DNA of 58,160 bases from a virus. Its lineage: Duplodnaviria; Caudoviricetes. This document shows, in pieces, positions 1 to 58,160 of the stretch. The stretch spans positions 1 to 58,160 of IMG/VR virus record IMGVR_UViG_3300032898_000006. One strand, given 5' to 3'. Positions within the stretch are counted from its first letter, which is position 1, and every line of letters starts with the position of its first letter. Made by a program: the position numbers and the translations under genes. The notes below the pieces were generated by a model. The model did not search any database. It was not told the DNA's origin and was given only the letters and a program-made list of their open reading frames with translations.

Positions 1-293
1 GCCCACAACCAGAGCGTGCACGGCGAGGACCCGCAGCAGGTCGTCAGCGACGCGATCCGCAGCGCCGCTCTCGAGCAGTTCGGCGCTGTCGTCAGCCAGA
101 TCACCGACGAGACGGTGGGTCGCAAGTTGGCCGGGATCGAGGCCGCAGTCCGGGTGAGCGAGCGGGAACGGATCAAGGGCCTGTTCGGCGAGTGGATCAC
201 GATCCTGATGAGCGAGCCGAACGCCCACCCGCCGGAGGCGTGGATCGCCGCGTTCGCGGGCCTCATCGAGCCGAAGACGGAAGGCGAGCAGTC

Positions 294-686
294 ATGATTC
301 ACCGCATATCGCTGGCCGAGGTTCTGGAGCAGACGGCGCCGCCCTCGAGGACGCTCGACGTGAGCGTCATCGACGACACCGCGTTCGTCCGGATCTGCGA
401 CGTGACCGAGAACGCCAGGACGGACGAGCACCGGGAGATCGTCGAGATCTCGGTCAGCCTCCCGTCGCTGCTGGAAGCCCTGACCGTGCTCTCGCAGGAC
501 GCCGAGCGGGAGCGCCTGCGACCCCAGGACCGGCAGGGGTCGCACGAGACGCGCCTGTCGGGGAGGCGGTTCACCGTCGTGCCTGTCGCCCCATGGTCGG
601 CCGTCGCGGCGCTCACCGAGCACCTCCGGTACGAGGAGCCGGCCGAGGAGCCGAGGGCGCGGCAGGACGAGGAGCCCCCGCAATGA
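294..686 (+). CDS. hypothetical phage protein
   Basis: ATGA overlaps with upstream stop (297) and downstream start (683); GC3-rich frame. Confidence 0.6.
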   Translation: MIHRISLAEVLEQTAPPSRTLDVSVIDDTAFVRICDVTENARTDEHREIVEISVSLPSLLEALTVLSQDAERERLRPQDRQGSHETRLSGRRFTVVPVAPWSAVAALTEHLRYEEPAEEPRARQDEEPPQ

Positions 687-1528
687 CCGCGCAGGCCGAT
701 GAGCTTCCCGGCGTGACGCCCGCGCCTAAACCGCGGGGGATCACGGCCGCGACGATCCTCGAGGCGCTCGAGCGCCACTACCGGAAGCCGGGCGAGGCTC
801 GCGACGGGGAGATCCTGATCCCCGAGGTCTCCGCGCCGGGATCGACACGCAGGGCGGACCTGGTCCGCATCGGCATGTGGGCGTCCCGCGGAACCGGGAT
901 AGACGTTCACGAGATCAAGGTCTCCCGCTCCGACTGGCTCCGCGAGCTCGACGACCCCGCGAAGGCCGAGGCCTGGTGGCCGCACTGCAACCGCTTCTGG
1001 GTTGTCACGGTCCCGGGCGTCGTCCAGCTGGCCGAGCTCCCCGAGGGCTGGGGGTTGATGGAGATGCCCGGCTCCGGCCGGAGGTTCAAGGTCAGGGTCC
1101 CCGCGCAGTCCCGCAAGGACATCCGGCTGACCGTCCCGCTGATGGTGGAGCTGCTGCGACGGGCGGACAACCAGCGGCTAGGCGAGATCGGCAGGCTCCG
1201 CGAGGAGCACCGCGACGACCTTCGAAGGCAGGAGGCCGCGAACCGCGAGCGCCGCGACCGGGGCGAGCTCTCCCCCGCGGTGAGGCGCCGCCTCGACCTC
1301 CTCGAGGCCGTCGAGAAGGCGCTCGGCATGCCGCTGGACATCTACCCGGGATGGCCGAGGCTGCCGCCGGAGAGGATCATGCCGGGCGAGCTCGCCGCCC
1401 TGCTGGCCGACGCGAGGGACCACGTGACGGTCCAGCGGCGCGCCGAGGACGCGAGACGCGAACGCGCCGTGCTGCGCGACGCCGCCGCGGGCCTGCTCAA
1501 GCGGCTCGACGCCGGGAACCCGTCATGA
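683..1528 (+). CDS. MmcB-like PD-(D/E)XK nuclease-fold protein
   Basis: Motif E..RRADLVRIGMW...HEIKVSRSDWLREL...WVVT typical of the MmcB family. Confidence 0.7.
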   Translation: MTAQADELPGVTPAPKPRGITAATILEALERHYRKPGEARDGEILIPEVSAPGSTRRADLVRIGMWASRGTGIDVHEIKVSRSDWLRELDDPAKAEAWWPHCNRFWVVTVPGVVQLAELPEGWGLMEMPGSGRRFKVRVPAQSRKDIRLTVPLMVELLRRADNQRLGEIGRLREEHRDDLRRQEAANRERRDRGELSPAVRRRLDLLEAVEKALGMPLDIYPGWPRLPPERIMPGELAALLADARDHVTVQRRAEDARRERAVLRDAAAGLLKRLDAGNPS

Positions 1529-1815
1529 CCGCGGGCAGCCGGATCTCCCAGGGCAGGGTCACCCATACCCGCTACCCGGAGGTCGACGACGTTCATCTGC
1601 TCGACGTCTGCCGGGCCGGCGGCGTTGCGGGGGGCGTGACTCATGCGAGGGCGCGCTGGCTGTACGCGAGGGCGTGCAAGGAGTGGCGGGAACGGCACCA
1701 GGCGGCGCGGCAGGAGGCGGCCGAGCGGATCGTGCAGGACGCGCTCCGGGAGGTCGCCGAGACCGCGTGGATGGCCGTCCAGCTGCGCCGTGGACTCGGC
1801 GGCGGCCGTGGCTGA
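1525..1815 (+). CDS. hypothetical protein
   Basis: ATGA-coupled start in the + strand gene array. Confidence 0.5.
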   Translation: MTAGSRISQGRVTHTRYPEVDDVHLLDVCRAGGVAGGVTHARARWLYARACKEWRERHQAARQEAAERIVQDALREVAETAWMAVQLRRGLGGGRG

Positions 1816-1926
1816 GACCGGCTACGCGGGGCGCTCACGGCGGCCGTGGCACTGGCGGACCCTGTTGTGCATGTTCGGCGTCCGCGAGTGCGCGGGCTGC
1901 CGGTGGTGGCGGGAAACGGGTCGGCC

Positions 1927-2121
1927 ATGAGGGACCTCGACGCGACGCTCCGCGACCTCCGCGGTCGCGGCTACAAGGTCGCCAGGGGGCGGCGTTCCAG
2001 TCACTGGCAGGTGCGCGACAAGTCCGGCCGCCTGCTGGCGGTAGTCAGCTCGACGCCCGGCGACCGCAACGCCCTTCGCAACCTCAAGGGCCAGCTTCGG
2101 CGCGCGGAGGCGAGGCCATGA
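1927..2121 (+). CDS. HicA-like small dsRBD-fold protein
   Basis: 64 aa, GYKVARGRRSSHWQV...VVSSTPGDRNALRNLKGQLRR, HicA-like pattern with conserved His. Confidence 0.6.
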   Translation: MRDLDATLRDLRGRGYKVARGRRSSHWQVRDKSGRLLAVVSSTPGDRNALRNLKGQLRRAEARP

Positions 2122-2396
2122 GCGCGGAGAAGCCCGTCCGCCTGACGTTCCCTGCGTACGACGTCGGCGCGGCCGACATCCTCGCCGGCGGCCGGACGGT
2201 GGGCTTCTGCCTCGACGAAGGAGGCGGCACGCGCGGCCACGCCAGGCGGTGGCGCGCTTACCTGTACCCGGCCGCCCAGGGCCGGCGGACGCCGAGGCCG
2301 GAGAACTGCGAGGAAGTGACCCGGCGGACGCTCGGCGATCTGAGGCGGGAACTGCGGCAGCGGGTTGAGCTAAAGGGGCGATGGTGGGGGTGCTAG
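2118..2396 (+). CDS. hypothetical protein
   Basis: ATGA-coupled to previous gene. Confidence 0.55.
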   Translation: MSAEKPVRLTFPAYDVGAADILAGGRTVGFCLDEGGGTRGHARRWRAYLYPAAQGRRTPRPENCEEVTRRTLGDLRRELRQRVELKGRWWGC

Positions 2397-2602
2397 TCGC
2401 CGTCGTCCGTGATCACGCGCCCGTGGCTGAGCGCCCAAGTCTCGACGTCCTCGCGCTTCCAGACCTTGCCCATTTCGAGCACGACGTCTGGCTTGGGGAA
2501 GTCCTCGCGGTTGATGATCTGCTGGACACGCTGACGGCTCACGCCGCCGAGCATGCGGCCTATCTCTGCGGACCCCACAAGGTGATGCACGGGCAGAACC
2601 AT
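2393..2602 (-). CDS. AlpA-like HTH DNA-binding protein
   Basis: LVGSAEIGRMLGGVSRQRVQQI..REDFPKP..L..GKVW..EDVETW. Confidence 0.8.
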   Translation of the reverse strand: MVLPVHHLVGSAEIGRMLGGVSRQRVQQIINREDFPKPDVVLEMGKVWKREDVETWALSHGRVITDDGD

Positions 2603-2614
2603 AGTCTCCATACT

Positions 2615-2668
2615 ACTAGTCGCTTGACTAGAGGCAAGAGTCCGGCGCATACTAGTCACATGACTAGT
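2615..2668. promoter_or_regulatory. Divergent promoter with two 18-bp palindromic operators
   Basis: ACTAGTCGCTTGACTAGA (2615-2632) and ACTAGTCACATGACTAGT (2651-2668); TTGACT-N18-CATACT ends 6 nt before ATG 2660. Confidence 0.65.
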
Positions 2669-2920
2669 GCGTCGCTGAAGGCCCCCGCAACCCGGCACAT
2701 CAGCAAGCGGCAGGCGCGTGACCTCTTCCGCGCCGCCCGGCTGAACGAGCAGCAGATGTACCCGGCCGCCGACGCCCACTGCCGGCTGCACGGCGTCTGG
2801 CCTGAGGGCTACCTCGCCGCGAAGGCCGAGACCGCGCGGACGTTCGGCGTCTTCCTCGACGCCGGGGTCTGCTCCGGGATCGACATTCCCGCACCGACCG
2901 CACCGACCGAGGAGAGCTAG
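2660..2920 (+). CDS. hypothetical protein (probably leaderless)
   Basis: ATG at predicted +1; ORF ends 3 nt before the next gene. Confidence 0.55.
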   Translation: MTSASLKAPATRHISKRQARDLFRAARLNEQQMYPAADAHCRLHGVWPEGYLAAKAETARTFGVFLDAGVCSGIDIPAPTAPTEES

Positions 2921-2923
2921 ACC

Positions 2924-3499
2924 ATGCCCCGCAACCCTGACGCCTTCGCCCCGCTGGGCGATGAGATCCTCGACTTCGAGGGCGAGCCGCGCGCCGTCCT
3001 CCGCGACTTCGACTGCCTCGTCATCCCCGCGATCACCCTGCCGCCGGCCGGGGTCCGCGACCTCGAGCGGCGCATCGGCGAGTACTGGCGGGAGATCGCC
3101 CGCTACAGGCTCCGCACCGCCGACCTGACGGGCGTCGACCTGAACCTCGTGCGCGGCCAGCTCGCGTACGTCGGCTACGGCCCGTACCTCCCGTCCGCCG
3201 ACTGGCCTGAGGTCGCCCGGAGGCTCGCGGCTCTCGGCGACATGGCCGGGCTCGAGGAACTGCGGAAGCTGAGCGCCCTGCTGACCGGGGACGAGATCCT
3301 GCCCGCCGCCGCCCCGGTGTGCAAGTGCGTGATCAGCGGCGGGGACCTGCTCCCGATCGCCTGCCCTGCCCACGGCACCCCGTGCGGGAACTGCGGCGGC
3401 CTGGAAGGCTGCGCGCCTGACTGCGGCGGCGAGGGCGACTGCGGCTGCGGCCCCTGCTGCGCGCTGTGCCGCGCGGAGGACGGTGACCTCGGTGACTGA
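2924..3499 (+). CDS. hypothetical protein with Cys-rich C-terminus
   Basis: RBS GAGGAG; tail CKC..CPAH..CGNC..C..DC..DCGC..CC..C. Confidence 0.65.
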   Translation: MPRNPDAFAPLGDEILDFEGEPRAVLRDFDCLVIPAITLPPAGVRDLERRIGEYWREIARYRLRTADLTGVDLNLVRGQLAYVGYGPYLPSADWPEVARRLAALGDMAGLEELRKLSALLTGDEILPAAAPVCKCVISGGDLLPIACPAHGTPCGNCGGLEGCAPDCGGEGDCGCGPCCALCRAEDGDLGD

Positions 3500-4103
3500 C
3501 CGCCGCGACCTCATCCCCGCTCTCGCCGCCCTCATCCGGGCTGCGGTCTACGGCGACCGGACCGCCCCGGCCCTAGCGGAGAGGCTGCTGCCCTCGCTCG
3601 GGATCACCTGGGATGGCAGCCTCACCGCAGGGTCGGTCGAGGAGGGGCTCCGGGAGGCGCTCGGCCCGGCCCTTGACCGGGAGCGGCTCGGGACCGCGCT
3701 CGCCGCCCTGGAGGACGCCGCGGACTACCGCCGCGAGCACCGGGACGGCGACTGCACGGACTGCGACGCGCTGCCGGCGGGACAGGGGGACGGCGGCGAG
3801 AAGGCGGCGGACGGGCCGAGTGCCCCGGACCTCGTCGACCGCATTGCCGATGTCTTGTCCGAGGCCGGCTACACCGACGCCCGGCAGGTCTTCCCCGGCG
3901 GCTTCCTCATCACCGGGGGACCGGGCTATGCGACGACGGGCTCGGTGATCGTGTCGGTGCCGTGGACGGACGCCACGGACGGGGAGCGCAGGAGGCTGCT
4001 GGCGAGGTTCGCCGAGGCGCTCCGCGACGGGGGCCTGCACGTCACCGCGCGGGGCCGCTACCTCGAGGCGCGCGCAATGCCGGGGGAGGCCCGCGAATGG
4101 TGA
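3492..4103 (+). CDS. hypothetical protein (CxDC motif)
   Basis: Overlapping start in gene array; GC3-rich. Confidence 0.55.
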   Translation: MTDRRDLIPALAALIRAAVYGDRTAPALAERLLPSLGITWDGSLTAGSVEEGLREALGPALDRERLGTALAALEDAADYRREHRDGDCTDCDALPAGQGDGGEKAADGPSAPDLVDRIADVLSEAGYTDARQVFPGGFLITGGPGYATTGSVIVSVPWTDATDGERRRLLARFAEALRDGGLHVTARGRYLEARAMPGEAREW

Positions 4104-4345
4104 CCAAGGCCCCCGCCAGGCTCGGGGACGAGCTGACCGACCGGGAGTGGGAGATCGCGCTCCTGGTCGCCAGGGACTGGAAGGACGCCCGGATCGCCCG
4201 GCACTTGTTCGTCTCGCCGGTCACGGTCGGGACGGACATCCGCAGCCTGAAGACCAAGATCGGGGCGGCGGACCGGACCGCCGTCATCAAGTGGGTTATC
4301 GAGCGCTCGGCCGCCACGGCGGCGGGAGGCGGGGAGTCCCGGTGA
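4097..4345 (+). CDS. LuxR-type HTH regulator
   Basis: LTDREWEIALLVARDWKDARIARHLFVSPVTVGTDIRSLKTKIG. Confidence 0.85.
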   Translation: MVTKAPARLGDELTDREWEIALLVARDWKDARIARHLFVSPVTVGTDIRSLKTKIGAADRTAVIKWVIERSAATAAGGGESR

Positions 4346-4530
4346 TGCCTGAAGGATCACGGGTCCTGCGCCGGGAGCGCCGCCGCGCATGGCGTGGCAC
4401 CCCGACCGGCAGGCGGGCCACGCACGAGGTCAGGACGACGTACGGGCGGAAGCAGAAGGCGCGGGACTGGGCCGCGGCGTGGGGCGCCGCGAGGGCGGCC
4501 GCCACGACTGCAGCAGAGGAGAGCTGACCG

Positions 4531-4848
4531 ATGTCTGTTGCGCAACTCCGAGAAGGCATCCGAGCCGGATCCGGGCTGTGGTTCTACGACTGCCCGGTGT
4601 GCCCGTGTGATTTCGGGACCATGGGGCCGAAGGCGAAGGCGGAACGCGAAGCCGCCGAGCATGACGCCAAGTACCACCCCGTTACCTGCCCGGCGTGCGG
4701 CTCGGAGTCGCCCGGCGAGCTGGGCTATGCGCCGGGCTTCAGCGGGATGCCGGCCACGTGCCGGGACGACTGGCACGACGCCGACGCAAGGGTGCCAGGC
4801 GATCACGGAGAGGCCGCCACGACGGCTGGAGAGGCGGCGGGATCGTGA
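4531..4848 (+). CDS. zinc-finger protein
   Basis: CPVC..HxxxxH and CPAC..C..H motifs; RBS GAGGAG. Confidence 0.55.
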   Translation: MSVAQLREGIRAGSGLWFYDCPVCPCDFGTMGPKAKAEREAAEHDAKYHPVTCPACGSESPGELGYAPGFSGMPATCRDDWHDADARVPGDHGEAATTAGEAAGS

Positions 4849-5144
4849 CCCCCGCCGACGAGTGGTCCGCCGAGAACGGCGGCAACCCGATGTTCGACCC
4901 GTGGGCTCCCGAGCAGCCTGCCGGGCCTCTGTGCGAGAAGGACGGGATCGACTACGACACCTACGGCGGCGAGCGGGAGTGGCAGTGCGGCTACCCGGGC
5001 ACGGTGCGCGTGCCGTCCGGGCGGCTGCTCTGCGAGGACCACGCCGGAGAGCTCGGCTACGGGCCCAAGCAGGAGTACTACGGGTTCGACCCGGACGACG
5101 AGCCTAAGTTCGACGAGCCGCCCGTGACGGAGCCGGCGTCATGA
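4845..5144 (+). CDS. hypothetical protein
   Basis: GTGA-coupled; LCE..C..LCEDH. Confidence 0.5.
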   Translation: MTPADEWSAENGGNPMFDPWAPEQPAGPLCEKDGIDYDTYGGEREWQCGYPGTVRVPSGRLLCEDHAGELGYGPKQEYYGFDPDDEPKFDEPPVTEPAS

Positions 5145-5398
5145 CCGACCTGTTCACCGCCGAGGGCGCGTACCTGCCCGCCCCGCAGCGAACCTGCACC
5201 CGGTGCCTGCACGTCATCGTGGACGTGGATGAGCTCGGCCCCTACTACCAGGTGCCGGCGCAAGAGAACGTTGGGCCGCTGTTCCCGGGAGGCCCCGACA
5301 CTGTGCTGACGTTCATGAACCGGGTCCATGAGTGCGACGGGCAACCGCACAGCCTGCCCGCAGACGTTGCGGCAACAGCGACGGAGGACCGGCCATGA
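5141..5398 (+). CDS. hypothetical protein
   Basis: ATGA-coupled; CxxC..HEC. Confidence 0.5.
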   Translation: MTDLFTAEGAYLPAPQRTCTRCLHVIVDVDELGPYYQVPAQENVGPLFPGGPDTVLTFMNRVHECDGQPHSLPADVAATATEDRP

Positions 5399-5673
5399 GG
5401 AACTTCCGTGACATCCCCGACGAGCACCGGTACGGCGACGAGCCGGACGAGGACGACTGGTACGGCCGGGACGACTACCGAGAGCCGGACCCCGAGGACT
5501 ACGAGATCGCCAAGGCCGAGCACGAGCACTCCGAGACGGTCCACGGCGGCAGGCCGTGCGACTGCCCGGTGCCGACCGAGGAAGAGATCGCGGCGCAGTG
5601 GGCGGAAGAGGACCGGAAGCACAGGGCCGAGGTCCACGGCGGCGGGGAATGCCGCTGCGAACCACCGTTCTGA
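5395..5673 (+). CDS. small acidic protein with duplicated H..VHGG..CxC motif
   Basis: HSETVHGGRPCDC and HRAEVHGGGECRC. Confidence 0.55.
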   Translation: MRNFRDIPDEHRYGDEPDEDDWYGRDDYREPDPEDYEIAKAEHEHSETVHGGRPCDCPVPTEEEIAAQWAEEDRKHRAEVHGGGECRCEPPF

Positions 5674-5726
5674 CAGGCGCTGCAGGCCCACTGACGACAT
5701 AACAGATCAACAGACGGAGGACACAG

Positions 5727-5933
5727 ATGGACGAGTTCAAGGCCGGCGACAAGATCGAGCACCGCCTGATGCCCGGATTCACGATGACCGTGGAGGGCAC
5801 CCGCGAGTGCGAGGCCGACGCGAACCGCCCGGAGCCGCACCAGGCGCTCAAGGTGACGGACCCCGAGGGCAACGAGGACTGGCTGTGCGCCCACGACGCG
5901 CAGAAGCCCGGAGAGGGACTTCCGTGGACGTGA
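5727..5933 (+). CDS. small SH3-like hypothetical protein
   Basis: RBS GGAGG; FKAGDKIEH..MTV. Confidence 0.6.
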   Translation: MDEFKAGDKIEHRLMPGFTMTVEGTRECEADANRPEPHQALKVTDPEGNEDWLCAHDAQKPGEGLPWT

Positions 5934-6340
5934 CGGACCTCAACCCGGACGGGCCGCACAACTCGGAGCGCACAGCCGAGGCGGGCCAGCTGTTCGATGA
6001 CTGCTCTCGGTTCCTGTGCTATGCCACGATGCCGGAGAAGGGCGGCCTGGAGTACCCCGGTGACGCCTACCGCCTCATCGCTGACCTTTACGCGGCGACC
6101 GGGCGGCTCCCGCAGGCGTGCGAGCAGATCGGCGAGTTCCTGATGGCGCAGGGGCGCCGCGTTGATGCTTACGAGGCGCGCGGCCGTAACCCGAGCGAGC
6201 AATCGGCGATAGGCGCTGCGCGTCTGGCCGATGCCGCGACCGCAGCGCACAACCTGACCCGGGCGCTGCAGGCCGCCCAGACGGCCATCGCCGGGCTTGG
6301 CATCCGGGAGGACGAGGATGGAGAGGCGGACCATGGCTGA
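5924..6340 (+). CDS. hypothetical protein
   Basis: Overlapping array gene, helical composition. Confidence 0.55.
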   Translation: MDVTDLNPDGPHNSERTAEAGQLFDDCSRFLCYATMPEKGGLEYPGDAYRLIADLYAATGRLPQACEQIGEFLMAQGRRVDAYEARGRNPSEQSAIGAARLADAATAAHNLTRALQAAQTAIAGLGIREDEDGEADHG

Positions 6341-6551
6341 CGGCAGCCTGCCGGCGTGGCGGGTGATCAAGGCCCAAGCGCTCGGCCACCTTGACGCCGC
6401 GGACGATGAGGCGTCCAAGGCCGCCGACTGGCTGCGGGGGATCGACTCGCCGCTGACTCCCGCCCAGGCCCAGGCCGCCCGTGAGGCACTGAAACTCGCC
6501 AGCCGGGCCAAGAACCTGATCGACGAGGCCAAGGGAGTTCTTTATGGCTGA
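6333..6551 (+). CDS. hypothetical protein
   Basis: RBS GAGG, 8-nt overlap. Confidence 0.5.
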   Translation: MADGSLPAWRVIKAQALGHLDAADDEASKAADWLRGIDSPLTPAQAQAAREALKLASRAKNLIDEAKGVLYG

Positions 6552-6783
6552 CGTGGCATTGAAGCACGGAGACCGCGCCTTCGTGGTGCTCGACTGCGTT
6601 CCTTACGAGCGCGACGGCACCCCGTTCCGCCGGGTGATCGTGCGGGGCGTCTACCCGGACGAGTCGGCCGCCCCGCCGCCTTACCCGGACGCCGTGCGGA
6701 ACCTGGCCGGCGTGTTCATCGGGATGGACATGCAGACGCCCGCGTTCCTGATCGAGTACCCGAAGGACGAGGCCGGTGCCTGA
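6544..6783 (+). CDS. hypothetical protein
   Basis: RBS GGGAG, overlap with neighbours. Confidence 0.5.
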   Translation: MADVALKHGDRAFVVLDCVPYERDGTPFRRVIVRGVYPDESAAPPPYPDAVRNLAGVFIGMDMQTPAFLIEYPKDEAGA

Positions 6784-7183
6784 CGTGACCGCCGCTGAGA
6801 TCGCGCAGGGCCTTGACGGCTTGCGCGTCGTCATCAGGGACTGGCGGCCGCTGGAGCAGAACCCTGACCTGGCCGTCGGGATCGTCGCGAACCCGCAGGG
6901 ACTCGCCGACGAGCTGAAACGGGAGATCGACTCCTACCCGAGTTTCGGGCCGGGCGTCACTCCGCACAACCCGTCGCCGCTGACGTGCAACGGGTGCCTG
7001 CACGCCCCGGCGACCCTGCTCGCGGCGATGGGCCGCACCCACGCCGACCGAACCTCGGCACCGGGCCATGTGCTGCGGCTGCTGTGCCGTGACTGCGCGG
7101 ACAAGACGGCGGACATCACGAGGGGCGGCGGCCGGCTGGTCACGTTCTTCGCTATCGGATCAGTGGAGGGCACCAATGGCTGA
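6776..7183 (+). CDS. hypothetical protein (CxxC..CxxC)
   Basis: CNGC and CRDC motifs. Confidence 0.5.
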   Translation: MPDVTAAEIAQGLDGLRVVIRDWRPLEQNPDLAVGIVANPQGLADELKREIDSYPSFGPGVTPHNPSPLTCNGCLHAPATLLAAMGRTHADRTSAPGHVLRLLCRDCADKTADITRGGGRLVTFFAIGSVEGTNG

Positions 7184-7520
7184 CGACACCAGCCCGGCCA
7201 GGATCACCGAGGAGCCTCCGACGGGCTCCGTGGTGGCCATCGACTGGGGCAGCCATTACCAAGAGGTGTGGGTGTCCAACTACGCCAATATCGGCAACTG
7301 GTACTGCCCTGACATCCCGATGCGGGGGGACGCCCACCCGACGTGGTGGGACGTGACCAACCGCGCCGAGGGCCGCACGCTGACACTGCTCGTCCCCGCC
7401 GACCGTGACGCCTACGCCGCCGGCTTCGACGCTGGCGTTCAGAAGGTTGGCAACGCCGTTGAGCAGGTCATCGACGACGTCAGGATGCACGTGAACGGAG
7501 CGTATCCCGATGGCCAGTGA
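7176..7520 (+). CDS. hypothetical protein
   Basis: RBS GGAGG, array position. Confidence 0.55.
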   Translation: MADDTSPARITEEPPTGSVVAIDWGSHYQEVWVSNYANIGNWYCPDIPMRGDAHPTWWDVTNRAEGRTLTLLVPADRDAYAAGFDAGVQKVGNAVEQVIDDVRMHVNGAYPDGQ

Positions 7521-7875
7521 CGACAGGCTTACCGCCGAGCGCGCCGATGAGGAGATCATCGCCCTGTGCACCCTGCAGTTCTCCTGGGGCGGCCTGCTCG
7601 ACTGGCGGCCGGCTGACGACGGGTACGCCGTCCACCTGATCCGCGAGACGCGCAGGGGGACGCCAGGGCCGACGCTGTGCGGCATCGGCCGGTTCGACAA
7701 GAACGGCCCAGGGTGGTCGGTCGGCGGGGGGATCTCCGGCCCGGACATCATCCACAAGCCGTGCCCCGGGTGCGCGGGCACGGCACGCGAGCAGTTCCCC
7801 GGCCTGCCGGTGACCGGCAGCGTGGGGGCGCGGGAGATGGCGGCTGAGCTCGGCGTGGCGGTGAGCCGTGGCTGA
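7510..7875 (+). CDS. hypothetical zinc-binding protein
   Basis: VHL..TLCG..CPGC. Confidence 0.55.
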   Translation: MASDDRLTAERADEEIIALCTLQFSWGGLLDWRPADDGYAVHLIRETRRGTPGPTLCGIGRFDKNGPGWSVGGGISGPDIIHKPCPGCAGTAREQFPGLPVTGSVGAREMAAELGVAVSRG

Positions 7876-8113
7876 CCCGGCTGCCGCCCTCGACGCGATC
7901 GAAGCCGCATACCAGGCCCGCGCAGACGTCTGGACGGCCCTGCATAAGGTCGAGTACCAGCTGACCCGTAACAGCAGCTCCCCGAATCTTTCTGTTGTCG
8001 GGGCCGCCCTGGAGGGAGCCGTTGAGGCGTGCGACCGGACGCGGGCGGCGATCGAAAGGGCGCAGGCCGAGGCGGGCCCGATCGACATCTGGAAGGCGAC
8101 TGACTGTGGCTGA
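7868..8113 (+). CDS. hypothetical protein
   Basis: Array position with 8-nt overlaps. Confidence 0.5.
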   Translation: MADPAAALDAIEAAYQARADVWTALHKVEYQLTRNSSSPNLSVVGAALEGAVEACDRTRAAIERAQAEAGPIDIWKATDCG

Positions 8114-8624
8114 GCTTCGGACGCTGACGGTAAAGCAACCATGGGCCCACATGATCGCCCACTGCGGTAAAACGGTGGAGAACCGCTCCTGGCCGACGAC
8201 CCACCGCGGATTGCTGGCGATCCACGCCGGCGCCTACTCAGGCTGGGATCCGGCAGGCGAGGGGAGCCCGGTCGCTCGTGCTGCGTGGCGCGAATGGTCG
8301 GCGACGCTTCCGCCGCTGAACATCACCGGCCCTCTCCGCAGGGGCGCGATTCACATCGACTTCGGGGCGATCGTCGCCGTCGCCGAGTTGTCCGGCTGCC
8401 ACGCGAGCGGGCCGGACGGCTGTGACGGCAACTGGCAGGGGCTGGACGGCTGGCTCCGCCCGCGATGCTCGCCGTGGGCCGTCAACGGGCAGTGGCACTG
8501 GGTGCTGGAGAGCGTCCGCCCGCTTGCCGCGCCTGTGCCGTGCAGGGGCAGGCTCAGCCTATGGCGGCTCCCCGAAGACACCGAGGACGCCGTGCGGGCG
8601 CAGATGGAGGCGACCAGTGCCTGA
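8106..8624 (+). CDS. ASCH domain protein
   Basis: LTVKQPWAHMIAHCGKTVENRSWPT.HRGLLAIHAG...GAIVAVAEL...PVPCRGRLSLW. Confidence 0.9.
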   Translation: MAELRTLTVKQPWAHMIAHCGKTVENRSWPTTHRGLLAIHAGAYSGWDPAGEGSPVARAAWREWSATLPPLNITGPLRRGAIHIDFGAIVAVAELSGCHASGPDGCDGNWQGLDGWLRPRCSPWAVNGQWHWVLESVRPLAAPVPCRGRLSLWRLPEDTEDAVRAQMEATSA

Positions 8625-8886
8625 ACTTCATGACATCCTTCCCCGCCGCAAGACCCCCGAGACCCGCGACGCCGACGGCTGGTGCCGCATCACCGTGCAG
8701 AGGTGCTGCAACGGGTGCGGCGAGCAGATCGGCGACGTGACCATGATCGAGATGGAGCTGGCCATCGCGGGGGAGCCGCTGCCCGATGTGCGCCCGGAGT
8801 GCCCTCGATGCCGGCCGACGATGAACCCGTCCCTGGCCCTGGTCACGAAATCCGCACCCGCGCAACTGGAGGCGCATGATGGCTGA
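8617..8886 (+). CDS. zinc-ribbon protein
   Basis: CCNGCG..IGD...ECPRC. Confidence 0.55.
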   Translation: MPELHDILPRRKTPETRDADGWCRITVQRCCNGCGEQIGDVTMIEMELAIAGEPLPDVRPECPRCRPTMNPSLALVTKSAPAQLEAHDG

Positions 8887-9424
8887 CAAGATCCCCTGGC
8901 GTTTCACCTGCCAGACTCACAACTGGGGCGCGGCCCGCGTGCCCTGCCCGCACGGCGACGGTGTCGACGCTGACCCTCCGGTGCCGGACGGGCGGGCCGC
9001 GGTCGAGGAGATCATCCGCGCGGCGACGTGCGGGACCGACTTCGGCGGGTGGCTCGCTCACACTCTCGCGGAGGCCGCCGCCCGGCTGGGATCGTCGTCG
9101 GCGCTTCTGTCGTCACGCCCCGGCAGCTGGGAAGCCCACGACATCGAACAGCTCCTCAAGGGGACCGTCGGCTGGGATGACGAGCACCTCGCCGACCACC
9201 TGCCGCGGGCCAGGAGGCCCGACCCGGACGGCTGGGAGTACGGCTACCGGTTCAACCCCGCCAACGCCTCCCGCGACACGATGGAAGGCGCCGCCGACGA
9301 CCAGGCGCAGGCCGAGGCGCAGGTAACCCGGATGCGGGAAACCCATCCCGACTGGAACCCGCGCCTGGTGCGACGACGGCCGGTCCAGCCTGCGGGCGAC
9401 TGGGAGGAAGTCCCCGATGCCTGA
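8876..9424 (+). CDS. hypothetical protein
   Basis: RBS GGAGG; RPGSWEA motif; C-terminal domain shared with next gene. Confidence 0.6.
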   Translation: MMADKIPWRFTCQTHNWGAARVPCPHGDGVDADPPVPDGRAAVEEIIRAATCGTDFGGWLAHTLAEAAARLGSSSALLSSRPGSWEAHDIEQLLKGTVGWDDEHLADHLPRARRPDPDGWEYGYRFNPANASRDTMEGAADDQAQAEAQVTRMRETHPDWNPRLVRRRPVQPAGDWEEVPDA

Positions 9425-9797
9425 CAGCCAGCGCCCTCGGTCCGAGCAACGGCAGCGGCGGGTGATGCTCGCCGCCCGCGTCAACCCCGAGGAGGAGCGG
9501 CGTATCCGTGAAGCGGCGAAGGCGCAGCGCATCTCCGTGGCGAGCCTGATCCGCAAGGCTGTCCTCGCTGCCGTGGATCAGCAGCAGCCATCGGCAGAGG
9601 AAGGCGCGGTCACCCAGTGGGGCGTCCGTTACACCGCCCGTCAGCCGCGCGGCGGGACGGCGCTCACGGTCATCCCCATTGCGCACGAGCAGACCGCGCG
9701 GGAGACCGCCGCCTCGGCGCGCAGGAACAACCCGGAGGCGGACGATGTCATCGTGCGCCGCCAGGTCGGCCCATGGAAGGAAGTACCCGATGCCTAG
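9417..9797 (+). CDS. ribbon-helix-helix (MobC/DUF1778-like) fusion protein
   Basis: RSEQRQRRVMLAARVNPEEERRIREAAKAQRISVASLIRKAVL. Confidence 0.65.
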   Translation: MPDSQRPRSEQRQRRVMLAARVNPEEERRIREAAKAQRISVASLIRKAVLAAVDQQQPSAEEGAVTQWGVRYTARQPRGGTALTVIPIAHEQTARETAASARRNNPEADDVIVRRQVGPWKEVPDA

Positions 9798-10188
9798 ACA
9801 CCCCAATGACGCCCGCCTGTGGGCGGAGTTGACCGGCCTGTTCCACGACGCAGGCGCGACATCCCCTGAGGACCGGGGCCGCTTCGCCCGCCGTGCCGTC
9901 GCGATCGTCCGCCGGGAGCGCGCCACCGGGGCCGCCCGCACCTTCGCCCCGGGCGACGAGATCCCCTACGACGTGACCCGTGTCTACGACCTTGACGGCG
10001 ACGCCTGGGAGCGTCTCGGCGCCGACCCGGGCCAGCGGGACATGTGGCGCATGCCCGGCTTCAGCCCGGACCAGCACGAGAGCGACGCGGAAGGCTGCTA
10101 CGTCACCCCGCACCTGCTCGACAAGTACGGGCCGCTCACCGAGATCCCGCAGCGCGACCGGACGAGGAAGGGGCCGGGCGGTGGCTGA
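9790..10188 (+). CDS. hypothetical phage protein
   Basis: VYDLDGDAWER...LLDKYGPLTEI pattern common in actinophages. Confidence 0.55.
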   Translation: MPRHPNDARLWAELTGLFHDAGATSPEDRGRFARRAVAIVRRERATGAARTFAPGDEIPYDVTRVYDLDGDAWERLGADPGQRDMWRMPGFSPDQHESDAEGCYVTPHLLDKYGPLTEIPQRDRTRKGPGGG

Positions 10189-10322
10189 AGTAACTCTCAC
10201 CTGCGTGAGCGCCGAGGACGCGCGGATCGTCGCGGCCGAGGCGAACAAGGACGGCGATCCGGCGCACCGGTCGAAAGCGCCCTGCAGAAACCCCCTTGCA
10301 GGTCACAGGAGGATAGGAAGTT

Positions 10323-11525
10323 ATGGAGCAGATCTCGAAGCGGCTGTTCAATTGGGCGTCGATCCTTGAGCCGAACACCCGCGAGCAGGCGGAGCGGACC
10401 GCGTCGATGCCGTTCATCTGGCCGCACCTCGCACTGATGCCGGACGCCCATCTCGGCAAGGGCGCGACCGTCGGGTCGGTCATCCCGACGCTCGGCGCGA
10501 TCATCCCCGCCGCGGTGGGAGTGGACATCGGGTGCGGAATGTGCGCCGTCCGCACCCAGCTCACCGCCGAGGACGTGCGAAGCCGCGGGAACCTCGCCGC
10601 GCTGAGGGAGTCGATCGAGAAGGCGATCCCGCTGTCGGCCGGCCACTACAACACGGCGCTGCGGGACAGCGAGACCGAGAGGCGCGTCGGCGAGTTGTTC
10701 ATGCTGGACGGCGCCTGGTCCGCGGAGAGCATCGCGCCGAACTGGAGCCTGCAACTCGGCTCGCTCGGATCGGGGAATCACTTCATCGAGATCTCTCTCG
10801 ACGAGCTCGACCGCGTATGGCTGTTCCTGCACAGCGGAAGCCGCGGGGTCGGCAACAAGCTGGCCGTCAAGCACATCAAGATCGCCCTCGAGCAGTGCGA
10901 GCGCCGGTGGATCACCCTTCCCGATCCCGATCTCGCCTACCTGGTCGAGGGCGACCTGCAGTTCTCCGAGTACCTCTGCGATCTCCGCTGGGCGCAGCAT
11001 TTCGCGCTCCTGAACCGCGAGGAGATGATGCACCGGGTCATCGGCTGCGTCGCCGATTGGTCCGGCGAAACCGCGCAGCAGCTGGAGACGGTCAACTGCC
11101 ACCACAACTACACCGAGCAGATGTCCGGCGACCTGCTCGGCCAGTGGAAGCGGCCGAAGAACGCGCACGGCCACGTGTGGCTATCCCGCAAGGGCGCGAT
11201 CGACGCCACCGAGGGCACGCCGGGCCTGATCCCCGGATCCATGGGCACCCGTTCCTACGTGGTCGAGGGGCGCGGCAACCCGCTCTCGCTCAACTCCTCG
11301 CCGCACGGCGCAGGCCGCGAGTACAGCCGCTCAGCGGCGCGTAAGACGTTCACCCGCGAGCAACTCGACGAGGCGATGAGCGGCATCGAGTGGGGCCGCT
11401 CCGACGCCTTCCTCGACGAGATCCCCCGGGCCTACAAAGACATAGATGTTGTGATGGCCGACGCCGCGAGCCTCGTCGAGATCAAGCACACGCTGCGGCA
11501 GATCATCAACGTAAAGGGCGACTAG
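10323..11525 (+). CDS. rtcB: RtcB family RNA 2',3'-cyclic phosphate/3'-P-5'-OH ligase
   Basis: MPDAHLGKG, VGVDIGCGM, LGSGNHFIE, LHSGSRG, CHHNY, SRKGA, IPGSMG, SSPHGAGR, DEIP.AYKDI, INVKG. Confidence 0.97.
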   Translation: MEQISKRLFNWASILEPNTREQAERTASMPFIWPHLALMPDAHLGKGATVGSVIPTLGAIIPAAVGVDIGCGMCAVRTQLTAEDVRSRGNLAALRESIEKAIPLSAGHYNTALRDSETERRVGELFMLDGAWSAESIAPNWSLQLGSLGSGNHFIEISLDELDRVWLFLHSGSRGVGNKLAVKHIKIALEQCERRWITLPDPDLAYLVEGDLQFSEYLCDLRWAQHFALLNREEMMHRVIGCVADWSGETAQQLETVNCHHNYTEQMSGDLLGQWKRPKNAHGHVWLSRKGAIDATEGTPGLIPGSMGTRSYVVEGRGNPLSLNSSPHGAGREYSRSAARKTFTREQLDEAMSGIEWGRSDAFLDEIPRAYKDIDVVMADAASLVEIKHTLRQIINVKGD

Positions 11526-11528
11526 GGC

Positions 11529-11767
11529 ATGACCGACCGGCCTTCCTTCGCCTGCCCCTGCTGCGGAGCCGTCTCCTGCAACCCAAACGACGTCGCCCAC
11601 CGTTTGCCGGCAACTGCGTCGAGGTCAGAGTCTTCGATGACGGATCCGCCGACGTCCGCAACAGCAGGAATCCCGGGGAGGGCGTCCTGCGCTTCACCCC
11701 GGGCGAGTGGGAGGCGTTCGTCGGCGGCTGCAAGCTCGGCGAGTTCGACCGGTTCGGCCGGCCGTGA
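11529..11767 (+). pseudogene. Zn-knuckle/DUF397 fusion split by 1-nt frameshift
   Basis: MTDRPSFACPCCGAVSCNPNDVAHR, then a different frame GNCVEV...VRNSRNP...LRFTPGEWEAFV...GEFD (DUF397); break at TTT 11603-11605. Confidence 0.6.
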
Positions 11768-12084
11768 CCCTGATCCTCGAGGTGAGCGCGGGCGGGTCCG
11801 GCTGGAGGCGCGCCGCGGCCCTGAACCCTGGCGACCCGGAAGGCTCGATCAGCGACAACCGCGGCGGCGGACGGGACGTGCTCATGTTCCGCTGCGAGCC
11901 GGGCCGTTCCGTCATCCGGCGCTCGTCGGCCGGCGTGGACTTCGAGGACGGGCCGGACCGGGTGGTCCTTCCCCTCGCCGGCTTCGAGGAGCTGGCGTCG
12001 CTCGGCCCTGGCGAGTCGTTCGAGAGGGACGTCATCACCGGCCGCGGGATCTCGTGCCGGGTGCGATGGCGGCACGTCGGCTAG
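11764..12084 (+). CDS. hypothetical protein
   Basis: GTGA-coupled to the DUF397 stop. Confidence 0.5.
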   Translation: MTLILEVSAGGSGWRRAAALNPGDPEGSISDNRGGGRDVLMFRCEPGRSVIRRSSAGVDFEDGPDRVVLPLAGFEELASLGPGESFERDVITGRGISCRVRWRHVG

Positions 12085-12406
12085 GATTCACCCGCAGGGC
12101 TTCCCGATAAGGGGATGGCGCACAGGGGACGGGACCGCCGGCGTAGGGCGAGCCGGCCAGCGGCGACGGCTGAGACTGGTCGCTCCCTGCCTCCCCGCCA
12201 TGGAGAAGCGGTCGCCGGGCGCGCCTGATGGCTGCGCCCGGCGCCGCGCCCCCTCCCGGCGTGTTCACTGGCCGTCTCCCCCCGATCGCTGTACGCTTGT
12301 CTCTTGCCGGTAGCGCGCCGGCAGCCACGTGGAAGAACCCGGCCGCCCTCCCCCCGTGACGGCCGGGTTCGACTTTTCCCGGGGGCAGCCTTCCACGAGG
12401 TGCGTC

Positions 12407-12700
12407 ATGGCCCGGATGCTCGGCCGCTACCAGGTCCCCGGCTGCTGCCCCGGCACCCGCGCCGGCCTCAACCCCGGACCCGACTGTTCCGGCGGAGGCA
12501 CCATGACAGCCCGCGGGGCGAAGCGCATCGAGGCCCGCCAGGTCGCCGACGACATCGAAGACCAACTCCGGCCTCAGCCCGACTACGACCATCTGCTCAC
12601 ACTCGGCCCGCTCTACGACCTGTCCGACTGCGAGCACGGGTGCAACGGCTCGCCCTGCGGCAGCGAGCGGTGCACCTTCATCTGCCACCCGACGGCCTAG
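12407..12700 (+). CDS. Cys-rich hypothetical protein
   Basis: RBS GAGGTG; DCEHGCNG..C..C..CH. Confidence 0.55.
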   Translation: MARMLGRYQVPGCCPGTRAGLNPGPDCSGGGTMTARGAKRIEARQVADDIEDQLRPQPDYDHLLTLGPLYDLSDCEHGCNGSPCGSERCTFICHPTA

Positions 12701-12710
12701 GCTGACCCCC

Positions 12711-13067
12711 ATGACGCGCTGGGGCCCGTACGTGGAGCGGCGGCTCGAAGACATCCGCCGAGGCGAGGGCCGCGACCAGTGGGACGGCGAATGGCCCGCG
12801 CCCACCGTCGCGGACGCCGCCTGGGCCACGGCGACCGAAACGCTCCCCGATGAGGCCCCGACGCCCTCCGTGGTGCCAACCGGAGACGGCGGCATCGATC
12901 TCGTCTGGCACAAGGGCGGCTGGGACATCGAGCTGGAGGTCCACCCTGACGGAGAGACGCTGCTGTGGATGCACGACCGCGCCGCGGGCGGCGATCTCTG
13001 CTCGGTCCCGCTAGACGACGGCCGCGAGCGCCTCCGCGCGGTGCTGAGCGAGCTCGCGCTTCTCTAG
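12711..13067 (+). CDS. hypothetical protein
   Basis: WDG...P.PSVVPTGDGGIDLVWH..G.DIELEV motif. Confidence 0.65.
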   Translation: MTRWGPYVERRLEDIRRGEGRDQWDGEWPAPTVADAAWATATETLPDEAPTPSVVPTGDGGIDLVWHKGGWDIELEVHPDGETLLWMHDRAAGGDLCSVPLDDGRERLRAVLSELALL

Positions 13068-13072
13068 CCGCC

Positions 13073-13348
13073 ATGCCGCCGAGTCCCCGAAACTCCCCCG
13101 CCCTCGAGGCGGCGCTGTCCCGCGACACGACCCGCCGCGACACCGGCTGGCACCGCGACACGTCCGAGACCGGGTGGGAGATGCTCTTCGGCGACGGGCA
13201 GTGGCACCCGGTCGACGTACGCGTCTGGTGGACCGACGACCGCGGGCGCGAGGTCGTGCAGATCTACTGGACCGCCGAGTACTCGACGTGGACCGGGGTG
13301 TTCGTCTTCGACGCCGGCAAGGCCCGCGAGATCGAGGCCGACGACTAG
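13073..13348 (+). CDS. hypothetical protein
   Basis: Trp-rich ORF converging on the next gene. Confidence 0.5.
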   Translation: MPPSPRNSPALEAALSRDTTRRDTGWHRDTSETGWEMLFGDGQWHPVDVRVWWTDDRGREVVQIYWTAEYSTWTGVFVFDAGKAREIEADD

Positions 13349-14139
13349 GCGGCTGCGCTCCCCGGCGGCCACCGAACAACCCCGTCCTCGCCGATGATGT
13401 CCTTCTTTCGCGGGGCGGCGTACACCAGCCGCCTCAATTCTGCGATCGGCAGCACGTCGGTCGGCTGGATGTCCGCATGCAGGGAACTCTGCCGCGCCCT
13501 GTAGATGTGCTCCATGAGCGGGCGGGCGGGGAGGAACCACTCGGTCCGGCCGAGTTGGTAGGCGCGGAACTTGCGGTGCGTTCGCCGCTCCTCCTGGTAC
13601 TCGCCTGCGCGCAGGAGGAGCGGCTGGAGGCCGCCATGGTCCGCGCGGTGCTGCTCTAGTCGGGATCGGAACCTCTTCGACGTGCCGATCTTGATCATGC
13701 CGTCCGACTCCCGGCGCAGGTAGTAGACGACGCTGTGCCGGGCCGTGGCGCGCTCCCATGCCGCCGCGGCGGCGTCGGCCTCCCGCTCGTAGCCGGCCTT
13801 GGCCTCCACGAGCTCCCGGGTCGCCTCTCTCAGCTCCGCCGACTCGCGGCGTATCTCCTCGGCCCTCGTCTCCGCGACGCGCCACCGCTCCAGGATGTGG
13901 AAGTGGGTCTCGCACAAGTCGATCCCGTGGACGCGATGCTCCGCCGGCGCCCCGCAGATCTCGCCCTGGACGAAGCCGGGGCGGCCCTTCAGTCCGATTC
14001 GCCGTGCAACGCACACGGGCGCGTCGGTCTCGGCCCAGCCGCCGGCCTCGTTATCGTGAACGGCGATCACCGGCCCGTGCGGACGGCCGCGGTTGCATTT
14101 AGGACAGGACCACCGGTCGTGCCCCGCCGCGTGGCGCAT
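13345..14139 (-). CDS. GIY-YIG (T5orf172-like) nuclease domain protein
   Basis: VVYYLRRESDGMIKIGTS..RL...EERRTHRKF...EWF; start uncertain. Confidence 0.8.
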   Translation of the reverse strand: MRHAAGHDRWSCPKCNRGRPHGPVIAVHDNEAGGWAETDAPVCVARRIGLKGRPGFVQGEICGAPAEHRVHGIDLCETHFHILERWRVAETRAEEIRRESAELREATRELVEAKAGYEREADAAAAAWERATARHSVVYYLRRESDGMIKIGTSKRFRSRLEQHRADHGGLQPLLLRAGEYQEERRTHRKFRAYQLGRTEWFLPARPLMEHIYRARQSSLHADIQPTDVLPIAELRRLVYAAPRKKDIIGEDGVVRWPPGSAAA

Positions 14140-14292
14140 CACCTCGGCCTCGCCGGTGACCCTCGGCGGCATGAGGGGCAGTTCGTAGGCCGGGGTGCTC
14201 GCGACCAAGCGGGGACTCCCCTCGGCCGCCGACTGCTCGCCTCGCTTAGCGGGGACTGGCGCCACGGCCGCTATCCCTCCCGTCACTCGCGT

Positions 14293-14553
14293 TCTGGGGA
14301 GATCCTGGGGACGACATCGCCTCGGAGCGCCCCGGAACGCACGGGAGCGCCCCGGAACGCGCATCGGCTACCTGGACGACCGAACACGCAGCGTTGTCAC
14401 CTGCGACAACCTCCCGGGATTTTTTCGCGGACCCCCTTGTACTGGCGAAGGGGGTTGGTATCTCACGCACGACTGTCCCGCCGCAGGTCAAGCCCGGTTC
14501 GAGTCGGGAGGGAAACCACCGCATTGTCATGATCTGGTGAGATTCTGGAGACC
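14293..14553. other. candidate attP with arm-type repeats
   Basis: Paired 11-bp-period repeats YCTGGNGA at 14293/14304 and 14533/14544; 17-bp direct repeat at 14324/14344; inverted repeat GTTGTC-N6-GACAAC at 14393-14410; adjacent to the integrase 3' end. Confidence 0.5.
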
Positions 14554-16148
14554 GGTTTGATTTTCCGGGCCTCCGCGCGCTCGAGAAGCATCGCGTCGAG
14601 GACCGCGACGGGGGAGCGGGGCGACAGCGCGAGGCGCGCGTCGAGCGCCCTCTCGTGCTCCGCGGCCATCATCGCGGCGAGCTCCTCCCTCATGTTGCCG
14701 GTCACGTGACGGTAGGCTCCCGACACCCCGGGGATGTCGTGCCGCAGGTGCGTCTCGGCCATGATGTGCGGGATCCGGTTCCCCTCCATCAGCGTCCGCA
14801 TCGAGTGCCGGGCCATCAGGTGCGGGGTCAGGCCCGGGGCGACCGGCTCCCACCGCACCGTGGCCCGGCTGATCGCCCGCGGCCCGCGCAGCCGGGTCCC
14901 CGGCCACTCGCCGCCGAGCGGCACCGGCCGCTTCGGCAGCCCCCGCCCGGCCGGGGGCAGCTCGCCGGTCGCCGCGGCCTTCACGATGCCCTCGAACGCG
15001 CTGCTGCGCCAGTGCCACGCCGGGTCCGCAGCCAGGGCGCGGCGGGCGAAGCCGGTCGCCGCCGCGGTCTCCTCGACCCGCTTGCGCGCCGCCGCCGATA
15101 TCCCGGCCGCGCCCGTCAGCGCCTTCCGCGCGGTGGTCGGCGACACGCCCGCGATCGCCGCCACGTCGGCGAGGGTCACGGCGCCGGCCGGGGCCCGCCC
15201 GCCGGCGGGGACGCCGAACCCCCGGAACAGGTAGGCGAACCCGTGGCACGGGCACTTACGGGCCGGGCGGGACGCGGCGAACGCCTCGAGCATCGCCGTC
15301 ATGAACGGGGCGAGGATCACGTCCCCGAACGAGTTGTCCTTCGGCGGGCAGCGCAGCAGGCCCCCGGGCGCCTCCGCCCGCATCGTCGCCGCGACGTCCG
15401 TCTCGCCCTCCCTCGCCTGCTGGAGGTCGAGCTGGTGCAGCTGCCACTCCACCCGCAGCCCCTCCGGCCGGAGGTACCGCCGCTCGAGGCCGATGAGCTC
15501 GCCTAGGCGCAGCGCCCCCCAGAACGACGCCTGGCCCATCACGAACTCCTGGTCCTGGCCGGTGAGGATCGCCATCCGCTCGGATATCAGGAGCACGCCA
15601 AGGGCGTCGGTGAACGGCTTCTCCGGGCCGCGGCCCTTGCCCTTGTCCGCCCGCTTGCCGCGGTTCCCCTTCCGGCGCGCCGGGTTCTGGCTAATGATCT
15701 CGGGCACCGCGTCCTCGAGGCAGGTGTGAAGGGTGCCGCGCCAGGTGGCGATGCTCGCGGGCATCTTGCCCCCCTTGCGCTCTTTCATCTCCCAGGCGCC
15801 GATCATCGCCTCGGTGATGTCGGCCAGGCGCACCGCGCCGAACTCCCTGAGGAGGTGATCGTCTAGGTGCCGCCTGCGACCCGCCATCGTCGACCAGGCC
15901 AGGTTCAGCCCCCCGTACCATTCCTCGGCCCACTCGGCGAAGGTCATCTCGGACGCCGGCTTGACAACCCGGCCGTTGCGGACGTCGGACTGACTGTCCT
16001 CGGCGGCGTTCTTCGCGTCCTGCTTGAGGGAGAACCGGATGACGTCGCCGTTCCCGTCGCGGACGCTGACCCAGCCCCCGGCCGCGTCCCTGTACCGGCC
16101 CCGCCAGTAGTCGCCCCTCGGGGACGGCACTCTCTCCGCGTACGCCAT
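14463..16148 (-). CDS. int: tyrosine integrase with inserted LacI-type HTH
   Basis: N-terminal arm domain (YWRGRYRD), TFAEWAEEW, catalytic LRLGE, PPK, TPHLMARH, LRH, GAYRHV. Confidence 0.9.
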   Translation of the reverse strand: MAYAERVPSPRGDYWRGRYRDAAGGWVSVRDGNGDVIRFSLKQDAKNAAEDSQSDVRNGRVVKPASEMTFAEWAEEWYGGLNLAWSTMAGRRRHLDDHLLREFGAVRLADITEAMIGAWEMKERKGGKMPASIATWRGTLHTCLEDAVPEIISQNPARRKGNRGKRADKGKGRGPEKPFTDALGVLLISERMAILTGQDQEFVMGQASFWGALRLGELIGLERRYLRPEGLRVEWQLHQLDLQQAREGETDVAATMRAEAPGGLLRCPPKDNSFGDVILAPFMTAMLEAFAASRPARKCPCHGFAYLFRGFGVPAGGRAPAGAVTLADVAAIAGVSPTTARKALTGAAGISAAARKRVEETAAATGFARRALAADPAWHWRSSAFEGIVKAAATGELPPAGRGLPKRPVPLGGEWPGTRLRGPRAISRATVRWEPVAPGLTPHLMARHSMRTLMEGNRIPHIMAETHLRHDIPGVSGAYRHVTGNMREELAAMMAAEHERALDARLALSPRSPVAVLDAMLLERAEARKIKPVSRISPDHDNAVVSLPTRTGLDLRRDSRA

Positions 16149-16657
16149 CAGCCGCCGCCTTTCTCGTCGCGCTCCCTGATCCTGTCCGCCTCGGCGAGCG
16201 CGAGCTCGGCCGTGCAGTCCTCGATGTCCTCGGCGATCCCGCGGGCGGCCTCGGCGACGCGGGGGAACTCCGACTTCGCGCCGCGCTCCGCGGTGCGCGC
16301 GGCCGCGTCGCGGGCGTCGTCGAGCCGCGCCTTGGCGAGGGCGAGCTCGCGCCACGCCCCGCGAAGCCGGGCGGAGGCGGCGGCGGCCATCTCCCGCTCC
16401 GCCGCCTCCGGGGCCGACCAGGTGAAGCGGTCCGTCGTCACTCCGAGGATCGCCGCGAGGGCCATCGCCTCGTAGAAGGAGACGGACCGGTCGCCCGCCT
16501 CGACTCTGGTGACCGTGTTCTGGTGCCACGGGTAGCCCTGCGCGGCCATGCGCGCGGCGAGTTCCCGCTGGCCCATGCCGCGCCGCTCGCGGGCGGCGCG
16601 GAGGTTCTCGCCGAACGCCTTCTTCTCCGCGAGGAGCCGCTCGTCATCCGATGACAT
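16148..16657 (-). CDS. XRE-family immunity repressor
   Basis: FGENLRAARERRGMGQRELAARM...WHQNTVTRVEAGDRSVSFYEA; divergent from Cro. Confidence 0.85.
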   Translation of the reverse strand: MSSDDERLLAEKKAFGENLRAARERRGMGQRELAARMAAQGYPWHQNTVTRVEAGDRSVSFYEAMALAAILGVTTDRFTWSAPEAAEREMAAAASARLRGAWRELALAKARLDDARDAAARTAERGAKSEFPRVAEAARGIAEDIEDCTAELALAEADRIRERDEKGGG

Positions 16658-16739
16658 GGATCAGACATTACATCGTTATGTGTTCACCACGCATACCGAA
16701 ATGGGATTAGTATCCTCAGTTGTGGTCGGAGGTGATCCT
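16658..16739. promoter_or_regulatory. lysis/lysogeny switch region
   Basis: AT-rich spacer between divergent repressor and Cro-like genes. Confidence 0.6.
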
Positions 16740-16985
16740 ATGACGATATCGGCGGACAGCGCCGTGACGCTAGCGCGCCTGCGCGCAGATGTGGCCAGCG
16801 GCAGGGCCAAGGAGGTCCGGGAACGGGCCCGCCTGTCGCAGGCGGAGGTCGCCAAGGCAGTGGGAGTGACTCAGCCGACGGTGGCCGGCTGGGAGGCGGG
16901 ACGGAAGATGCCGCACGGCGAGCGCGCCGCCCGGTACGCGGACCTGCTCGCGCGACTCGAGCAGGCAGAGCAGGAGGAGCAATGA
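16740..16985 (+). CDS. Cro-like XRE HTH protein
   Basis: VRERARLSQAEVAKAVGVTQPTVAGWEAGRKMP; RBS GGAGGTG. Confidence 0.85.
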   Translation: MTISADSAVTLARLRADVASGRAKEVRERARLSQAEVAKAVGVTQPTVAGWEAGRKMPHGERAARYADLLARLEQAEQEEQ

Positions 16986-17275
16986 CGACGGCAAGGCCAT
17001 CCCCGGAGGAACTCGCCGCAGTCGGCGCCCCGGTTCACTACACGCCCGCCGAGGCGGCGGCCATTCTCGACCCCTCGGGGAAGACGACCGGCTACTGGCT
17101 GCTCAAGCGGGCGCGGAGCGGCCTGTTCCCGTGCACGCGGGTCGGCCGGTCGATCGTGTTCTCCCCGGCGAACCTCGCCGAGATCGCCAGGGGCCTGAAC
17201 AAGCCGGCCGCGCCGCGCACCATCGCGACGGCGGCCTCGAGGTCCAAGCAGCAGAAAAGGCGGAGCGCCGCGTGA
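16982..17275 (+). CDS. excisionase-like HTH protein
   Basis: YTPAEAAAIL...WL.KRARSG.FPCTRVGRSIVFS. Confidence 0.7.
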   Translation: MTTARPSPEELAAVGAPVHYTPAEAAAILDPSGKTTGYWLLKRARSGLFPCTRVGRSIVFSPANLAEIARGLNKPAAPRTIATAASRSKQQKRRSAA

Positions 17276-17403
17276 ACACTCCCACCCTTCCCAACGACGA
17301 CGACACGCTCCCGAACCCCTGGCGACTGGGGCAGCGCCCGGTACGCCGGGCCGAAGACGGGCGATCCCGGTTCCGGACGCGGCTCCCTCGAGAGGCGGCC
17401 GTC

Positions 17404-18234
17404 ATGATCCGCCGGGCCCTCGCCCCGCTGGCCGCGCTCGCCGCCGCCGGCGCGCTGTTCCTCGCCCCGGCCGCGTCCGCGGCGGTCACCCCCGCCGGCG
17501 GCGTCGCCCTCTGGAACCGCCCCGTCTGCGGCGCCGAGTACGTCCCGATCGACATGGGCGCAGGCGACTACTTCAACGTCTACAACGAGCAGGACGGCCG
17601 GTCCTGCGTCTCGGCCGAGGAGCACCACCTCAGCTTCGAGGTCACCTCCCGCGGCGGCTCCGTCAAGGGCTGGCAGTACCCGAACATCAGCAGCGGCTGG
17701 GAGTGGGGCCGCTACACCTGCGCTGACGGGCGATCGGCCTACCCGGCCTCGCCCGGGTCGCAGTGCATGCGCTACCCGGTGCAGGAGAAGGCCGACGGCA
17801 CGCCGCTGACCTCGGTGACGTACTTCCCGCACCTCGCGGCCGGCAACGTCAGCTACGACATCTGGTTCAACCGGACGGACTCCGCGCCGGGCCAGGACGA
17901 CGGCACCGAGGTCATGATCTGGCTCGCGCACCCCGGGGTGAGCATCCCGGCCCGGTCCGTCTGCTGGGACGCCACCATCGGGGGCGTGAAGTACGAGGCG
18001 ATGTGCTGGACGGCGCGCAACGGCGCGACCAGCTGGAACTACGTCGCGTACGTCGCCGTCAGGCAGACCGCGACGCTGCCGCCGACCTGGCTGAACGGCT
18101 TCTTCCGGAACGCCATCAGCCACGGGAAGCTCAGCCCCGACTGGTGGCTGACCGGGATCGATTTCGGGAGCGAGATGAACAGCGGCGGGACCGGGTTCGC
18201 CGTCAAGACCTACATGCTCAAGGACGTGCGATGA
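17404..18234 (+). CDS. secreted GH12 endoglucanase-like glycoside hydrolase (in-frame extension to 17272 possible)
   Basis: Signal peptide; YPNI, NVSYDIWFN, TEVMIWL (nucleophile), WLTGIDFGSE (acid/base). Confidence 0.85.
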   Translation: MIRRALAPLAALAAAGALFLAPAASAAVTPAGGVALWNRPVCGAEYVPIDMGAGDYFNVYNEQDGRSCVSAEEHHLSFEVTSRGGSVKGWQYPNISSGWEWGRYTCADGRSAYPASPGSQCMRYPVQEKADGTPLTSVTYFPHLAAGNVSYDIWFNRTDSAPGQDDGTEVMIWLAHPGVSIPARSVCWDATIGGVKYEAMCWTARNGATSWNYVAYVAVRQTATLPPTWLNGFFRNAISHGKLSPDWWLTGIDFGSEMNSGGTGFAVKTYMLKDVR

Positions 18235-18254
18235 GCGGCGCCGGGGGGAGCAGC

Positions 18255-19883
18255 GTGAACGCTCCGACGCTTCCGAACGACGACACCGTGCCGAACAACT
18301 GGCGGCTAAGGGAGCGCGCGTACACCGGGCCCCATACCGGGCAGCAGCTCGCCGCCATCGACATGCTCGAGGAAATAGCGAGAGCTCAGGCAGTACACGC
18401 CACGACCGAGCTCCCGCATTACGACGGGCCGAGGACGGGGGATCAGCTCGCGCTCCTCGGAACCGGCGAGCGGGGCGCGATCGAGGCAGCGGAGCGGGAG
18501 ATGGCCCCGCGAGGGCGAGGCGCGCATTCCCGGGGTCCGTCGCGACGGAAGCCGTTCCCGTGGGACGACCTCAAGCACCGGGCGCTTGTCGTTGCGGTGA
18601 CCGTGGTCTGCGTCGCCGCGCTCTGGCTGGTGCAGGATTACGCGTGGCCGGGGAAGCCGAGACTGCACGGCACGTTCGCCGAAGTATGGACGTGCACCGG
18701 GCTGCTTTGGCTGGCGCCGCTGCCGGCGTCCGTCTTCAACCTGGTTGGGCTGTTCTGCTACAGGCCCTCGCGGAACCGGCAGAGGGCCGCGGCGATTCCG
18801 CAGGTCGTATGCTGGCGGATCGTCTCCAAGGGGACGAACACGGAGGCGCTGGCCGCGACGATCCGGCGCTGCCGGACGGAGATGAGGGCGGCGCCACTGT
18901 TCCGGTACGTCATCGAGGTCGTCACGGACGTCGAGAACCCGCTGCTGCCGCGCGGGCCGGACGTCGCATACCTGGTCGTCCCCGAGTGGTACCAGACGTC
19001 GAAGGGCTCCCGGTTCAAGGCCCGGGCGCTGCAGTACGCCCTTGAGCACTCGCCGCTGGCCGATGACGCCTGGCTCGTTCATCTTGACGAGGAGTCGCAG
19101 CCGGTGCCGTCCGGAATCCGGGGAATCGCCCGCATGATCGCCGAGGAGGAGGCCACGGGCCGGCTGCGCATCGGCCAGGGCGCGATCGTGTACCACCGGA
19201 AATGGAAGCAGCACCCGTTCCTGACGCTGGCGGACATGCCACGGACGGGGGACGACCTCGGCCGCTTCTACCTCGCCTACCGCAGCGGCGTCACGCTCTT
19301 CGGCATGCACGGGTCGTTCATCGTCGTCCGCAACGACGTCGAGAAGGCCGTCGGGTTCGATTTCGGGCCCGTGGGGTCGATGACCGAGGACGCGTACTGG
19401 GCGCTCTGCGCGATGGAACTGGGTTACCGGTGCCGATGGGTCGACGGCTTCCTCGAGGAGCAGTCGACGCAGGGCATCATGGACTTCCTCAAGCAGCGCC
19501 GCCGCTGGTTCCAGGGCATCGTGAAGGTGTGCCTGCACGCGCCTACGAAGCTCCGCTGGCGGGTGACCTTCGGGGTCAGCACGCTGCTGTGGGCTCTCGC
19601 GCCGCTCGGGATGGCGTACACGCTCGCGCACCTGGTCGTCGGCGGCGGAGTCGGCCCCGCGGTGAAGGTGCTCGCCGACGTGGCCCTGGCGGGCTGCGTC
19701 ACGATCCAGTTTGTAGGGCTGCAGGTGAACCTCGACGAGCACGGGATCATCGAGCGGCCGAGGCGTTTCCTCTGGTACGCCCTGTCCCTGCTGAGCATCC
19801 CGGCCGCCGGGCTGCTGGAGGCGGCCAGCGTCGCGTACGCCATCATCAGGCCGAGCAGCGGCTTCCACGTGGTGGAGAAGTGA
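18255..19883 (+). CDS. membrane GT2 glycosyltransferase, Egghead/BRE-3 beta-1,4-mannosyltransferase-like
   Basis: FKARALQY, WLVHLDEES, GMHGSFIV, GSMTEDAYW, DFLKQRRRWFQG, N- and C-terminal TM helices, FHVVEK end; alternative start 18231. Confidence 0.85.
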   Translation: MNAPTLPNDDTVPNNWRLRERAYTGPHTGQQLAAIDMLEEIARAQAVHATTELPHYDGPRTGDQLALLGTGERGAIEAAEREMAPRGRGAHSRGPSRRKPFPWDDLKHRALVVAVTVVCVAALWLVQDYAWPGKPRLHGTFAEVWTCTGLLWLAPLPASVFNLVGLFCYRPSRNRQRAAAIPQVVCWRIVSKGTNTEALAATIRRCRTEMRAAPLFRYVIEVVTDVENPLLPRGPDVAYLVVPEWYQTSKGSRFKARALQYALEHSPLADDAWLVHLDEESQPVPSGIRGIARMIAEEEATGRLRIGQGAIVYHRKWKQHPFLTLADMPRTGDDLGRFYLAYRSGVTLFGMHGSFIVVRNDVEKAVGFDFGPVGSMTEDAYWALCAMELGYRCRWVDGFLEEQSTQGIMDFLKQRRRWFQGIVKVCLHAPTKLRWRVTFGVSTLLWALAPLGMAYTLAHLVVGGGVGPAVKVLADVALAGCVTIQFVGLQVNLDEHGIIERPRRFLWYALSLLSIPAAGLLEAASVAYAIIRPSSGFHVVEK

Positions 19884-19891
19884 CTCCCGCG

Positions 19892-20815
19892 ATGAGGCTG
19901 TCCCGGCTGTCCGCGGTGGCCGTCACGGTGGCGATCCTCGCGGGCTGCTCTGCCGCCGGGGCGCAGATGCAGTCTCCGGTCCGCGCGCAGGGCTCTTCGC
20001 GGGGCTCGATGCTGTCGGGGGTGTACGAGCCGGACAACCCGGGGTCCTACGGGCAGGTGGCCTCGTTCGCCGCGGCAACAGGGCTGCATCAGGACATCGC
20101 CGTGTACTACAGCGCGTGGGGGAAGCCGTTCGCCTCCGCGTTCGCCGAGCAGTCGCACGCTCAGGGCACGACGGTCCTCGTGCAGCTCAACCCGGCCCAC
20201 GGGGAGGTCGGAGCCGTCGCCGCCGGCAGGCAGGACTCGTACCTGCGGTCGTACGCGGAGCAAATCAAGCGGCTTCGCTTCAATGTCATCGTCAGCTTCG
20301 GTCAGGAGATGAACGGCAACTGGTACCCCTGGGGCCAGGGATACGTGTCGCCGGCGAGCTTCATCAGCGCATGGCGGCGGGTGGTGTCGGTCTTCCGGGC
20401 GGCCGGAGCGTCGAATGTGATCTGGCTCTGGGACGTTAACTCCAACTTCACGGGCGGCTATCCGATCTCGCCGTGGTGGCCGGGAGCGAACTACGTCACA
20501 TGGGTCGGCGTGGACGGCTACTACACGCGCCCGCAGGACACGTTCGCCAGCGTCTTCGGCTCGACCATCACCTCGATCCGGGCGCTGACGAGCAAGCCCG
20601 TCCTGATCGCCGAGACTGCGGTCGGCCCTGACTCCGGCGCGATGCGCGCGGCGCAGGTACGCGGCCTGTTCGCCGGGGTGAAGGCCGATCACCTGCTCGG
20701 CTTGGTCTGGTTCGACCAGAAGCAGGACGACGGGTCGTATCACCAGGACTGGCACATCGAGGATGACCCGGCGGCTCTGGCCGCGTTCAGGGCGGCAGTG
20801 AAGGGGTTCGGGTGA
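19892..20815 (+). CDS. GH26 beta-mannanase-like lipoprotein
   Basis: Lipobox LAGC; GQEMNGNWYPW, WPGANYVTWVGVDGY, KPVLIAET, VWFD. Confidence 0.9.
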   Translation: MRLSRLSAVAVTVAILAGCSAAGAQMQSPVRAQGSSRGSMLSGVYEPDNPGSYGQVASFAAATGLHQDIAVYYSAWGKPFASAFAEQSHAQGTTVLVQLNPAHGEVGAVAAGRQDSYLRSYAEQIKRLRFNVIVSFGQEMNGNWYPWGQGYVSPASFISAWRRVVSVFRAAGASNVIWLWDVNSNFTGGYPISPWWPGANYVTWVGVDGYYTRPQDTFASVFGSTITSIRALTSKPVLIAETAVGPDSGAMRAAQVRGLFAGVKADHLLGLVWFDQKQDDGSYHQDWHIEDDPAALAAFRAAVKGFG

Positions 20816-21171
20816 ACGTCCCGGTCCTCGTCCTCGCCGTGCTGAGCGTCATCAGCGCATGGCTGTGCGGCAATGCCGTCGGTCGCAGGCAGTACGCCAA
20901 GGCGGCGACGTGGGCTGCGGGCACCGCCGTCATCCTCGGCGTGGCCTCGGCCATCGACGCGGCGGCCGGGCAATGGCCCGCAGCCGCGATATACGGCGCG
21001 GGCACCGCAGGCTGGGCTTGGATCGCGTGGAAGAACTGGCGCAGGAGGAAGCGGAAGCGGTCGCTGAAGGCGCTCGGCCACAGGGCGCGGGCGAGGCTCG
21101 CCGCGATGCTCCGGAGCATGCCGAAGCCGGGGCCGGCCCTCCGCCCCGTCCCGCAAGGGGCTCGGGCGTGA
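20812..21171 (+). CDS. small membrane protein (about 3 TM)
   Basis: Hydrophobic helices followed by a basic WRRRKRKR tail. Confidence 0.65.
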   Translation: MNVPVLVLAVLSVISAWLCGNAVGRRQYAKAATWAAGTAVILGVASAIDAAAGQWPAAAIYGAGTAGWAWIAWKNWRRRKRKRSLKALGHRARARLAAMLRSMPKPGPALRPVPQGARA

Positions 21172-21254
21172 ACGTCCCGGCTCCGGGGCCACTGACCGTT
21201 TGACCGGGCCCGGCGGTAACCGGGCGGATTTCACTAAAGGAAAGGAAGCAGAAG

Positions 21255-21455
21255 ATGAGCGCAAGGACACCCGAGGCGGAGCCGCTACTGACCCCCGCTG
21301 AGGTCGCCACCATGTTCCGTGTGGACCCGAAGACGGTCACCAGGTGGGCGAAGGCCGGGAAGCTGACGTCCATCCGGACGCTAGGAGGTCACCGGAGGTA
21401 CCGGGAGACCGAAGTGCGGGCGCTGCTGGCCGGTATTCCGCTGGCGCGGCCCTGA
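21255..21455 (+). CDS. bldC: BldC developmental regulator (MerR-like wHTH)
   Basis: ARTPEAEPLLTPAEVATMFRVDPKTVTRWAKAGKLTSIRTLGGHRRYRETEVRALLAGIP, matching the canonical BldC sequence as I recall it. Confidence 0.95.
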   Translation: MSARTPEAEPLLTPAEVATMFRVDPKTVTRWAKAGKLTSIRTLGGHRRYRETEVRALLAGIPLARP

Positions 21456-21804
21456 AGAGAGCTGGAAGTGGCCCGCGCCCGTCTAGAGCCAACCATCCGG
21501 GCGCGGGTCCTTGGGAATTTCGATCAACAGGAGAAATGATGCCATGCCCCGCCCGCCGATGCTCCCTCCCGGGCTCCCGGGCCCGAGACCCCGGCCGACA
21601 CCGCCGCCCGAGCCGGAACCCGGCCCCGTGACCGGCGACGACGAAGAGGAAAGCGAGGCCTCCGGCGATTGCTTTTTCCCTGCCGGCTGCCGGTGGATTG
21701 ACGGCTGCAACGCGGAGAGCGTTTGCATTGGCCGCGACTACTAGAACAACCCCGACCCGGCCGGCGTTCCGGCCGAAGACGACGACGAAGGAACGGACGA
21801 GCAG

Positions 21805-22311
21805 ATGTCCCTGTATGAGATAGCGGTCGCGGACGGCCACCAGGACGAGCGCGCGGCGCTGCTGCTGCCCGTCCTCGGGAACCCGGTGGTTCAGCGTTTC
21901 CGGGATTGCTGGGCCGAGCGGACCCCGTACGGCCTCGTGATCGCGGTCTACACCCGCACCGGGGGCCCGTACCGCGGGTGCTCCTGCGCGGAGGAAGGCA
22001 GCGCCCACGCCCCGGGGTCCTGCTGGGCCGCGTGCAACGAGGCGCTCGCCGGTCATCCCCTGTACCTGCGCGACGACGACGACACGCTCGACGCGACGTA
22101 CGCGACGTTCCGGTTCCGGGTCCCCGAGGCGCGCCGCGAGGCCCTCGCGCCGATCGCCGTCGACCCGGTCGACACGAGCAAGCGGTGGCAGGAGGCGATC
22201 GACCGGGTGAGCCGCGGGGAGATCCGGCCCGCCGAGACGGCCATGGGCGACCAGCTCGCCGCGATGCTCTCCGACGCCTCGCCGGGCGCGCCGAGAATCA
22301 TGGAGGTCTGA
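21805..22311 (+). CDS. hypothetical phage protein
   Basis: RFRD..VYTRTGG..R..HPLY..D.DD..D.TYATF.F. Confidence 0.65.
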   Translation: MSLYEIAVADGHQDERAALLLPVLGNPVVQRFRDCWAERTPYGLVIAVYTRTGGPYRGCSCAEEGSAHAPGSCWAACNEALAGHPLYLRDDDDTLDATYATFRFRVPEARREALAPIAVDPVDTSKRWQEAIDRVSRGEIRPAETAMGDQLAAMLSDASPGAPRIMEV

Positions 22312-22841
22312 TGCCCGGAATCGCAGTCCCGGAGAGGCCCGCGATGTGGCTCGGGCACTACAGCCTCCAGCTGCTTTGGCTCGCAGTCGCAGTCACGGTC
22401 GCCGACGACGCCACGGGCCAGACGAGCAGCGTCCTGGAATGGGCCGGCGTTGCCGCGTTCACGCTCTGGATTGTGGCGTCGATGGCCGACGGGGGCGTTC
22501 ACCGGGAGCGACTGTGCGAACGGTGCGTCGCGGCGACCCCGCTCGACCCGCAGGCTTCCGTCGGCCGGTGGAGGCGAGCCCTGCGGCTGCACCACTCCCG
22601 CAAGGCCACGGGCGTCATGTGCGGCGCGGTTCTCGCCGTCTCCATCGCGGCCGACTCCTTCCGCCACAAGCCTGCGTGGGCGCTCGCGGCCAGCGCGCTC
22701 GTATGGGTCGCCCTCGGGGCGCTGAACGTCATCCCCCTGCAGCACCGGCGGTTGTACCCGTGGTGCCCGTTTTGTCATTGGGGCGACGGCGGGGAGGGAG
22801 AGGTGTCCCCGGATGTCCCGGCCCCGGCGATGAGCCGCTGA
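22311..22841 (+). CDS. membrane protein with H/C zinc motif
   Basis: About 4 TM; HRERLCERC and HRRLYPWCPFC. Confidence 0.65.
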   Translation: MPGIAVPERPAMWLGHYSLQLLWLAVAVTVADDATGQTSSVLEWAGVAAFTLWIVASMADGGVHRERLCERCVAATPLDPQASVGRWRRALRLHHSRKATGVMCGAVLAVSIAADSFRHKPAWALAASALVWVALGALNVIPLQHRRLYPWCPFCHWGDGGEGEVSPDVPAPAMSR

Positions 22842-22961
22842 CCCCGGGAACGCAAGGCCGCCCCCTCGCCAGCCGGAACCATCGGCTGGCGAGGGGGCGG
22901 GGAGCGCATCGTCAATTACAGCGGCAAGGGCGAGCATAGCGAGACAGGCGCCGTAATCCGG

Positions 22962-22990
22962 TTCGCCTCGCGGGATCGCTCCTGTATCGT
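22962..22990 (+). promoter_or_regulatory. sigma70-type promoter for the Y RNA/Ro60 locus
   Basis: TTCGCC-N17-TATCGT ending 8 nt before the first RNA unit. Confidence 0.45.
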
Positions 22991-22998
22991 GCTAGTGT

Positions 22999-23072
22999 CC
23001 TTCCCGGTGCGCCTGGCCGCGCTTACTTCTTATGCAAAGGCGACAGCGCGGCCGACTCTGATCTCAGGAAGG
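22999..23072 (+). ncRNA. Y RNA-like unit 1 (minimal)
   Basis: CCTTCC/GGAAGG terminal stem, shared CCCGGTGCGC..TACTTC..GATCTC motif, inner stem GGCCGCGCT/AGCGCGGCC. Confidence 0.7.
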
Positions 23073-23090
23073 CTTCACGACCTAGCCTCA

Positions 23091-23231
23091 CCCCCGGTGC
23101 GCAGGTATCGGTTTACTTCATTGGGAACTGAGGGTTGCGGGTTCGAATCCCGCCCGCCCGGCTCGCGTCGGGCGGTAGCGCAACTTGGTAGCGCATCAGT
23201 ACGAATCGCCGTACCGTCCCGATCTCGGGGG
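23091..23231 (+). ncRNA. yrlA: YrlA-type Y RNA unit 2, permuted tRNA-Pro(UGG)-like
   Basis: T arm GCGGG-TTCGAAT-CCCGC precedes closed acceptor stem CCGCCCG/CGGGCGG, then D arm TAGCGCAACTTGGTAGCGC; shared terminal stem. Confidence 0.85.
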
Positions 23232-23252
23232 CTTTTACAACTGAATCGACGC

Positions 23253-23379
23253 ACCTCCCGGTGCGCGGGCACGACGGATACTTCTCGCCAGGGCGCAAGC
23301 CCATCAGATCGGCCAGCACGAGATAGCTGGCAGCCACCCCCGGGTGGTCAATCCGGACGCCGACTTGAACTCGGGGGGT
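23253..23379 (+). ncRNA. Y RNA-like unit 3 with three-hairpin domain
   Basis: ACCTCCCG/CGGGGGGT terminal stem, shared motifs, hairpins GGGC-GCAA-GCCC, GCCAGC/GCTGGC, GCCACC/GGTGGT. Confidence 0.7.
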
Positions 23380-23391
23380 CATCGTCTTTGC

Positions 23392-23528
23392 GTGCCCGGT
23401 GCGCAGTTGCGGCGTTCTTCGCCTGTCAAGCGGGTGGTCGCGGGTTCGAATCCCGTCGCCTGGCGGAAGCCTGGTGTAGCTCAGCGGTAGAGCACCTACG
23501 ATTGCCGCGGCGACTTGATCTCGGGCAC
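23392..23528 (+). ncRNA. yrlA: YrlA-type Y RNA unit 4, permuted tRNA-Asp(GUC)-like
   Basis: GTGCCCG/CGGGCAC stem; CTGTCAA loop, T arm GGTTCGAATCC, GGAA-capped acceptor stem, D arm TAGCTCAGCGGTAGAGC. Confidence 0.85.
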
Positions 23529-23569
23529 AACCGACGAAGGCCCCTCCCAGCATGAGAGGGGCTTTTCGC

Positions 23570-25135
23570 ATGTCACGGTTCAACACGACGGGTACGCGGC
23601 CGACAGCGGCCAGCCCGGTAGCCACGGAGGCGGTTCCGTCCGGCGTAACGCACGAGGGGGCGCCCGGCTTCGCCCGCGACAGCAAGAGCGAGCTTTTCCT
23701 GCTAGCGGTCAGCCACATGGGCGACGGGTCGTTCTACGAGTCCCAGCCCGACCGGGATACCCGCTTCCGCTCGCTGGTCCACGGCGTCGCGATGAACGAC
23801 CCGGAGTGGATGGCCCGGTTCGTCCCCTGGCTGCGGAACGGCGCGAACATGCGCACCGCGTCGGTGGTCGCGGCGGCCGAGGCGGCGAAGGCCCTCCTGA
23901 TCGACGAGAAGCCGGGCGGCCGGAAGATCGTCGCGTCGGCGCTGCAGCGCGCCGACGAGCCGGGCGAGCTGCTCGCCTACTGGACTTCCCGTTACGGCCG
24001 GGCGGTTCCCAAGCCGGTCAAGCGGGGCGTCGCCGACGCGGTGGCGCGGCTGTACGACGAGTACGCGCTGCTGAAGTACGACACCGCCTCGCACGGCTAC
24101 CGGTTCGGCGACGTCATCGACCTGTGCCACCCGGACGCGGCCGAGCCGTGGCGCGGCGACCTGTACCGGCACGCCCTCGACCGGCGCCACAACCGGGACA
24201 ACGCGGTGCCGGACTCGCTCGCCATGATCCGGGCCAACGCGATGCTGCGGGCGCGGGGCGCCGAGGACCCGGAGGCACTGCTCGACGCCGGGGCGCTGAA
24301 GGCCGCCGGGATGACATGGGAGGACGCCCTGTCGCTCGCCGGGAGCAAGGCGCCGAAGCGGGAGCTGTGGGCGGCGCTTATCCCGTCGATGGGCTACATG
24401 GCGCTGCTGAGGAACCTGCGGAACTTCGACGACGCCGGGGTGCCGGATGCTGTCGCCGAGCAGGTCGCCGCGCGGCTGTCCGACCCCGCGCAGGTGGCGA
24501 AGTCCCGGCAGTTCCCGTTCCGGTTCCTGTCCGCCTACAAGGCGGTCCCGTCACTCCGGTGGGCGTACCCGCTGGAGAAGGCGCTCGGCCTGTCGCTCGC
24601 GAACGTGCCCGAGATGAAGGGGCGGACGCTGGTCCTCGTCGACCGCTCCGGGTCGATGTTCGATGGCATCTCAGCGAAGTCGGGACTCAACCGCGCCGAC
24701 ACGGCCGCGCTGTTCGGGGCGGCGGTCGCGCTGCGGTGCGAGCACGCCGACCTTGTGCAGTTCGGCTCCTCGAGCGCTCCCGTCCAGTTCCGGGGCGCCG
24801 AGTCGGTGCTGAAGATCATCGGGCGGTTCGGGAACCTCGGCGGCACCTACACGGCCCAGGCGGTGCAGCAGCACTACCGCGACGGCTTCCATTCGCGCGT
24901 CGTCATCATCACCGACGAGCAGACGGCGGCCTACTCGGGTGACCCGCTGAGCCTGATCGCGGGGCGCATCCCCGTTTACACGTGGAACCTCGCCGGCTAC
25001 CAGTACGGGCACGGGCCGTCCGGCGGCGCCAATCGGCACACTTTCGGTGGTTTGACGGACTCGGCTTTCAAGCTCATCCCCCTGCTGGAGGCGGGCCGAA
25101 ATGCCTCCTGGCCTTGGGAAATGTCCGTAGAATAG
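23570..25135 (+). CDS. rsr: Ro60/TROVE domain RNA-binding protein with vWA domain
   Basis: TxEGAPGFARD.KSELFLL, QRADEPGE, LLKYD, MGYMALLRNLRNF, SRQFPFRFLSAY, vWA LVDRSGSM, GGT, IITDEQ. Confidence 0.95.
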   Translation: MSRFNTTGTRPTAASPVATEAVPSGVTHEGAPGFARDSKSELFLLAVSHMGDGSFYESQPDRDTRFRSLVHGVAMNDPEWMARFVPWLRNGANMRTASVVAAAEAAKALLIDEKPGGRKIVASALQRADEPGELLAYWTSRYGRAVPKPVKRGVADAVARLYDEYALLKYDTASHGYRFGDVIDLCHPDAAEPWRGDLYRHALDRRHNRDNAVPDSLAMIRANAMLRARGAEDPEALLDAGALKAAGMTWEDALSLAGSKAPKRELWAALIPSMGYMALLRNLRNFDDAGVPDAVAEQVAARLSDPAQVAKSRQFPFRFLSAYKAVPSLRWAYPLEKALGLSLANVPEMKGRTLVLVDRSGSMFDGISAKSGLNRADTAALFGAAVALRCEHADLVQFGSSSAPVQFRGAESVLKIIGRFGNLGGTYTAQAVQQHYRDGFHSRVVIITDEQTAAYSGDPLSLIAGRIPVYTWNLAGYQYGHGPSGGANRHTFGGLTDSAFKLIPLLEAGRNASWPWEMSVE

Positions 25136-25198
25136 AAGAAAAGTGTCCCGGCGGATGCGGTCACATCTGCCGGGACGGCCGACTACTGAGGAGTCGAC

Positions 25199-25747
25199 AT
25201 GGGCAAGCGTACAAGTCCCTACCCTGAACGGATCGCATGGACTTGGGATCGCCTGATCGAACAGGTCCGCGCCATCTGCGTCGTAGATGAAGTATCCGGG
25301 TGCTGGATTTGGCCGCGATGGAGCAACGAACGCGGTTACGGGCGCCTTCAGGTCGACGGCAAAGTGTGGTACGTGCACCGGGCAGTCCTGCGAGCGAAGA
25401 CCGGGATCGTCCGATCCCACGGGCGGCACTCGTGCGACAACCCGCCGTGCACCAACCCCGATCACCTGAGTTGGGGCACCCAGGGGGACAATATGGCGGA
25501 CGCCGTAGATCGCGGTCGCGTCCGACACGGAGACGCACACTACAGCCGCGCCAACCCGTCGCTCGTGCTACGTGGCAGTGACAATGGATCGGCGAAACTG
25601 ACGGCCATCCAAGTGGAGGCCATCCGCGCCCGGTACGCTGCCGGCGCCATCTCGCAGCGACTACTCGGCGAGGAGTACGGCGTTTGCCAGCGGCAGATCA
25701 GCCGCATAGTTCGCGGCGAGCGCTGGGCACCCACTTCGGCGACTTGA
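25199..25747 (+). CDS. HNH homing endonuclease
   Basis: CWIW..GYG..VHR..RHSCDNPPCTNPDHLSWGTQGDNMAD; C-terminal AKLT HTH. Confidence 0.92.
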   Translation: MGKRTSPYPERIAWTWDRLIEQVRAICVVDEVSGCWIWPRWSNERGYGRLQVDGKVWYVHRAVLRAKTGIVRSHGRHSCDNPPCTNPDHLSWGTQGDNMADAVDRGRVRHGDAHYSRANPSLVLRGSDNGSAKLTAIQVEAIRARYAAGAISQRLLGEEYGVCQRQISRIVRGERWAPTSAT

Positions 25748-25826
25748 TTCCGGCCGCTCGAGGCGGGACGAGACGCCCGCTGGGACGACCTGTTCAGCGC
25801 TGTCGCCGCCTGATCCCGGGCACGCG

Positions 25827-25864
25827 AAAAGAGCCCGGCCCGCCGAAGCGGACCGGGGCTCTCT
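25827..25864. terminator. intrinsic terminator between convergent arms
   Basis: AAAAGAGCCC...GGGCTCTCT hairpin at the + / - arm junction. Confidence 0.65.
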
Positions 25865-25898
25865 CGTGCAGGTGTGGACCCTGCGGACAGGCTGAAGA

Positions 25899-26159
25899 CT
25901 ACAGCCCGGCGAGGACCGCCAGGATCTCCGTGGCTTCCTTCACCAGAGGCGCGATCGCCGCAGCGACAGCCGGGTCGGCCTCGGCCGCGGCGGTGACCTT
26001 CGGGAGGTACGCCTCGATGAGCGGGATGACCGTTCGGGCCTTCTCGGCGTCGGCCTCGATCTCCTTGAAATCGGGAACCAGGTGGCTCTGGAGCCACGCA
26101 ACGAAGCCGTGGGCCTCGGAGACGGGCGGGGCGGGGGTCGGGGTGACGGGAGTGGTCAT
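25899..26159 (-). CDS. small hypothetical protein
   Basis: RBS AAAGG; amphipathic. Confidence 0.55.
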   Translation of the reverse strand: MTTPVTPTPAPPVSEAHGFVAWLQSHLVPDFKEIEADAEKARTVIPLIEAYLPKVTAAAEADPAVAAAIAPLVKEATEILAVLAGL

Positions 26160-26236
26160 TGCTGTTGCCTTTCTGCGGGCATTGAACGAGCCTCCGGCCG
26201 GACGGCCGTGGCTTGAGTCGGTAAGAGCGTGGGGCA

Positions 26237-27100
26237 CTAGAGCCCGTGAGATGCCAGCCAGGCGAGGAGTTCGGTGACGTCCTTCTCCGAGCTCGCGGCC
26301 ACATCCCTAATGAGGCCGGCCAGTTCGGCGAGGAGGCCGGCGGCGGGCGCAGGGGTCGGAGTCGGGGCGTCGAGCCTGCCGAGGTCGGCCTGGAGCGCGG
26401 CGAGGTTGACCCCGTGGCCGTCCGCGCCCTTGGCGACGAGTTCGCCGCCGATGACCGCCCATGCCTCGCTGGCCATGTACTGCCAGGCGGGGTACGCGAT
26501 CGGCTGCACGGCGCCCCAGGTGACGGCGTAGAGGTACTGGCTGTCGTAGCCGACGATCGGGATGCAGTGGCCGCCGACTGCCGGGCTGTCGGTGGTCTCG
26601 AGCGTCCACGGCTGCCCGGCGCTGAACGCCTGCTCCATCGCCTGCGTAACCGTGATGCCTGTGTAGGCGAAGTCGTAGGCGTTGACCGCGAACTGGAGAG
26701 TGGGCACGTCGGAGACCAGCACCGGGGCGTACGCGGCCACGGTCCGCCCGTAGTAGCCGTTCTTCTTCACATAGGCGAGGTAGTCCGACAGGACCACGCC
26801 GGAGTCCTGGCCGCCGGTGTACGTCAGGTAGTAGCTCGCCGCCTGCGCGGCTGTCGCCGGGGTCTCGGCCTCAGAGGTGTCGACCGCGGCCGCCATGAAC
26901 CCGTGCTCAAGCCCGGCGACGCCGCAGTCGCCGAGAGTGTCGTTCGAGAGCATCCCCCAGGCGGCGACCGAAGGAACGGCGACGGAGGCGGGAGGCTTCG
27001 GGAGCGGGCCCGCCGCGTAGTAGGCGAGATCGCGAAGCCCGGCGGGGATGAGAGCCGGGCGCCTGCCGTACCTGCCGGGAGCGCGCGCGGGAGTGGTCAA
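26237..27100 (-). CDS. papain-like cysteine peptidase
   Basis: NDTLGDCGVAG (Cys), GGHCIPIVGYD (His), VTWG. Confidence 0.75.
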   Translation of the reverse strand: MTTPARAPGRYGRRPALIPAGLRDLAYYAAGPLPKPPASVAVPSVAAWGMLSNDTLGDCGVAGLEHGFMAAAVDTSEAETPATAAQAASYYLTYTGGQDSGVVLSDYLAYVKKNGYYGRTVAAYAPVLVSDVPTLQFAVNAYDFAYTGITVTQAMEQAFSAGQPWTLETTDSPAVGGHCIPIVGYDSQYLYAVTWGAVQPIAYPAWQYMASEAWAVIGGELVAKGADGHGVNLAALQADLGRLDAPTPTPAPAAGLLAELAGLIRDVAASSEKDVTELLAWLASHGL

Positions 27101-27149
27101 GGGTGCCTCCGGATGCGAGACGCCCCGGCGGATGACCGGGGCGGCGGGT

Positions 27150-27473
27150 CTAGACGATCTGCAGCAGGAACGGCTGGAGCACGGGCACTTCCGGGTCGTC
27201 CGTGATCCGGAGCCAGGACTGCCATGTCCCGGTGGCGAGCGTGACGGCCCCGGCCGGCCCGATCAGGATCTGGCCCCACCACTGGTCTCCGGGGTAGGTG
27301 ATCCATTCGCCGTCGGTCCACTCCGACGGGGAGACGGCCGGGTAGGCGTTCGCGTTGGTGAACGCCCATGCGATGGTGTCCGTGGTCGGGTCGTAGTCGC
27401 CGCTGACGCTGGTGACGGCGATCAGCGTCTGCACGTACTGGGTGCTCAGCACCGACTGGGTTAGCGTCTGCAC
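27150..27473 (-). CDS. virion Ig-like/BppU-N-like protein
   Basis: LIGP.G...L..GTWQSWLRITDDPEVPV. Confidence 0.55.
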   Translation of the reverse strand: MQTLTQSVLSTQYVQTLIAVTSVSGDYDPTTDTIAWAFTNANAYPAVSPSEWTDGEWITYPGDQWWGQILIGPAGAVTLATGTWQSWLRITDDPEVPVLQPFLLQIV

Positions 27474-27483
27474 GCGGCCCTCC

Positions 27484-30030
27484 TCAGGTGTTCCGGGAGG
27501 CGCGGGCGGACCACATCTGCCGGGCGGCCGACGATGACCAGAGCTGCCGGGCGGGGCCGGCGGACCAGAGCTGCCGGGACGCGAGGGCCGTGAAGACGAT
27601 CCCGACGCCCGCCCCGCCGGTGACATCCGGCGCCGGGAACGCGGCCGAGGCGGCGATCGCGGCGGGGATGACAGTGGTCCCCGCGGTGACGGCGGGCGCC
27701 GGGAAGCCGGCGGTCCCGCTGAGCGACGGCGCGGTGATGACCGTCCCGGCGCTCATCCCGGCCGCCGGGAACGCGGCGGTGCCGGGCAGGGCGCCGGCGG
27801 TGACCGTCGCGCCCGCGCCCGTGACGGCGGCGGGGAACGCGGCGGAGGCGGCCAGCGCCGCCGGGGTGATGGTCGTCCCTGACCCGGTTGAGACAGTCGG
27901 GGCGGGGAACGACACGGTTCCGGCGAGCGCAGCAGGGGTGACGGTCTCGCCTGCGCTGACTTGCGGGGCGGGGAATCCGGCGGTGCCGCTCAGCGCGCCC
28001 GGGGCGACCCCGGACCCGGCAGCCGGCGCGGCCGCGGGGAATGATGCGCTCGCGGTCAGCGGGCCGGCGGCGGCGGTCTCGCCCGAGGAGGGCGCCGGGG
28101 CGGGGAACGCGGAGCCGACGGCCAGGACGGCCGGGGCGACGGTGGCGCTGCCCCCGGCGGAGATCGACGGGACGGGGAACGCGGCGGAGCACTGCAGCAG
28201 GGCGGCCGTGAGGTTCGCGTCCGCGCGGAAACTCACCGCGGGGAACGCGGCGGACCCGGAGAGCGCGGCGGGGGCGGCGCCCGACCCTGCGGACACGGCG
28301 GCCGCCGGGAACGCGGCGGAGCCGTCCAGCGCCGTCGCGGTGGCGCCCGACCCTGCCGCCACCGTGGCTGCGGGGAAGGCGGCGCTGCCCGCCAGGGCGG
28401 CGGGGGCGGCGCCGCTGCCCGCGCCGACCGCGGGGCCCGGGAACGCGGCGGAGGCGGCCAGGGCTGCCGGGGCGGCGGTCTCCCCGGCGGCGATCGTGAC
28501 GGCGGGGAAGACTGCGGAGGCCGCCAGCAGAATGCTGGCGATGATGGCGTCTGCCCGGAGCGCGGCGGCGGGGAACGCGGCGCTGCCTGTCAGGGTCGCG
28601 GCGGTCAGGTTCGCGTCGGCGCGGATGCCCGGCGAGGCGAAGGAGGCCGAGCCGGCGAGGACCGCGGGCGTGACAGCGGCTCCGCCGCCCGCGGTGACCG
28701 TCGGGGCGGGGAACGACACGGCGCAGGGAAGCGCGGACGGCGAGACGCCGGAGCCCGCGGCGACGGCCGGGGCCGGGAACGACGCCGGGCCGGCCAGAAC
28801 CGCCGCGGCGGCCGTCTCGCCGGCGCTGACCGCCGGCGCGGTGAAGGAGGCGGACCCCGCCAGCAGCGTCATGGTGACGGTCTCGCCGGCGCTGACCGAA
28901 GGGGGCGGCAGCGCGATCGTCCCGGCCAGCACCGACGTCGTGAGGATCTCGTCGGCCCGCAGCGACGGCGCCGGGAAGCCGGCGGAGGCCGCCAGCGCGC
29001 TTGTCGTGACGGTCTCGCCGGCCGTCACCGCGGCGGCGGGGAACGCGGCCGAGGCCGCCAGCGTCGCCGGCGTGATCGTGGCGCCCGCGGTCACCGCGGC
29101 GGCCGGGAAGCTCGCGGACCGGGCCAGGACGGACGGCGTGACGGTCGCGCCCGCGCTCACCGTCGGCGACGGGAACGAGACCGAGCCGGCCAGGACGGCC
29201 GTCGTCACGGTCTCGTCGGCCTCGACCGCCGGCGGCGCGAAGGACACCGATCCTGCGAGGACCGGGGGGGCGGCCGTGGCGCCGACCCCGTACGGCGGCT
29301 GCACCGGCAGCGGGACGATCATCCGCGGGAAGGCCATCGGGGAACTGCGGCCCGGCGGGAGCGCCACCGGGCACGCGACGGCCTGGGAGGCGGCGGCCGG
29401 GGCCGCCAGGATGATCGTCGCCCCGACAGCCCAGTTGCCGGTGCTCAGCGTGCCGGAGTACGTGACGGTGCCGCTGCTGACGAGCTGGTACCCGCAGATC
29501 CCGAAGTCGGAGGACATCTGGGTGAGGTTCGTCCAGCCGCCGCCGCTCTGGCTGACGGTCTGGCCGAATCCGACGCAGCAGGCGACGGCGATGCCCGTGC
29601 CCGTGGCGCTGCCGGTGGCGCCCGAGCTGAACGTGCCGCTGGAGCCGCCCGCCGACGCCGCGGCCACCGTGGTCGGGCTCGCGCCGAGCGCGGCCACCTC
29701 GATGCCCCACGTGCCGGTCGCGCCGCTGCCGAAGTCGGTGCCGTTGGTCACGCTGAGGCCGACCGCGGCGCTCCCGCCGACCACGTTCGGCATCAGCCAG
29801 CCCGTCGAGTACGCGACGGAACTGGCGCCGAAGTTCTCCGACCACAGCTGGGACGACCCGGCGACCGACGCCCCGTTGAACGTCGGCGCCGAGCTCGACA
29901 TGGCGGTCGTGCTGTTCGCGGCGGTGGCGAGCAGCACGACGCTGCTGCCGGCGGTGACGTTAGAGCCGAACGACCCCGACCAGCTGCTGCCGGACTGGTT
30001 GATGATCGCTGACTGGACGACCAGGGCCAT
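27484..30030 (-). CDS. long repeat-containing virion fibre/surface protein
   Basis: N-terminal beta domain plus about 25 repeats of about 22 aa (TPAALAASAAFPAPAVTAG). Confidence 0.75.
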   Translation of the reverse strand: MALVVQSAIINQSGSSWSGSFGSNVTAGSSVVLLATAANSTTAMSSSAPTFNGASVAGSSQLWSENFGASSVAYSTGWLMPNVVGGSAAVGLSVTNGTDFGSGATGTWGIEVAALGASPTTVAAASAGGSSGTFSSGATGSATGTGIAVACCVGFGQTVSQSGGGWTNLTQMSSDFGICGYQLVSSGTVTYSGTLSTGNWAVGATIILAAPAAASQAVACPVALPPGRSSPMAFPRMIVPLPVQPPYGVGATAAPPVLAGSVSFAPPAVEADETVTTAVLAGSVSFPSPTVSAGATVTPSVLARSASFPAAAVTAGATITPATLAASAAFPAAAVTAGETVTTSALAASAGFPAPSLRADEILTTSVLAGTIALPPPSVSAGETVTMTLLAGSASFTAPAVSAGETAAAAVLAGPASFPAPAVAAGSGVSPSALPCAVSFPAPTVTAGGGAAVTPAVLAGSASFASPGIRADANLTAATLTGSAAFPAAALRADAIIASILLAASAVFPAVTIAAGETAAPAALAASAAFPGPAVGAGSGAAPAALAGSAAFPAATVAAGSGATATALDGSAAFPAAAVSAGSGAAPAALSGSAAFPAVSFRADANLTAALLQCSAAFPVPSISAGGSATVAPAVLAVGSAFPAPAPSSGETAAAGPLTASASFPAAAPAAGSGVAPGALSGTAGFPAPQVSAGETVTPAALAGTVSFPAPTVSTGSGTTITPAALAASAAFPAAVTGAGATVTAGALPGTAAFPAAGMSAGTVITAPSLSGTAGFPAPAVTAGTTVIPAAIAASAAFPAPDVTGGAGVGIVFTALASRQLWSAGPARQLWSSSAARQMWSARASRNT

Positions 30031-30243
30031 CAGGCCGGCCAGCCATCCCAGCAGCCCTTGCACCCGTGGATCGCGGGGTCCGCCGGGCGCAGGCCGAGAT
30101 CCTTGGAGCCGAGCTCCCGGATCGTGGCCTGGACGTGGGCGGCGCACGCGTAGATTTCCACCGGGCTCGGCTGCATCCTGATGACGGCTGTCACCGCGGG
30201 AACCTCGCGACCCATCCGAACCCCCCCTGGCGTCCCGGCCTGC

Positions 30244-30873
30244 CTAGTCGAGCAGCTCTACCAGCCATTGCGTGCACGCGATCGTCCCGGACGCCGCCGT
30301 GCCGGTCGCGGCGAGCTCGATGCCCTGCGCCTGGGTGGTGTCGACGGCCGCCGCGGTCTCGCCGGAGATGTTCGGCATCGGCAGGGCGAAGCCCGGCGGG
30401 GGGCTCGCCGACAGGGCGATCGGGTTCGCGGCCACGGCCGCGAGGTTGTTGAACAGGTTCAGCTCACCCTGGGTGCTCAGCGTGCTCCCGGAGCTCGCGA
30501 CCGCCGTGCACCTGATCAGCGCCTCCATCTTGAACTGGATGCCGGTGACGGCGGTGGAGCCGGTCGTGATCCCGTTGGGCGCCGCGAGGGTCACGAACGT
30601 CGACCCGGCGTTGCCCTTGTTGGCGCGCAGGAAGATCGTCAGCGTGCCCGTGGTGGTCGTCGTGGTGATCCAGCCGCGGGCGGTCACCCGCAGCAGGGTG
30701 CCGACCTGCCACCCGTACGGCTGCCCGGCCGCGTTCACGACCGCGTAGTCGGCCGCCGACCCGGACAGCTGCGGGGACAGCACCGCCGTGGTGGCGGACT
30801 CGGTGAAGGTGACGCCCGGGCCGGTCGGGGTGATGCCCGGGTTGAGGAGCGCCACCCAGTTCTGCGATGCCAT
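30244..30873 (-). CDS. virion structural protein
   Basis: T/G/A-rich beta protein in the distal tail region. Confidence 0.65.
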   Translation of the reverse strand: MASQNWVALLNPGITPTGPGVTFTESATTAVLSPQLSGSAADYAVVNAAGQPYGWQVGTLLRVTARGWITTTTTTGTLTIFLRANKGNAGSTFVTLAAPNGITTGSTAVTGIQFKMEALIRCTAVASSGSTLSTQGELNLFNNLAAVAANPIALSASPPPGFALPMPNISGETAAAVDTTQAQGIELAATGTAASGTIACTQWLVELLD

Positions 30874-30892
30874 GGCAGGGGTTCCCCTTCTG

Positions 30893-31408
30893 CTACTGGG
30901 TGAGAGTGAGCTGCGACAGGCCCGAGCCTGACGGGGTGATCCCGAAAGTCCCGTTGACGGTGTTGTAGGCGCTGCCGAAGCACAGCGAGATGATGCACGG
31001 CTTCGCCACCGGCGAGCTGATGGCGTGGTTGTAGACGATGCAGCCGTAGATGCCGGTGAGCGTGGTGCTGGCCACCGATATGCCCCCCGTCCACGAGTAC
31101 GTGAGGATCGCGGCGCTGCTGGAGCCGCCGGAGATCGTCAGCGTGTCCGCGGAAACGCCGTTGGTGCTGAGCTGAACGCCGCCGGTGGCCCAGTTCGTGC
31201 CGGTGATCTCGTCGGTGTTCACCCACGCCTGGCCGCCGGAGCTCGCGAAGTTGACCGGCGAGGAGTAGTCGGTGACGCTGCTGCTGAGCAGCGAGATGTA
31301 CTCGGACGCCTGCTGGCCGGTGAGCAGGAGGTTGCCGCCGGTCTGAGTCGTGCCTTGGAAGATCGCCGAGAGCGCCCCGACGTACCACCCGGACTTGGTG
31401 TAAGCCAT
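30893..31408 (-). CDS. virion structural protein
   Basis: EITGTNWATGGVQL...IVYN...FG pattern; RBS AAGGAAGG. Confidence 0.7.
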   Translation of the reverse strand: MAYTKSGWYVGALSAIFQGTTQTGGNLLLTGQQASEYISLLSSSVTDYSSPVNFASSGGQAWVNTDEITGTNWATGGVQLSTNGVSADTLTISGGSSSAAILTYSWTGGISVASTTLTGIYGCIVYNHAISSPVAKPCIISLCFGSAYNTVNGTFGITPSGSGLSQLTLTQ

Positions 31409-31420
31409 GTCAGCCTTCCT

Positions 31421-31666
31421 TTAGCTGCCGAAGCCGATGGTCTGGTGATGGGTCGGCGGGCAGATGTTGACGTCCTGCCGGTTGTCGGACTCGGTGATGA
31501 CGGTGCCGAGCTCGTCGGTGACCTGCTTCGCCCGCTGGCCGGCGTCCGCCCCGGGGTCGTTCTCCGGGCGGGTGATCGTGGCCACCTTGTCCCGGGTCCG
31601 GCCCCCGGCCATGAACCCGATGGAGCGCATCCGCTCCCGGAACTGCTCTCGCGTCTCGCCGTCCAC
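31421..31666 (-). CDS. hypothetical protein
   Basis: RBS AAAGGGGG; VTDELG..ITE..RQDVNI. Confidence 0.55.
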   Translation of the reverse strand: MDGETREQFRERMRSIGFMAGGRTRDKVATITRPENDPGADAGQRAKQVTDELGTVITESDNRQDVNICPPTHHQTIGFGS

Positions 31667-31740
31667 GAACGGCCCCCTTTCCTGTCGCGATGGATGCCGG
31701 AAAAGCCTCGGCCGGGCGGCGAGCGGCTACGATCTGGGGC

Positions 31741-31977
31741 ATGACAGCGGGGACGACGCCGACGGCCGGCCGGACGCAGGACGGCATGCTCTCCCTGCTG
31801 CTCTCCCGCGCCTGCCGGTGCGGCCATGACCGGGGCGCTCACAGCCACTACGGCCCGGGACGGGAGTGCTCGCTGTGCCGGCCGTGCACCAGGTTCCGGC
31901 GCTCATGGCGGCGAGGCCGCCCGGCCTCGGCGGAACGCGCGCCCGACGGCCCGGAAACACTCGTCAGGGCCGCGTGA
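31741..31977 (+). CDS. small antisense zinc-binding protein (moron)
   Basis: CRCGH...H.HY...CSLC.PC..F; TACGAT 7 nt before ATG. Confidence 0.5.
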   Translation: MTAGTTPTAGRTQDGMLSLLLSRACRCGHDRGAHSHYGPGRECSLCRPCTRFRRSWRRGRPASAERAPDGPETLVRAA

Positions 31978-31981
31978 GGCG

Positions 31982-33394
31982 CTAATACCACAGGCTCGTG
32001 TTCGTGTCCCAGTAGAAGGTCCGCGATGAGTTCGCCGCGATCGTCGCGAGGACGCCCGCCGCGACGTTCGACGTCGCCTTCGCCGCGAACGTGATCTGCC
32101 CGGAGCCCTCGTTCCCGACGGCGAGCAGCTGCCCCGAGTAGGCGCCCGTCGCGAGGATGACCCCCGTGACCGCGCCGCTGTTCGTGACCGGCCAGTAGCC
32201 GGGCCCCGTCGGGCTGATCGTCCCGTTCGACGCGATCGTCTGCGGCGTGTTGTAGTCGCCGAGGGCGATGCCGCCCTGGAAGTTGAAACTCGTCGCCCAG
32301 TTGTTCGTCGCGCTGGCCAGGACCGCGTCGCCCATGATGAGACCGTAGAAGCTGAAGTTCCCGTTCTTGTTCGACGCCGTGAACGAGTAGGAGGTCCCGG
32401 CGAAGTCCATCGCCCCGGACCCGTTGAACCACTGGTTGGACGTGCTGCCGAACTGGATCGTGTACGGGGCGGTGTGGGCGTTGTCGTCCAGTTCCACGCC
32501 GAAGCTGACGGTCCCCTGGAACATGGCCGAGTAGCCGTCGGAGTTGCTCCCCGTGATGAGGAGCACCGCGTACTGGCTGGCCGCCGTCAGCATGTTGCCC
32601 TGGATGATCATCCCGGCGGCGTCGCCGATGCCGGCCCCGCCCTGCAGGACCACCCCGTTGCACACGCCGGGGGACGCCCCGCCGATCGCGTTGTTGATGT
32701 TGTGGATGATCGAGTTCCGGTCGAACGACCCGGTCGCGGTCCCCGCGGAGCCGGCCGAGTTGTCGTAGACGACCTCGCAGCCCTCGGTGTAGATGACGCC
32801 CCGGAGCTCCTCGGTCCAGTAGTACCGGTTATCGAACCAGACGCCCTTCGCGGCCGTCCCCGCGCTGTTGAAGACCCGCACGTCGATTTGCCATTGGAAG
32901 ATGTCCCCGACGCGCAGCGCGTAGGACCCGTTGGTCCCGTTGATGAGGAAGGTGCCGCCGAGGAAACCGCCGCCGGAGTAGTTCCGGGGGATGATGCTGG
33001 AACTGTCGTAGATGTTGAACAGCGGCCCCGCCGACGTGCCGACCGCGTTGAACGTGGCGCCCCACGCGAGGATCCACACCGGCTTGGCGACGCTGATCGT
33101 GACCGCGCCGGGCACCAGGTGCCACTCTCCCGGCAGCAGGGTGATCGCCCCGCCGCCCGACGGCAGCGCCGACACCGCCGCGCTGATCGCCGCCGCGTCC
33201 TTCGCCCCGGTCGTGTCGCCCGACGGCCACACGTAGCCGGGGAGCAGCTGCGACAGGGTCATCTGCTTGTTGGACCCGCCAGCCCCGGCGGGAGGGGTCG
33301 ACGTGTCGTTGGGATCCACGACGGGGAGGATGACCGCGGGCAGGACCGAAGCGCTCGCGATCGCCGACAGCCCCGTTATCTCGTAGTTCGTCAC
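31982..33394 (-). CDS. tail spike / beta-helix receptor-binding protein
   Basis: PSGDTTGAKDAAAISAAVSALPSGGGAITLLPGEW pectate-lyase-like start; N/G-rich. Confidence 0.7.
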   Translation of the reverse strand: MTNYEITGLSAIASASVLPAVILPVVDPNDTSTPPAGAGGSNKQMTLSQLLPGYVWPSGDTTGAKDAAAISAAVSALPSGGGAITLLPGEWHLVPGAVTISVAKPVWILAWGATFNAVGTSAGPLFNIYDSSSIIPRNYSGGGFLGGTFLINGTNGSYALRVGDIFQWQIDVRVFNSAGTAAKGVWFDNRYYWTEELRGVIYTEGCEVVYDNSAGSAGTATGSFDRNSIIHNINNAIGGASPGVCNGVVLQGGAGIGDAAGMIIQGNMLTAASQYAVLLITGSNSDGYSAMFQGTVSFGVELDDNAHTAPYTIQFGSTSNQWFNGSGAMDFAGTSYSFTASNKNGNFSFYGLIMGDAVLASATNNWATSFNFQGGIALGDYNTPQTIASNGTISPTGPGYWPVTNSGAVTGVILATGAYSGQLLAVGNEGSGQITFAAKATSNVAAGVLATIAANSSRTFYWDTNTSLWY

Positions 33395-33484
33395 CGGTCA
33401 CCTCCAGGGGAAGAGGCGGCCGCTATCGCGGACGGCTGCGGGATCACGGGCATGAGCGACGAGAGCGCGGCGGACGGCTGGCGG

Positions 33485-34345
33485 TCAGCCGGTGCGGAAC
33501 GATGCAGTCGCATAGCAGAAAGCGCGCACATTCGCCCCGCCGGGCCCGCTGGCGACGACGTGAGCCGTGAACGCCTCGCCCTGCGGCAGCGACCCGCCCT
33601 CCCATGGCGCCGACGACCGGGCCGTGCGCGGGTAGGACGGGACCAGCGTCGACCGGTCGCACACCGCCCCGGCGTAGATGTAAATCGCGTACTCGGCGGG
33701 ATCGGGAAGGCCGGGGGTGCCGGGCGGCTCCCACTCGAGGCGGACCGATGTCCGCCCGCCGAACGCGCGCAGGCTCCGCGGCCTCCCGTACGTCGGGTCG
33801 GCCGGGGGCGGCGCAGGCTTCCCGGAGACCGCCTCGAGCCACGGGACGGAGAAGACGTCAACGTCGTACAGACCTGCGTCCCGCCACTGGACCCCGACGA
33901 CGGGGAACGGCCCGGACGCGTTCGCGACGAGGGCGACCGCCTCCGCCTCGGTGAGGCTGTAGTCCGCGATGATCAGCCCGGCCGACGTCACGCCCCCGGC
34001 GATGAACGCGTTGACGAGGCTCGTGACGCTGTCCATCGACGCGTACCCGGCGGGCCTCCGCTGGCCGGGGCGCTTGGCCGACTCCCAGTCCGCGAGCGCC
34101 CTCCGGTACCAGCCCGGGGCGTCAGCCGGGGTAGCCGCCCCGGACTCCACGTCGAGGACGTCGGCGGTCGGGTCGGCGGCGTCCGGGTCTTGGTCGACCC
34201 GCAGCGCCCCCGGGCGGGCCTTCCAGTCGGCGTCCGTCCAGATCACCCACGGGGAGCCCGTCGCGTAGCCCATCGCCTGCCCGGCCGGGAGAGACCCGAT
34301 GTTGCCGTGGGTTGCGTCGTAGCCGGGAGTCGTCGCGATGCTCAC
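33485..34345 (-). CDS. putative endolysin, GH25-like domain plus FN3-like domain
   Basis: GYDAT, GYATG, DVLDVESG (DxE), RPAGYAS, VQW..YDVDVF; C-terminal VRLEWEPP..Y.IY. Confidence 0.55.
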   Translation of the reverse strand: MSIATTPGYDATHGNIGSLPAGQAMGYATGSPWVIWTDADWKARPGALRVDQDPDAADPTADVLDVESGAATPADAPGWYRRALADWESAKRPGQRRPAGYASMDSVTSLVNAFIAGGVTSAGLIIADYSLTEAEAVALVANASGPFPVVGVQWRDAGLYDVDVFSVPWLEAVSGKPAPPPADPTYGRPRSLRAFGGRTSVRLEWEPPGTPGLPDPAEYAIYIYAGAVCDRSTLVPSYPRTARSSAPWEGGSLPQGEAFTAHVVASGPGGANVRAFCYATASFRTG

Positions 34346-34710
34346 AGGCCATCCCCTTCGCCGCGCTCGGGGCGGCTCTCATCCCGGGCGGCTAGCGCCC
34401 GGTCAACGTGGTCGCCGACCTTCTCGGCGTGCCTGTCGAGTTGATGCCCGACGCGCTTGTGAACATGGGCGGCGGTCGCGGCCGCAAAGGACCCGCCGAG
34501 GCACGGGATCGCGGTCAGCATCATCACGACCGCCGCGATATGAGCCGCCCCGGTGCGGGGCGTCACGTCGCCGTACCCGACGGTGGACGCGGTCGCGACC
34601 GCCCAGTACAGCGCGAGCCAGAAGCTCACATGGTCCGTGAGGCTGAACGCGGCCGCCCCGCCGAGCACGCACGCGAGGGCTGCGGCGGCGAGGATCACTG
34701 CGCGCCTCAC
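34342..34710 (-). CDS. miniature 2-TM potassium channel (KcsA-like)
   Basis: TM1, pore helix ALYWAVATAS, filter TVGYGD, TP.T..A, TM2. Confidence 0.92.
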   Translation of the reverse strand: MRRAVILAAAALACVLGGAAAFSLTDHVSFWLALYWAVATASTVGYGDVTPRTGAAHIAAVVMMLTAIPCLGGSFAAATAAHVHKRVGHQLDRHAEKVGDHVDRALAARDESRPERGEGDGL

Positions 34711-35075
34711 CGGGACGCCCGCTCGAGGTGCTCGCGGTGCAGGCGGTGGATCAGGTCAAGGCGCGGTCTCCGCCCGTCCATGTCGGGGTGGTGGCGGTGG
34801 CAAAGGCGGAAAAGGTTCCCTGCGGCCGGGTACTTCCCCAGTCGCAGGCACCACGGGCTCGCATGGCATGTCCGGTGCCAGTACAGCAGGACGCCGAGCG
34901 CCGCCCACTCGAAGATCTGCAGTCCCCCGGCCTGCCCGCTCCACCAGCCGTAATAGCCGCCCGCCTCATCGCGGTTCCCGGTCAGGACGAAGAACTCGTC
35001 CCGCACGTGCGGCCACCATGCGACGACAGGAGCGATGACGGCGGCGAGGACGACGACGGGCAGGGAACGGCGCAC
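34707..35075 (-). CDS. membrane protein with C/H motif
   Basis: TM, YYGWWSG, CH...C.RLG..LCHRHHP. Confidence 0.6.
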   Translation of the reverse strand: MRRSLPVVVLAAVIAPVVAWWPHVRDEFFVLTGNRDEAGGYYGWWSGQAGGLQIFEWAALGVLLYWHRTCHASPWCLRLGKYPAAGNLFRLCHRHHPDMDGRRPRLDLIHRLHREHLERASR

Positions 35076-35086
35076 GACGGCTCCCC

Positions 35087-35506
35087 TCACAGGAGCGAGG
35101 CGGCGAGGCACAGCAGCGCGGCGGCGATCAGGATGGCGAACGTCTGCGCCCAAGCCAGCAGCCCCTTCTCCGGGCGGAGCACGGCGATCACCGACGCGAC
35201 CCCGGCGACAAGGGCGAGCGACGAGACCATGGCCGTGATCCCGCTCGCGAGCAGGTACGGGACCGCCGGGGCGACGCAGGCCGCGAACGCGGCGCCCCCG
35301 TTGGCGAGCGCCGGGGCGAGCCCGGCCTTCTCATCAGACAGCCACGCCCCGGCCGTCATGCCGACGAGCTCCGCGAGAGCCGCCCCGAGCGCGGCCCGGA
35401 ACAGGGCGTGAGGCTGGCCCGAGAGGCTCACCAGGAGACCGAGGACGAGCGTCACCCCGTCTGCCGCGCCGAACGTCGCCGCGCTTTTCAAGGCCGGGAG
35501 CTTCAC
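35087..35506 (-). CDS. VIT1/CCC1-like membrane transporter (short)
   Basis: FGAADGVTLVLGLL...AELVGMTAGAWLS...PAVPY. Confidence 0.75.
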   Translation of the reverse strand: MKLPALKSAATFGAADGVTLVLGLLVSLSGQPHALFRAALGAALAELVGMTAGAWLSDEKAGLAPALANGGAAFAACVAPAVPYLLASGITAMVSSLALVAGVASVIAVLRPEKGLLAWAQTFAILIAAALLCLAASLL

Positions 35507-35618
35507 GTGCCCGCGTCCAGGGTGACGGCGAGCCCGTCCGCCTCGGGGAGCGGGAGGCTGTCTGGTGCGCCGAGCTCCCGCAAACTCGGCGCACCAGGCT
35601 TCGAAGAGACGTGAACCC

Positions 35619-36026
35619 TCATGAGGACCCCCAGTCGGGCGTCCCGTCGCCGCCCCCGGCGAAGACCCGGCCGCCTCTGACGAGGCCGAGCGGGTTGCGG
35701 GGCTTGCCGCCGTGGATCTCGTTGGCCTCGGCTGTCCGTTGAATCTGGAAATCGACCGGCAGACCGGTGCGCGAGGCGAGGTAGGCGCCGACCGACAGGC
35801 ACAGCAGTTCCCAGCGCTCCCGGGTCGGGCAAGCTGCGGCGAACTCGTCGTCGTCGAGCATGAGGCGCACGTCCACGTCGCGGTACGACCCGGCGTCGCC
35901 GTAGCCGGCCGTGCCGACGAGGTAGGGATGCTCCCCGCCGAACGCCCGGCTGATCACCTGGCACGCCTGGTCGAGGTGGTAGAGCTCTGTGGTGGTGAGC
36001 AGGGCGGTGCGGGTCTTGGAGGTCAC
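35619..36026 (-). CDS. Pol-beta-like minimal nucleotidyltransferase
   Basis: YLVGT...YRDVDVRLML...PVDFQIQ (G[S/T]..DxD..D). Confidence 0.65.
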   Translation of the reverse strand: MTSKTRTALLTTTELYHLDQACQVISRAFGGEHPYLVGTAGYGDAGSYRDVDVRLMLDDDEFAAACPTRERWELLCLSVGAYLASRTGLPVDFQIQRTAEANEIHGGKPRNPLGLVRGGRVFAGGGDGTPDWGSS

Positions 36027-36706
36027 GACGCAGCTGACGCCTCTCCGGGCTCGCGACGGCAGAAGAACGGGAGCACGTACAGGTGGCCCGGGTAGCCCAA
36101 GGTCATTCGCTTCTCGTTGTAGAGCTCGATGAACTCGGCCCGCTGGGCATCTGAAAGGTGCTGGTAGTAGAACTTGGCTTCCTGACCGCACCCGTCGCGG
36201 AGCATCGGCAGGTGGCGGGCGTTCCACTCTTCCTCGATGTCGGCGTCAATCTGGGCGGCGTCCTTGCCGTCCCTGTTCCCGAGGTCGCGGATCGCCTGCG
36301 CTACCCCGGCGCCGGCCGCAAGCCACTGGGCTTTGCGCGCCGCGATGTCCTCGGCGGTGCGCGGCTTGCCGAGGTACGCCTTGTAGTTCTTGTCGGTCGG
36401 CCCGACGACCCACCCTTCGCGCACGAGCTCCATGAACCGGTCCGGGTGAAGGCTGCCGCAGAAAGAGCACGACAACCCGACGCGGTTCTGCCCGATGACG
36501 CCGCCGTCGGCGCGCCACTCGTCGAGGCCTTCGGCGCGCTGCCACGGTCCCATATCGCTCATCCGGCGCGGGCATGTCTGCTTGCGGTCCACGGCGCCCC
36601 CTTCTTGCTCAAGGCGCTCCTGCGCGCACTCGGCACAGAGAGCCGGGCCGCCGCAGCGGGCCTTCACGCCGTCCGAGCGCGGGGTGACGTGGCCGTGGCC
36701 GGTCAC
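36023..36706 (-). CDS. hypothetical protein
   Basis: HGHVTPR.DG.KARCGGPALC..C; CSFCGSLHP; KFYYQHLS. Confidence 0.65.
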   Translation of the reverse strand: MTGHGHVTPRSDGVKARCGGPALCAECAQERLEQEGGAVDRKQTCPRRMSDMGPWQRAEGLDEWRADGGVIGQNRVGLSCSFCGSLHPDRFMELVREGWVVGPTDKNYKAYLGKPRTAEDIAARKAQWLAAGAGVAQAIRDLGNRDGKDAAQIDADIEEEWNARHLPMLRDGCGQEAKFYYQHLSDAQRAEFIELYNEKRMTLGYPGHLYVLPFFCRREPGEASAAS

Positions 36707-37224
36707 TTCGCCGCCGCCGGTCCGCCGAGGAATTCCCAGTCGGCCCGCGCATACCGATCAAGCAGCCACGCAGGGTACGTAACCGAGTGAATGCCGCTTC
36801 CGGGCCAGCGGTGGTGCCGATCGCAGAGGATAAGCAGCCCAGCCTCGCTCTCAGCAAAGCGTAGAAAATCCTCGTCCGAGTGGAGCCCCGCCTGCGGGAA
36901 GTCCCTGGCGACCTTCTGCCAGTCGATCTCGTTCAGCCCGGAGAACTCCGCGACGGCATGGTGCGCCTCGAGCTGCGTCGCGCCTGAGCAGCGATGGCCG
37001 TCGGGAAGCCCGGCCTTGATCTGCGCGAGGGTCGCGCCGCCTATCCAGCAGCCCACGCCGAGGACGTGCACCAGGTGGTGCTTTGCCGCGTTGAAGATCT
37101 TGTAATGCGGATCCGACTCGCGGGGGCCGTGCGCCGGATAGGCGACCACCTCCCGCAGGGTGCGGCGCTCATAGTGCGCTCCGGCCTGCTCGTGCGCGGC
37201 TACCACGCGGTCAGGCAGCGCCAT
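36703..37224 (-). CDS. HNH-like His/Cys protein
   Basis: CWIG..C..QLEAHH...LILCDRHHR...GIH. Confidence 0.55.
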   Translation of the reverse strand: MALPDRVVAAHEQAGAHYERRTLREVVAYPAHGPRESDPHYKIFNAAKHHLVHVLGVGCWIGGATLAQIKAGLPDGHRCSGATQLEAHHAVAEFSGLNEIDWQKVARDFPQAGLHSDEDFLRFAESEAGLLILCDRHHRWPGSGIHSVTYPAWLLDRYARADWEFLGGPAAAK

Positions 37225-37597
37225 CGGGTGCCTCCTCGTCCTGCGGCGGGGGGATGGCCGCCGTTCCGCGGTGATCCCGTTCGGGCAGCGGCCCCATCCG
37301 CAGGAAAACGAGGCATCTCCAGGCCATCACCGGGGACACGAGACCGATGAGCGCAACGTCCGCCCAGGCGGCGATCCTCGAGTCGACCCTGTTGAGGTTC
37401 CAGAACAGGGACATGATCTGCGGGACGAACAGGCCGGCGATGAGGAGCGCCTCGATGATGAGGCTGAGCCCGATCGGGTTGCGCCAGGCGCCGCCCCTCG
37501 TGAGCCGGCTGTAGAGCGCCACCCAGGCGAGGATGATGATCCCGCCGGAGATGAGCCCTATCTTCAGCAGCGCGATGATCCACTGCTCTTGCGTGAT
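37211..37597 (-). CDS. membrane protein (holin candidate); start uncertain
   Basis: 3 TM segments; WRNPIG motif; frame open to 37603. Confidence 0.55.
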   Translation of the reverse strand: MTQEQWIIALLKIGLISGGIIILAWVALYSRLTRGGAWRNPIGLSLIIEALLIAGLFVPQIMSLFWNLNRVDSRIAAWADVALIGLVSPVMAWRCLVFLRMGPLPERDHRGTAAIPPPQDEEAPDGAA

Positions 37598-37603
37598 GGC
37601 CGA

Positions 37604-37831
37604 TCACCCCTTCTGGTGACGTGCGACGATATCGGCGGCGATCGTCGAAGCGAAGTGGTTGCGGGCGGCGAGCGACGTGATGTCGGCTCTGACCGCGGCG
37701 GCGTGCGCGGCTGACCGCAGCGACCGCTCTTTCTCCCCGCGCGCCCGGTCGACGGCGGCGCGGCGCTGGCTGCGAGACGGCCACGGGAGCACGGCGTCCA
37801 TGGCCCTCCTGAGGGCGGCGAGCGGCGTCAC
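37604..37831 (-). CDS. hypothetical lysis-region protein
   Basis: NHFA motif typical of actinophage lysis-cassette genes. Confidence 0.55.
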   Translation of the reverse strand: MTPLAALRRAMDAVLPWPSRSQRRAAVDRARGEKERSLRSAAHAAAVRADITSLAARNHFASTIAADIVARHQKG

Positions 37832-38088
37832 GGGCTTCCGCCGTGGCCTGTGGTGAGGTCGCGTCCGTACTGGATCGCGGCGAGGATGTCGCGGGTCGCG
37901 GACGCGGCGGTGACGGCGGCGTTAGCCCGGTCCCGCTCGGCCTCGAGCGCCGCCTTGAGCTCTTTGTTTTCCTCGCGGAGATCCTCGATCACCCCGCGGG
38001 GGAATATCACGCCGAAGATGAACAGCAGGCAGAAGACCCCGCACACCCCGGACCCGGTGAGGATGGTGATCAGAGTGCTGTCCACCAA
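37828..38088 (-). CDS. single-TM coiled-coil protein (holin-associated)
   Basis: TM, G.IFPR, coiled coil. Confidence 0.6.
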   Translation of the reverse strand: MVDSTLITILTGSGVCGVFCLLFIFGVIFPRGVIEDLREENKELKAALEAERDRANAAVTAASATRDILAAIQYGRDLTTGHGGSP

Positions 38089-38323
38089 GGCCGCGCCCCC
38101 GTTTCCCCGGGACGCCGGTCATCGGGCCGGCCCGGGCCGTCCGGGCGGCGCCCCCCTCCGCGCGGGCGCCGGGAAGGGAAGAGGGGAGGGGAGCGCCCCG
38201 CCGCCTGACGCGGCTCCGCTTCGGCGGCGGCGAGGAGGGCGAGAAGCCGCAGAAACCGCCCCTGCGCGCCCCTTCCCGGCTAGTCTGCCTGCCCCCGTCA
38301 GGGCGGCTCATCCTTCCCGGCCG

Positions 38324-40183
38324 TCAGGCGAGCTGCACGGTGCCCGTGGGGAGCGATCCGTTGTAGGCGACCTGGGTGACGGCGGCGAGCGTCGTCCCGT
38401 CCTCGAAGGCGGTCGCCTCGCACAGGCCGAGGATCTGCCCGCCCGCCCCCGCGCGGGCCAGCGCGGTCGTCCGCGCGCCCCCGTCCTCCCAGGTGTGGAG
38501 GACGGGGCCGCCGGGGGTCTGGTCCCACACGGACATGATGACCGCGTACCCGTCGGGCTGCCCGGCCCACGAGCCTCCGCCGGCCGGCCGGGTCTGCGCC
38601 GCGGCGGGGAGCGCGACCGGGTCGAGGGCGACGGACGTGTAGTCGCCGAGGTCCCCGCCGTCCTGGCGGAGCAGGATATGGTACGTCCCGCCGGGGGTCA
38701 GGCCCGAGGCGGGGAGCGGCACGGAGATCATCGGGACCGGGATGAGCGGGACCGTCGCGTAGTAGGGCGAGATGAGGTTGAAGGTCTCCCACTGGCCGGC
38801 GGCGCCCTGGAAGCACAATGTCTGGTAGCCGCCGGCGGAGTAGGGGCTCATCGTCTGCCATGCGGGCGCGGGCCCGTCCGCGGACACGGTCAGGACCTGG
38901 GTGGCGGCGGAGTAGGTGACGGAGCCCGTCGGCCCGCTCAGGATCGCCATCGCGCTGTCGGTGACGGCGAGGTCCCACCCGGGGCCGACCGTGAAGCCGG
39001 GGACCGGCAGGGCGGGACCCTGCCGCCACCCGCCGAGGGATCCGTCAGCCGCGATCGGCGAGAGCCAGACGTCCCCGACGGCGGCCCCGGAGGCGCTCAG
39101 TCCCCCGGCGGCGACCAGCCAGTTCCCGACCACGGCGACGTAGGGGGCGGTGACCGGCTGCGGGAGCGACGGGCCGTCCGCCCATGACTGGATCTGCCCG
39201 TTCACCGCGCTGGCGTACCAGACGACGGCGCTCGCGCCGGAGCCCCCGCCGACGACGTAGACGGTCGTTCCCCATGCGGCCGCGCCGCCGCCCGAGGTGG
39301 CCTCGGGGAGGTTCGCCTGGGCGGTCCACGCCCCGACGGCCCCCGACGCCGGCGACCAGCTCGCGGTCCACACGCTGTCGAGCGCGCCCGCGGTCGTGTT
39401 GCCGCCCGCGACGACGAGGGTGTCCGCGGTGGCCGCCGCCAGGGCGCCGATGGCGGGGCCGGGCAGGGACGGCTGCGGGGCCGGCCCTGAGATCGTCCCG
39501 CCGCCGAGATAGGCGACCGTCGACACGGTCGCGACGGCGGCGGAGGCGACGGTGTCGTAGCCGCCGAGCAGGATCGCGTAGTTCCCGCTGGAGACCGGCG
39601 TCGCGTAGGTCCCGGCGCCGTTCCCCGACACGGCGGGCGGCGTCCAGACGGTGAACGTCCCGGCGCCGAACATCATCGTGTTCGACTGCGCGGTCGCGAG
39701 CGGGCCGCCGGCCGTCAGCCCGGAAGGGGCGGCGAGCTGAGCGATCTGCGACCCGGGGACCCGGGTCGAGACGATGACCGCCCCGGGGGTCCCGCCGGAG
39801 TCGGCGCACAGGCTGACGGTGACGTCGGCGCCGTTCCCCGCCGGGGACAGCGGCAGCGTGACCCGGCCGACCGCGGCGCTCCCGGACGGCATGGTGAACG
39901 GCTGGTCGACGTCGGAGGCCCCGAGGCTCACCCACTGGACGCCGTTATCGGCGGGGGTCCCGCCCGGGACGACGATCTGGCTCCCGGCGTAGACGGGCGC
40001 GACCGCGTGGGAGATGAGGAACTGATCGGCCTGAGTGGGGTAGTTGACCGCGCTGGCGTCGCCGGGCAGCCCGGTGCGGGCCGCCAGCCACGCCAGGCCG
40101 GGCGCGGCGCTCTCGGCGAGGAGGCTGCCGCCGTCCTCGGCGAGGATCGCGAAGGAGCCGCCCTCGTCGACGATGAACGCCAT
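38324..40183 (-). CDS. minor tail protein with Kelch-like repeats
   Basis: Repeated GG...W...GPSLP motifs. Confidence 0.7.
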   Translation of the reverse strand: MAFIVDEGGSFAILAEDGGSLLAESAAPGLAWLAARTGLPGDASAVNYPTQADQFLISHAVAPVYAGSQIVVPGGTPADNGVQWVSLGASDVDQPFTMPSGSAAVGRVTLPLSPAGNGADVTVSLCADSGGTPGAVIVSTRVPGSQIAQLAAPSGLTAGGPLATAQSNTMMFGAGTFTVWTPPAVSGNGAGTYATPVSSGNYAILLGGYDTVASAAVATVSTVAYLGGGTISGPAPQPSLPGPAIGALAAATADTLVVAGGNTTAGALDSVWTASWSPASGAVGAWTAQANLPEATSGGGAAAWGTTVYVVGGGSGASAVVWYASAVNGQIQSWADGPSLPQPVTAPYVAVVGNWLVAAGGLSASGAAVGDVWLSPIAADGSLGGWRQGPALPVPGFTVGPGWDLAVTDSAMAILSGPTGSVTYSAATQVLTVSADGPAPAWQTMSPYSAGGYQTLCFQGAAGQWETFNLISPYYATVPLIPVPMISVPLPASGLTPGGTYHILLRQDGGDLGDYTSVALDPVALPAAAQTRPAGGGSWAGQPDGYAVIMSVWDQTPGGPVLHTWEDGGARTTALARAGAGGQILGLCEATAFEDGTTLAAVTQVAYNGSLPTGTVQLA

Positions 40184-40226
40184 CAGCACCGTCCCGCGGT
40201 CAGGCCGGCCGCCCGGCGGAGCGCGG

Positions 40227-40727
40227 TCAGGGGATCTGGGTGACGCGCAGCCACGAGCCGGCGTAGGTCGTCACGTCGTCGCCGGCGGTGGCCAGCTGGA
40301 CCGTGGCCGCGAGCGTCCCGGCCGCCGAGACGACCAGGATCCCGCTGACCTCCGTCCACCCGGAGAACGCGACGTGAGTCGGGGTGCCGAACATCGTCGC
40401 GGACAGGGACGAGACCCCGGAGGCGGTCGTCTGCAGGATCGCGTTGGCCGCCTGCGCCTGCCAGGACACCCCCTGGAACATGACCTGCGACGCGGTCCCG
40501 GTGAAGCTGAACCCGTGATAGTGGGTGGAGCCGACCGTCCCCGACGGCACCCACTCGACCCGCGCCTCGACCAGGTAGGCGCCGGCGGCCAGCGCGGCCG
40601 ACAGCCCCGAGACGGCCACCTGGGACGCGAGGGTGAACGTCTGCGTCGAGGTCGTGTAGGCGACGGCGGCGACCGACGGCTGGCCGGACTGCTGCGCGAG
40701 GAGAAGCAACTCGATCGTGCTCGCCAT
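40227..40727 (-). CDS. minor tail/virion protein
   Basis: AGTL..TVQ...GSWLRVT C-terminal motif. Confidence 0.6.
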   Translation of the reverse strand: MASTIELLLLAQQSGQPSVAAVAYTTSTQTFTLASQVAVSGLSAALAAGAYLVEARVEWVPSGTVGSTHYHGFSFTGTASQVMFQGVSWQAQAANAILQTTASGVSSLSATMFGTPTHVAFSGWTEVSGILVVSAAGTLAATVQLATAGDDVTTYAGSWLRVTQIP

Positions 40728-41459
40728 TCAGGCGACTCCCGTCACGAGGCCGCTGGAGTACGAAAGGGCCCGGGAGGAGGCCGTGTAGCCCGCCGCCGAC
40801 TGCCCGGCTGTGAACTCCCTCACCCCGGCCAGCTGCGCGGAGCCGTCGTAGGCGAGGGCCGTCCAGCGGGCCCCGGAGTCCTCCCAGGTGCCCGCCAGCG
40901 GCGGGACCGGCGACTGGTCGTAGACCGCGTACAGCAGCCCGTAGGATTGCGCGGTCCAGGTCGTCCCGTTCGCGCTCGTGCTGGCGCCGGACGTCTGGTT
41001 CGACTTCGACCACGTGAAGTAGTCGCTCGCGTCGCCGACCGCGGCGGCGACGATCCAGTAAGTCGTGCTCGCCGACAGGCCGCTCACGGGAAGCATCACC
41101 GGCACCGCCGCCGGGGTCCCGGTCAGGAACTCCTCCGGGAGCATCGTCGTCGCCAGCGCCGTCCCCGACGGGGCGCCGCCGGAGCTCGCCTGGACGCTGA
41201 CCGCCAGAGGGGCCGGAGCGCCCGTCGCCGCCGCCGTCACCGTCACGTAACCGATCGCGGTCTGGCCGGAGCCCGTGGCGAACGACTGGGCGATCCACAG
41301 CCCGTCGCTATTCACCCCGCCGCTCCCGGCGGTCCCCTGGCTCGCCTGCACCGCGCCGGCGTACACGTAGGTGACGGCGTGGGTTCCGAGGAACTGATTG
41401 ACCTGGCCGGCGTACGCGTTGTACCCGGCGGTCGCGCCTAGCCATGCGGGAGTGGGCAA
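40728..41459 (-). CDS. minor tail protein
   Basis: AQSF.TG, GAPSG, YWIV; N- and C-termini resemble those of the 38324 gene. Confidence 0.65.
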   Translation of the reverse strand: MPTPAWLGATAGYNAYAGQVNQFLGTHAVTYVYAGAVQASQGTAGSGGVNSDGLWIAQSFATGSGQTAIGYVTVTAAATGAPAPLAVSVQASSGGAPSGTALATTMLPEEFLTGTPAAVPVMLPVSGLSASTTYWIVAAAVGDASDYFTWSKSNQTSGASTSANGTTWTAQSYGLLYAVYDQSPVPPLAGTWEDSGARWTALAYDGSAQLAGVREFTAGQSAAGYTASSRALSYSSGLVTGVA

Positions 41460-41474
41460 CTCAGACCTCCACGC

Positions 41475-42002
41475 TCAAGGCCCGAATTCCAGAGACAGCT
41501 CGAGCAGCAAGGTGTCCGTGGTGGGTACCGGGATGGACGGGCTGAAAGCCCAGTGATCGACGAGCGTCCCACTCCCCGCCGCCGAGGTTCCCCCCGCGAA
41601 CGCCCCCGCCTCTGTCACCGTCCACACCGACAACTGCTGCGGGAAGTAGAAAAGCCACGTGGCCTCGGCCGCCACGCTCACCGTCGCCGGGCTTGACGCG
41701 CCAGCGCCGACGGTCTGCCGGCCGAGCTCGCTGAACAGCGCCGTGTCGGACTTAGCGGGCGTTCCCGCCCCGGACCCGACCGCACCCCAGAGCGGCGTGA
41801 GGAACGTCCCGGAGGTGACGCCGAGGTTGTTCGCCTGGTCCTGTATCCCTGACCACACGAGCGCCGCGGCGAGGACGGTGAACCCTCCGGTGCACACCAC
41901 GTTGAAGCCCTCGCGGCGGTCCCGGACGCTCCCGTCGGGGCGGATCGACGACGCTGACAGCCTGCCCCGCAGGAGGACGCCGTCGGCGCCGGTAAGCTCC
42001 AC
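41475..42002 (-). CDS. minor tail protein (tail-collar-like)
   Basis: NVVC..G, AVGSG.G.P...DTAL.SE..R, TEAG.F. Confidence 0.7.
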   Translation of the reverse strand: MELTGADGVLLRGRLSASSIRPDGSVRDRREGFNVVCTGGFTVLAAALVWSGIQDQANNLGVTSGTFLTPLWGAVGSGAGTPAKSDTALFSELGRQTVGAGASSPATVSVAAEATWLFYFPQQLSVWTVTEAGAFAGGTSAAGSGTLVDHWAFSPSIPVPTTDTLLLELSLEFGP

Positions 42003-42215
42003 GTCACCGAGCCCCATTCGCCGTTACTCCAGGTCGGGTTCGCCTGCGTGGTGGCGGTCGCGGTGTCGGCGAGGGTCACGCTCTCGTCGGCCTCGCCGAC
42101 GTAGCCGACCCCGGAGACGCTGGTGTCGGTGTCGCCGATCGCCTGCTGGTTGATCTGCCCGAGAACGTCGGCGAGGGTGTAGGGGCGGAACACTCCGGGC
42201 ATCAGGTCACCCCCG

Positions 42216-43592
42216 TCACAGGCGGACCGCGACGACCTGCTGCTGCCGGTAGCCGCCCGTGCCGAACGTCACCGTGTTCCCGGTCACCAGGAACGTGTCG
42301 TTCACGCCCCACGAGCCGCTCTCGTCATCCCAGGCGAACTGGTTGTCAATGACGCAGGTCTCCCCGGCGCGGACCCAGCCGAGGAAGTCCTCGGAGGTGT
42401 TGAAGGTCGCCTGCTCGGCCGCGAACGCGTACTCGGTCCGCTCCTGCTGCGCCCGGTTCAAAGCCATCGGCACCGTCGTGAGCGTCGTGTCGCTGATGAA
42501 CTCGGCGAAGACCCCGCCGTTTGGCCCCTGGTAGGTGGCGACGGAGTTGTAGTCGGTGGCCTGCGCGACGACCGGCACCGAGTACGAGTACCAGCACTTG
42601 AGGACCGCGCCGCCGACCGGGGGGGTCGAGCTGAACAAGAAGTACTGGCCGAACGCGTTCTGCTGGACGCTCCACCCGGACGGGGCGGCGGTCCCCGGGG
42701 TGACCGACGTCACCGTCTGGCTGACCCCCGAGACCGTCAGCGTCGGCGTGCCGCTGACCGTGTACCTCAGCGGCCACGCCTGCTGCGTGCCGTCGGCGAG
42801 CCACGTGTCGGTCGGGGCCCCGCTGGTTGGCTGCGCGATGGTCTGCGTGCTGCCTTGGACCAAAATGCGGTTGTGGATGCTAGCCCCGTTCCACTCGTAG
42901 GCGTTGGTGGTGTCGAGGATCATGTGGCCCTGCGTGGTGCTGCCCCCGGCGGTCGGCGACGTCGTGAACGTGACCCCGGAGTCGACCGCGGTGGTCGCGT
43001 CGTAGAAGTGCAGCGCGAGGTTCTGATCCACGTACCAGCCATAGGGGGTGCTCGCCCCCGCGAGGGTCGCCAGCTTCCGCCACGCGTCCGACAGCGACCC
43101 GTAGTTGAGGATCAGGTTCGCCATCGTCGGCCCCGGGGCGACGAACCCGCCGTCCGCGATCGTCGCGGCCGAGATCCCGCAGTTCGCCTGGCTCGTGAGG
43201 AGGACCACCACCTGGTCTGCGGTGAGGCCGTTGAACGTCCCGTGCACGATCGCGTTGTCGGCGAAGAACGTGTAGTCGGTGCAGTTCAGCGTCCACTCGT
43301 TGCGGTTCGGGCCGGTCACCACGAGGATCGGGTCGTTGGCGACGCCGGCGAACAGGACCTGCGAGCAGTTGTTGTCGTACAGGCTCACCTGCGACATCAC
43401 GGGGATGTGGAAGTTCGGGGTCGTCTCGTACTCGTCGACTAGCGGCAGGACCGCCGTGTCGCCCTGGCGCCCGAAATTCTGGGTGATGGTGAACGACTCG
43501 TTATGGCCGTCGTACGCCAGGTACTTCTGGTACTGCGAGGGCGATCCGCCCGGGGGAGTGATGGTGAGGGTGAGGCTCGCGGCGGCGACCAT
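42216..43592 (-). CDS. minor tail (baseplate hub-like) protein
   Basis: Follows tape measure; LFAG, C.DYT, WYVD...LHF, NRILVQG. Confidence 0.75.
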   Translation of the reverse strand: MVAAASLTLTITPPGGSPSQYQKYLAYDGHNESFTITQNFGRQGDTAVLPLVDEYETTPNFHIPVMSQVSLYDNNCSQVLFAGVANDPILVVTGPNRNEWTLNCTDYTFFADNAIVHGTFNGLTADQVVVLLTSQANCGISAATIADGGFVAPGPTMANLILNYGSLSDAWRKLATLAGASTPYGWYVDQNLALHFYDATTAVDSGVTFTTSPTAGGSTTQGHMILDTTNAYEWNGASIHNRILVQGSTQTIAQPTSGAPTDTWLADGTQQAWPLRYTVSGTPTLTVSGVSQTVTSVTPGTAAPSGWSVQQNAFGQYFLFSSTPPVGGAVLKCWYSYSVPVVAQATDYNSVATYQGPNGGVFAEFISDTTLTTVPMALNRAQQERTEYAFAAEQATFNTSEDFLGWVRAGETCVIDNQFAWDDESGSWGVNDTFLVTGNTVTFGTGGYRQQQVVAVRL

Positions 43593-43613
43593 GCCACCCC
43601 CGCGCCGTCTAGG

Positions 43614-44555
43614 TCAGACAGCCCGCAGGCGTTCCTCCGGGTCGGCGAAGCGCCGCACTAGCTCCCAGGCTTTCCACGGGGGCAGTTCGTCGTAGCTGAA
43701 CGTCTCCGTGTGGCCGCCGATGCCCGCCATGTCGCCGGCCGCGAGGTACGGGGCGAGACCGAGGTCGTTCCGCGCGTACGCGAGCGCCAGGCGCTCGACC
43801 ATCCTGGCGGTCCAGCCGGAGGAGAAGTGCGCGACGTTGAAGCACGACCAGCCGCGCCGGGTGAATTTGCCGATGCGCTGGGACCCTACTTGCGAGATGC
43901 CTATTTTCACCGCGTCGAGCTCGGCGCGGAAAAGGACGTAGACCAGCGCGGGCTGCGCCGGATCGAATCCGGATGCGACGGAGCAGTGGCAGCCATGGCC
44001 GGCCATGACGACGCCGACGGTTCGGCGGCCGATATCCCCGCACGAAAGGCATTCGGTTCGTATCGGGGTGTGAATGCCCCGGTAAGGTTCCAGGGGAATG
44101 AACCCGGCTTCCCGGAGAATCCGGTCGGCCTCCTCGGGCGCCTTCATGTGCGCGGCGGCGATGGCGCGGTGCCCGCAGTGGATGCAACCGGAGAAGCCCC
44201 TGCGGATACTCCCTAGGCGCGGTGCCACCTCGGCGCCGCAGCGCCCGCAACGGCAGCGCCATTTCCTGCTGCCCGCCCCTGGATAGGGCTCAAGCGGCTC
44301 CAGCCCGGCTTCGCGCATCATGGCGACGGCGACATCCTCGGCGAGGCGGATCTTCGCCGCCTGGCGCTTCTTCCCGCATTCGCCGCACTGGTGCCCGTGC
44401 TCCATCGCGTGCGTGAGCCGGGAAGAGCAAAGGGCGCCACATTTCATGCACTCGCACAGCCAGGCGGTTTTGGCGCCGGGATAGGGCTCTAGTGGCCTTA
44501 GGCTATTCGCGATCATGCGGGCCGATGCCTCGTCATGGGTGAGTTTTCGCGGCAT
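43614..44555 (-). CDS. homing endonuclease-like protein (zinc-ribbon repeats plus GIY-YIG-like domain)
   Basis: Three PLEPY.G...C.C..CG repeats; LVYVLF...VKIGIS..RI; lower GC. Confidence 0.75.
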   Translation of the reverse strand: MPRKLTHDEASARMIANSLRPLEPYPGAKTAWLCECMKCGALCSSRLTHAMEHGHQCGECGKKRQAAKIRLAEDVAVAMMREAGLEPLEPYPGAGSRKWRCRCGRCGAEVAPRLGSIRRGFSGCIHCGHRAIAAAHMKAPEEADRILREAGFIPLEPYRGIHTPIRTECLSCGDIGRRTVGVVMAGHGCHCSVASGFDPAQPALVYVLFRAELDAVKIGISQVGSQRIGKFTRRGWSCFNVAHFSSGWTARMVERLALAYARNDLGLAPYLAAGDMAGIGGHTETFSYDELPPWKAWELVRRFADPEERLRAV

Positions 44556-44592
44556 ACCCTATTGTATCGCGAAAGCATTCGATAGGCGGTCG

Positions 44593-47500
44593 TTATGACA
44601 TTCTAACCTTGACGCCCGCCTGCGGCAGGATCTTCGTGGCGACGGCCTTCCCGATCCTGTTCACTAGAATGTTCACGTCCGAGTCGGACATCACCGTGTT
44701 GCCGTAGACGTTGATGTTTATCACCGGCCCGCCCGTCCCTGCGCCCCCCGCGCCGCCGCCGGCGGCGCTGAGCGCGAGCCCGCCCAGGCTCCCGGACGTC
44801 CCCGTCGTCACCGACCCGGCGAGCGCGTGCGCCGCCGCGACGACCTCGCCCTTCCCGGCGGTGATCCCCTGCGCGAGCTTCCTCGCGATCGACTTCCCGG
44901 AGTTCGACGGGTCGCCCGCCCCCGACAGCGGCCCCTGCTTGGCCGGGGAGAACGGCAGGAACGACTTGATGGTCGACGCGACTGACCCGATCGCGTTGCC
45001 GATCGAGCCGATCATCGACTTGACCCCGTTGATCAGGCCCTGGATTATCTTCGCGCCGGCCGAGTACAGCAGGCTGCCCACGTCGCCGAGGGCGGACAGG
45101 ATCCGGCCGGGGATCGACTTGACGAACGACAGCATGTCGCCCGCCTCGTCGCGGACCGCGCCGGTCGCGTCGTCCCACCAGCCGCGGAACAGCGACCCGA
45201 GCTTCCCGAACCAGCCGAGTACCGAGCGTATTTCCGAGATGTCGCCGGTGATCAGGAATTTAACGTACGACCAGGCGGCGTTCACGATCTTCATGATCAG
45301 GGCGTGCGCCGCCCGGATATCGGAGGTTATGTTCGACCAGATGGCCTTGACGAAGGCCGTTATCCCGGACCAGGCGGCCTTCGCCCCGGCGACGATCGCG
45401 TCCCAGACGGCGACCGCCGCCTTCTCGATATCCGACCAGTACTTCACGATCAGGACGACCGCGGCGATCACCGCGAGGACGATCAGGCCTATCCCGAGGA
45501 GCATCGCCGCGTTCGCCGCGATCCACGCGGCCATCGTGATGGCCGCCCCGGCGACGTTGCTGGCGACGATCATCGCGACCTTCGCGATCGTCTGGGCCAC
45601 CCACACCGCCGCCCCGGCGACCTGCTGCGCCCCGGCCGCTATCCACGCCCCCGCGGTGGTAGCGGCGGCGGCCACGTTGGACGCGACGACCGACGCGACC
45701 TTGACGGCCTGCCCGGCTACCCATGACGCGGCCGAGGCGATCTGCCGCCCGGCGGCGGCGAGCCACGACGCGGACGACTCCGCGGCGGCCTCGTCGTTCG
45801 CGGCCGCCGCCTCCTCGGCGGCGCCCTCCTGGACGCCGGCGGCCTCGGTCGCGGCCTCCTCCTGCGCCGCCGCCGCGGACTCGGCCGAGGCGGCCTGCGT
45901 GCCGGCGGTCTCCTTGGAGATGATCCCGAGCGCCTTGAGAGTCGCCTGCACGGTTTTCACGGCGCCGCTGACCGCGTCGAAGGCCTTCTTCGCGATCGCG
46001 ATGACGGCGACCACGGCGGCGATCGCGGTGACGCTGGCGAAGATGACCTCGGTCAGGGTCTTGTGCTTCGCGGTCCACTCGGCGATCGGGATGATGACCT
46101 TCGTCACCGCCGACATGACGGCGGTCACCGCGGGCAGCAGGGCGGAGCCGATCGCGATGCCGGTGTTCTCGATGCCGGTCTTCGCCTGCGAGATCTTGAA
46201 GTTGAAGGTCCCCTGGATCGTCGACCAGTTGTCCACCTGGCCGCCGCTCTTCTTCGCCGCGTCGCCGATCACCTTCACGTTGTTCGCGAACGTCCCCGAC
46301 GACTTCCCCGACAGCATCAGCGCGGTGTTCAGCCCGGTGGCGCCGCCCATCATCTTCGCGAGCGCCGCGGTGTAGGTCTGCGCGGCGGGGCCGCCGGCGG
46401 TCAGCAGCGAGTTGAACCCGTGGGCCTTCCCCGCCACGGACGCGAACTGGTCGGCCATCGTCTTGGCGGTGAGCGGCAGCCCCTTGGTCGCGTTGTACCA
46501 GGTCGTGTAGCTGGTGCCGCCGTCGAGGTAGGACTTGGACACCGACTGGATCGACGGCGGCAGCTTCGCGAGCATGGTCTGCGCGTCCTGCGCCGCCGAC
46601 GTGCTCTGGTTGAACGCGTTCATCAGGACTTCGCCGGACTTGCCCATGTGGGTCGTGATGGCGGTGGTCAGCTCGCCGATCGTCCCGGTGAGCCCCTCCT
46701 TGCCGAGGTTCTTCGCGACGGTCTGGCTGTTCAGGCCGAGCTGGTTCATCTCGCCGATCGCGACCGAGTTCGGGTTCGACAGCGACCGGATGGTGTTCGC
46801 GAGGTCCTGCGTGGACTGCTGCGCGGACATCCCCTGCGACGTCATGGTCGCGATGGCGCCGCCGACCTGCGCGAAGCTCAGGCCGACCTTCGCCGCGAGC
46901 GGCGCCACCGACGACATCGACGACGCGAGGTCCTGCATCTTCATGTCGCCGGCGCCGACCGTCGCGATGATCTCGTTCATCATCGACGCGGACCGCTGGG
47001 TGGCGTTCGACGCGTTGGTCGTGGACCCGTAGTAGGCGTTCATCGTGCCGACGAGGGTCTTCGACACGGTGTCGAGGTCGGCGCCGCCGACTTTCGCGCC
47101 CTCCGCCGCTATCTTCAGCATGTCGAGGCCGGTCTGGGCGTGGAACCCGCCGGACTCGATGTGGTACATCGCGTTGGTGATGTCGCTGGCGCTGGTGGCC
47201 GTCGCGGTCGACACCTGCAGGATCCCGGCCTGCACCATGCCGAGCTTCGACGCGGACTCGCCCGCGTCGGTCACCAGGTGAGTCGTCGAGTCCTGGAAGT
47301 TGCCCGCGGCCTTGACCATGACCGCCGCGGCGACCCCGAGGCCGAGGGCGGTGATCCCGGCGACCTTCCCCATGGTGCCGAGGCTGATCCCGCCCGCGTC
47401 GGAGGCGTCCTTAACGGCGACGGTGCTGGCCGCCGCCTCGTCGTTCTTCGCCGCCGCCGCCACGGCGGTGTCGGACTGGACCTTCTGCGCGTCCGACACG

Positions 47501-47901
47501 GCCTTCGCCGCCACGGCGGCGTCCCGCTGCGCGGCGGTCAGCCGCCCGCTCGCGGCGATCAGCGCGTCAGTCGACGCCGTGTCGTCATCCGCCGCCCCGG
47601 CCGCCGCCCGCTGGGCGTCCAGCAAGGCCGTCTCCGCGTCCGCCAGGGCCTTAGCGGACTCGGCCGCCTTCGCCTGCGCGGCGTCCACCCGGGCCGTCGC
47701 CAGGTCCAGGGCGTCCGCCCCGGAGGCGGTATTCAGCAGCGACTCGTCGATCGCGTCGCCCGCGCCCCTGGCGGTCTCCGCCGCCTTCGTGGCGGACTCA
47801 CTGAACTTGCCGAGAGACTCGTCGATCTTCGCGAAGATCTCCGACGCCGCGTCCCTGGCCTCGAGGATCGCCAAAATCGTGAAGGACTCGGCGCCTGCCA
47901 C
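44593..47901 (-). CDS. tape measure protein
   Basis: 1102 aa Ala-rich helical protein; Trp-periodic repeats; FLPFSPAKQGPLSG motif. Confidence 0.93.
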   Translation of the reverse strand: MAGAESFTILAILEARDAASEIFAKIDESLGKFSESATKAAETARGAGDAIDESLLNTASGADALDLATARVDAAQAKAAESAKALADAETALLDAQRAAAGAADDDTASTDALIAASGRLTAAQRDAAVAAKAVSDAQKVQSDTAVAAAAKNDEAAASTVAVKDASDAGGISLGTMGKVAGITALGLGVAAAVMVKAAGNFQDSTTHLVTDAGESASKLGMVQAGILQVSTATATSASDITNAMYHIESGGFHAQTGLDMLKIAAEGAKVGGADLDTVSKTLVGTMNAYYGSTTNASNATQRSASMMNEIIATVGAGDMKMQDLASSMSSVAPLAAKVGLSFAQVGGAIATMTSQGMSAQQSTQDLANTIRSLSNPNSVAIGEMNQLGLNSQTVAKNLGKEGLTGTIGELTTAITTHMGKSGEVLMNAFNQSTSAAQDAQTMLAKLPPSIQSVSKSYLDGGTSYTTWYNATKGLPLTAKTMADQFASVAGKAHGFNSLLTAGGPAAQTYTAALAKMMGGATGLNTALMLSGKSSGTFANNVKVIGDAAKKSGGQVDNWSTIQGTFNFKISQAKTGIENTGIAIGSALLPAVTAVMSAVTKVIIPIAEWTAKHKTLTEVIFASVTAIAAVVAVIAIAKKAFDAVSGAVKTVQATLKALGIISKETAGTQAASAESAAAAQEEAATEAAGVQEGAAEEAAAANDEAAAESSASWLAAAGRQIASAASWVAGQAVKVASVVASNVAAAATTAGAWIAAGAQQVAGAAVWVAQTIAKVAMIVASNVAGAAITMAAWIAANAAMLLGIGLIVLAVIAAVVLIVKYWSDIEKAAVAVWDAIVAGAKAAWSGITAFVKAIWSNITSDIRAAHALIMKIVNAAWSYVKFLITGDISEIRSVLGWFGKLGSLFRGWWDDATGAVRDEAGDMLSFVKSIPGRILSALGDVGSLLYSAGAKIIQGLINGVKSMIGSIGNAIGSVASTIKSFLPFSPAKQGPLSGAGDPSNSGKSIARKLAQGITAGKGEVVAAAHALAGSVTTGTSGSLGGLALSAAGGGAGGAGTGGPVININVYGNTVMSDSDVNILVNRIGKAVATKILPQAGVKVRMS

Positions 47902-47938
47902 CTCTCACCGCCCGCCGGGGTAAGGGGGCCGGCACGGC

Positions 47939-48145
47939 TTACTTGCGCCTGTTGGCCTGCGCGGCGCGGGCGTTCTCATCGCGGCGGATCATCGCGATGC
48001 ACAGCTGGTAGTCGGCCATCTCGAGGTGCGACCGCTCAGCCGCCGTCTCCCTCGTCAAGCCGAACCGCTGCCACATCTCCTGCTCCCACAGCATCTGCTG
48101 CAGCACCGCCGGGCCCGTCGCCCCCATCCGGATCGCCGCCGACAA
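47939..48145 (-). CDS. tail assembly chaperone, T-frame
   Basis: Overlaps gpG-like ORF in the +1 frame just upstream of tape measure. Confidence 0.55.
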   Translation of the reverse strand: MSAAIRMGATGPAVLQQMLWEQEMWQRFGLTRETAAERSHLEMADYQLCIAMIRRDENARAAQANRRK

Positions 48146-48575
48146 CTCCGTCAGGAAACCGGGCCGCCTCCTGGCCCGTCCGGGGGGCGTTCAGCCGGTC
48201 GCACACGGCCCACACCTGGTCGAAGACGGGACCCTTGATCTCGGCGACGGACCGGCGGCGCTCGCACCCCGGCGGGTACGTGACCCTGCCCTTGCCGTCG
48301 GTCACCCCGGCGAGGGACAGGACGACGCCGTTCTCGTCGTCAAGGTTCCACGAGTCGAGGGAGTAGACGACCATCTCGGTCCGGGACGCGGTGTAGTCCA
48401 TCTCCGCGTACTGGCGCTGGCCGGCGACGTCGACCCGCTGCTTGCCGCCGAGCAGGTCGTCGACGTGGCCTTTCTCCGCCTGGGTGAGTGCCTTCTTGAC
48501 TTTCACCCAGTAGCCTGCGCCGAGCTCGATCGTCTCGGTGCCGTCGTAGCCGAGTGCGGCTGCGTAGCCTGGCAT
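48036..48575 (-). CDS. tail assembly chaperone (gpG-like)
   Basis: Between major tail and tape measure; SWNLDDENG.VL. Confidence 0.75.
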   Translation of the reverse strand: MPGYAAALGYDGTETIELGAGYWVKVKKALTQAEKGHVDDLLGGKQRVDVAGQRQYAEMDYTASRTEMVVYSLDSWNLDDENGVVLSLAGVTDGKGRVTYPPGCERRRSVAEIKGPVFDQVWAVCDRLNAPRTGQEAARFPDGVVGGDPDGGDGPGGAAADAVGAGDVAAVRLDEGDGG

Positions 48576-48644
48576 TCAATGTCCTTCATGTGCGGGAACG
48601 GGAAAGCCCCCGGAGGGATGTCCGGGAGCCGGGGGGTTCGGGGG

Positions 48645-49628
48645 TCAGCCGGTGTAGGCGGTCGCGACGTCGTTGACGACGACTGCCTGGATGGTGTACT
48701 CGCTGCCGCCGCTTAGCGGCCGGCTCGCCTCCCACGTCCAGCTGCTCATGATCACGTCGTCAAACTTGACATCTGCCCCGAACTTGGACATAACGACCTG
48801 CGGGCAGTTGAACGTGACCGACGCCCCGCTCCCCCCGGGGTGGGTGAACCCGAGCGACAGCGCCCCGAGGGTCTGGTCGAGCATCGTGGTGAAGTCGCCG
48901 TACGTGGCGGCGTTCAGCGACGTCCACACCACGTCGCAGGTGCCGCTGACGTGCAGCGACACGGGGGTGATGAACGACGGCCCGTGCTCGCCCGAGTACG
49001 TCCACGTCTCCTTGAGGCCGTTGTCGATGTCGAGCGTCACGTTCGTGATGTCCGCGCGCGCGCTCCCGCCGAGGGAGAACGACGCCTCGGAGAACACCCA
49101 CGGCAGCTCGTTCGTCACGCTGATCGCGGTCGGGGTGGTGAGGATCGCCACCGACTGGCCGGACATGTCCGCGCTGATCATCACCGGGTCGTTGCCGGCC
49201 GGGGCCTTCACCGAGAACTTCCCGACCCGGCAGCCCGCGAACTGCAGGCTCTGGTAGTTGCCGAGGTTCTTCTCGACCGTCAGCGACGCGAGCGTGTTGG
49301 CCTGGCTCAAAGTGTGCGTGTAGGAGGGCGAGGAGCCGGTGACCGCGTCCGTGCCGATCGCCGCGACCAGCAGCGGGATCGCGTTCGAGGGGAACAGCGG
49401 CCCCTCGATCGTCCCGACGTTCTTCGCCTCGCCCTCGAGGTTGAAAACCTGCTTGTCCCGGTCGCCCATCATCAGCGTCGGGGAGAACCAGCCCGGGTCG
49501 TACTCCATCCCGTTGCTGGTCATGGGGAGAAATGTGGTCGCGCTGACCGCTTCCCCGAAGTCGGTCTCCACCGCGAAGCCGGTGGCGGACAGCGATCCTG
49601 GGCGCTCTGTTAGGGCTGGGTAAGCCAC
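48645..49628 (-). CDS. major tail tube protein
   Basis: ETDFG, YTHT, SLTVEK, FAGCRV, LDIDNGL; RBS AAGGAGGAG. Confidence 0.85.
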   Translation of the reverse strand: MAYPALTERPGSLSATGFAVETDFGEAVSATTFLPMTSNGMEYDPGWFSPTLMMGDRDKQVFNLEGEAKNVGTIEGPLFPSNAIPLLVAAIGTDAVTGSSPSYTHTLSQANTLASLTVEKNLGNYQSLQFAGCRVGKFSVKAPAGNDPVMISADMSGQSVAILTTPTAISVTNELPWVFSEASFSLGGSARADITNVTLDIDNGLKETWTYSGEHGPSFITPVSLHVSGTCDVVWTSLNAATYGDFTTMLDQTLGALSLGFTHPGGSGASVTFNCPQVVMSKFGADVKFDDVIMSSWTWEASRPLSGGSEYTIQAVVVNDVATAYTG

Positions 49629-49694
49629 GGCGCTCCTCCTTTGCTCTGGTGCGTGCGTGGGCGGGGCGCGTGCCGGGAATGGCATGCTGGCGGC

Positions 49695-50069
49695 ATGGAC
49701 GAGACAGGCGAGATCGCGGCGTTCTACGCGGCGAGGCTCGACGAGGAAGAGGCGCGAGCATGGGCCGTCCACGACGTGGGGCAGTGCGACGCGCTCTTGT
49801 ACGCGGAAGACATGGCGGACGCGGCTCGCCGTGACCCTGACTGCAACTGCGGCCGCCCTGCCCGCACGCTGCGCGAGATCGCGGCCAAGCGGCGCATCGT
49901 CGCCGACTGCGAGCGGGCCATGAGCAGGCAGCCGGGGTTCAACGCCGGCCATGCCCGGTACGGGTCGCCGTTCCCGGCGCCACACGCCAACCTGGCGTTC
50001 CGGACGCTCATGTCGCTCGTGTCCGCCTACGACAAGCACCCGGAGTACAAGCCGGGGTGGAAGCCGTGA
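49695..50069 (+). CDS. DUF6221-like protein
   Basis: IAAFYAARLDEEE...PARTLREIAAKRRIV...YDKHPEYKPGWKP. Confidence 0.8.
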   Translation: MDETGEIAAFYAARLDEEEARAWAVHDVGQCDALLYAEDMADAARRDPDCNCGRPARTLREIAAKRRIVADCERAMSRQPGFNAGHARYGSPFPAPHANLAFRTLMSLVSAYDKHPEYKPGWKP

Positions 50070-50446
50070 GCTGGCCTGAGATCACGGGAGCAAGCGAGAT
50101 CACGGCGATTGCCGAGCTGGTCAGGCCATGGCTGCACGTCGAGGACATCAGGCGCCCGGCGCTGCGAATCGATCTGCCGTTCGGCCCGTACGAGTTCGAG
50201 TCGGTCGTCATCGCCGCAGACGAGATGCCGGCCACCGCTAGGGGGGTCCGGGCGGCGCTGCTGGCGAGGGCGGAGGACGCCCTGGCGGCGCTCGAGCCTG
50301 CCGGGTGGCATCTGTCGGAGTGCCCGCGGATGCGGTTCGACGGCAGCCTCACGCCGCTGGTCCGCACGCTCGCCGGGGAGTTGGTGAAGCCTGCGGTCCA
50401 GCGCGCGATCAGCCTGCGGGTGGACTTCGCGGTGATACGGCTGTGA
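50066..50446 (+). CDS. hypothetical protein
   Basis: GTGA-coupled. Confidence 0.5.
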   Translation: MSWPEITGASEITAIAELVRPWLHVEDIRRPALRIDLPFGPYEFESVVIAADEMPATARGVRAALLARAEDALAALEPAGWHLSECPRMRFDGSLTPLVRTLAGELVKPAVQRAISLRVDFAVIRL

Positions 50447-50613
50447 GCGGATGGTGGGAGCTCGCGCTCGCCGCCGTCCTGTTCCCCGGCGGCTGCGCGC
50501 TGTTCGCGCGGGGGCTGCTGCGGGCGTCGATCTCAGTCGCCGTGACCGGGTTGCTCATCGGGGAGGCGGCGGCCGTCCCGATGGCGTTCTGGTCCGCCGC
50601 GCACCTCGGCTAG
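50443..50613 (+). CDS. small 2-TM protein
   Basis: GTGA-coupled, hydrophobic. Confidence 0.45.
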   Translation: MSGWWELALAAVLFPGGCALFARGLLRASISVAVTGLLIGEAAAVPMAFWSAAHLG

Positions 50614-50620
50614 CGCCTCG

Positions 50621-50845
50621 CTACTCGCCTTCGGCGCCTTCGGCGCCGTCCGCGCCGCCGTCGCCCTGCGCGGCGGCGCCCTTGGGCTTCCGCTTGCCGC
50701 TGGCCGTCACGGGCTCGACGTCCGCCCTGCGGGTGTACCGGCCGGCGTCGGCCGCCGGGACCTCGAACTCCGCCCCGGGTTCTACCTCGCCGATGCCGTG
50801 GTGGGTGAACGTGGTCGGGTGGCCTCCGGTGTACCGGAGCCGCAC
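50621..50845 (-). CDS. small virion-cluster protein
   Basis: LRYTG...GEVEPG.EFEVP. Confidence 0.55.
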   Translation of the reverse strand: MRLRYTGGHPTTFTHHGIGEVEPGAEFEVPAADAGRYTRRADVEPVTASGKRKPKGAAAQGDGGADGAEGAEGE

Positions 50846-50852
50846 CCGTTCG

Positions 50853-51311
50853 TTACTCGACAATGACGGCCTCCCTCGCGGCGTCGGCGAAGCTCTGCAG
50901 GATCAGGCTCGTCAGCGGCGAGATGGCCCGCTCGGGGAAGTCGTTGGCCTTGGTCCCGGGGTGCTGGACGCTCTTCGCGTACGCGATCGGCCCGTGCCCC
51001 CGGTTCTCGAGCCAGCGCAGCGCCTTCGCGTTCCGGGCGGCGATCGGGTGAGCCCTTGTGCCCCCGATGACGTACGGCAGGTAGGGGACGGTGCCGTAGA
51101 GCACGACCCACATCATCCCCGCGGACGGCTCGAGGCGGGAGCCGATCGACTGCCGGAGGTTCCCCGCGGTCGGCCCGGCGCCGACCGGGGACTGCATCTT
51201 CATCGCCCGGGACGCGAGCGGCTCCACGTCGGCGGCCCACGCCCGGGAGGCGGCCTGCCAGTCGAACTTCAGGCTCCGGTCAGCGCCGGACACCGTCATC
51301 GTCATGCTCAT
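50853..51311 (-). CDS. HK97 gp10-like neck/tail completion protein
   Basis: SPV...GNLRQSI..Y..YV..GT.AH.I...KALRW...VQHPGTK.NDF. Confidence 0.8.
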   Translation of the reverse strand: MSMTMTVSGADRSLKFDWQAASRAWAADVEPLASRAMKMQSPVGAGPTAGNLRQSIGSRLEPSAGMMWVVLYGTVPYLPYVIGGTRAHPIAARNAKALRWLENRGHGPIAYAKSVQHPGTKANDFPERAISPLTSLILQSFADAAREAVIVE

Positions 51312-51805
51312 GCTTGCACCACCTCGTCGATGTCGACGCTTATGCGCTGGACGTACCAGAGCATCCGGGGCCCTGCCACGCTCCGCTCGGGCGGGTAGTC
51401 GCTGGCGAAGGACTCGCCGATCTTCTGGATCTGCGTGTCGTCGTCGTTGACCGCGTTAGGCCCCATCGGGACGCCGGCAGCCGAGATGAACAGCGGCATC
51501 GTCGTCGTCATAAAGCACCGGAGGATGGCGTCGGTGATCTTCGGGAACGGCTCGTTCTGCATGGCCTTGTCCGGGGTGGACATGTACGCCACGTAGACGT
51601 CCATGGCCCACGTGAACTTCATGAAACCCTGGCCGCGGGGGGCGGTCTGCCTGGCGGCCTTGAGGTGCCCGCCCCACACGTAGGCGCGGGGGGAGGAGAT
51701 CTTCTCCGTGACCGGCGGGGTGATCCACGCCGTCAGCGGCCCGGTGCCGGGCAGCGGGAGACCGTCGAGCAGGCCCTTCACGTACGCCTGGCAGCTGTCG
51801 AGCAC
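51308..51805 (-). CDS. putative tail terminator
   Basis: Synteny in head-tail module. Confidence 0.55.
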   Translation of the reverse strand: MLDSCQAYVKGLLDGLPLPGTGPLTAWITPPVTEKISSPRAYVWGGHLKAARQTAPRGQGFMKFTWAMDVYVAYMSTPDKAMQNEPFPKITDAILRCFMTTTMPLFISAAGVPMGPNAVNDDDTQIQKIGESFASDYPPERSVAGPRMLWYVQRISVDIDEVVQA

Positions 51806-52791
51806 TACATGACCCTCCGGAACGAGTCGAGCAGGCCCTTGAGCTCGGTCTCGATGTCCTTGGACGCTTCCTCCGACGACACCCGCTGCCCCGACATGTC
51901 CTGCACGGCGATCGCGTCGATGCCCGAGTCCAGCGCCTGAATGCACGCCGCGTAGACCGCCGCCTCGATGGCCGTCGCGGGAAGCGCCGAGATGAGCGTC
52001 CCCTGCTGGTGACCGAACGCGAGGGGCGCGGTGAGGGTGACCGTGCCGGGGCCGGCCTGCGCTGTCCCGGCGTTGTTCGGAAGGACCAGGGGCGAGGACG
52101 CCGAGACCGACTCGGCTGACACCGGCTCGGTCGCCGACCCGTCGTAGGCGAAACCCGACGCGTTCGCCCAGCCGGTCACGTCGTCGACGTTCAGGACGGT
52201 GTCGCCCGCCTCGGCGCCCTCGGTGAGGCTTGTGTGCGGCCAGCCGTTGATGTAGCAGACCTGGACGCGCTGGCCGCCGCGCCCGCCGCCGCCGCGCCAC
52301 GCCCCGTTCGGGGTGGGGATGCCCGCGCCGCACCCGTACCAGGAGATCCATCCCGGCGCGACGTCGATCGTCCAGCCGCCGTCAGGGGCGGTCCCGGCCG
52401 CCGAGTCGCCGGAGAACAGCAGCGGATGCCGGATATCCCACTGGCCGGCGGTGACCGGCGTCCAGACGCGCGGGAACGCCCTCGACGAGCTGACCTGGAT
52501 CGCGAGCACTTCCGTCACGGGCCAGCGCTTCATGTTCAGCACGCCGACGCCGGTGTTCGGGTCGACGTTGCACCGCGGCGCCCCCGGCCCGTTCAGGTAC
52601 TCGGTGTCCGCGGTCGCCCGCAGCGGCTGGTGGCAGTAGGTGTCGATCCGGGACGTCGCCCGCCAGATGACGTCGACAGCGGCGGCCTGCTGCTGGGCCT
52701 GGGTCGAATCAGGGTCTGGGATTAGCGTCCACGACACTCCCGTGGGCGCATTGAAAAGCAGCTGGGGCGTGAGGTAGGCCGTGCCGAGCAT
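51805..52791 (-). CDS. head-tail adaptor-like protein
   Basis: YLTP, ATSRIDTYC, Y.NGW, LP..AI, LL..FRR. Confidence 0.7.
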   Translation of the reverse strand: MLGTAYLTPQLLFNAPTGVSWTLIPDPDSTQAQQQAAAVDVIWRATSRIDTYCHQPLRATADTEYLNGPGAPRCNVDPNTGVGVLNMKRWPVTEVLAIQVSSSRAFPRVWTPVTAGQWDIRHPLLFSGDSAAGTAPDGGWTIDVAPGWISWYGCGAGIPTPNGAWRGGGGRGGQRVQVCYINGWPHTSLTEGAEAGDTVLNVDDVTGWANASGFAYDGSATEPVSAESVSASSPLVLPNNAGTAQAGPGTVTLTAPLAFGHQQGTLISALPATAIEAAVYAACIQALDSGIDAIAVQDMSGQRVSSEEASKDIETELKGLLDSFRRVM

Positions 52792-52833
52792 GGGCCGTCA
52801 CCACCCGCCCCGGCTTGCGCCATCATTGACGGC

Positions 52834-53292
52834 ATGAGCGAGAAGACGCCGCCGTGGGCTGAGGTCACGATGCCGGTGACGATCTACGAGTGCCCGCTGG
52901 CAGCCTGCCCCTGGGAGGGGACGGACCCGCCGCCGCCACCAGGCGAGGCGATCACCTCGGATGCGGACGTCTGGCGGTTCATCGGCGACCGCGCCATGGC
53001 GGCCGAGGAGGTCGTCAGGGCACACCTGGAAACGCATTCGCTGCTCGAGTGGGTTCAGGAACTTGCGCGGCTCCGCAACGGCATCAACGGCTGGTCGCGC
53101 CACCTGCTGCACGCGTCCCAGCACAACAACATGCAGATCGCGCTTGGCGGCCGGATTCAGCGTGTCGCGGACGAGATGCGCGAAGCAGTCGGCCTGCCCG
53201 CATTCGGCTGGAACGACGCGGTTCCCGACGCCGAGTTCGGCGAGTGCAGCGTTCGCGCATCCGGTTGCCGGGGGCAGGAGGCTCACCCGTGA
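52834..53292 (+). CDS. hypothetical protein (antisense moron)
   Basis: CPL..CPW...HLETH..LEW. Confidence 0.55.
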   Translation: MSEKTPPWAEVTMPVTIYECPLAACPWEGTDPPPPPGEAITSDADVWRFIGDRAMAAEEVVRAHLETHSLLEWVQELARLRNGINGWSRHLLHASQHNNMQIALGGRIQRVADEMREAVGLPAFGWNDAVPDAEFGECSVRASGCRGQEAHP

Positions 53293-53723
53293 GCGAGAAC
53301 GGGATCGCCCTCTACGACCTTGCCCCGGAGTGCTGCCCGGAGTGCGGGACGCCCCTCGGGAACAGGTGGCTGATGACGGGCGGCAGCGGGTGCAAGACGT
53401 GCGACGAGGCCGTCACCCGGCACCGCTGCCTTTCCCGGCCCCGCCTCGAGACGCTCGCCGTCGGCGAGTCGTGGCGGTGCCGGGAATGCTGGTCCGTCTG
53501 GACCGCGGCCGAGGAAGAGGACACGTGCGGTCACTGCGGGCGCAGCGGCCCGGAGAAGACCTGGGCCTACACCGCGGGCGCGCGGGTCGACGAGGCGCCG
53601 CGGTGCAAGCCGGCCGTCTTCACGCCGTTCCGTGACGTGATCCTGCAGCCCGCCGGCCCGTGCCACCGGACCCCGGGCGGGATCATGGTGCACGTCAAGC
53701 CCGACTGCCGGTGCCGCCGATGA
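53289..53723 (+). CDS. multi-CxxC protein
   Basis: Four or more CxxC pairs; VHVKP.CRC. Confidence 0.55.
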   Translation: MSENGIALYDLAPECCPECGTPLGNRWLMTGGSGCKTCDEAVTRHRCLSRPRLETLAVGESWRCRECWSVWTAAEEEDTCGHCGRSGPEKTWAYTAGARVDEAPRCKPAVFTPFRDVILQPAGPCHRTPGGIMVHVKPDCRCRR

Positions 53724-54025
53724 GCGCCTCGCCGCTCCGGGACCGGGGCGAGCGCTCGCCGATGCCCCGCTACATCCCGCTCCCGCAGCCCGAGGGCACG
53801 GTCCGCGCCGTGCTCGACTCCGCAGGCTGCGACGGGGAGCCCGCCGATTTCCGGCTGTACGACGAGTACCCGACGCTCGTTGAGCCTTACCGCGTCTTCG
53901 ACGTCCCGCGCGAGCAGTACGAGCGGTGGGAGGCGGCCCGGTCGGCGTTCCAGGCGATGGAGGACGAGATCGAGGCGCTGATCGGCGCCCGCGGCCGCGG
54001 TCCCGTCCCCCGGCCGGAGTCTTAG
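53720..54025 (+). CDS. hypothetical protein
   Basis: ATGA-coupled. Confidence 0.5.
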   Translation: MSASPLRDRGERSPMPRYIPLPQPEGTVRAVLDSAGCDGEPADFRLYDEYPTLVEPYRVFDVPREQYERWEAARSAFQAMEDEIEALIGARGRGPVPRPES

Positions 54026-54387
54026 CAGCCGACGGCGATCTGGCGGCCGATCGTCGACGTCGCCACCGTGATTTCCAGGAACCAGCCCGCGGGCAGCCTG
54101 ACCGGGATGACGACGCCGGCGACGCCGGTCGCCGAGGACACGATCGTGTTCGCCGGGGTCGACGTGGGGCCGATCGCGATGGTGACGGTGCCGCCCCCGG
54201 TCGCGATCGTGAAGTACACGAGGTAATCCCTCGTGACGTCCGAGAGCTGCGAGGCGGTGCCGGACACGAAGCCCGGCGCGGAGATCACCGGGGCCGAGGC
54301 GGCGGTGCTCGTGCCGTCCGGGAACGACACCGGGTCAGTGGGGACGCCGAGCGGGCCGTTAACGCCAGAAGCGACGACGTTGGACAT
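54022..54387 (-). CDS. small virion (decoration-like) protein
   Basis: RBS GGAGG; beta-rich, RLPAGW. Confidence 0.55.
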   Translation of the reverse strand: MSNVVASGVNGPLGVPTDPVSFPDGTSTAASAPVISAPGFVSGTASQLSDVTRDYLVYFTIATGGGTVTIAIGPTSTPANTIVSSATGVAGVVIPVRLPAGWFLEITVATSTIGRQIAVGC

Positions 54388-54516
54388 GGGGGACCTCCGG
54401 TTGACGGCCGCGCGGGCCTGCCGCGCGGGGACATGCTGGGGCGGCTGCCGGCCTGGAGGCGGGCATGGGAAAGCCCCCGGGAGCGGGCGCTCGCGGGGGC
54501 GGTGGATAGGGGGCGG

Positions 54517-55329
54517 CTAGGCGGTCATGCGCTCGGCCCGCGCGGCTGCACGCTTGTCCCTGCGAACCTTGTTGCTGTAATCGTTGCGGCACATGCCCTT
54601 GACTTCCGCTTCGGCCTTGCAGCCGGCCGCAGAGCAGATGCTCCCGTCTCGGTTGCGGCGCAGGACGGGAGCGGCCATCAACTCGAGGGCGAGCTCGTAC
54701 TTCCGGTCTAGGCAGACCGTCGACCCGTCGTAGAGCACGCGGACGAGGGCCTGAGGCGCCGCGAGGCCGCCGACGGTCCAGGACCAGATCTTGGCCTTGG
54801 GGTACTTATCAGCGGCCGACCCGCATGCCGCCGACGCCCAGACCCTGAATGCTTCCACGACAGGCTCACTGCCCAGGAACCGCAGGTGCCACTTGTTTCG
54901 CGGGCCGGGGTGCTTAACGATCGTGCCGTCGCCGTCGACCATGCCCCGCCAGTAATGGCGCATCAGGTGATCGGGGCCGTCCCAGGGCGTCGCGGTCAGG
55001 GACTTCCGCGGCGTCACGCCGAGACGGATAAGCGATTCGACAAGGCGCTGGGACGAGAGGGTGATCTCCGCTCCCGCCTGCGCCTCGGTGCGGCCCTTGA
55101 CGGAGAGCACCGGGTTCTCCGCGGACAAGTCGGCCTTCATCTTCTCCAGATGCCCGAAGTCCGAAGCCTGCAGCTTGACGCTCAGCGCATGGCGCTGCCA
55201 GCCGGCCGTCCCGACGGGGCCCGCCCGGACGCACCCGTCCGCGTTGACGAACCCGAGCCAGTACGCCTTCGCCTCGGTGTCGATGACGTCGAAGAATGAA
55301 TCATCCAGCGCGTAGGTACGCTTAGCCAT
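54517..55329 (-). CDS. LAGLIDADG homing endonuclease
   Basis: FFDVIDTEAKAYWLGFVNADG and HYWRGMVDGDG. Confidence 0.92.
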   Translation of the reverse strand: MAKRTYALDDSFFDVIDTEAKAYWLGFVNADGCVRAGPVGTAGWQRHALSVKLQASDFGHLEKMKADLSAENPVLSVKGRTEAQAGAEITLSSQRLVESLIRLGVTPRKSLTATPWDGPDHLMRHYWRGMVDGDGTIVKHPGPRNKWHLRFLGSEPVVEAFRVWASAACGSAADKYPKAKIWSWTVGGLAAPQALVRVLYDGSTVCLDRKYELALELMAAPVLRRNRDGSICSAAGCKAEAEVKGMCRNDYSNKVRRDKRAAARAERMTA

Positions 55330-55407
55330 GTCGGCTCCTGGTCAGATCAGTGAGTCGGTAACCGCTCCGGCGGTGCCTGGCAGCGCCGTCGGAGCACTTC
55401 GAACATT

Positions 55408-55878
55408 CTACCGGCTAACGTCCGGCTTAGTGCCGATATCGGCCGGGGAGGAGTCTGCCTTTGCGGCCCTCGAGGAACGGGCGGCCTTGGCGGGGGCCGG
55501 CTTGGGATCCGGCTCCGGGTCGCCGCCTTCCGCGGGGGCCTCGGGAGTCTCGGACGGGGCAGCCGGCGAGGCCGTCTGGCCGAGCTGCGCGGCGGTGAGC
55601 ATCGCCATCAGCTCCGTCACCTTACGGGTCAGGGCGGCGTTCTCCTCCATCGCGGTCAGCATCGATGCCGGGTCGCGGCGGCGGGCCATCTCCATGCCGT
55701 GGAGCCGGTCGGCGCGCTCCGGCTCGGTCTCCCACAGCTTCCGGCCCTTGACGGCGAAGCCGCCGATCTGGTCGGAGACCTCGTCGGGGAAGTCGTAGCC
55801 GCCGGCCTCGTCCGGGGTGAAGCGGCCGTATTCGGGGTCGACGTGGGCGTCGGCGCCGACCAGGGAGTACAGGCGCAT
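55408..55878 (-). CDS. hypothetical head-region protein
   Basis: RBS GAAGGAGG. Confidence 0.65.
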   Translation of the reverse strand: MRLYSLVGADAHVDPEYGRFTPDEAGGYDFPDEVSDQIGGFAVKGRKLWETEPERADRLHGMEMARRRDPASMLTAMEENAALTRKVTELMAMLTAAQLGQTASPAAPSETPEAPAEGGDPEPDPKPAPAKAARSSRAAKADSSPADIGTKPDVSR

Positions 55879-56074
55879 GGCGCCTCCTTCACTCATGTTC
55901 GTGGGCGAGCGCCCGGGGGCGGAGCAGAAAGCCCCCGGACACTCGCACGGTAAAACTTCCAATGCCATTCCACAGTGAATTGGAGCGCGACCGAAGCGTC
56001 TCCGAACGTTCCGGAGAAGCTATTTATCCGCGACAATTCATTAGAGTTATGAAATGGCGTTTACGCAGGTCAGG

Positions 56075-57565
56075 CTAGCTGACATTGGAAAGGACGGCCA
56101 TGGCCACAGGGGCTCGGTTGCAAAAACTCGAGACGCTTCTGATTTCGAATTCACGACGCGGCCCCCCGCCCTTTGTCCCGGCGACTCGCGCAATTCCGTA
56201 ATCGAACTGCGCGGTGTCGCGGAGGCAGCGCTGGGCGAGGACGTTCGAGATGTTGGCCTGCGGGAAGGGAACCCTGTCCGTCCGGCCGATGATGGTGCCC
56301 GGCGGGAGCGAGACGTGGACCTCGATCGGGACGGTGACGCCTCCGGCGGGGGCGTTGACGATCTCGCCGATCCGGCCGCCCGCGGTGACCGAAACACGGC
56401 CGCTCGCGTCGGTGTTCAGGAAGGTCGTCGCGGATCCGCTGGCCAGGATCAGGTTGGCGATCTCCTGCGCCTGCGCGGCGTTGACCATGAGGGCCGTGGG
56501 GCTGCACTTCACCGAGTTCCACAGCGGCAGGAAGATGTCCTGCTCGATCTCGGTGATCGTGCCGCCCGTCAGGGTCAGGGCCGCGCCGTTGAGGGAGGTC
56601 CACTGGCTGGGGTTGGCGGTGCCGGTGCCGGGCTGGACCCACTGGCCGGTCGAGGAGTAGTCGCCGGAGAGGGAGGCGAGGAACCCGTCGTAGTCGTTCG
56701 CGTTCGCCGAGCCGTTGTCCGCCGACGCGTTGTACGTCGGGACCCCGGCGGACCCCTTCCAGTTCTGGGAGATGTCCACGATGTTCGGCAGCGCCTGGTT
56801 GGTCGTGATGACCTTCGTCATCGTGACCGCGTTGACCGTGGTCGTCGTGTAGTAGTACCAGGTCGTGCCGTTCGCGCTCTGGAACCAGTCGTAGCAGACG
56901 GCGCCGCGGATGGCGGTGACGGTGCCGGTGACGGTGTTGGTGGAGGTGCTGGCGCCGGTCTCGGTGCTGTTGCTGTTGCCCTGCGAGTTGCCGGAGCCGT
57001 AGTAGAACCCGGAGCCCGTCCTGGCCGCCACCCCGATGTAGACGGTGGTGTTCAGGGCGATCGTGCCGCCAGTGGTGGCGGTGGTCATCGACGGGGCGGA
57101 CGCGGCGGCGAGCGGGAAGCTTTGCGCGCCGAGCTGCTTGCGGTCGTCGCCGATCAGCACCTGGTTCAACGTTTGAAAAGTTGCAATAGCGTACGGATCT
57201 GCGTATCCCGTCGCAAAATCAAACGCATCCTGAGTTACCAGGCCGGCATAGCCGGTTGACGCGTACCGCGCCTGGAAGTCCTGCTCGTCGAACGTCGCCT
57301 CGTTCGCGGCGAAGTCGATCCCCATCGAGGGGTCGAGCTGGTTGGAGTTGACGTTGAGGAGCGCCCTCCACACAGCCCACGGGTTCCCGTCGGGAGCCTT
57401 CTCACGTGCGACGATGTCACGGAACGGCGTGACGACGGGGATCAGGGACACGAGGCTGGACAGGTCGTAGGACCAGATGCCCGTGCTCTCGAAGATGCCG
57501 CTCGTCTGCGCCTTGGCAATGGCGGCGATGGTCTCGTCGGAGACGTTCTGCATTGGTGCGGTCAT
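56075..57565 (-). CDS. major capsid protein (with inserted Thr-rich Ig-like domain)
   Basis: Downstream of scaffold, strong RBS AAAGGAGG; LIPVVTPFRD..R, SPTALMVN, VH..LPPGTI. Confidence 0.7.
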   Translation of the reverse strand: MTAPMQNVSDETIAAIAKAQTSGIFESTGIWSYDLSSLVSLIPVVTPFRDIVAREKAPDGNPWAVWRALLNVNSNQLDPSMGIDFAANEATFDEQDFQARYASTGYAGLVTQDAFDFATGYADPYAIATFQTLNQVLIGDDRKQLGAQSFPLAAASAPSMTTATTGGTIALNTTVYIGVAARTGSGFYYGSGNSQGNSNSTETGASTSTNTVTGTVTAIRGAVCYDWFQSANGTTWYYYTTTTVNAVTMTKVITTNQALPNIVDISQNWKGSAGVPTYNASADNGSANANDYDGFLASLSGDYSSTGQWVQPGTGTANPSQWTSLNGAALTLTGGTITEIEQDIFLPLWNSVKCSPTALMVNAAQAQEIANLILASGSATTFLNTDASGRVSVTAGGRIGEIVNAPAGGVTVPIEVHVSLPPGTIIGRTDRVPFPQANISNVLAQRCLRDTAQFDYGIARVAGTKGGGPRREFEIRSVSSFCNRAPVAMAVLSNVS

Positions 57566-57589
57566 CGCTTGCCTCCTTTCTGGGGGCAC

Positions 57590-57625
57590 GCAAAAGCCCT
57601 CGCGGCTGGTGCCTGCGAGGGCTTC
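57590..57625 (-). terminator. hairpin plus U-tract between scaffold and capsid
   Basis: GAAGCCCTCGC...GCGAGGGCTTTT on - strand. Confidence 0.55.
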
Positions 57626-57665
57626 GGGTGTTGCTTGCTGTTGGGTTGGCGGCTTCCGCCGGGGC

Positions 57666-58160
57666 TTACGCCCGGAGCGGGGCCGGCTCGGGCCGGGACG
57701 CGTGGATGGCGGTCAGCGCGGCGATCGCGTCGCCCTGAAGGCCCTTGGCGATCTCGTTCTGCGAGCCGGCGTCGGGGGCCGCGTACATCTCCCGCTTGCG
57801 CGCGAGCGCCTTGGAGACGTCGACCTGCCCGCTCGCCCTGCCCTGGTCCTGTCCGCGGAGCTGCTCCGCCGGGGGGACCTGCCCGTTGGTGAACACCTTC
57901 GGCGCCGCGGGCGTGTTCTCCACCGTCTCCAGGCGCTTCGCGACCGTCTCGAGCTTCTCCGCCAGCTCACCGTTGTCAGCCGCCATCTTGGCGACGACCT
58001 CCTGGTGGGCGGCGCTCTGCTCCTCGAGGGCGGTGCGCGCTGCGTCCCGGGCGATGCTCTTGAGCACGTCCTGCGTCACTGTGATCACGTTGTCGTCCGC
58101 GGCCTTGCCGACGGCGTCGGCGGGGGTGCCGGCGTCGGCGGGGGGCTGCGGGGTCATGTC
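57666..58160 (-). CDS. scaffold/prohead protease C-terminus (partial)
   Basis: Coiled coil KRLETVENTPAAPK upstream of capsid; runs off the window. Confidence 0.55.
   Translation of the reverse strand, partial: DMTPQPPADAGTPADAVGKAADDNVITVTQDVLKSIARDAARTALEEQSAAHQEVVAKMAADNGELAEKLETVAKRLETVENTPAAPKVFTNGQVPPAEQLRGQDQGRASGQVDVSKALARKREMYAAPDAGSQNEIAKGLQGDAIAALTAIHASRPEPAPLRA

Follow-up and report, generated by a model that had tools for sequence, protein, structure and literature searches.

A GT2 with a synthase-like fold between GH12 and GH26 hydrolase genes in the cro/xis operon of a temperate phage: a candidate beta-glycan module

In several synthase-dependent exopolysaccharide systems, such as BcsA with BcsZ and CslA-GlxA-CslZ of Streptomyces, the membrane synthase is accompanied by a dedicated hydrolase; the TED and QxxRW motifs are the mark of this synthase class. 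Viruses are also known to alter the glycan surface of the cells they infect. The hyaluronan and chitin synthases of Chlorella viruses coat the infected algal cell with a new polymer, while serotype-converting modules (gtrABC, O-acetylases) act from the prophage on an O-antigen that the cell already has. A further point of comparison is the animal enzyme Egghead, whose acceptor is glucosylceramide; we know of no report of Egghead or PcManGT acting as a polymerase. Here we describe a phage locus that shares features with each of these systems.

Gene order, neighbours and cargo status

The analyzed DNA (the window, 58,160 nucleotides) is from a wetland metagenome and belongs to a virus record rated 54% complete, which includes genes for a tape measure and for minor tail proteins. 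It comes from a temperate phage that infects a bacterium of high GC content from soil or wetland. A search for phage or host relatives found none, and nothing identifies the Streptomyces or hyphal host that the preliminary description had evoked.

Directly behind xis, at 17272-21171, lie four genes, encoding a GH12 hydrolase, a GT2, a GH26 lipoprotein and a small membrane protein (Table 1). The earlier placement of the first three was confirmed by Pfam matches, and the claim of tight packing holds too: ATGA/GTGA start/stop overlaps of four bases are found at 16982, 17272, 18231, 19880 and 20812, that is, at five successive junctions (cro/xis, where the xis start overlaps the cro stop as ATGA, xis/GH12, GH12/GT2, GT2/GH26 and GH26/small gene). 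The first gene of this rightward operon is the cro-like gene, which has a GGAGG ribosome-binding site and is preceded by an AT-richer divergent intergenic region of 82 nt. For both of the divergent HTH genes, the matches are to repressor/regulator families of phages, and the integrase (Pfam Phage_int_SAM_3 and a LacI HTH), with which the cI-like gene shares its orientation, marks a lysogeny module adjoining the cassette. The HTH_17 match of xis (20.7 bits) is below the Pfam cut-off of 27. On the + strand from 16740 to 21171 there are only two terminator-like sites, both weak (5-pair and 6-pair) and lying in other regions, and none was found at any gene end.

Table 1. Features of the cassette and its surroundings (positions in the window)
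Feature	Position	Strand	Basis or remark
Tyrosine integrase with inserted LacI-type HTH	14463..16115	-	phrog_1 integrase, E 3e-21
cI-like repressor	16148..16657	-	HTH_31, HTH_3; phrog_3 transcriptional repressor, E 1.6e-10
cro-like HTH regulator	16740..16985	+	HTH_3, E 3.9e-12
Excisionase-like HTH_17 protein (xis)	16982..17275	+	phrog_1840 excisionase, E 1.4e-5
Direct repeat, copy 1	17262..17340	+	encodes VNTPTLPNDDDTLPNPWRL
Divergent GH12 hydrolase	17272..18234	+	Pfam Glyco_hydro_12 (PF01670), 40.7 bits, cut-off 27
Membrane-integrated GT2, 550 aa	18231..19883	+	Pfam Glyco_trans_2_3 (PF13632), 73.1 bits, cut-off 27
Direct repeat, copy 2	18245..18320	+	5' end of GT2 gene; encodes VNAPTLPNDDTVPNNWRL
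GH26 lipoprotein	19880..20815	+	Pfam Glyco_hydro_26 (PF02156), 39.1 bits, cut-off 20.2
Small membrane protein, 119 aa	20812..21171	+	2-3 hydrophobic segments, basic tail
Tailspike-like right-handed beta-helix protein, putative polysaccharide depolymerase	31982..33394	-	tail module

A direct repeat of about 79 nt, comprising a ribosome-binding site, a GTG and about 22 codons, is present in two copies (families D1 and D2) of 77-83% identity. In the six frames of the window, the motif it encodes occurs at these two places only, and six of the nine differing codons are synonymous (first 19 aligned codons, counted by hand).

We determined the cargo status of the cassette from a related phage in another sample (run X2). 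There, one contig follows 14305-17301, differing from it in 222 letters, and is unlike the window beyond that point, while a second matches 20840-21171 and 21273-21412; both the int-cI-cro-xis region and the small gene are retained in the related phage. Depth over 17876-19777 was 17-29, as against 51-54 for the related phage's contigs, and no GT2 match of at least 80% identity was found in this run at that phage's own depth. Since the flanks are kept without such a match, the cassette is exchangeable cargo. The small membrane protein, which could be assigned to no Pfam, PHROGs or NCBIfam family and had no informative neighbour in the Atlas, is conserved backbone outside this cargo.

GC3 is 0.90-0.98 in the cassette genes and 0.88-0.97 in backbone genes, a resemblance that leaves the cassette without sign of decay. 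A decaying chromosomal capture, which the preliminary description had named as the case against its reading, was rejected, as frames, motifs and codon signal are all intact.

The GT2 and its partner hydrolases

The GT2, which has an alternative start at GTG 18255, begins with a disordered cytoplasmic part of about 110 aa and two TM helices; behind these come the GT-A domain, then an interface helix and, at the C-terminus, three more TM helices. The motifs listed earlier (HLDEE, GSF, QRRRW and FHVV.K) are all present, and HLDEE (284), HGSF (360), TED (385), QRRRW (422) and FHVVEK (545) are invariant columns in an alignment of 26 sequences. In its AlphaFold model (pLDDT 80.7), the protein has the fold of the membrane-integrated synthases: residues 114-550 align to BcsA, Chs1, viral and vertebrate HAS and the archaeal PcManGT with VIA-align Z scores of 21-23 (BcsA 22.7, Chs1 22.3, Chlorella virus HAS 22.2, PcManGT 21.1), and the matches to BcsA, HAS and Chs1 take in the TM helices. 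Soluble SpsA reaches only 15.8, over 191-447. Foldseek also matched the model to BcsA (E 1.9e-11), while the link at the sequence level is weak (profile E 0.088).

The GT2 family is bacterial and strongly conserved, and is automatically annotated as Egghead or beta-1,4-mannosyltransferase. JGI gives many of the homologues the names 'egghead protein' or 'beta-1,4-mannosyltransferase', and in the ESM Atlas an arthropod 'egh-like' cluster is the third-nearest (score 0.98), so that the resemblance to Egghead noted earlier holds as a lead.

The GH12 protein has 320 aa when read from GTG 17272, and 276 aa in the source's own gene call (ATG 17404). A 44-aa N-terminal tail is followed by a hydrophobic signal/anchor segment with an ASA-AV site and by the catalytic domain; the GC pattern across the tail (0.77/0.59/0.82) is of the coding type, and similar tails were seen in 7 of 120 homologues among the matches listed. 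Its relatives are glucanases, the nearest solved one being Cel12A of Streptomyces sp. 11AG8 (1oa4, E 1.8e-13). The GH26 protein, which starts at GTG 19880 or ATG 19892, has an LAGC lipobox with Cys23, and its residues 56-307 match lichenase CtLic26A (2bvd) with an E of 8.5e-26, compared to a best E of 5.7e-7 for solved mannanases. CtLic26A is a mixed-linkage glucanase.

Glutamates E213 (EVMIW) and E301 (GSEMN) of GH12 and E143 (QEMNG) and E246 (IAETA) of GH26 are kept and align with the corresponding glutamates of solved enzymes of each family, which we take to be the catalytic ones; in 27 aligned GH12 sequences, E213 and four cysteines are invariant and E301 is nearly so. The earlier claim of intact catalytic motifs is thus upheld for all three enzymes. 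Both hydrolases are predicted to be exported and look active. With GH26 being a lipoprotein and GH12 carrying a membrane segment, both would be cell-bound rather than freely secreted.

Among 58 loci with a related GT2, GH26 lies within 6 kb of the GT2 in six and GH113, the mannanase family, in seven, while for the remaining 45 we found no hydrolase partner, and the 141 ORFs neighbouring partnerless GT2 genes include no recurrent family (at most three members each). Eight further GT2/GH26 homologue pairs, including the closest relatives of both proteins (P0002, GT2, 75% identity; P0392, GH26, 81% identity), share source and longest contig size and are candidates for co-location. The GT2-GH26 pairing is also found in bacterial chromosomes, outside any phage context. 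Two larger bacterial clusters (L007 and L003), in which a cellulose-synthase-like GT2 with GH16 is followed by an Egghead-like GT2 with GH26, repeat the synthase-plus-hydrolase design. The analogy originally drawn to a membrane synthase paired with secreted hydrolases is therefore supported by structure (Z about 22) and by the 13 of 58 loci with GH26 or GH113; the proposed checks by HMM and structure prediction returned the Pfam families and a synthase-like GT2 model. GH12 was linked to GT2 or GH26 in none of the 58 GT2 loci and none of 81 GH12 loci. Because GH26 or GH113 adjoins the GT2 elsewhere and GH12 does so in none of these loci, we regard synthase and hydrolase as the core module and GH12 as a local add-on, its participation being putative.

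What the module may make was earlier given as a mannan or glucan. Mannan gains indirect support, in that Egghead-type names, Atlas neighbours and the GH113 pairing agree; PMC9032380 reports GH113 genes in the vicinity of mannosyltransferase-like GT2 genes and gives mannans as the probable specific target of GH113. Conversely, the hydrolases appear to differ in substrate and both sit uneasily with a mannan product, and glucan is also a candidate product because GH26 is much closer to CtLic26A than to the mannanases.

Possible functions of the cassette

The explanation we prefer, to which we give an even chance as a whole, is that a temperate siphovirus-like actinophage carries in its early rightward operon, as exchangeable cargo, a self-contained synthase-dependent beta-glycan module that rewrites the surface of the infected cell. 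With the cI-like repressor absent or lifted (upon infection or induction), coupled translation of a single transcript from the cro promoter would yield Cro, Xis, GH12, GT2, GH26 and the small membrane protein. The GT2, embedded in the host membrane so that its GT-A domain faces the cytoplasm, would take a host nucleotide sugar and make a beta-linked hexose chain, most likely mannan-like (beta-1,4), possibly a beta-glucan or glucomannan, which would exit through the enzyme's own transmembrane helices. GH26, tethered on the outer face, would trim or release the chain like the dedicated hydrolases of other synthase systems, and exported GH12 would either aid trimming or clear resident host beta-glucan, leaving the cell with a rewritten glycan surface.

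The likeliest benefit would be blocked further adsorption, because the phage, which encodes a tailspike-type depolymerase, probably reads a surface polysaccharide; superinfecting phages would be excluded and progeny saved from infected or lysing cells. The tailspike-like protein is positive for Phage_depo_C (26.5 bits, cut-off 25), and its model (pLDDT 83.4) matches Geobacillus virus E2 ORF18 (VIA-align Z 22.6), Klebsiella phage Kp7 gp51 (22.1) and the Sf6 tailspike (20.1), with a best Foldseek E of only 1.2e-3.

Expression of the same module from the prophage, by an internal promoter or leaky rightward transcription, is possible but clearly less probable. The lysogen would then gain a surface glycan that serves receptor masking or aggregation, both already proposed in the preliminary description, or biofilm formation. 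The O-antigen-modifying genes of serotype-converting phages have a similar place beside integration/immunity genes, and such lysogenic conversion would suit moron-like exchangeable cargo between conserved flanks in a phage whose tailspike probably reads glycan. However, the overlaps run unbroken to cro and xis, which are normally repressor-silenced in a lysogen, and no promoter-like site was found in 16000-23600 by a scan for sigma-70-type sites, actinobacterial promoters being outside its reach. The DNA was found in no RNA run. Judging from gene arrangement, the translational coupling favours a cassette that is switched on with the lytic genes over one that is active in the lysogen, a timing that would set the cassette apart from classical lysogenic conversion.

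Somewhat less probable again is a non-processive GT2 of the Egghead type, which would alter a receptor by extending a membrane glycolipid, a lipoglycan or a lipid carrier by one or a few beta-linked sugars. For this case, GH12 and GH26 would act on other host glycans and be only loosely related to the GT2. The GT2 fold would suit an enzyme that passes a single sugar to a lipid or lipoglycan equally well, PcManGT (mannosyltransferase in its PDB title) aligning over 316 of its 345 residues, and the Egghead-like names and Atlas neighbours agree with such an enzyme. Furthermore, three homologues among the matches listed (P0064, P0068 and P0072) are fused to GtrA (PF04138), a hint that the product may be a lipid-linked sugar and not a free polymer, and the GT2 stands alone in the 45 partnerless loci, as it does without a partner hydrolase in three viral contigs (L004-L006). 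Against this, the recurrent GH26 and GH113 neighbours, from two different endo-hydrolase families, are hard to square with an enzyme that makes no polymer, and the alignments to channel-forming synthases are full-length and extend over the TM helices.

We consider it unlikely that the hydrolases, exported and active-looking as predicted, serve egress or lysis by degrading an extracellular beta-glycan matrix of the host, with the GT2 incidental or regulatory. Family scans of 46 window proteins recognized no endolysin (the record being 54% complete), but the cassette lies in the early operon by cro rather than among late or lysis genes, the gene between the two hydrolases encodes an intact and strongly conserved synthase, and the GT2-GH26 pairing recurs in chromosomes outside phages. 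Least probable of all are auxiliary metabolic genes that feed the infected host from environmental plant polysaccharides, the reading that PMC6460857 gives for mangrove-soil viral CAZymes (soil-virus GH26 'mannanase' and 'endoglucanase' genes, with two GH26 genes in the complete phage genome MK557849.1), since the hydrolases adjoin a membrane GT2 synthase both there and here, are cell-bound, and have no carbohydrate-binding module detected by Pfam.

Comparison with described systems

The phage genome just mentioned, Caudovirales GX15bay (MK557849.1), likewise encodes a membrane QxxRW-type GT2 followed by two GH26 proteins, the first of which is 27.8% identical to the window's GH26 over 80% of the query. 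However, its GT2 is unrelated by sequence (BLASTP E 0.24), matching Glyco_tranf_2_3 and Chitin_synth_2, and it has no GH12; PMC6460857 reads these genes as serving polysaccharide breakdown.

With BcsA/BcsZ and CslA-GlxA-CslZ, the cassette shares a TED/QxxRW GT2 of BcsA-like fold adjoining exported endo-hydrolases. It differs in that its proteins include no BcsB-like, PilZ or GlxA-like partner (Pfam), in that its GT2 is of another lineage (NCBIfam CelA 19 bits, cut-off 699), in that its hydrolases are GH12 and GH26 instead of GH8 or GH6, and in lying wholly inside a phage early operon.

The GT2 belongs to the same Pfam family, PF13632, as animal Egghead/BRE-3 and PcManGT (6yv7), and aligns almost end to end with the latter; the likeness to Egghead is one of annotation (JGI names and the Atlas cluster). 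The glucosylceramide acceptor of Egghead is not expected in bacteria, and we know of no polymer product for that enzyme. In contrast, the bacterial family has invariant blocks of its own and genes of a mannanase family recur beside it, which suggests that its product is a polymer.

As in serotype-converting phages, surface-glycan modification would be encoded beside integration/immunity genes in a phage with a glycan-reading tailspike (putative here). Unlike their modules, the cassette has no GtrA or Gtr(type) protein, encodes a GT2 that is not GtrB-like (GtrB comes only at Foldseek rank 41, E 1.7e-5, and covers the GT-A domain), and looks like a complete synthase with hydrolases, tied to lytic-switch genes. 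Finally, like the Chlorella virus synthases, the GT2 is a virus-encoded membrane protein of the same fold, among early genes. Its lineage differs from theirs (8-9% identity in the structural alignment), and whereas those synthases belong to a eukaryotic virus and have no linked hydrolases, the cassette sits in the cro/xis operon of a temperate bacteriophage.

A probable early operon carrying GH12, GT2 and GH26 genes

The preliminary description had recorded a GH12 gene, an Egghead-like GT2 gene and a GH26 gene packed directly after xis, with their catalytic motifs intact. Family models bear out this observation: each of the three proteins scores above the curated Pfam threshold, the catalytic motifs are retained in all of them, and structure prediction gives the GT2 a synthase-type fold. 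The accompanying interpretation, that the phage builds or remodels a surface mannan or glucan, is partly supported as a whole. The contrary case raised there, that the cassette is a decaying chromosomal capture, is ruled out by the intact frames, motifs and codon signal.

The window (58,160 bases, ~70% G+C, from a virus record rated 54% complete) has a wetland metagenome as its only full holder among public runs; no RNA run is listed as containing the region. It is phage DNA, as seen from its tail, integrase, HTH-regulator and excisionase-like genes (see the table). From cro onward, a 4-base ATGA/GTGA overlap is found at every junction (16982, 17272, 18231, 19880 and 20812). On the + strand of the block reaching from cro to the small membrane gene, no terminator-like site was found at a gene end; likewise, no sigma-70-type promoter site was found within the block by a scan whose promoter types exclude actinobacterial ones. 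The simplest reading is that cro through the small membrane gene form one translationally coupled operon, transcribed from the cro promoter.

Features of the window referred to in the text
Feature	Position	Strand	Remark
RtcB	10323-11525		phrog_1075, E 4.5e-136
Integrase	14463-16115	-	
Divergent HTH regulator pair	16148-16657 and 16740-16985	- and +	
Excisionase-like gene	16982-17275	+	
GH12	17272-18234	+	cassette
GT2	18231-19883	+	cassette
GH26	19880-20815	+	cassette
Small membrane protein	20812-21171	+	cassette
Partial YrlA matches	23129-23198 and 23433-23496		44.2 and 33.5 bits, under the gathering score (69)
Ro60/TROVE-like protein	23552-25135		phrog_850, E 2.4e-50
Tailspike-like right-handed beta-helix protein	31982-33394	-	Phage_depo_C end above Pfam threshold
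Tape measure gene	44593-47901		
Minor tail gene	48645-50039		

A LacI-type HTH (PF00356, 27.8 bits) interrupts the integrase at residues 314–356, and Pfam's Phage_integrase catalytic model does not match the protein. At gathering thresholds, Rfam yielded no match anywhere in the window. Two partial matches to YrlA, which is Y RNA-like, lie just upstream of the Ro60-like gene, and in each of the three runs contig depth over 23421–23457 is very high, as expected of a conserved tRNA-like piece. The window thus looks as though it encodes a phage-borne set of Ro60, Y RNA and RtcB.

The proteins of the cassette and their relatives

The GT2, assigned to Glyco_trans_2_3, contains five hydrophobic segments and is laid out as a disordered N-terminus of ~110 residues, two transmembrane helices, a GT-A domain and three C-terminal transmembrane helices. 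Residues 114–550 of the predicted model (pLDDT 80.7) align with BcsA (Z 22.7) and yeast Chs1 (22.3); the model also aligns with the hyaluronan synthases of a Chlorella virus (22.2) and Xenopus (22.0), and with the archaeal mannosyltransferase PcManGT (21.1, 316/345 residues), while the soluble SpsA reaches Z 15.8 with coverage limited to the GT-A domain. The transmembrane helices are predicted to be packed on the GT domain as they are in the solved BcsA, hyaluronan synthase and chitin synthase structures. We take the motif set of processive GT2 synthases to be D, a DxD-type motif, TED and QxxRW; the window protein has VTD (231–233), HLDEE (284–288), TED (385–387) and QRRRW (422–426), the last three being invariant across an alignment of 26 sequences of the family.

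Many GT2 homologs are named 'egghead protein' or 'beta-1,4-mannosyltransferase' by JGI, and in the ESM Atlas an arthropod 'egh-like' cluster is the third-nearest to the GT2 (score 0.98, 217/256 shared features). These are leads toward Egghead, drawn from names and an Atlas score. Within the disordered N-terminus, residues 30–73 (window 18318–18450) hold two copies of Y-x-G-P-x-T-G-x-x-L, and [YFW]xGPx[TS]G occurs in the N-termini of six of the 120 listed homologs, the window's own protein counted; to regard this motif as a phospho-threonine docking site would be pure speculation.

A word-indexed search with the GT2 returned 575 hits, the listed ones being about 50–60% identical over a core of ~430 residues. 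Identity of ~50% is maintained across Actinomycetes, Saccharibacteria and other Patescibacteria, and acidophilic Alphaproteobacteria (Methylovirgula, Roseiarcus). This conservation across these groups, with gene neighbors mostly unrelated from locus to locus, suggests frequent horizontal transfer. Profile-guided scans identified 54 loci in GTDB genomes (Actinomycetes, Patescibacteria, Alpha- and Gammaproteobacteria, and others) and four in IMG/VR, where a scan with the single protein had found no relative. A GH26 gene lies within 6 kb of the GT2 in six of these 58 loci (L003, L007, L008, L020, L028 and L057; a weak seventh neighbor, at L052, was left out of the count), and a GH113 gene in seven (L021, L032, L033, L034, L035, L054 and L056). 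Among the 141 ORFs near the GT2 in the remaining 45 loci, no Pfam family is recurrent, each having at most three members.

Eight pairs of GT2 and GH26 homologs, including the two closest GT2 relatives, agree in longest-contig size and source, suggesting that the pair travels together in the nearest kin of the window. In two bacterial loci, L007 (767–12401) and L003 (2761–8161), the pair is part of a larger cluster, also present on an IMG/VR contig, in which a cellulose-synthase-like GT2 lies beside a GH16 gene; in L007 the cluster also includes one more GT2, another GH26 and a PMT_2-like protein. We found no description of a multi-synthase, multi-hydrolase glycan locus of this type. In Blastococcus mobilis (L008:4375–9667), the GT2 is accompanied by a GH26 in divergent orientation, with a gene for a phage-type integrase (PF00589, E 1.3e-25) ~0.9 kb away, and this pair may sit on a mobile element as well. 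Three IMG/VR contigs (L004–L006) encode more distant GT2 relatives (32–37% identical) that have no hydrolase partner and are surrounded by early-type genes, among them those for RtcB, YopX, an exonuclease and a LysM protein. At one of them (L004:2946–7059), RtcB lies ~1.6 kb upstream of the lone GT2 relative (37% identical), echoing the presence of RtcB and GT2 in the window. Our literature searches found no described product for bacterial members of the family, and the accessible portions of PMC12691653 and PMC13390465 (Actinoplanes) treat other glycan clusters and assign the family no function.

The GH26, which carries a lipobox, matches PF02156 with 39.1 bits (Pfam cut-off 20.2). Its residues 56–307 align with the Clostridium thermocellum lichenase CtLic26A (E 8.5e-26, 94 bits), compared with 40.7 bits (E 1.7e-9) for a beta-1,3-xylanase and no more than 32 bits (best E 5.7e-7) for solved mannanases; the name 'mannan endo-1,4-beta-mannosidase' that JGI gives to homologs is automatic. 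Both of what we take to be the catalytic glutamates of the clan GH-A barrel, positioned as in CtLic26A, are kept: E143 (QEMNG) aligns with HEANG and E246 (IAETA) with IAEFA of 2bvd. Relatives occur in two of 50,697 GenBank phage records.

The GH12 reaches 40.7 bits against PF01670 (Pfam cut-off 27), in a match that covers only residues 191–314. Solved GH12 enzymes match it at E 1.8e-13 to 3e-9, the nearest being endoglucanases of Streptomyces and Rhodothermus (E 1.8e-13 to 1e-11), and its clade, a divergent one made up mainly of soil-metagenome sequences, comprises 128 proteins. The catalytic glutamates presumably are the nucleophile in E-[IV]-M-I-W and an acid/base near the C-terminus. Their counterparts, E213 (EVMIW) and E301 (GSEMN), line up with the corresponding residues of 1oa4; across 27 aligned sequences, E213 and four cysteines do not vary, and conservation of E301 is 90% or more. 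None of 81 loci encoding GH12 relatives has a neighboring GT2 or GH26, and none of the 58 GT2 loci has a GH12 within 6 kb. The idea that the GH12 might be a virion depolymerase was rejected on account of its signal/anchor segment and its position in the early operon.

Exchange of the cassette and a duplicated N-terminal peptide

A phage related to that of the window is present, at a depth of ~51–54, in run X2, a public sequencing run of another wetland sample. One X2 contig matches 14305–17301 with 222 differing letters and then continues for ~570 letters that are unlike the window, while another matches 20840–21171 and 21273–21412. Summed X2 depth over 17876–19777 is only 17–29, as opposed to ~51–54, so that the X2 phage is without sequence at least 80% alike over the GT2; the claim of absence is confined to the GT2, the X2 depth bins over GH12 and GH26 being dominated by other contigs. 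Given matches at both flanks and the depth gap over the GT2, the cassette is exchangeable cargo, flanked by a conserved int-cI-cro-xis block on one side and the small membrane gene on the other.

GH12 and GT2 each begin with one copy of a direct repeat of ~79 nt (17262–17340 and 18245–18320); the copies differ by a 3-nt indel and span the ribosome-binding site, the GTG and ~22 codons. Both copies encode the peptide VNxPTLPNDD..PNxWRL, which a six-frame search of the window finds at these two places only. Because six of the nine differing codons among the first 19 are synonymous, the comparison of the copies would favor selection on the peptide. The tail region of the GH12 has a coding-type GC pattern, and an acidic-proline-aromatic tail comparable to it precedes the membrane segment in at least seven of the 120 listed GH12 homologs; this number is a lower bound, since gene calls often begin at a later ATG, as does the source's own call for the window GH12. 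The likeness of the X2 relative stops exactly where the ...PNDD codons end, at 17301, and the sequences diverge from there. The duplicated segment may act as a tag for targeting or regulation, as a recombination joint, or in both ways. IMG/VR yielded no stretch matching a degenerate DNA pattern for the peptide.

Polymer, timing and comparison with known systems

GT2 enzymes invert the anomeric configuration, and therefore a beta linkage is expected. A beta-mannan is indicated by the apparent kinship of the GT2 with Egghead and PcManGT, by the general make-up of GH26 as a family, and by the GH113 partners of GT2 relatives, GH113 and GH26 neighbors together accounting for 13 of the 58 loci. Consistent with this, the accessible portion of PMC9032380 describes GH113 genes near GT2 genes resembling mannosyltransferases, with GH113 probably mannan-specific. 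A beta-glucan is indicated by the GH26, which is nearest to a mixed-linkage glucanase, by the GH12, whose relatives are glucanases, and by the GH16 in the larger clusters. On balance, we slightly favor a mannan-type chain as the product; a glucomannan, although speculative, would fit both sets of evidence.

The tailspike-like protein has 781 relatives, and its model aligns with phage tailspikes and polysaccharide lyases at Z 20–22.6. These clear scores come from VIA-align only: the best Foldseek E-value, 1.2e-3, fell short of 0.001, and a sequence search of the PDB gave no match. The model suggests that the phage receptor may be a surface polysaccharide, and a phage that reads such a surface would have an obvious use for enzymes that rewrite it. 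Parallels are known in serotype-converting phages, in the T5 lipoprotein Llp, made early in lytic growth, and in the hyaluronan coat of chloroviruses. When the minor tail protein was used to look for a host, 401 genomes of one class gave nothing, and the GH12 query matched one of four genomes, weakly.

As the cassette is coupled to cro and xis, its expression is predicted, and likeliest, at the lytic switch. The main rival is lysogenic conversion, with the cassette expressed from the prophage; the coupling to cro and xis speaks for the lytic switch instead. Building on lytic-switch expression, we tentatively offer a joint reading that we consider improbable as it stands, though worth stating: the cassette may be a complete 'make-and-trim' glycan system of a temperate phage, in which a single-subunit beta-mannan-like synthase and two cell-bound hydrolases would re-coat the infected cell, as a bacterial-virus counterpart of the chlorovirus hyaluronan and chitin coats. 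The portable tag, duplicated at the DNA level, would co-target or co-regulate hydrolase and synthase and mark the point at which related phages swap cargo.

Phages that decorate or cut host glycans are known; a phage that supplied its own membrane polymer synthase along with hydrolases to match, all of them coupled to cro and xis, would follow a different strategy, and the cassette would offer a simple handle on surface remodeling during infection of Gram-positive, high-GC bacteria. The analysis also brings to light a large, strongly conserved, uncharacterized bacterial GT2 family, whose recurrent GH26 and GH113 partners lead to a testable prediction of bacterial beta-mannan.

No match to the cassette or tail-region DNA, nor (by tblastn) to the GT2 or the GH12, was found in the 50,697 GenBank phage records. 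None of the four cassette proteins has a PHROGs family; the small membrane protein is also without a family in Pfam and NCBIfam and without a useful Atlas neighbor. In one of the two GenBank records with a GH26 relative, Caudovirales GX15bay (MK557849.1), two GH26 genes come after a QxxRW-type GT2 that is unrelated to the one in the window; its authors, in the accessible portion of PMC6460857, interpret hydrolases of this kind as helping to break down polysaccharides. Some of the soil-virus 'mannanase' and 'endoglucanase' genes read there as carbon-cycling auxiliary genes may be parts of glycan-building cassettes.

The likeness to Streptomyces cslA/cslZ loci that had been put forward holds for the design, a synthase with a hydrolase, but not for the components. 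The cslA-glxA-cslZ locus consists of a CslA-type cellulose synthase-like GT2, the copper oxidase GlxA and the GH6 protein CslZ; Pfam finds no CslA-, GlxA- or CslZ-type domain in the four cassette proteins, and the CelA model gives the GT2 19 bits against a cut-off of 699. A gtrABC serotype-conversion module combines GtrB and a type-specific Gtr with a flippase-like protein, GtrA. The small membrane protein does not match GtrA, and the remaining cassette proteins match none of the gtrABC families. The design has precedents, both in synthases paired with a hydrolase of their own and in phage genes that alter the surface glycan. Our literature searches turned up no published case, however, in which GH12 and GH26 accompany an Egghead-like GT2 of synthase fold, with coupling to cro and xis, in an actinophage-like genome and with a duplicated N-terminal tag.

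Follow-up and report, generated by a model that had tools for sequence, protein, structure and literature searches.

Two of the four tandem Y RNA genes in the phage record analysed here (58,160 nucleotides, referred to as the window; array at 22999-23528) are probably YrlA-class Y RNAs that carry a full tRNA look-alike tethered to Ro60. These genes, units 2 and 4 of the array (Table 1), each contain a whole tRNA in permuted order, as the original prediction had held, and the anticodon-loop mimic in them is real. Among relatives the frame of this loop is kept, while its triplet turns over quickly, and isoacceptor identity is retained only in some lineages (Pro, Glu). The original claim that isoacceptor-specific anticodon loops are kept stands for the loop frame but not for the triplet.

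The array is followed directly, on the same strand, by the rsr gene, whose start codon lies 42 nt downstream. The rsr product was 45-73% identical to 160 fetched relatives, and relatives in named phages are annotated as "Ro-like RNA binding protein". The gene for the RtcB RNA ligase is located 12 kb upstream of the array, also on the same strand. A promoter scan found none and a terminator scan returned only two matches, both parts of Y RNA stems; the G+C-rich hairpin preceding rsr was missed by this simple scan. In unit 2 the basal stem is formed by 23091-23097 and 23226-23231, with a Ro60-type motif at 23096-23105, and in unit 4 by 23392-23399 and 23520-23528. The sequence GGTGCGC is present at the matching place in all four units, many relatives have GCGAAGG there, and the agreement with the published Ro60 motif GNCGAAN0-1G (Chen et al. 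2014) is inexact. A scripted T-arm search found none in units 1 and 3, in which the tRNA-like module is absent.

Table 1. Features of the Y RNA locus and the RtcB gene in the window
Feature	Coordinates	Strand	Elements or location	Evidence
RtcB RNA ligase gene	10323..11525	+		Pfam RtcB PF01139, 359.7 bits, E 4.1e-109; PHROG tRNA splicing ligase, E 4.5e-136
Y RNA unit 1	22999..23072	+	basal stem, GGTGCGC, TACTTC-like motif	sequence reading, fold
Y RNA unit 2, YrlA class	23091..23231	+		Rfam YrlA match, fold
Unit 2 tRNA-like module, putative permuted tRNA-Pro look-alike	23120..23200	+		ARAGORN after re-permutation, body similarity, covariation
Y RNA unit 3	23253..23379	+	basal stem, GGTGCGC, TACTTC-like motif	sequence reading, fold
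Y RNA unit 4, YrlA class	23392..23528	+		Rfam YrlA match, fold
Unit 4 tRNA-like module	23420..23496	+		ARAGORN after re-permutation, composite stem covariation
G+C-rich hairpin then T run	23540..23565	+	between last Y RNA and rsr start codon	sequence reading
rsr, Ro60 ortholog (TROVE domain protein)	23570..25135	+		Pfam TROVE PF05731, E 1.3e-19

Comparison with the Rfam YrlA model (RF02553) gave matches at 23129-23198 in unit 2 (44.2 bits, E 2.1e-08) and at 23433-23496 in unit 4 (33.5 bits, E 2.5e-05), both below the gathering score of 69, and at the gathering level Rfam returned nothing in the whole window. The two units align to model positions 23-85, so that the core matches and the model flanks do not. 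The order of T arm, closed acceptor-like stem and D arm was present together with the tRNA elbow nucleotides, according to both the Rfam alignment and a script-based parse. We attribute the sub-threshold scores to the limits of the model, which draws mostly on other phyla, and do not take them as exclusion from the YrlA family. In native order, neither ARAGORN nor the Rfam tRNA model detected a tRNA at 23091-23528. Single-sequence folding was no better than for shuffled sequences (z -1.0 to -1.9), and a fold constrained to the cloverleaf was worse than the minimum free energy fold by 7.3 kcal/mol for unit 4 and by 0.7 kcal/mol for unit 2. One contig from a soil RNA library covers the unit 4 region (23383-23529) with 20 differences; the four sequencing runs that were aligned consist of contigs, which carry no RNA ends, joints, strand or expression level.

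The tRNA-like module of unit 2 starts with the loop ATTGGGA, corresponding to tRNA positions 32-38 (23120-23126), in which TGG occupies 23122-23124 as originally read. It continues with the 39-43 strand (23127-23131), a 5-nt variable loop, the T arm (23137-23153), an acceptor (23154-23175) consisting of the 3' strand (23154-23160), an 8-nt linker and the 5' strand (23169-23175), the D arm (23178-23194) and finally the 27-31 strand (23196-23200). Every element that had been listed for this unit was present, including C1-G72, and the opening described as lying just 5' of the anticodon loop corresponds to insertion of the handle, the basal part of the Y RNA, between tRNA positions 31 and 32. The re-permutation proposed as a check was performed by re-joining the pieces by coordinates with a script, after which ARAGORN, a permissive caller as detailed below, reported tRNA-Pro(tgg) of 74 nt for unit 2 and tRNA-Asp(gtc) of 72 nt for unit 4.

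Unit 2 is tRNA-Pro-like in body as well as loop. Its D region was 0.90 identical to real Streptomyces tRNA-Pro, Pro was the top isotype overall, and all features expected of a tRNA-Pro look-alike (NGG anticodon with G37, C1-G72, Pro-type D arm) were found together, while position 73 is G as opposed to A in real tRNA-Pro genes. The C1-G72 pair had been put forward as typical of tRNA-Pro, and in the reference set it was indeed limited to the three tRNAs for Pro plus a single odd call of Val. Among the modules it occurred in 14 of 22 with NGG loops versus 26 of 128 with other loops. The long-range 5-bp stem of unit 2 covaries in relatives; a local hairpin with an 8-nt loop, which had been predicted for this unit, received no support from them and was rejected.

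In unit 4 the loop CTGTCAA (23423-23429, with GTC at 23425-23427 as first reported) is preceded by positions 29-31 (23420-23422) and followed by positions 39-43 (23430-23434), the variable loop, the T arm (23440-23456), an acceptor with a 4-nt closing loop (23457-23476), the D arm (23479-23493), position 26 and positions 27-28 (23495-23496). According to the covariation in 120 relatives, the handle of this unit is inserted between positions 28 and 29. Its anticodon stem is accordingly composite, with three local pairs (23420-23432, 23421-23431 and 23422-23430) and two pairs contributed by the strand after the D arm (23495-23434 and 23496-23433). Of the local TTCGC/GCGGG stem suggested earlier, the three local pairs were retained; the complete local 5-bp version (23418-23422 with 23430-23434) was replaced by the composite stem on the basis of covariation.

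The likeness of unit 4 to tRNA-Asp was likewise borne out in part. All seven loop letters and the T stem are identical to real tRNA-Asp, and the variable loop plus T arm scored 0.86 for Asp, tied with Gly, Thr and His. In contrast, the D region was closest to Val, the acceptor stem contains a T-T mismatch, position 73 is C, and for the three GTC modules Asp ranked only 14th to 16th overall, while close relatives of unit 4 bear other triplets. An Asp-like whole body was not supported by the isotype comparison, and D arm and acceptor are generic. As judged from its letters, unit 4 is an exact Asp loop and an Asp-like T arm on a generic D arm and acceptor. Real tRNA genes with a GTC anticodon, found in soil metagenomes, stack up on the stretch 23421-23457, and high sequencing depth at 23412-23477 was rejected as a signal from unit 4 RNA, its source being real tRNA genes of other organisms.

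Upstream of rsr, 69 of the 80 phage loci showed the same layout, as did 71 of the 80 loci from actinobacteria. The modules were gathered by our own pattern rules (T loop, D arm and TACTTC-like motif), with loci of other designs uncounted, and the resulting 176 comprised 126 with a local hairpin (class II), 38 with a long-range stem (class I) and 12 that were unclassified. Among 120 non-redundant class II modules, pairing with the strand after the D arm was Watson-Crick in 114 at 27:43 and in 116 at 28:42, compared to 94 and 67, respectively, in the best of 2000 shuffles, which ignore kinship among the sequences. The local alternatives for these two pairs were present in only 14 and 54 of the 120, while the local pairs 29:41, 30:40 and 31:39 were Watson-Crick in 117, 117 and 118 modules. 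Three or four pair types occurred at each position of the stem.

The loops of 119 class II modules follow the rules of real anticodon loops, with T33 in 116, A38 in 114, C32 in 97 and a purine at position 37 in 114. Positions 34-36 carried only 0.15-0.47 bit, a profile that is the same as in 53 real Streptomyces tRNAs. G37 was found with G36 in 27 of 29 loops and with other letters at position 36 in 1 of 90, and the corresponding figures for real tRNAs were 12 of 12 and 0 of 41; the coupling holds across at least 11 different G-ending triplets. In 72 of the 119 loops all seven letters are identical to those of a real tRNA loop. The original prediction had named free variation of the anticodon-loop positions among homologs, combined with a lack of cleavage or ligation there, as evidence against itself; such variation was found, almost without restriction, at positions 34-36 and not at positions 32, 33 and 38, which are frozen.

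We propose that the basal stem with GGTGCGC serves as the handle for the phage Ro60 protein (Rsr) and that the distal module would be a circularly permuted complete tRNA with a loop-closed acceptor, D arm, 5-bp anticodon stem, 7-nt loop, short variable loop and T arm. The handle would constitute an insertion in the 5' strand of the anticodon stem, at 31/32 in unit 2 and at 28/29 in unit 4. Held on Ro60, the module may work as a full tRNA look-alike and engage tRNA-handling enzymes, including those that read the anticodon loop (loop-modifying enzymes and nucleases), in which case a legal anticodon-loop shape would matter more than the exact triplet. The ends, processing, modification and Ro60 binding of the phage Y RNAs are those that we infer.

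A different, rather unlikely explanation is that the modules act as decoys or competitive inhibitors of anticodon nucleases, with the Ro60-bound loops absorbing host tRNA-cleaving toxins and defence nucleases or being cut in place of tRNAs, and the phage RtcB resealing the cut tRNAs or Y RNA. Adherence to real anticodon-loop rules, with the many loops identical to those of real tRNAs, would fit this role, and Hughes et al. (2020) suggested the tRNA-like domain of Salmonella YrlA as a possible competitive inhibitor of an anticodon nuclease (PMC7790460). According to the same source, however, the damage-induced nuclease did not cut Salmonella YrlA. RtcB is encoded by the same phage, but at a distance of 12 kb from the Y RNA array. 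Among 114 close pairs, differences per site amounted to 0.006 at positions 32, 33 and 38, 0.04-0.09 in stems and arms and 0.40 in the triplet. Fast turnover of the triplet in a frozen frame is the expectation for repeated retargeting of specificity, yet this rate also fits neutral drift, with 0.45 differences per site in the 3' linker. Similarly, the triplet was never common to both modules in any of the 31 loci with two modules, although by a rough estimate this is not clearly fewer than expected by chance. With the triplet changing at about the rate of the 3' linker, the data speak against roles of any kind that depend on a fixed anticodon. A broader version of this idea, which we regard as speculative and would not expect to hold, sees actinobacterial and actinophage YrlA as complete two-strand tRNAs on Ro60 whose legal loops and fast-retargeted triplets might let them act in phage-host conflict, together with RtcB, as isoacceptor-specific baits or sensors for nucleases directed at anticodons.

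It is considerably more doubtful that the loops are evolutionary remnants left over from ancestral tRNA genes, of dimeric-tRNA origin and without a present role, so that the elbow of T and D arms alone would matter. A dimeric-tRNA origin model has already been published (cited in 10.1101/312249), Salmonella YrlA functions without the loop according to the same report, and the triplet is nearly free to vary. Class I loops are often shortened: among 37 non-redundant class I modules the distance from the TACTTC motif to position 39 was exactly 7 nt in 9 and 5 nt or less in 20, and a relative with the same long-range stem as unit 2 retains only four of the seven loop letters. Because the loop type is only weakly conserved in class I, the loop of unit 2 could be a decaying remnant. 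Class II modules, on the other hand, exhibit compensatory turnover at all five pairs while T33 and A38 are retained, change is about 7 to 15 times slower at positions 32, 33 and 38 than in stems and arms, and the coupling of positions 36 and 37 persists across the different G-ending triplets. These three features indicate selection rather than decay.

Very improbable is the processing of the modules as permuted pre-tRNAs, in which the handle would be excised, RtcB would join positions 28 and 29 (or 31 and 32), and RNase P and CCA addition would open the acceptor to give working tRNA-Pro and tRNA-Asp. The part order is that of some algal permuted tRNA genes, as remarked by Wang et al. (10.1101/312249), and RtcB is present in the phage. 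The same report, however, describes a bacterial endonuclease for such a junction as not known, and in Mycobacterium smegmatis both YrlA halves remain bound to Rsr (PMC4201824). Moreover, many relatives either bear triplets that bacterial tRNAs do not use at position 34 (for example ACT, ATT and ATG) or place Ser triplets on a body without a long variable arm, and the acceptor of unit 4 combines its T-T mismatch with C73.

ARAGORN called a tRNA in 149 of 151 re-permuted relatives. When the 17 letters of the anticodon arm were shuffled it still did so for 120-128 of the 151, such that the call depends mostly on T arm, D arm and acceptor, and it was rejected as evidence for the anticodon arm following this control. 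Chance resemblance of seven-letter strings to anticodon loops, which would be consistent with the permissiveness of the caller in that a tRNA call alone proves little, is effectively refuted by the loop counts, by the covariation that supports the stem and by the background, in which only 112 of 596,481 17-mers have five pairs and an N-T-NNN-R-A loop, compared to a perfect 5-bp stem at a fixed place in 134 of 151 modules.

If most actinobacterial and actinophage YrlA RNAs have a true anticodon arm, their likely partners include readers of the anticodon loop (modification enzymes, anticodon nucleases and possibly synthetases) and not elbow binders alone. In the drawn structure the variable (V) arm would be absorbed into the anticodon arm, and the Ro60 handle would appear as an insert within the anticodon stem. 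Pro-like and Glu-like bodies with loops to match suggest that YrlA arose from tRNA genes more than once. Should the bait or sensor reading be true, a phage with two or more modules of different identity, as in this case, would reach several tRNA targets simultaneously. In public phage records, a number of the genes next to Ro genes that bear a tRNA annotation are Y RNA modules, including tRNA-Arg(tct) of VanLee, the 74-nt tRNA-Ser(gct) of LuckySocke and gene 166 of Myrna. Culturable phage-host pairs for a direct test exist in LuckySocke, a Streptomyces phage, on S. lividans and in VanLee, a Gordonia phage.

The phage units have much in common with Salmonella Typhimurium YrlA (structure 6CU1; Chen et al. 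2014, Wang et al. 2018), which exhibits a tRNA-like fold (10.1101/312249). Shared features are the adjoining rsr gene, the order of T arm, closed acceptor stem and D arm, the elbow nucleotides, a stem of the 5' and 3' ends toward the Ro60 site, the RtcB link and, close to the junction, a conserved pyrimidine-U-A-pyrimidine that belongs to the TACTTC motif in the phage units. The acceptor stem has 7 bp in the phage modules versus 6 in Salmonella YrlA. The latter is stated to be without an anticodon loop, whereas the phage modules have a 7-nt loop and unit 4 a full two-strand 5-bp anticodon stem.

Mycobacterium smegmatis YrlA (Chen et al. 2014) is likewise actinobacterial, has a 7-bp acceptor stem and lies upstream of rsr with a second Y RNA, and its sizes fit the layout of unit 4. 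In vivo RNase P cleaves it and CCA is added to it (PMC4201824). Its hairpin 5' of the T arm was named the V arm, with a conserved YUAY starting the V loop; compared by the text of that paper, the hairpin would correspond to the three lower pairs, together with the loop, of the anticodon arm that covariation defines here.

In Cyanidioschyzon merolae and other algae, permuted tRNA genes (Soma et al. 2007, cited in 10.1101/312249) also have the 3' part first, a closed acceptor and ends that meet in the anticodon arm, and units 2 and 4 like them contain all cloverleaf parts in permuted order. In the algae a splicing endonuclease acts at a bulge-helix-bulge junction to give working tRNAs, whereas the phage modules have a predicted Ro60-binding handle at this junction; processing of the algal type is not known in bacteria. 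The b7a-tRNA beside RtcB (Burroughs and Aravind 2016, via 10.1101/312249) is a further tRNA-like RNA gene at RtcB repair loci and is sometimes swapped with YrlA; it is described as similar to an unpermuted, authentic tRNA and is linked to a Band-7 protein, in contrast to the permuted phage modules with Ro60. The original statement that YrlA RNAs are usually described as lacking an anticodon agrees with the bioRxiv report (10.1101/312249). In contrast to published YrlA descriptions, in which the anticodon loop is lacking, the phage modules include one in their permuted tRNA, and this layout is common to actinobacteria and their phages.

The ORF starting at 23570 encodes a TROVE/Ro60 protein (Pfam, E 1.3e-19), and because of this ORF, the motifs shared by the units in front of it and the Rfam YrlA matches below the gathering score of 69, the locus was identified as the rsr gene of a phage with four arrayed Y RNAs in front of it, of which two belong to the YrlA kind. 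Reading and folding of the sequence at 22999-23528 revealed four tandem units, each of which opens with a C-rich strand and then GGTGCGC, carries a TACTTC-like motif about 20 nt further on and has a G-rich 3' strand that pairs with the unit start. A T arm was detected by the pattern script in units 2 and 4 only. The Rfam YrlA matches in these two units spanned only the core of T arm, acceptor and D arm; at gathering level no Rfam family matched anywhere in the window, and ARAGORN reported no tRNA at the array in its native order. A DNA contig of a second sample was identical across 23062-23600. The virus record has an estimated completeness of 54% at 58,160 bp and also has genes for an HNH endonuclease and a tape measure protein. 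A long perfect G+C-rich palindromic hairpin, the source of spurious weak Rfam matches on both strands, stands between the array and the gene upstream of it and looks like a two-way terminator. Elsewhere, three successive ORFs with glycosyl hydrolase 12, glycosyltransferase 2 and glycosyl hydrolase 26 domains form a carbohydrate-enzyme block that is unusual for a phage and may target the host envelope or an exopolysaccharide. An ARAGORN call of tRNA-Leu(gag) had no Rfam tRNA match at gathering level or at E up to 1 and is probably false.

The anatomy and family of units 2 and 4 can be stated with high confidence. In unit 2 the TACTTC motif is followed by seven letters of loop, a strand of five letters, a five-letter variable loop and the T arm, and then by a seven-pair acceptor stem closed by an eight-letter loop, two linking letters, the D arm, one letter and a second five-letter strand that pairs perfectly with the first. 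Unit 4 shares the core of T arm, acceptor and D arm and has in addition a hairpin directly before the variable loop. Both loops and their triplets were found by sequence reading where the original prediction had placed them, and re-joining the pieces by coordinates, in line with the permutation it proposed, yielded ARAGORN calls of tRNA-Pro(tgg) in unit 2 (74 nt) and tRNA-Asp(gtc) in unit 4 (72 nt). A cloverleaf-constrained fold is predicted to cost 0.7 kcal/mol more than the minimum free energy fold in unit 2 and 7.3 kcal/mol more in unit 4, and such modelling does not settle the cloverleaf question for either unit.

Coordinates of features in the window and in related loci (L-numbers denote fetched loci, with local coordinates)
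Feature	Position	Remark
RtcB	10323-11525	
Carbohydrate-enzyme block	17131-20815	three ORFs
Palindromic hairpin	22856-22906	
Unit 2 loop ATTGGGA	23120-23126	TGG at 23122-23124
Unit 2 paired strands	23127-23131, 23196-23200	
Rfam YrlA match, unit 2	23129-23198	44.2 bits, E 2.1e-08
Unit 4 loop CTGTCAA	23423-23429	GTC at 23425-23427
Unit 4 anticodon stem pairs	23495-23434, 23496-23433, 23420-23432, 23421-23431, 23422-23430	
Rfam YrlA match, unit 4	23433-23496	33.5 bits, E 2.5e-05
HNH endonuclease gene	25199-25747	directly 3' of rsr
tRNA-Leu(gag) call	51629-51716	
Gordonia phage VanLee	L002 2477-2548	annotated tRNA-Arg(tct)
Streptomyces phage LuckySocke	L204 1274-1347	annotated tRNA-Ser(gct), only 74 nt
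Mycobacterium phage Myrna	L001 2477-2548	gene 166, annotated tRNA-Asp
Glu-type lineage	L027 2208, L050 2370, L084 2356, L133 2208, L156 2006	and others
Half modules	L005 ~2392, L009 ~2387, L019 ~2397, L013 ~2239, L031 ~2208	

Queried with the Ro60 protein, IMG/VR gave 110 relatives and the species-representative genomes 294, and from either set the 80 best were retrieved together with 2.5 kb of DNA upstream; the genomic loci fetched all belonged to Actinomycetota, and some are possibly prophages. Searching for a TACTTC-like motif with T arm and D arm downstream, a pattern that leaves other locus designs uncounted, the script found tRNA-like modules in 69 of the 80 viral and 71 of the 80 bacterial loci. 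With the window and the phages VanLee and Myrna included, the total came to 176 modules, comprising 126 of class II (like unit 4, with a hairpin ahead of the variable loop), 38 of class I (like unit 2, with a long-range anticodon stem) and 12 unclassified ones. In native order 49 of 151 modules lay inside an ARAGORN call; after re-permutation a tRNA was called in 149, with loop letters 3-5 as the anticodon in 148. This call is a weak test of the anticodon arm, since 120-128 of the 151 re-permuted modules were still called with shuffled arms. The tRNAs annotated for VanLee, LuckySocke and Myrna in public phage records correspond to the front part of YrlA-type modules, with a closed acceptor stem and D arm behind, and are not ordinary tRNA genes.

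We counted Watson-Crick pairs (tRNA numbering) in 120 non-redundant class II modules and compared them with the best of 2000 shuffles, which ignore relatedness. With the 5' strand taken from after the D arm, pairs 27:43 and 28:42 formed in 114 and 116 modules (best shuffle 94 and 67), while with the local strand before the loop, 29:41, 30:40 and 31:39 formed in 117, 117 and 118 (best shuffle 98, 62 and 64). The competing pairings failed (local 27:43 in 14, local 28:42 in 54 and distal 29:41 in 12 of 120), and sliding the distal strand one letter either way gave fewer pairs. By these counts class II has a normal anticodon stem of five pairs, with a 5' strand broken between 28 and 29, where the Ro60-binding handle exits. 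Each stem position showed three or four pair types, and switches among C-G, G-C, T-A and A-T recurred across unrelated lineages. Of the fully local 5-bp stem originally drawn for unit 4, the inner three pairs stood, whereas by the class II counts 27:43 and 28:42 use the strand after the D arm. Class I is interrupted between 31 and 32 instead; its five long-range pairs covary, and close relatives of unit 2 display five different perfect stems. A soil RNA library gave a 221-nt contig that covers 23383-23529 with 20 differences, none listed inside the unit 4 loop and two of them together turning a C-G pair of the acceptor hairpin into G-C by compensation; such a library may include DNA, and RNA ends are not readable from contigs.

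Among 119 class II modules, T33 was present in 116, A38 in 114, C32 in 97 and a purine at 37 in 114, while positions 34-36 held just 0.15-0.47 bit. The same profile was seen in real tRNAs, namely 53 distinct ones parsed from ARAGORN calls near 72 matches of the Rfam tRNA model in a single Streptomyces genome. G37 accompanied G36 in 27 of 29 modules and another letter at 36 in 1 of 90, compared with 12/12 and 0/41 in the real tRNAs. In all seven letters 72 of the 119 loops equalled a real tRNA loop, CTGTTAA (19) and CTGCTAA (14) being commonest; chance resemblance was excluded. Across 114 module pairs with bodies at most 10% different, differences per site amounted to 0.006 at positions 32, 33 and 38, 0.039 in the anticodon stem, 0.059 in the T arm, 0.066 in the D arm, 0.086 in the variable loop, 0.16 at position 37, 0.40 in the triplet 34-36 and 0.45 in the four letters after position 28. 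The loop frame therefore belongs to the best-conserved portions of the RNA; the triplet varies about as freely as unconstrained linker, yet is confined to states that real anticodon loops use. The anticipated conservation of the anticodon across homologs thus applied to the near-invariant frame but not to the triplet. Class I gives weaker evidence for anticodon-loop behaviour, its loops having exactly seven letters in 9 of 37 non-redundant modules and five or fewer in 20. Within the genus Dactylosporangium, loci L121, L126, L132, L138, L140 and L160 share the same anticodon stem letters and differ in their triplets (GTT, CGG, ATG, GTT, ACT and GCG, respectively) as well as at position 37, which tracks position 36 every time.

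Isoacceptor identity was scored against the reference tRNAs over D region, variable loop plus T arm, and acceptor, excluding the anticodon arm. Pro was the top isotype for unit 2 (D region 0.90, total 2.39), and C1-G72 was confined in the reference set to the three Pro tRNAs plus a single odd Val call, bearing out the predicted tRNA-Pro likeness. C1-G72 was found in 14 of 22 modules with NGG loops versus 26 of 128 others (Fisher p 8e-05, uncorrected for relatedness), and actinobacterial locus L084 carries unit 2's loop with a near-identical acceptor stem. The proposed Asp origin of unit 4 fits its loop and T stem, both identical to real tRNA-Asp, but not its D region, which is nearest to Val; Asp ranked 14th to 16th for the three GTC modules, and on the same body the closest relatives of unit 4 have GTT or other triplets. 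The stretch 23421-23457 drew contigs from four metagenome runs that belong to real tRNA genes with a GTC anticodon. The cognate isotype ranked first in 22 of 149 modules with a readable isotype (1000 label shuffles: mean 10.0, maximum 21), and because Pro (11/22) and Glu (4/9) carry this excess, with Ser first in none, isoacceptor identity is real for certain lineages (Pro, Glu) and absent from the large generic lineage that includes unit 4. In one lineage a D arm of tRNA-Glu type and a variable loop of 4 nt go with mostly CTC or TTC in the anticodon-like loop, three members having other triplets on the same body.

Units 2 and 4 would accordingly be described as Y RNAs bound to Ro60, with a full tRNA look-alike and its anticodon arm as their effector end, a reading we regard as fairly probable overall. 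Selection would hold the loop in a form acceptable to tRNA-handling proteins, and we give even chances to this mode of action. That the modules serve as decoys or baits is a less likely reading, consistent with fast triplet turnover within a frozen frame, with identities that differ within one array (a triplet was shared in 0 of 31 two-module loci) and with RtcB being encoded by the same phage, although drift accounts equally well for the turnover. A pure remnant, whose anticodon loop has no present role, is more doubtful still, being hard to reconcile with the conserved positions 32, 33 and 38 and the 36-37 rule, and maturation into working tRNAs is very improbable because of triplets that are unnatural and others for Ser that sit on short-arm bodies.

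Published accounts (PMC4201824, 10.1101/312249, PMC7790460, PMC10159003, PMC12135203, PMC9569102) already cover the family, and YrlA RNAs adjoin rsr in >250 bacteria and 22 phages. Mimicry of tRNA by T arm, D arm and acceptor has been reported (PMC4201824, 10.1101/312249), as have cutting by RNase P and the attachment of CCA for M. smegmatis YrlA in vivo (Chen et al. 2014, PMC4201824), and published discussion (10.1101/312249) covers the likeness to permuted tRNAs as well as a descent from dimeric tRNA transcripts. The statement that published YrlA RNAs lack an anticodon loop holds for Salmonella YrlA according to Wang et al. 2018 (bioRxiv 10.1101/312249). Literature searches returned no text on an anticodon-loop mimic, a composite stem or isoacceptor-like lineages in YrlA, although supplementary files may already draw the point. 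Competitive inhibition of an anticodon nuclease by the tRNA-like domain was suggested previously (Hughes et al. 2020, PMC7790460). Half modules with an anticodon-like hairpin and T arm, lacking acceptor stem and D arm, were also seen beside rsr and are perhaps like M. smegmatis YrlB, for which a T arm is reported (PMC4201824).
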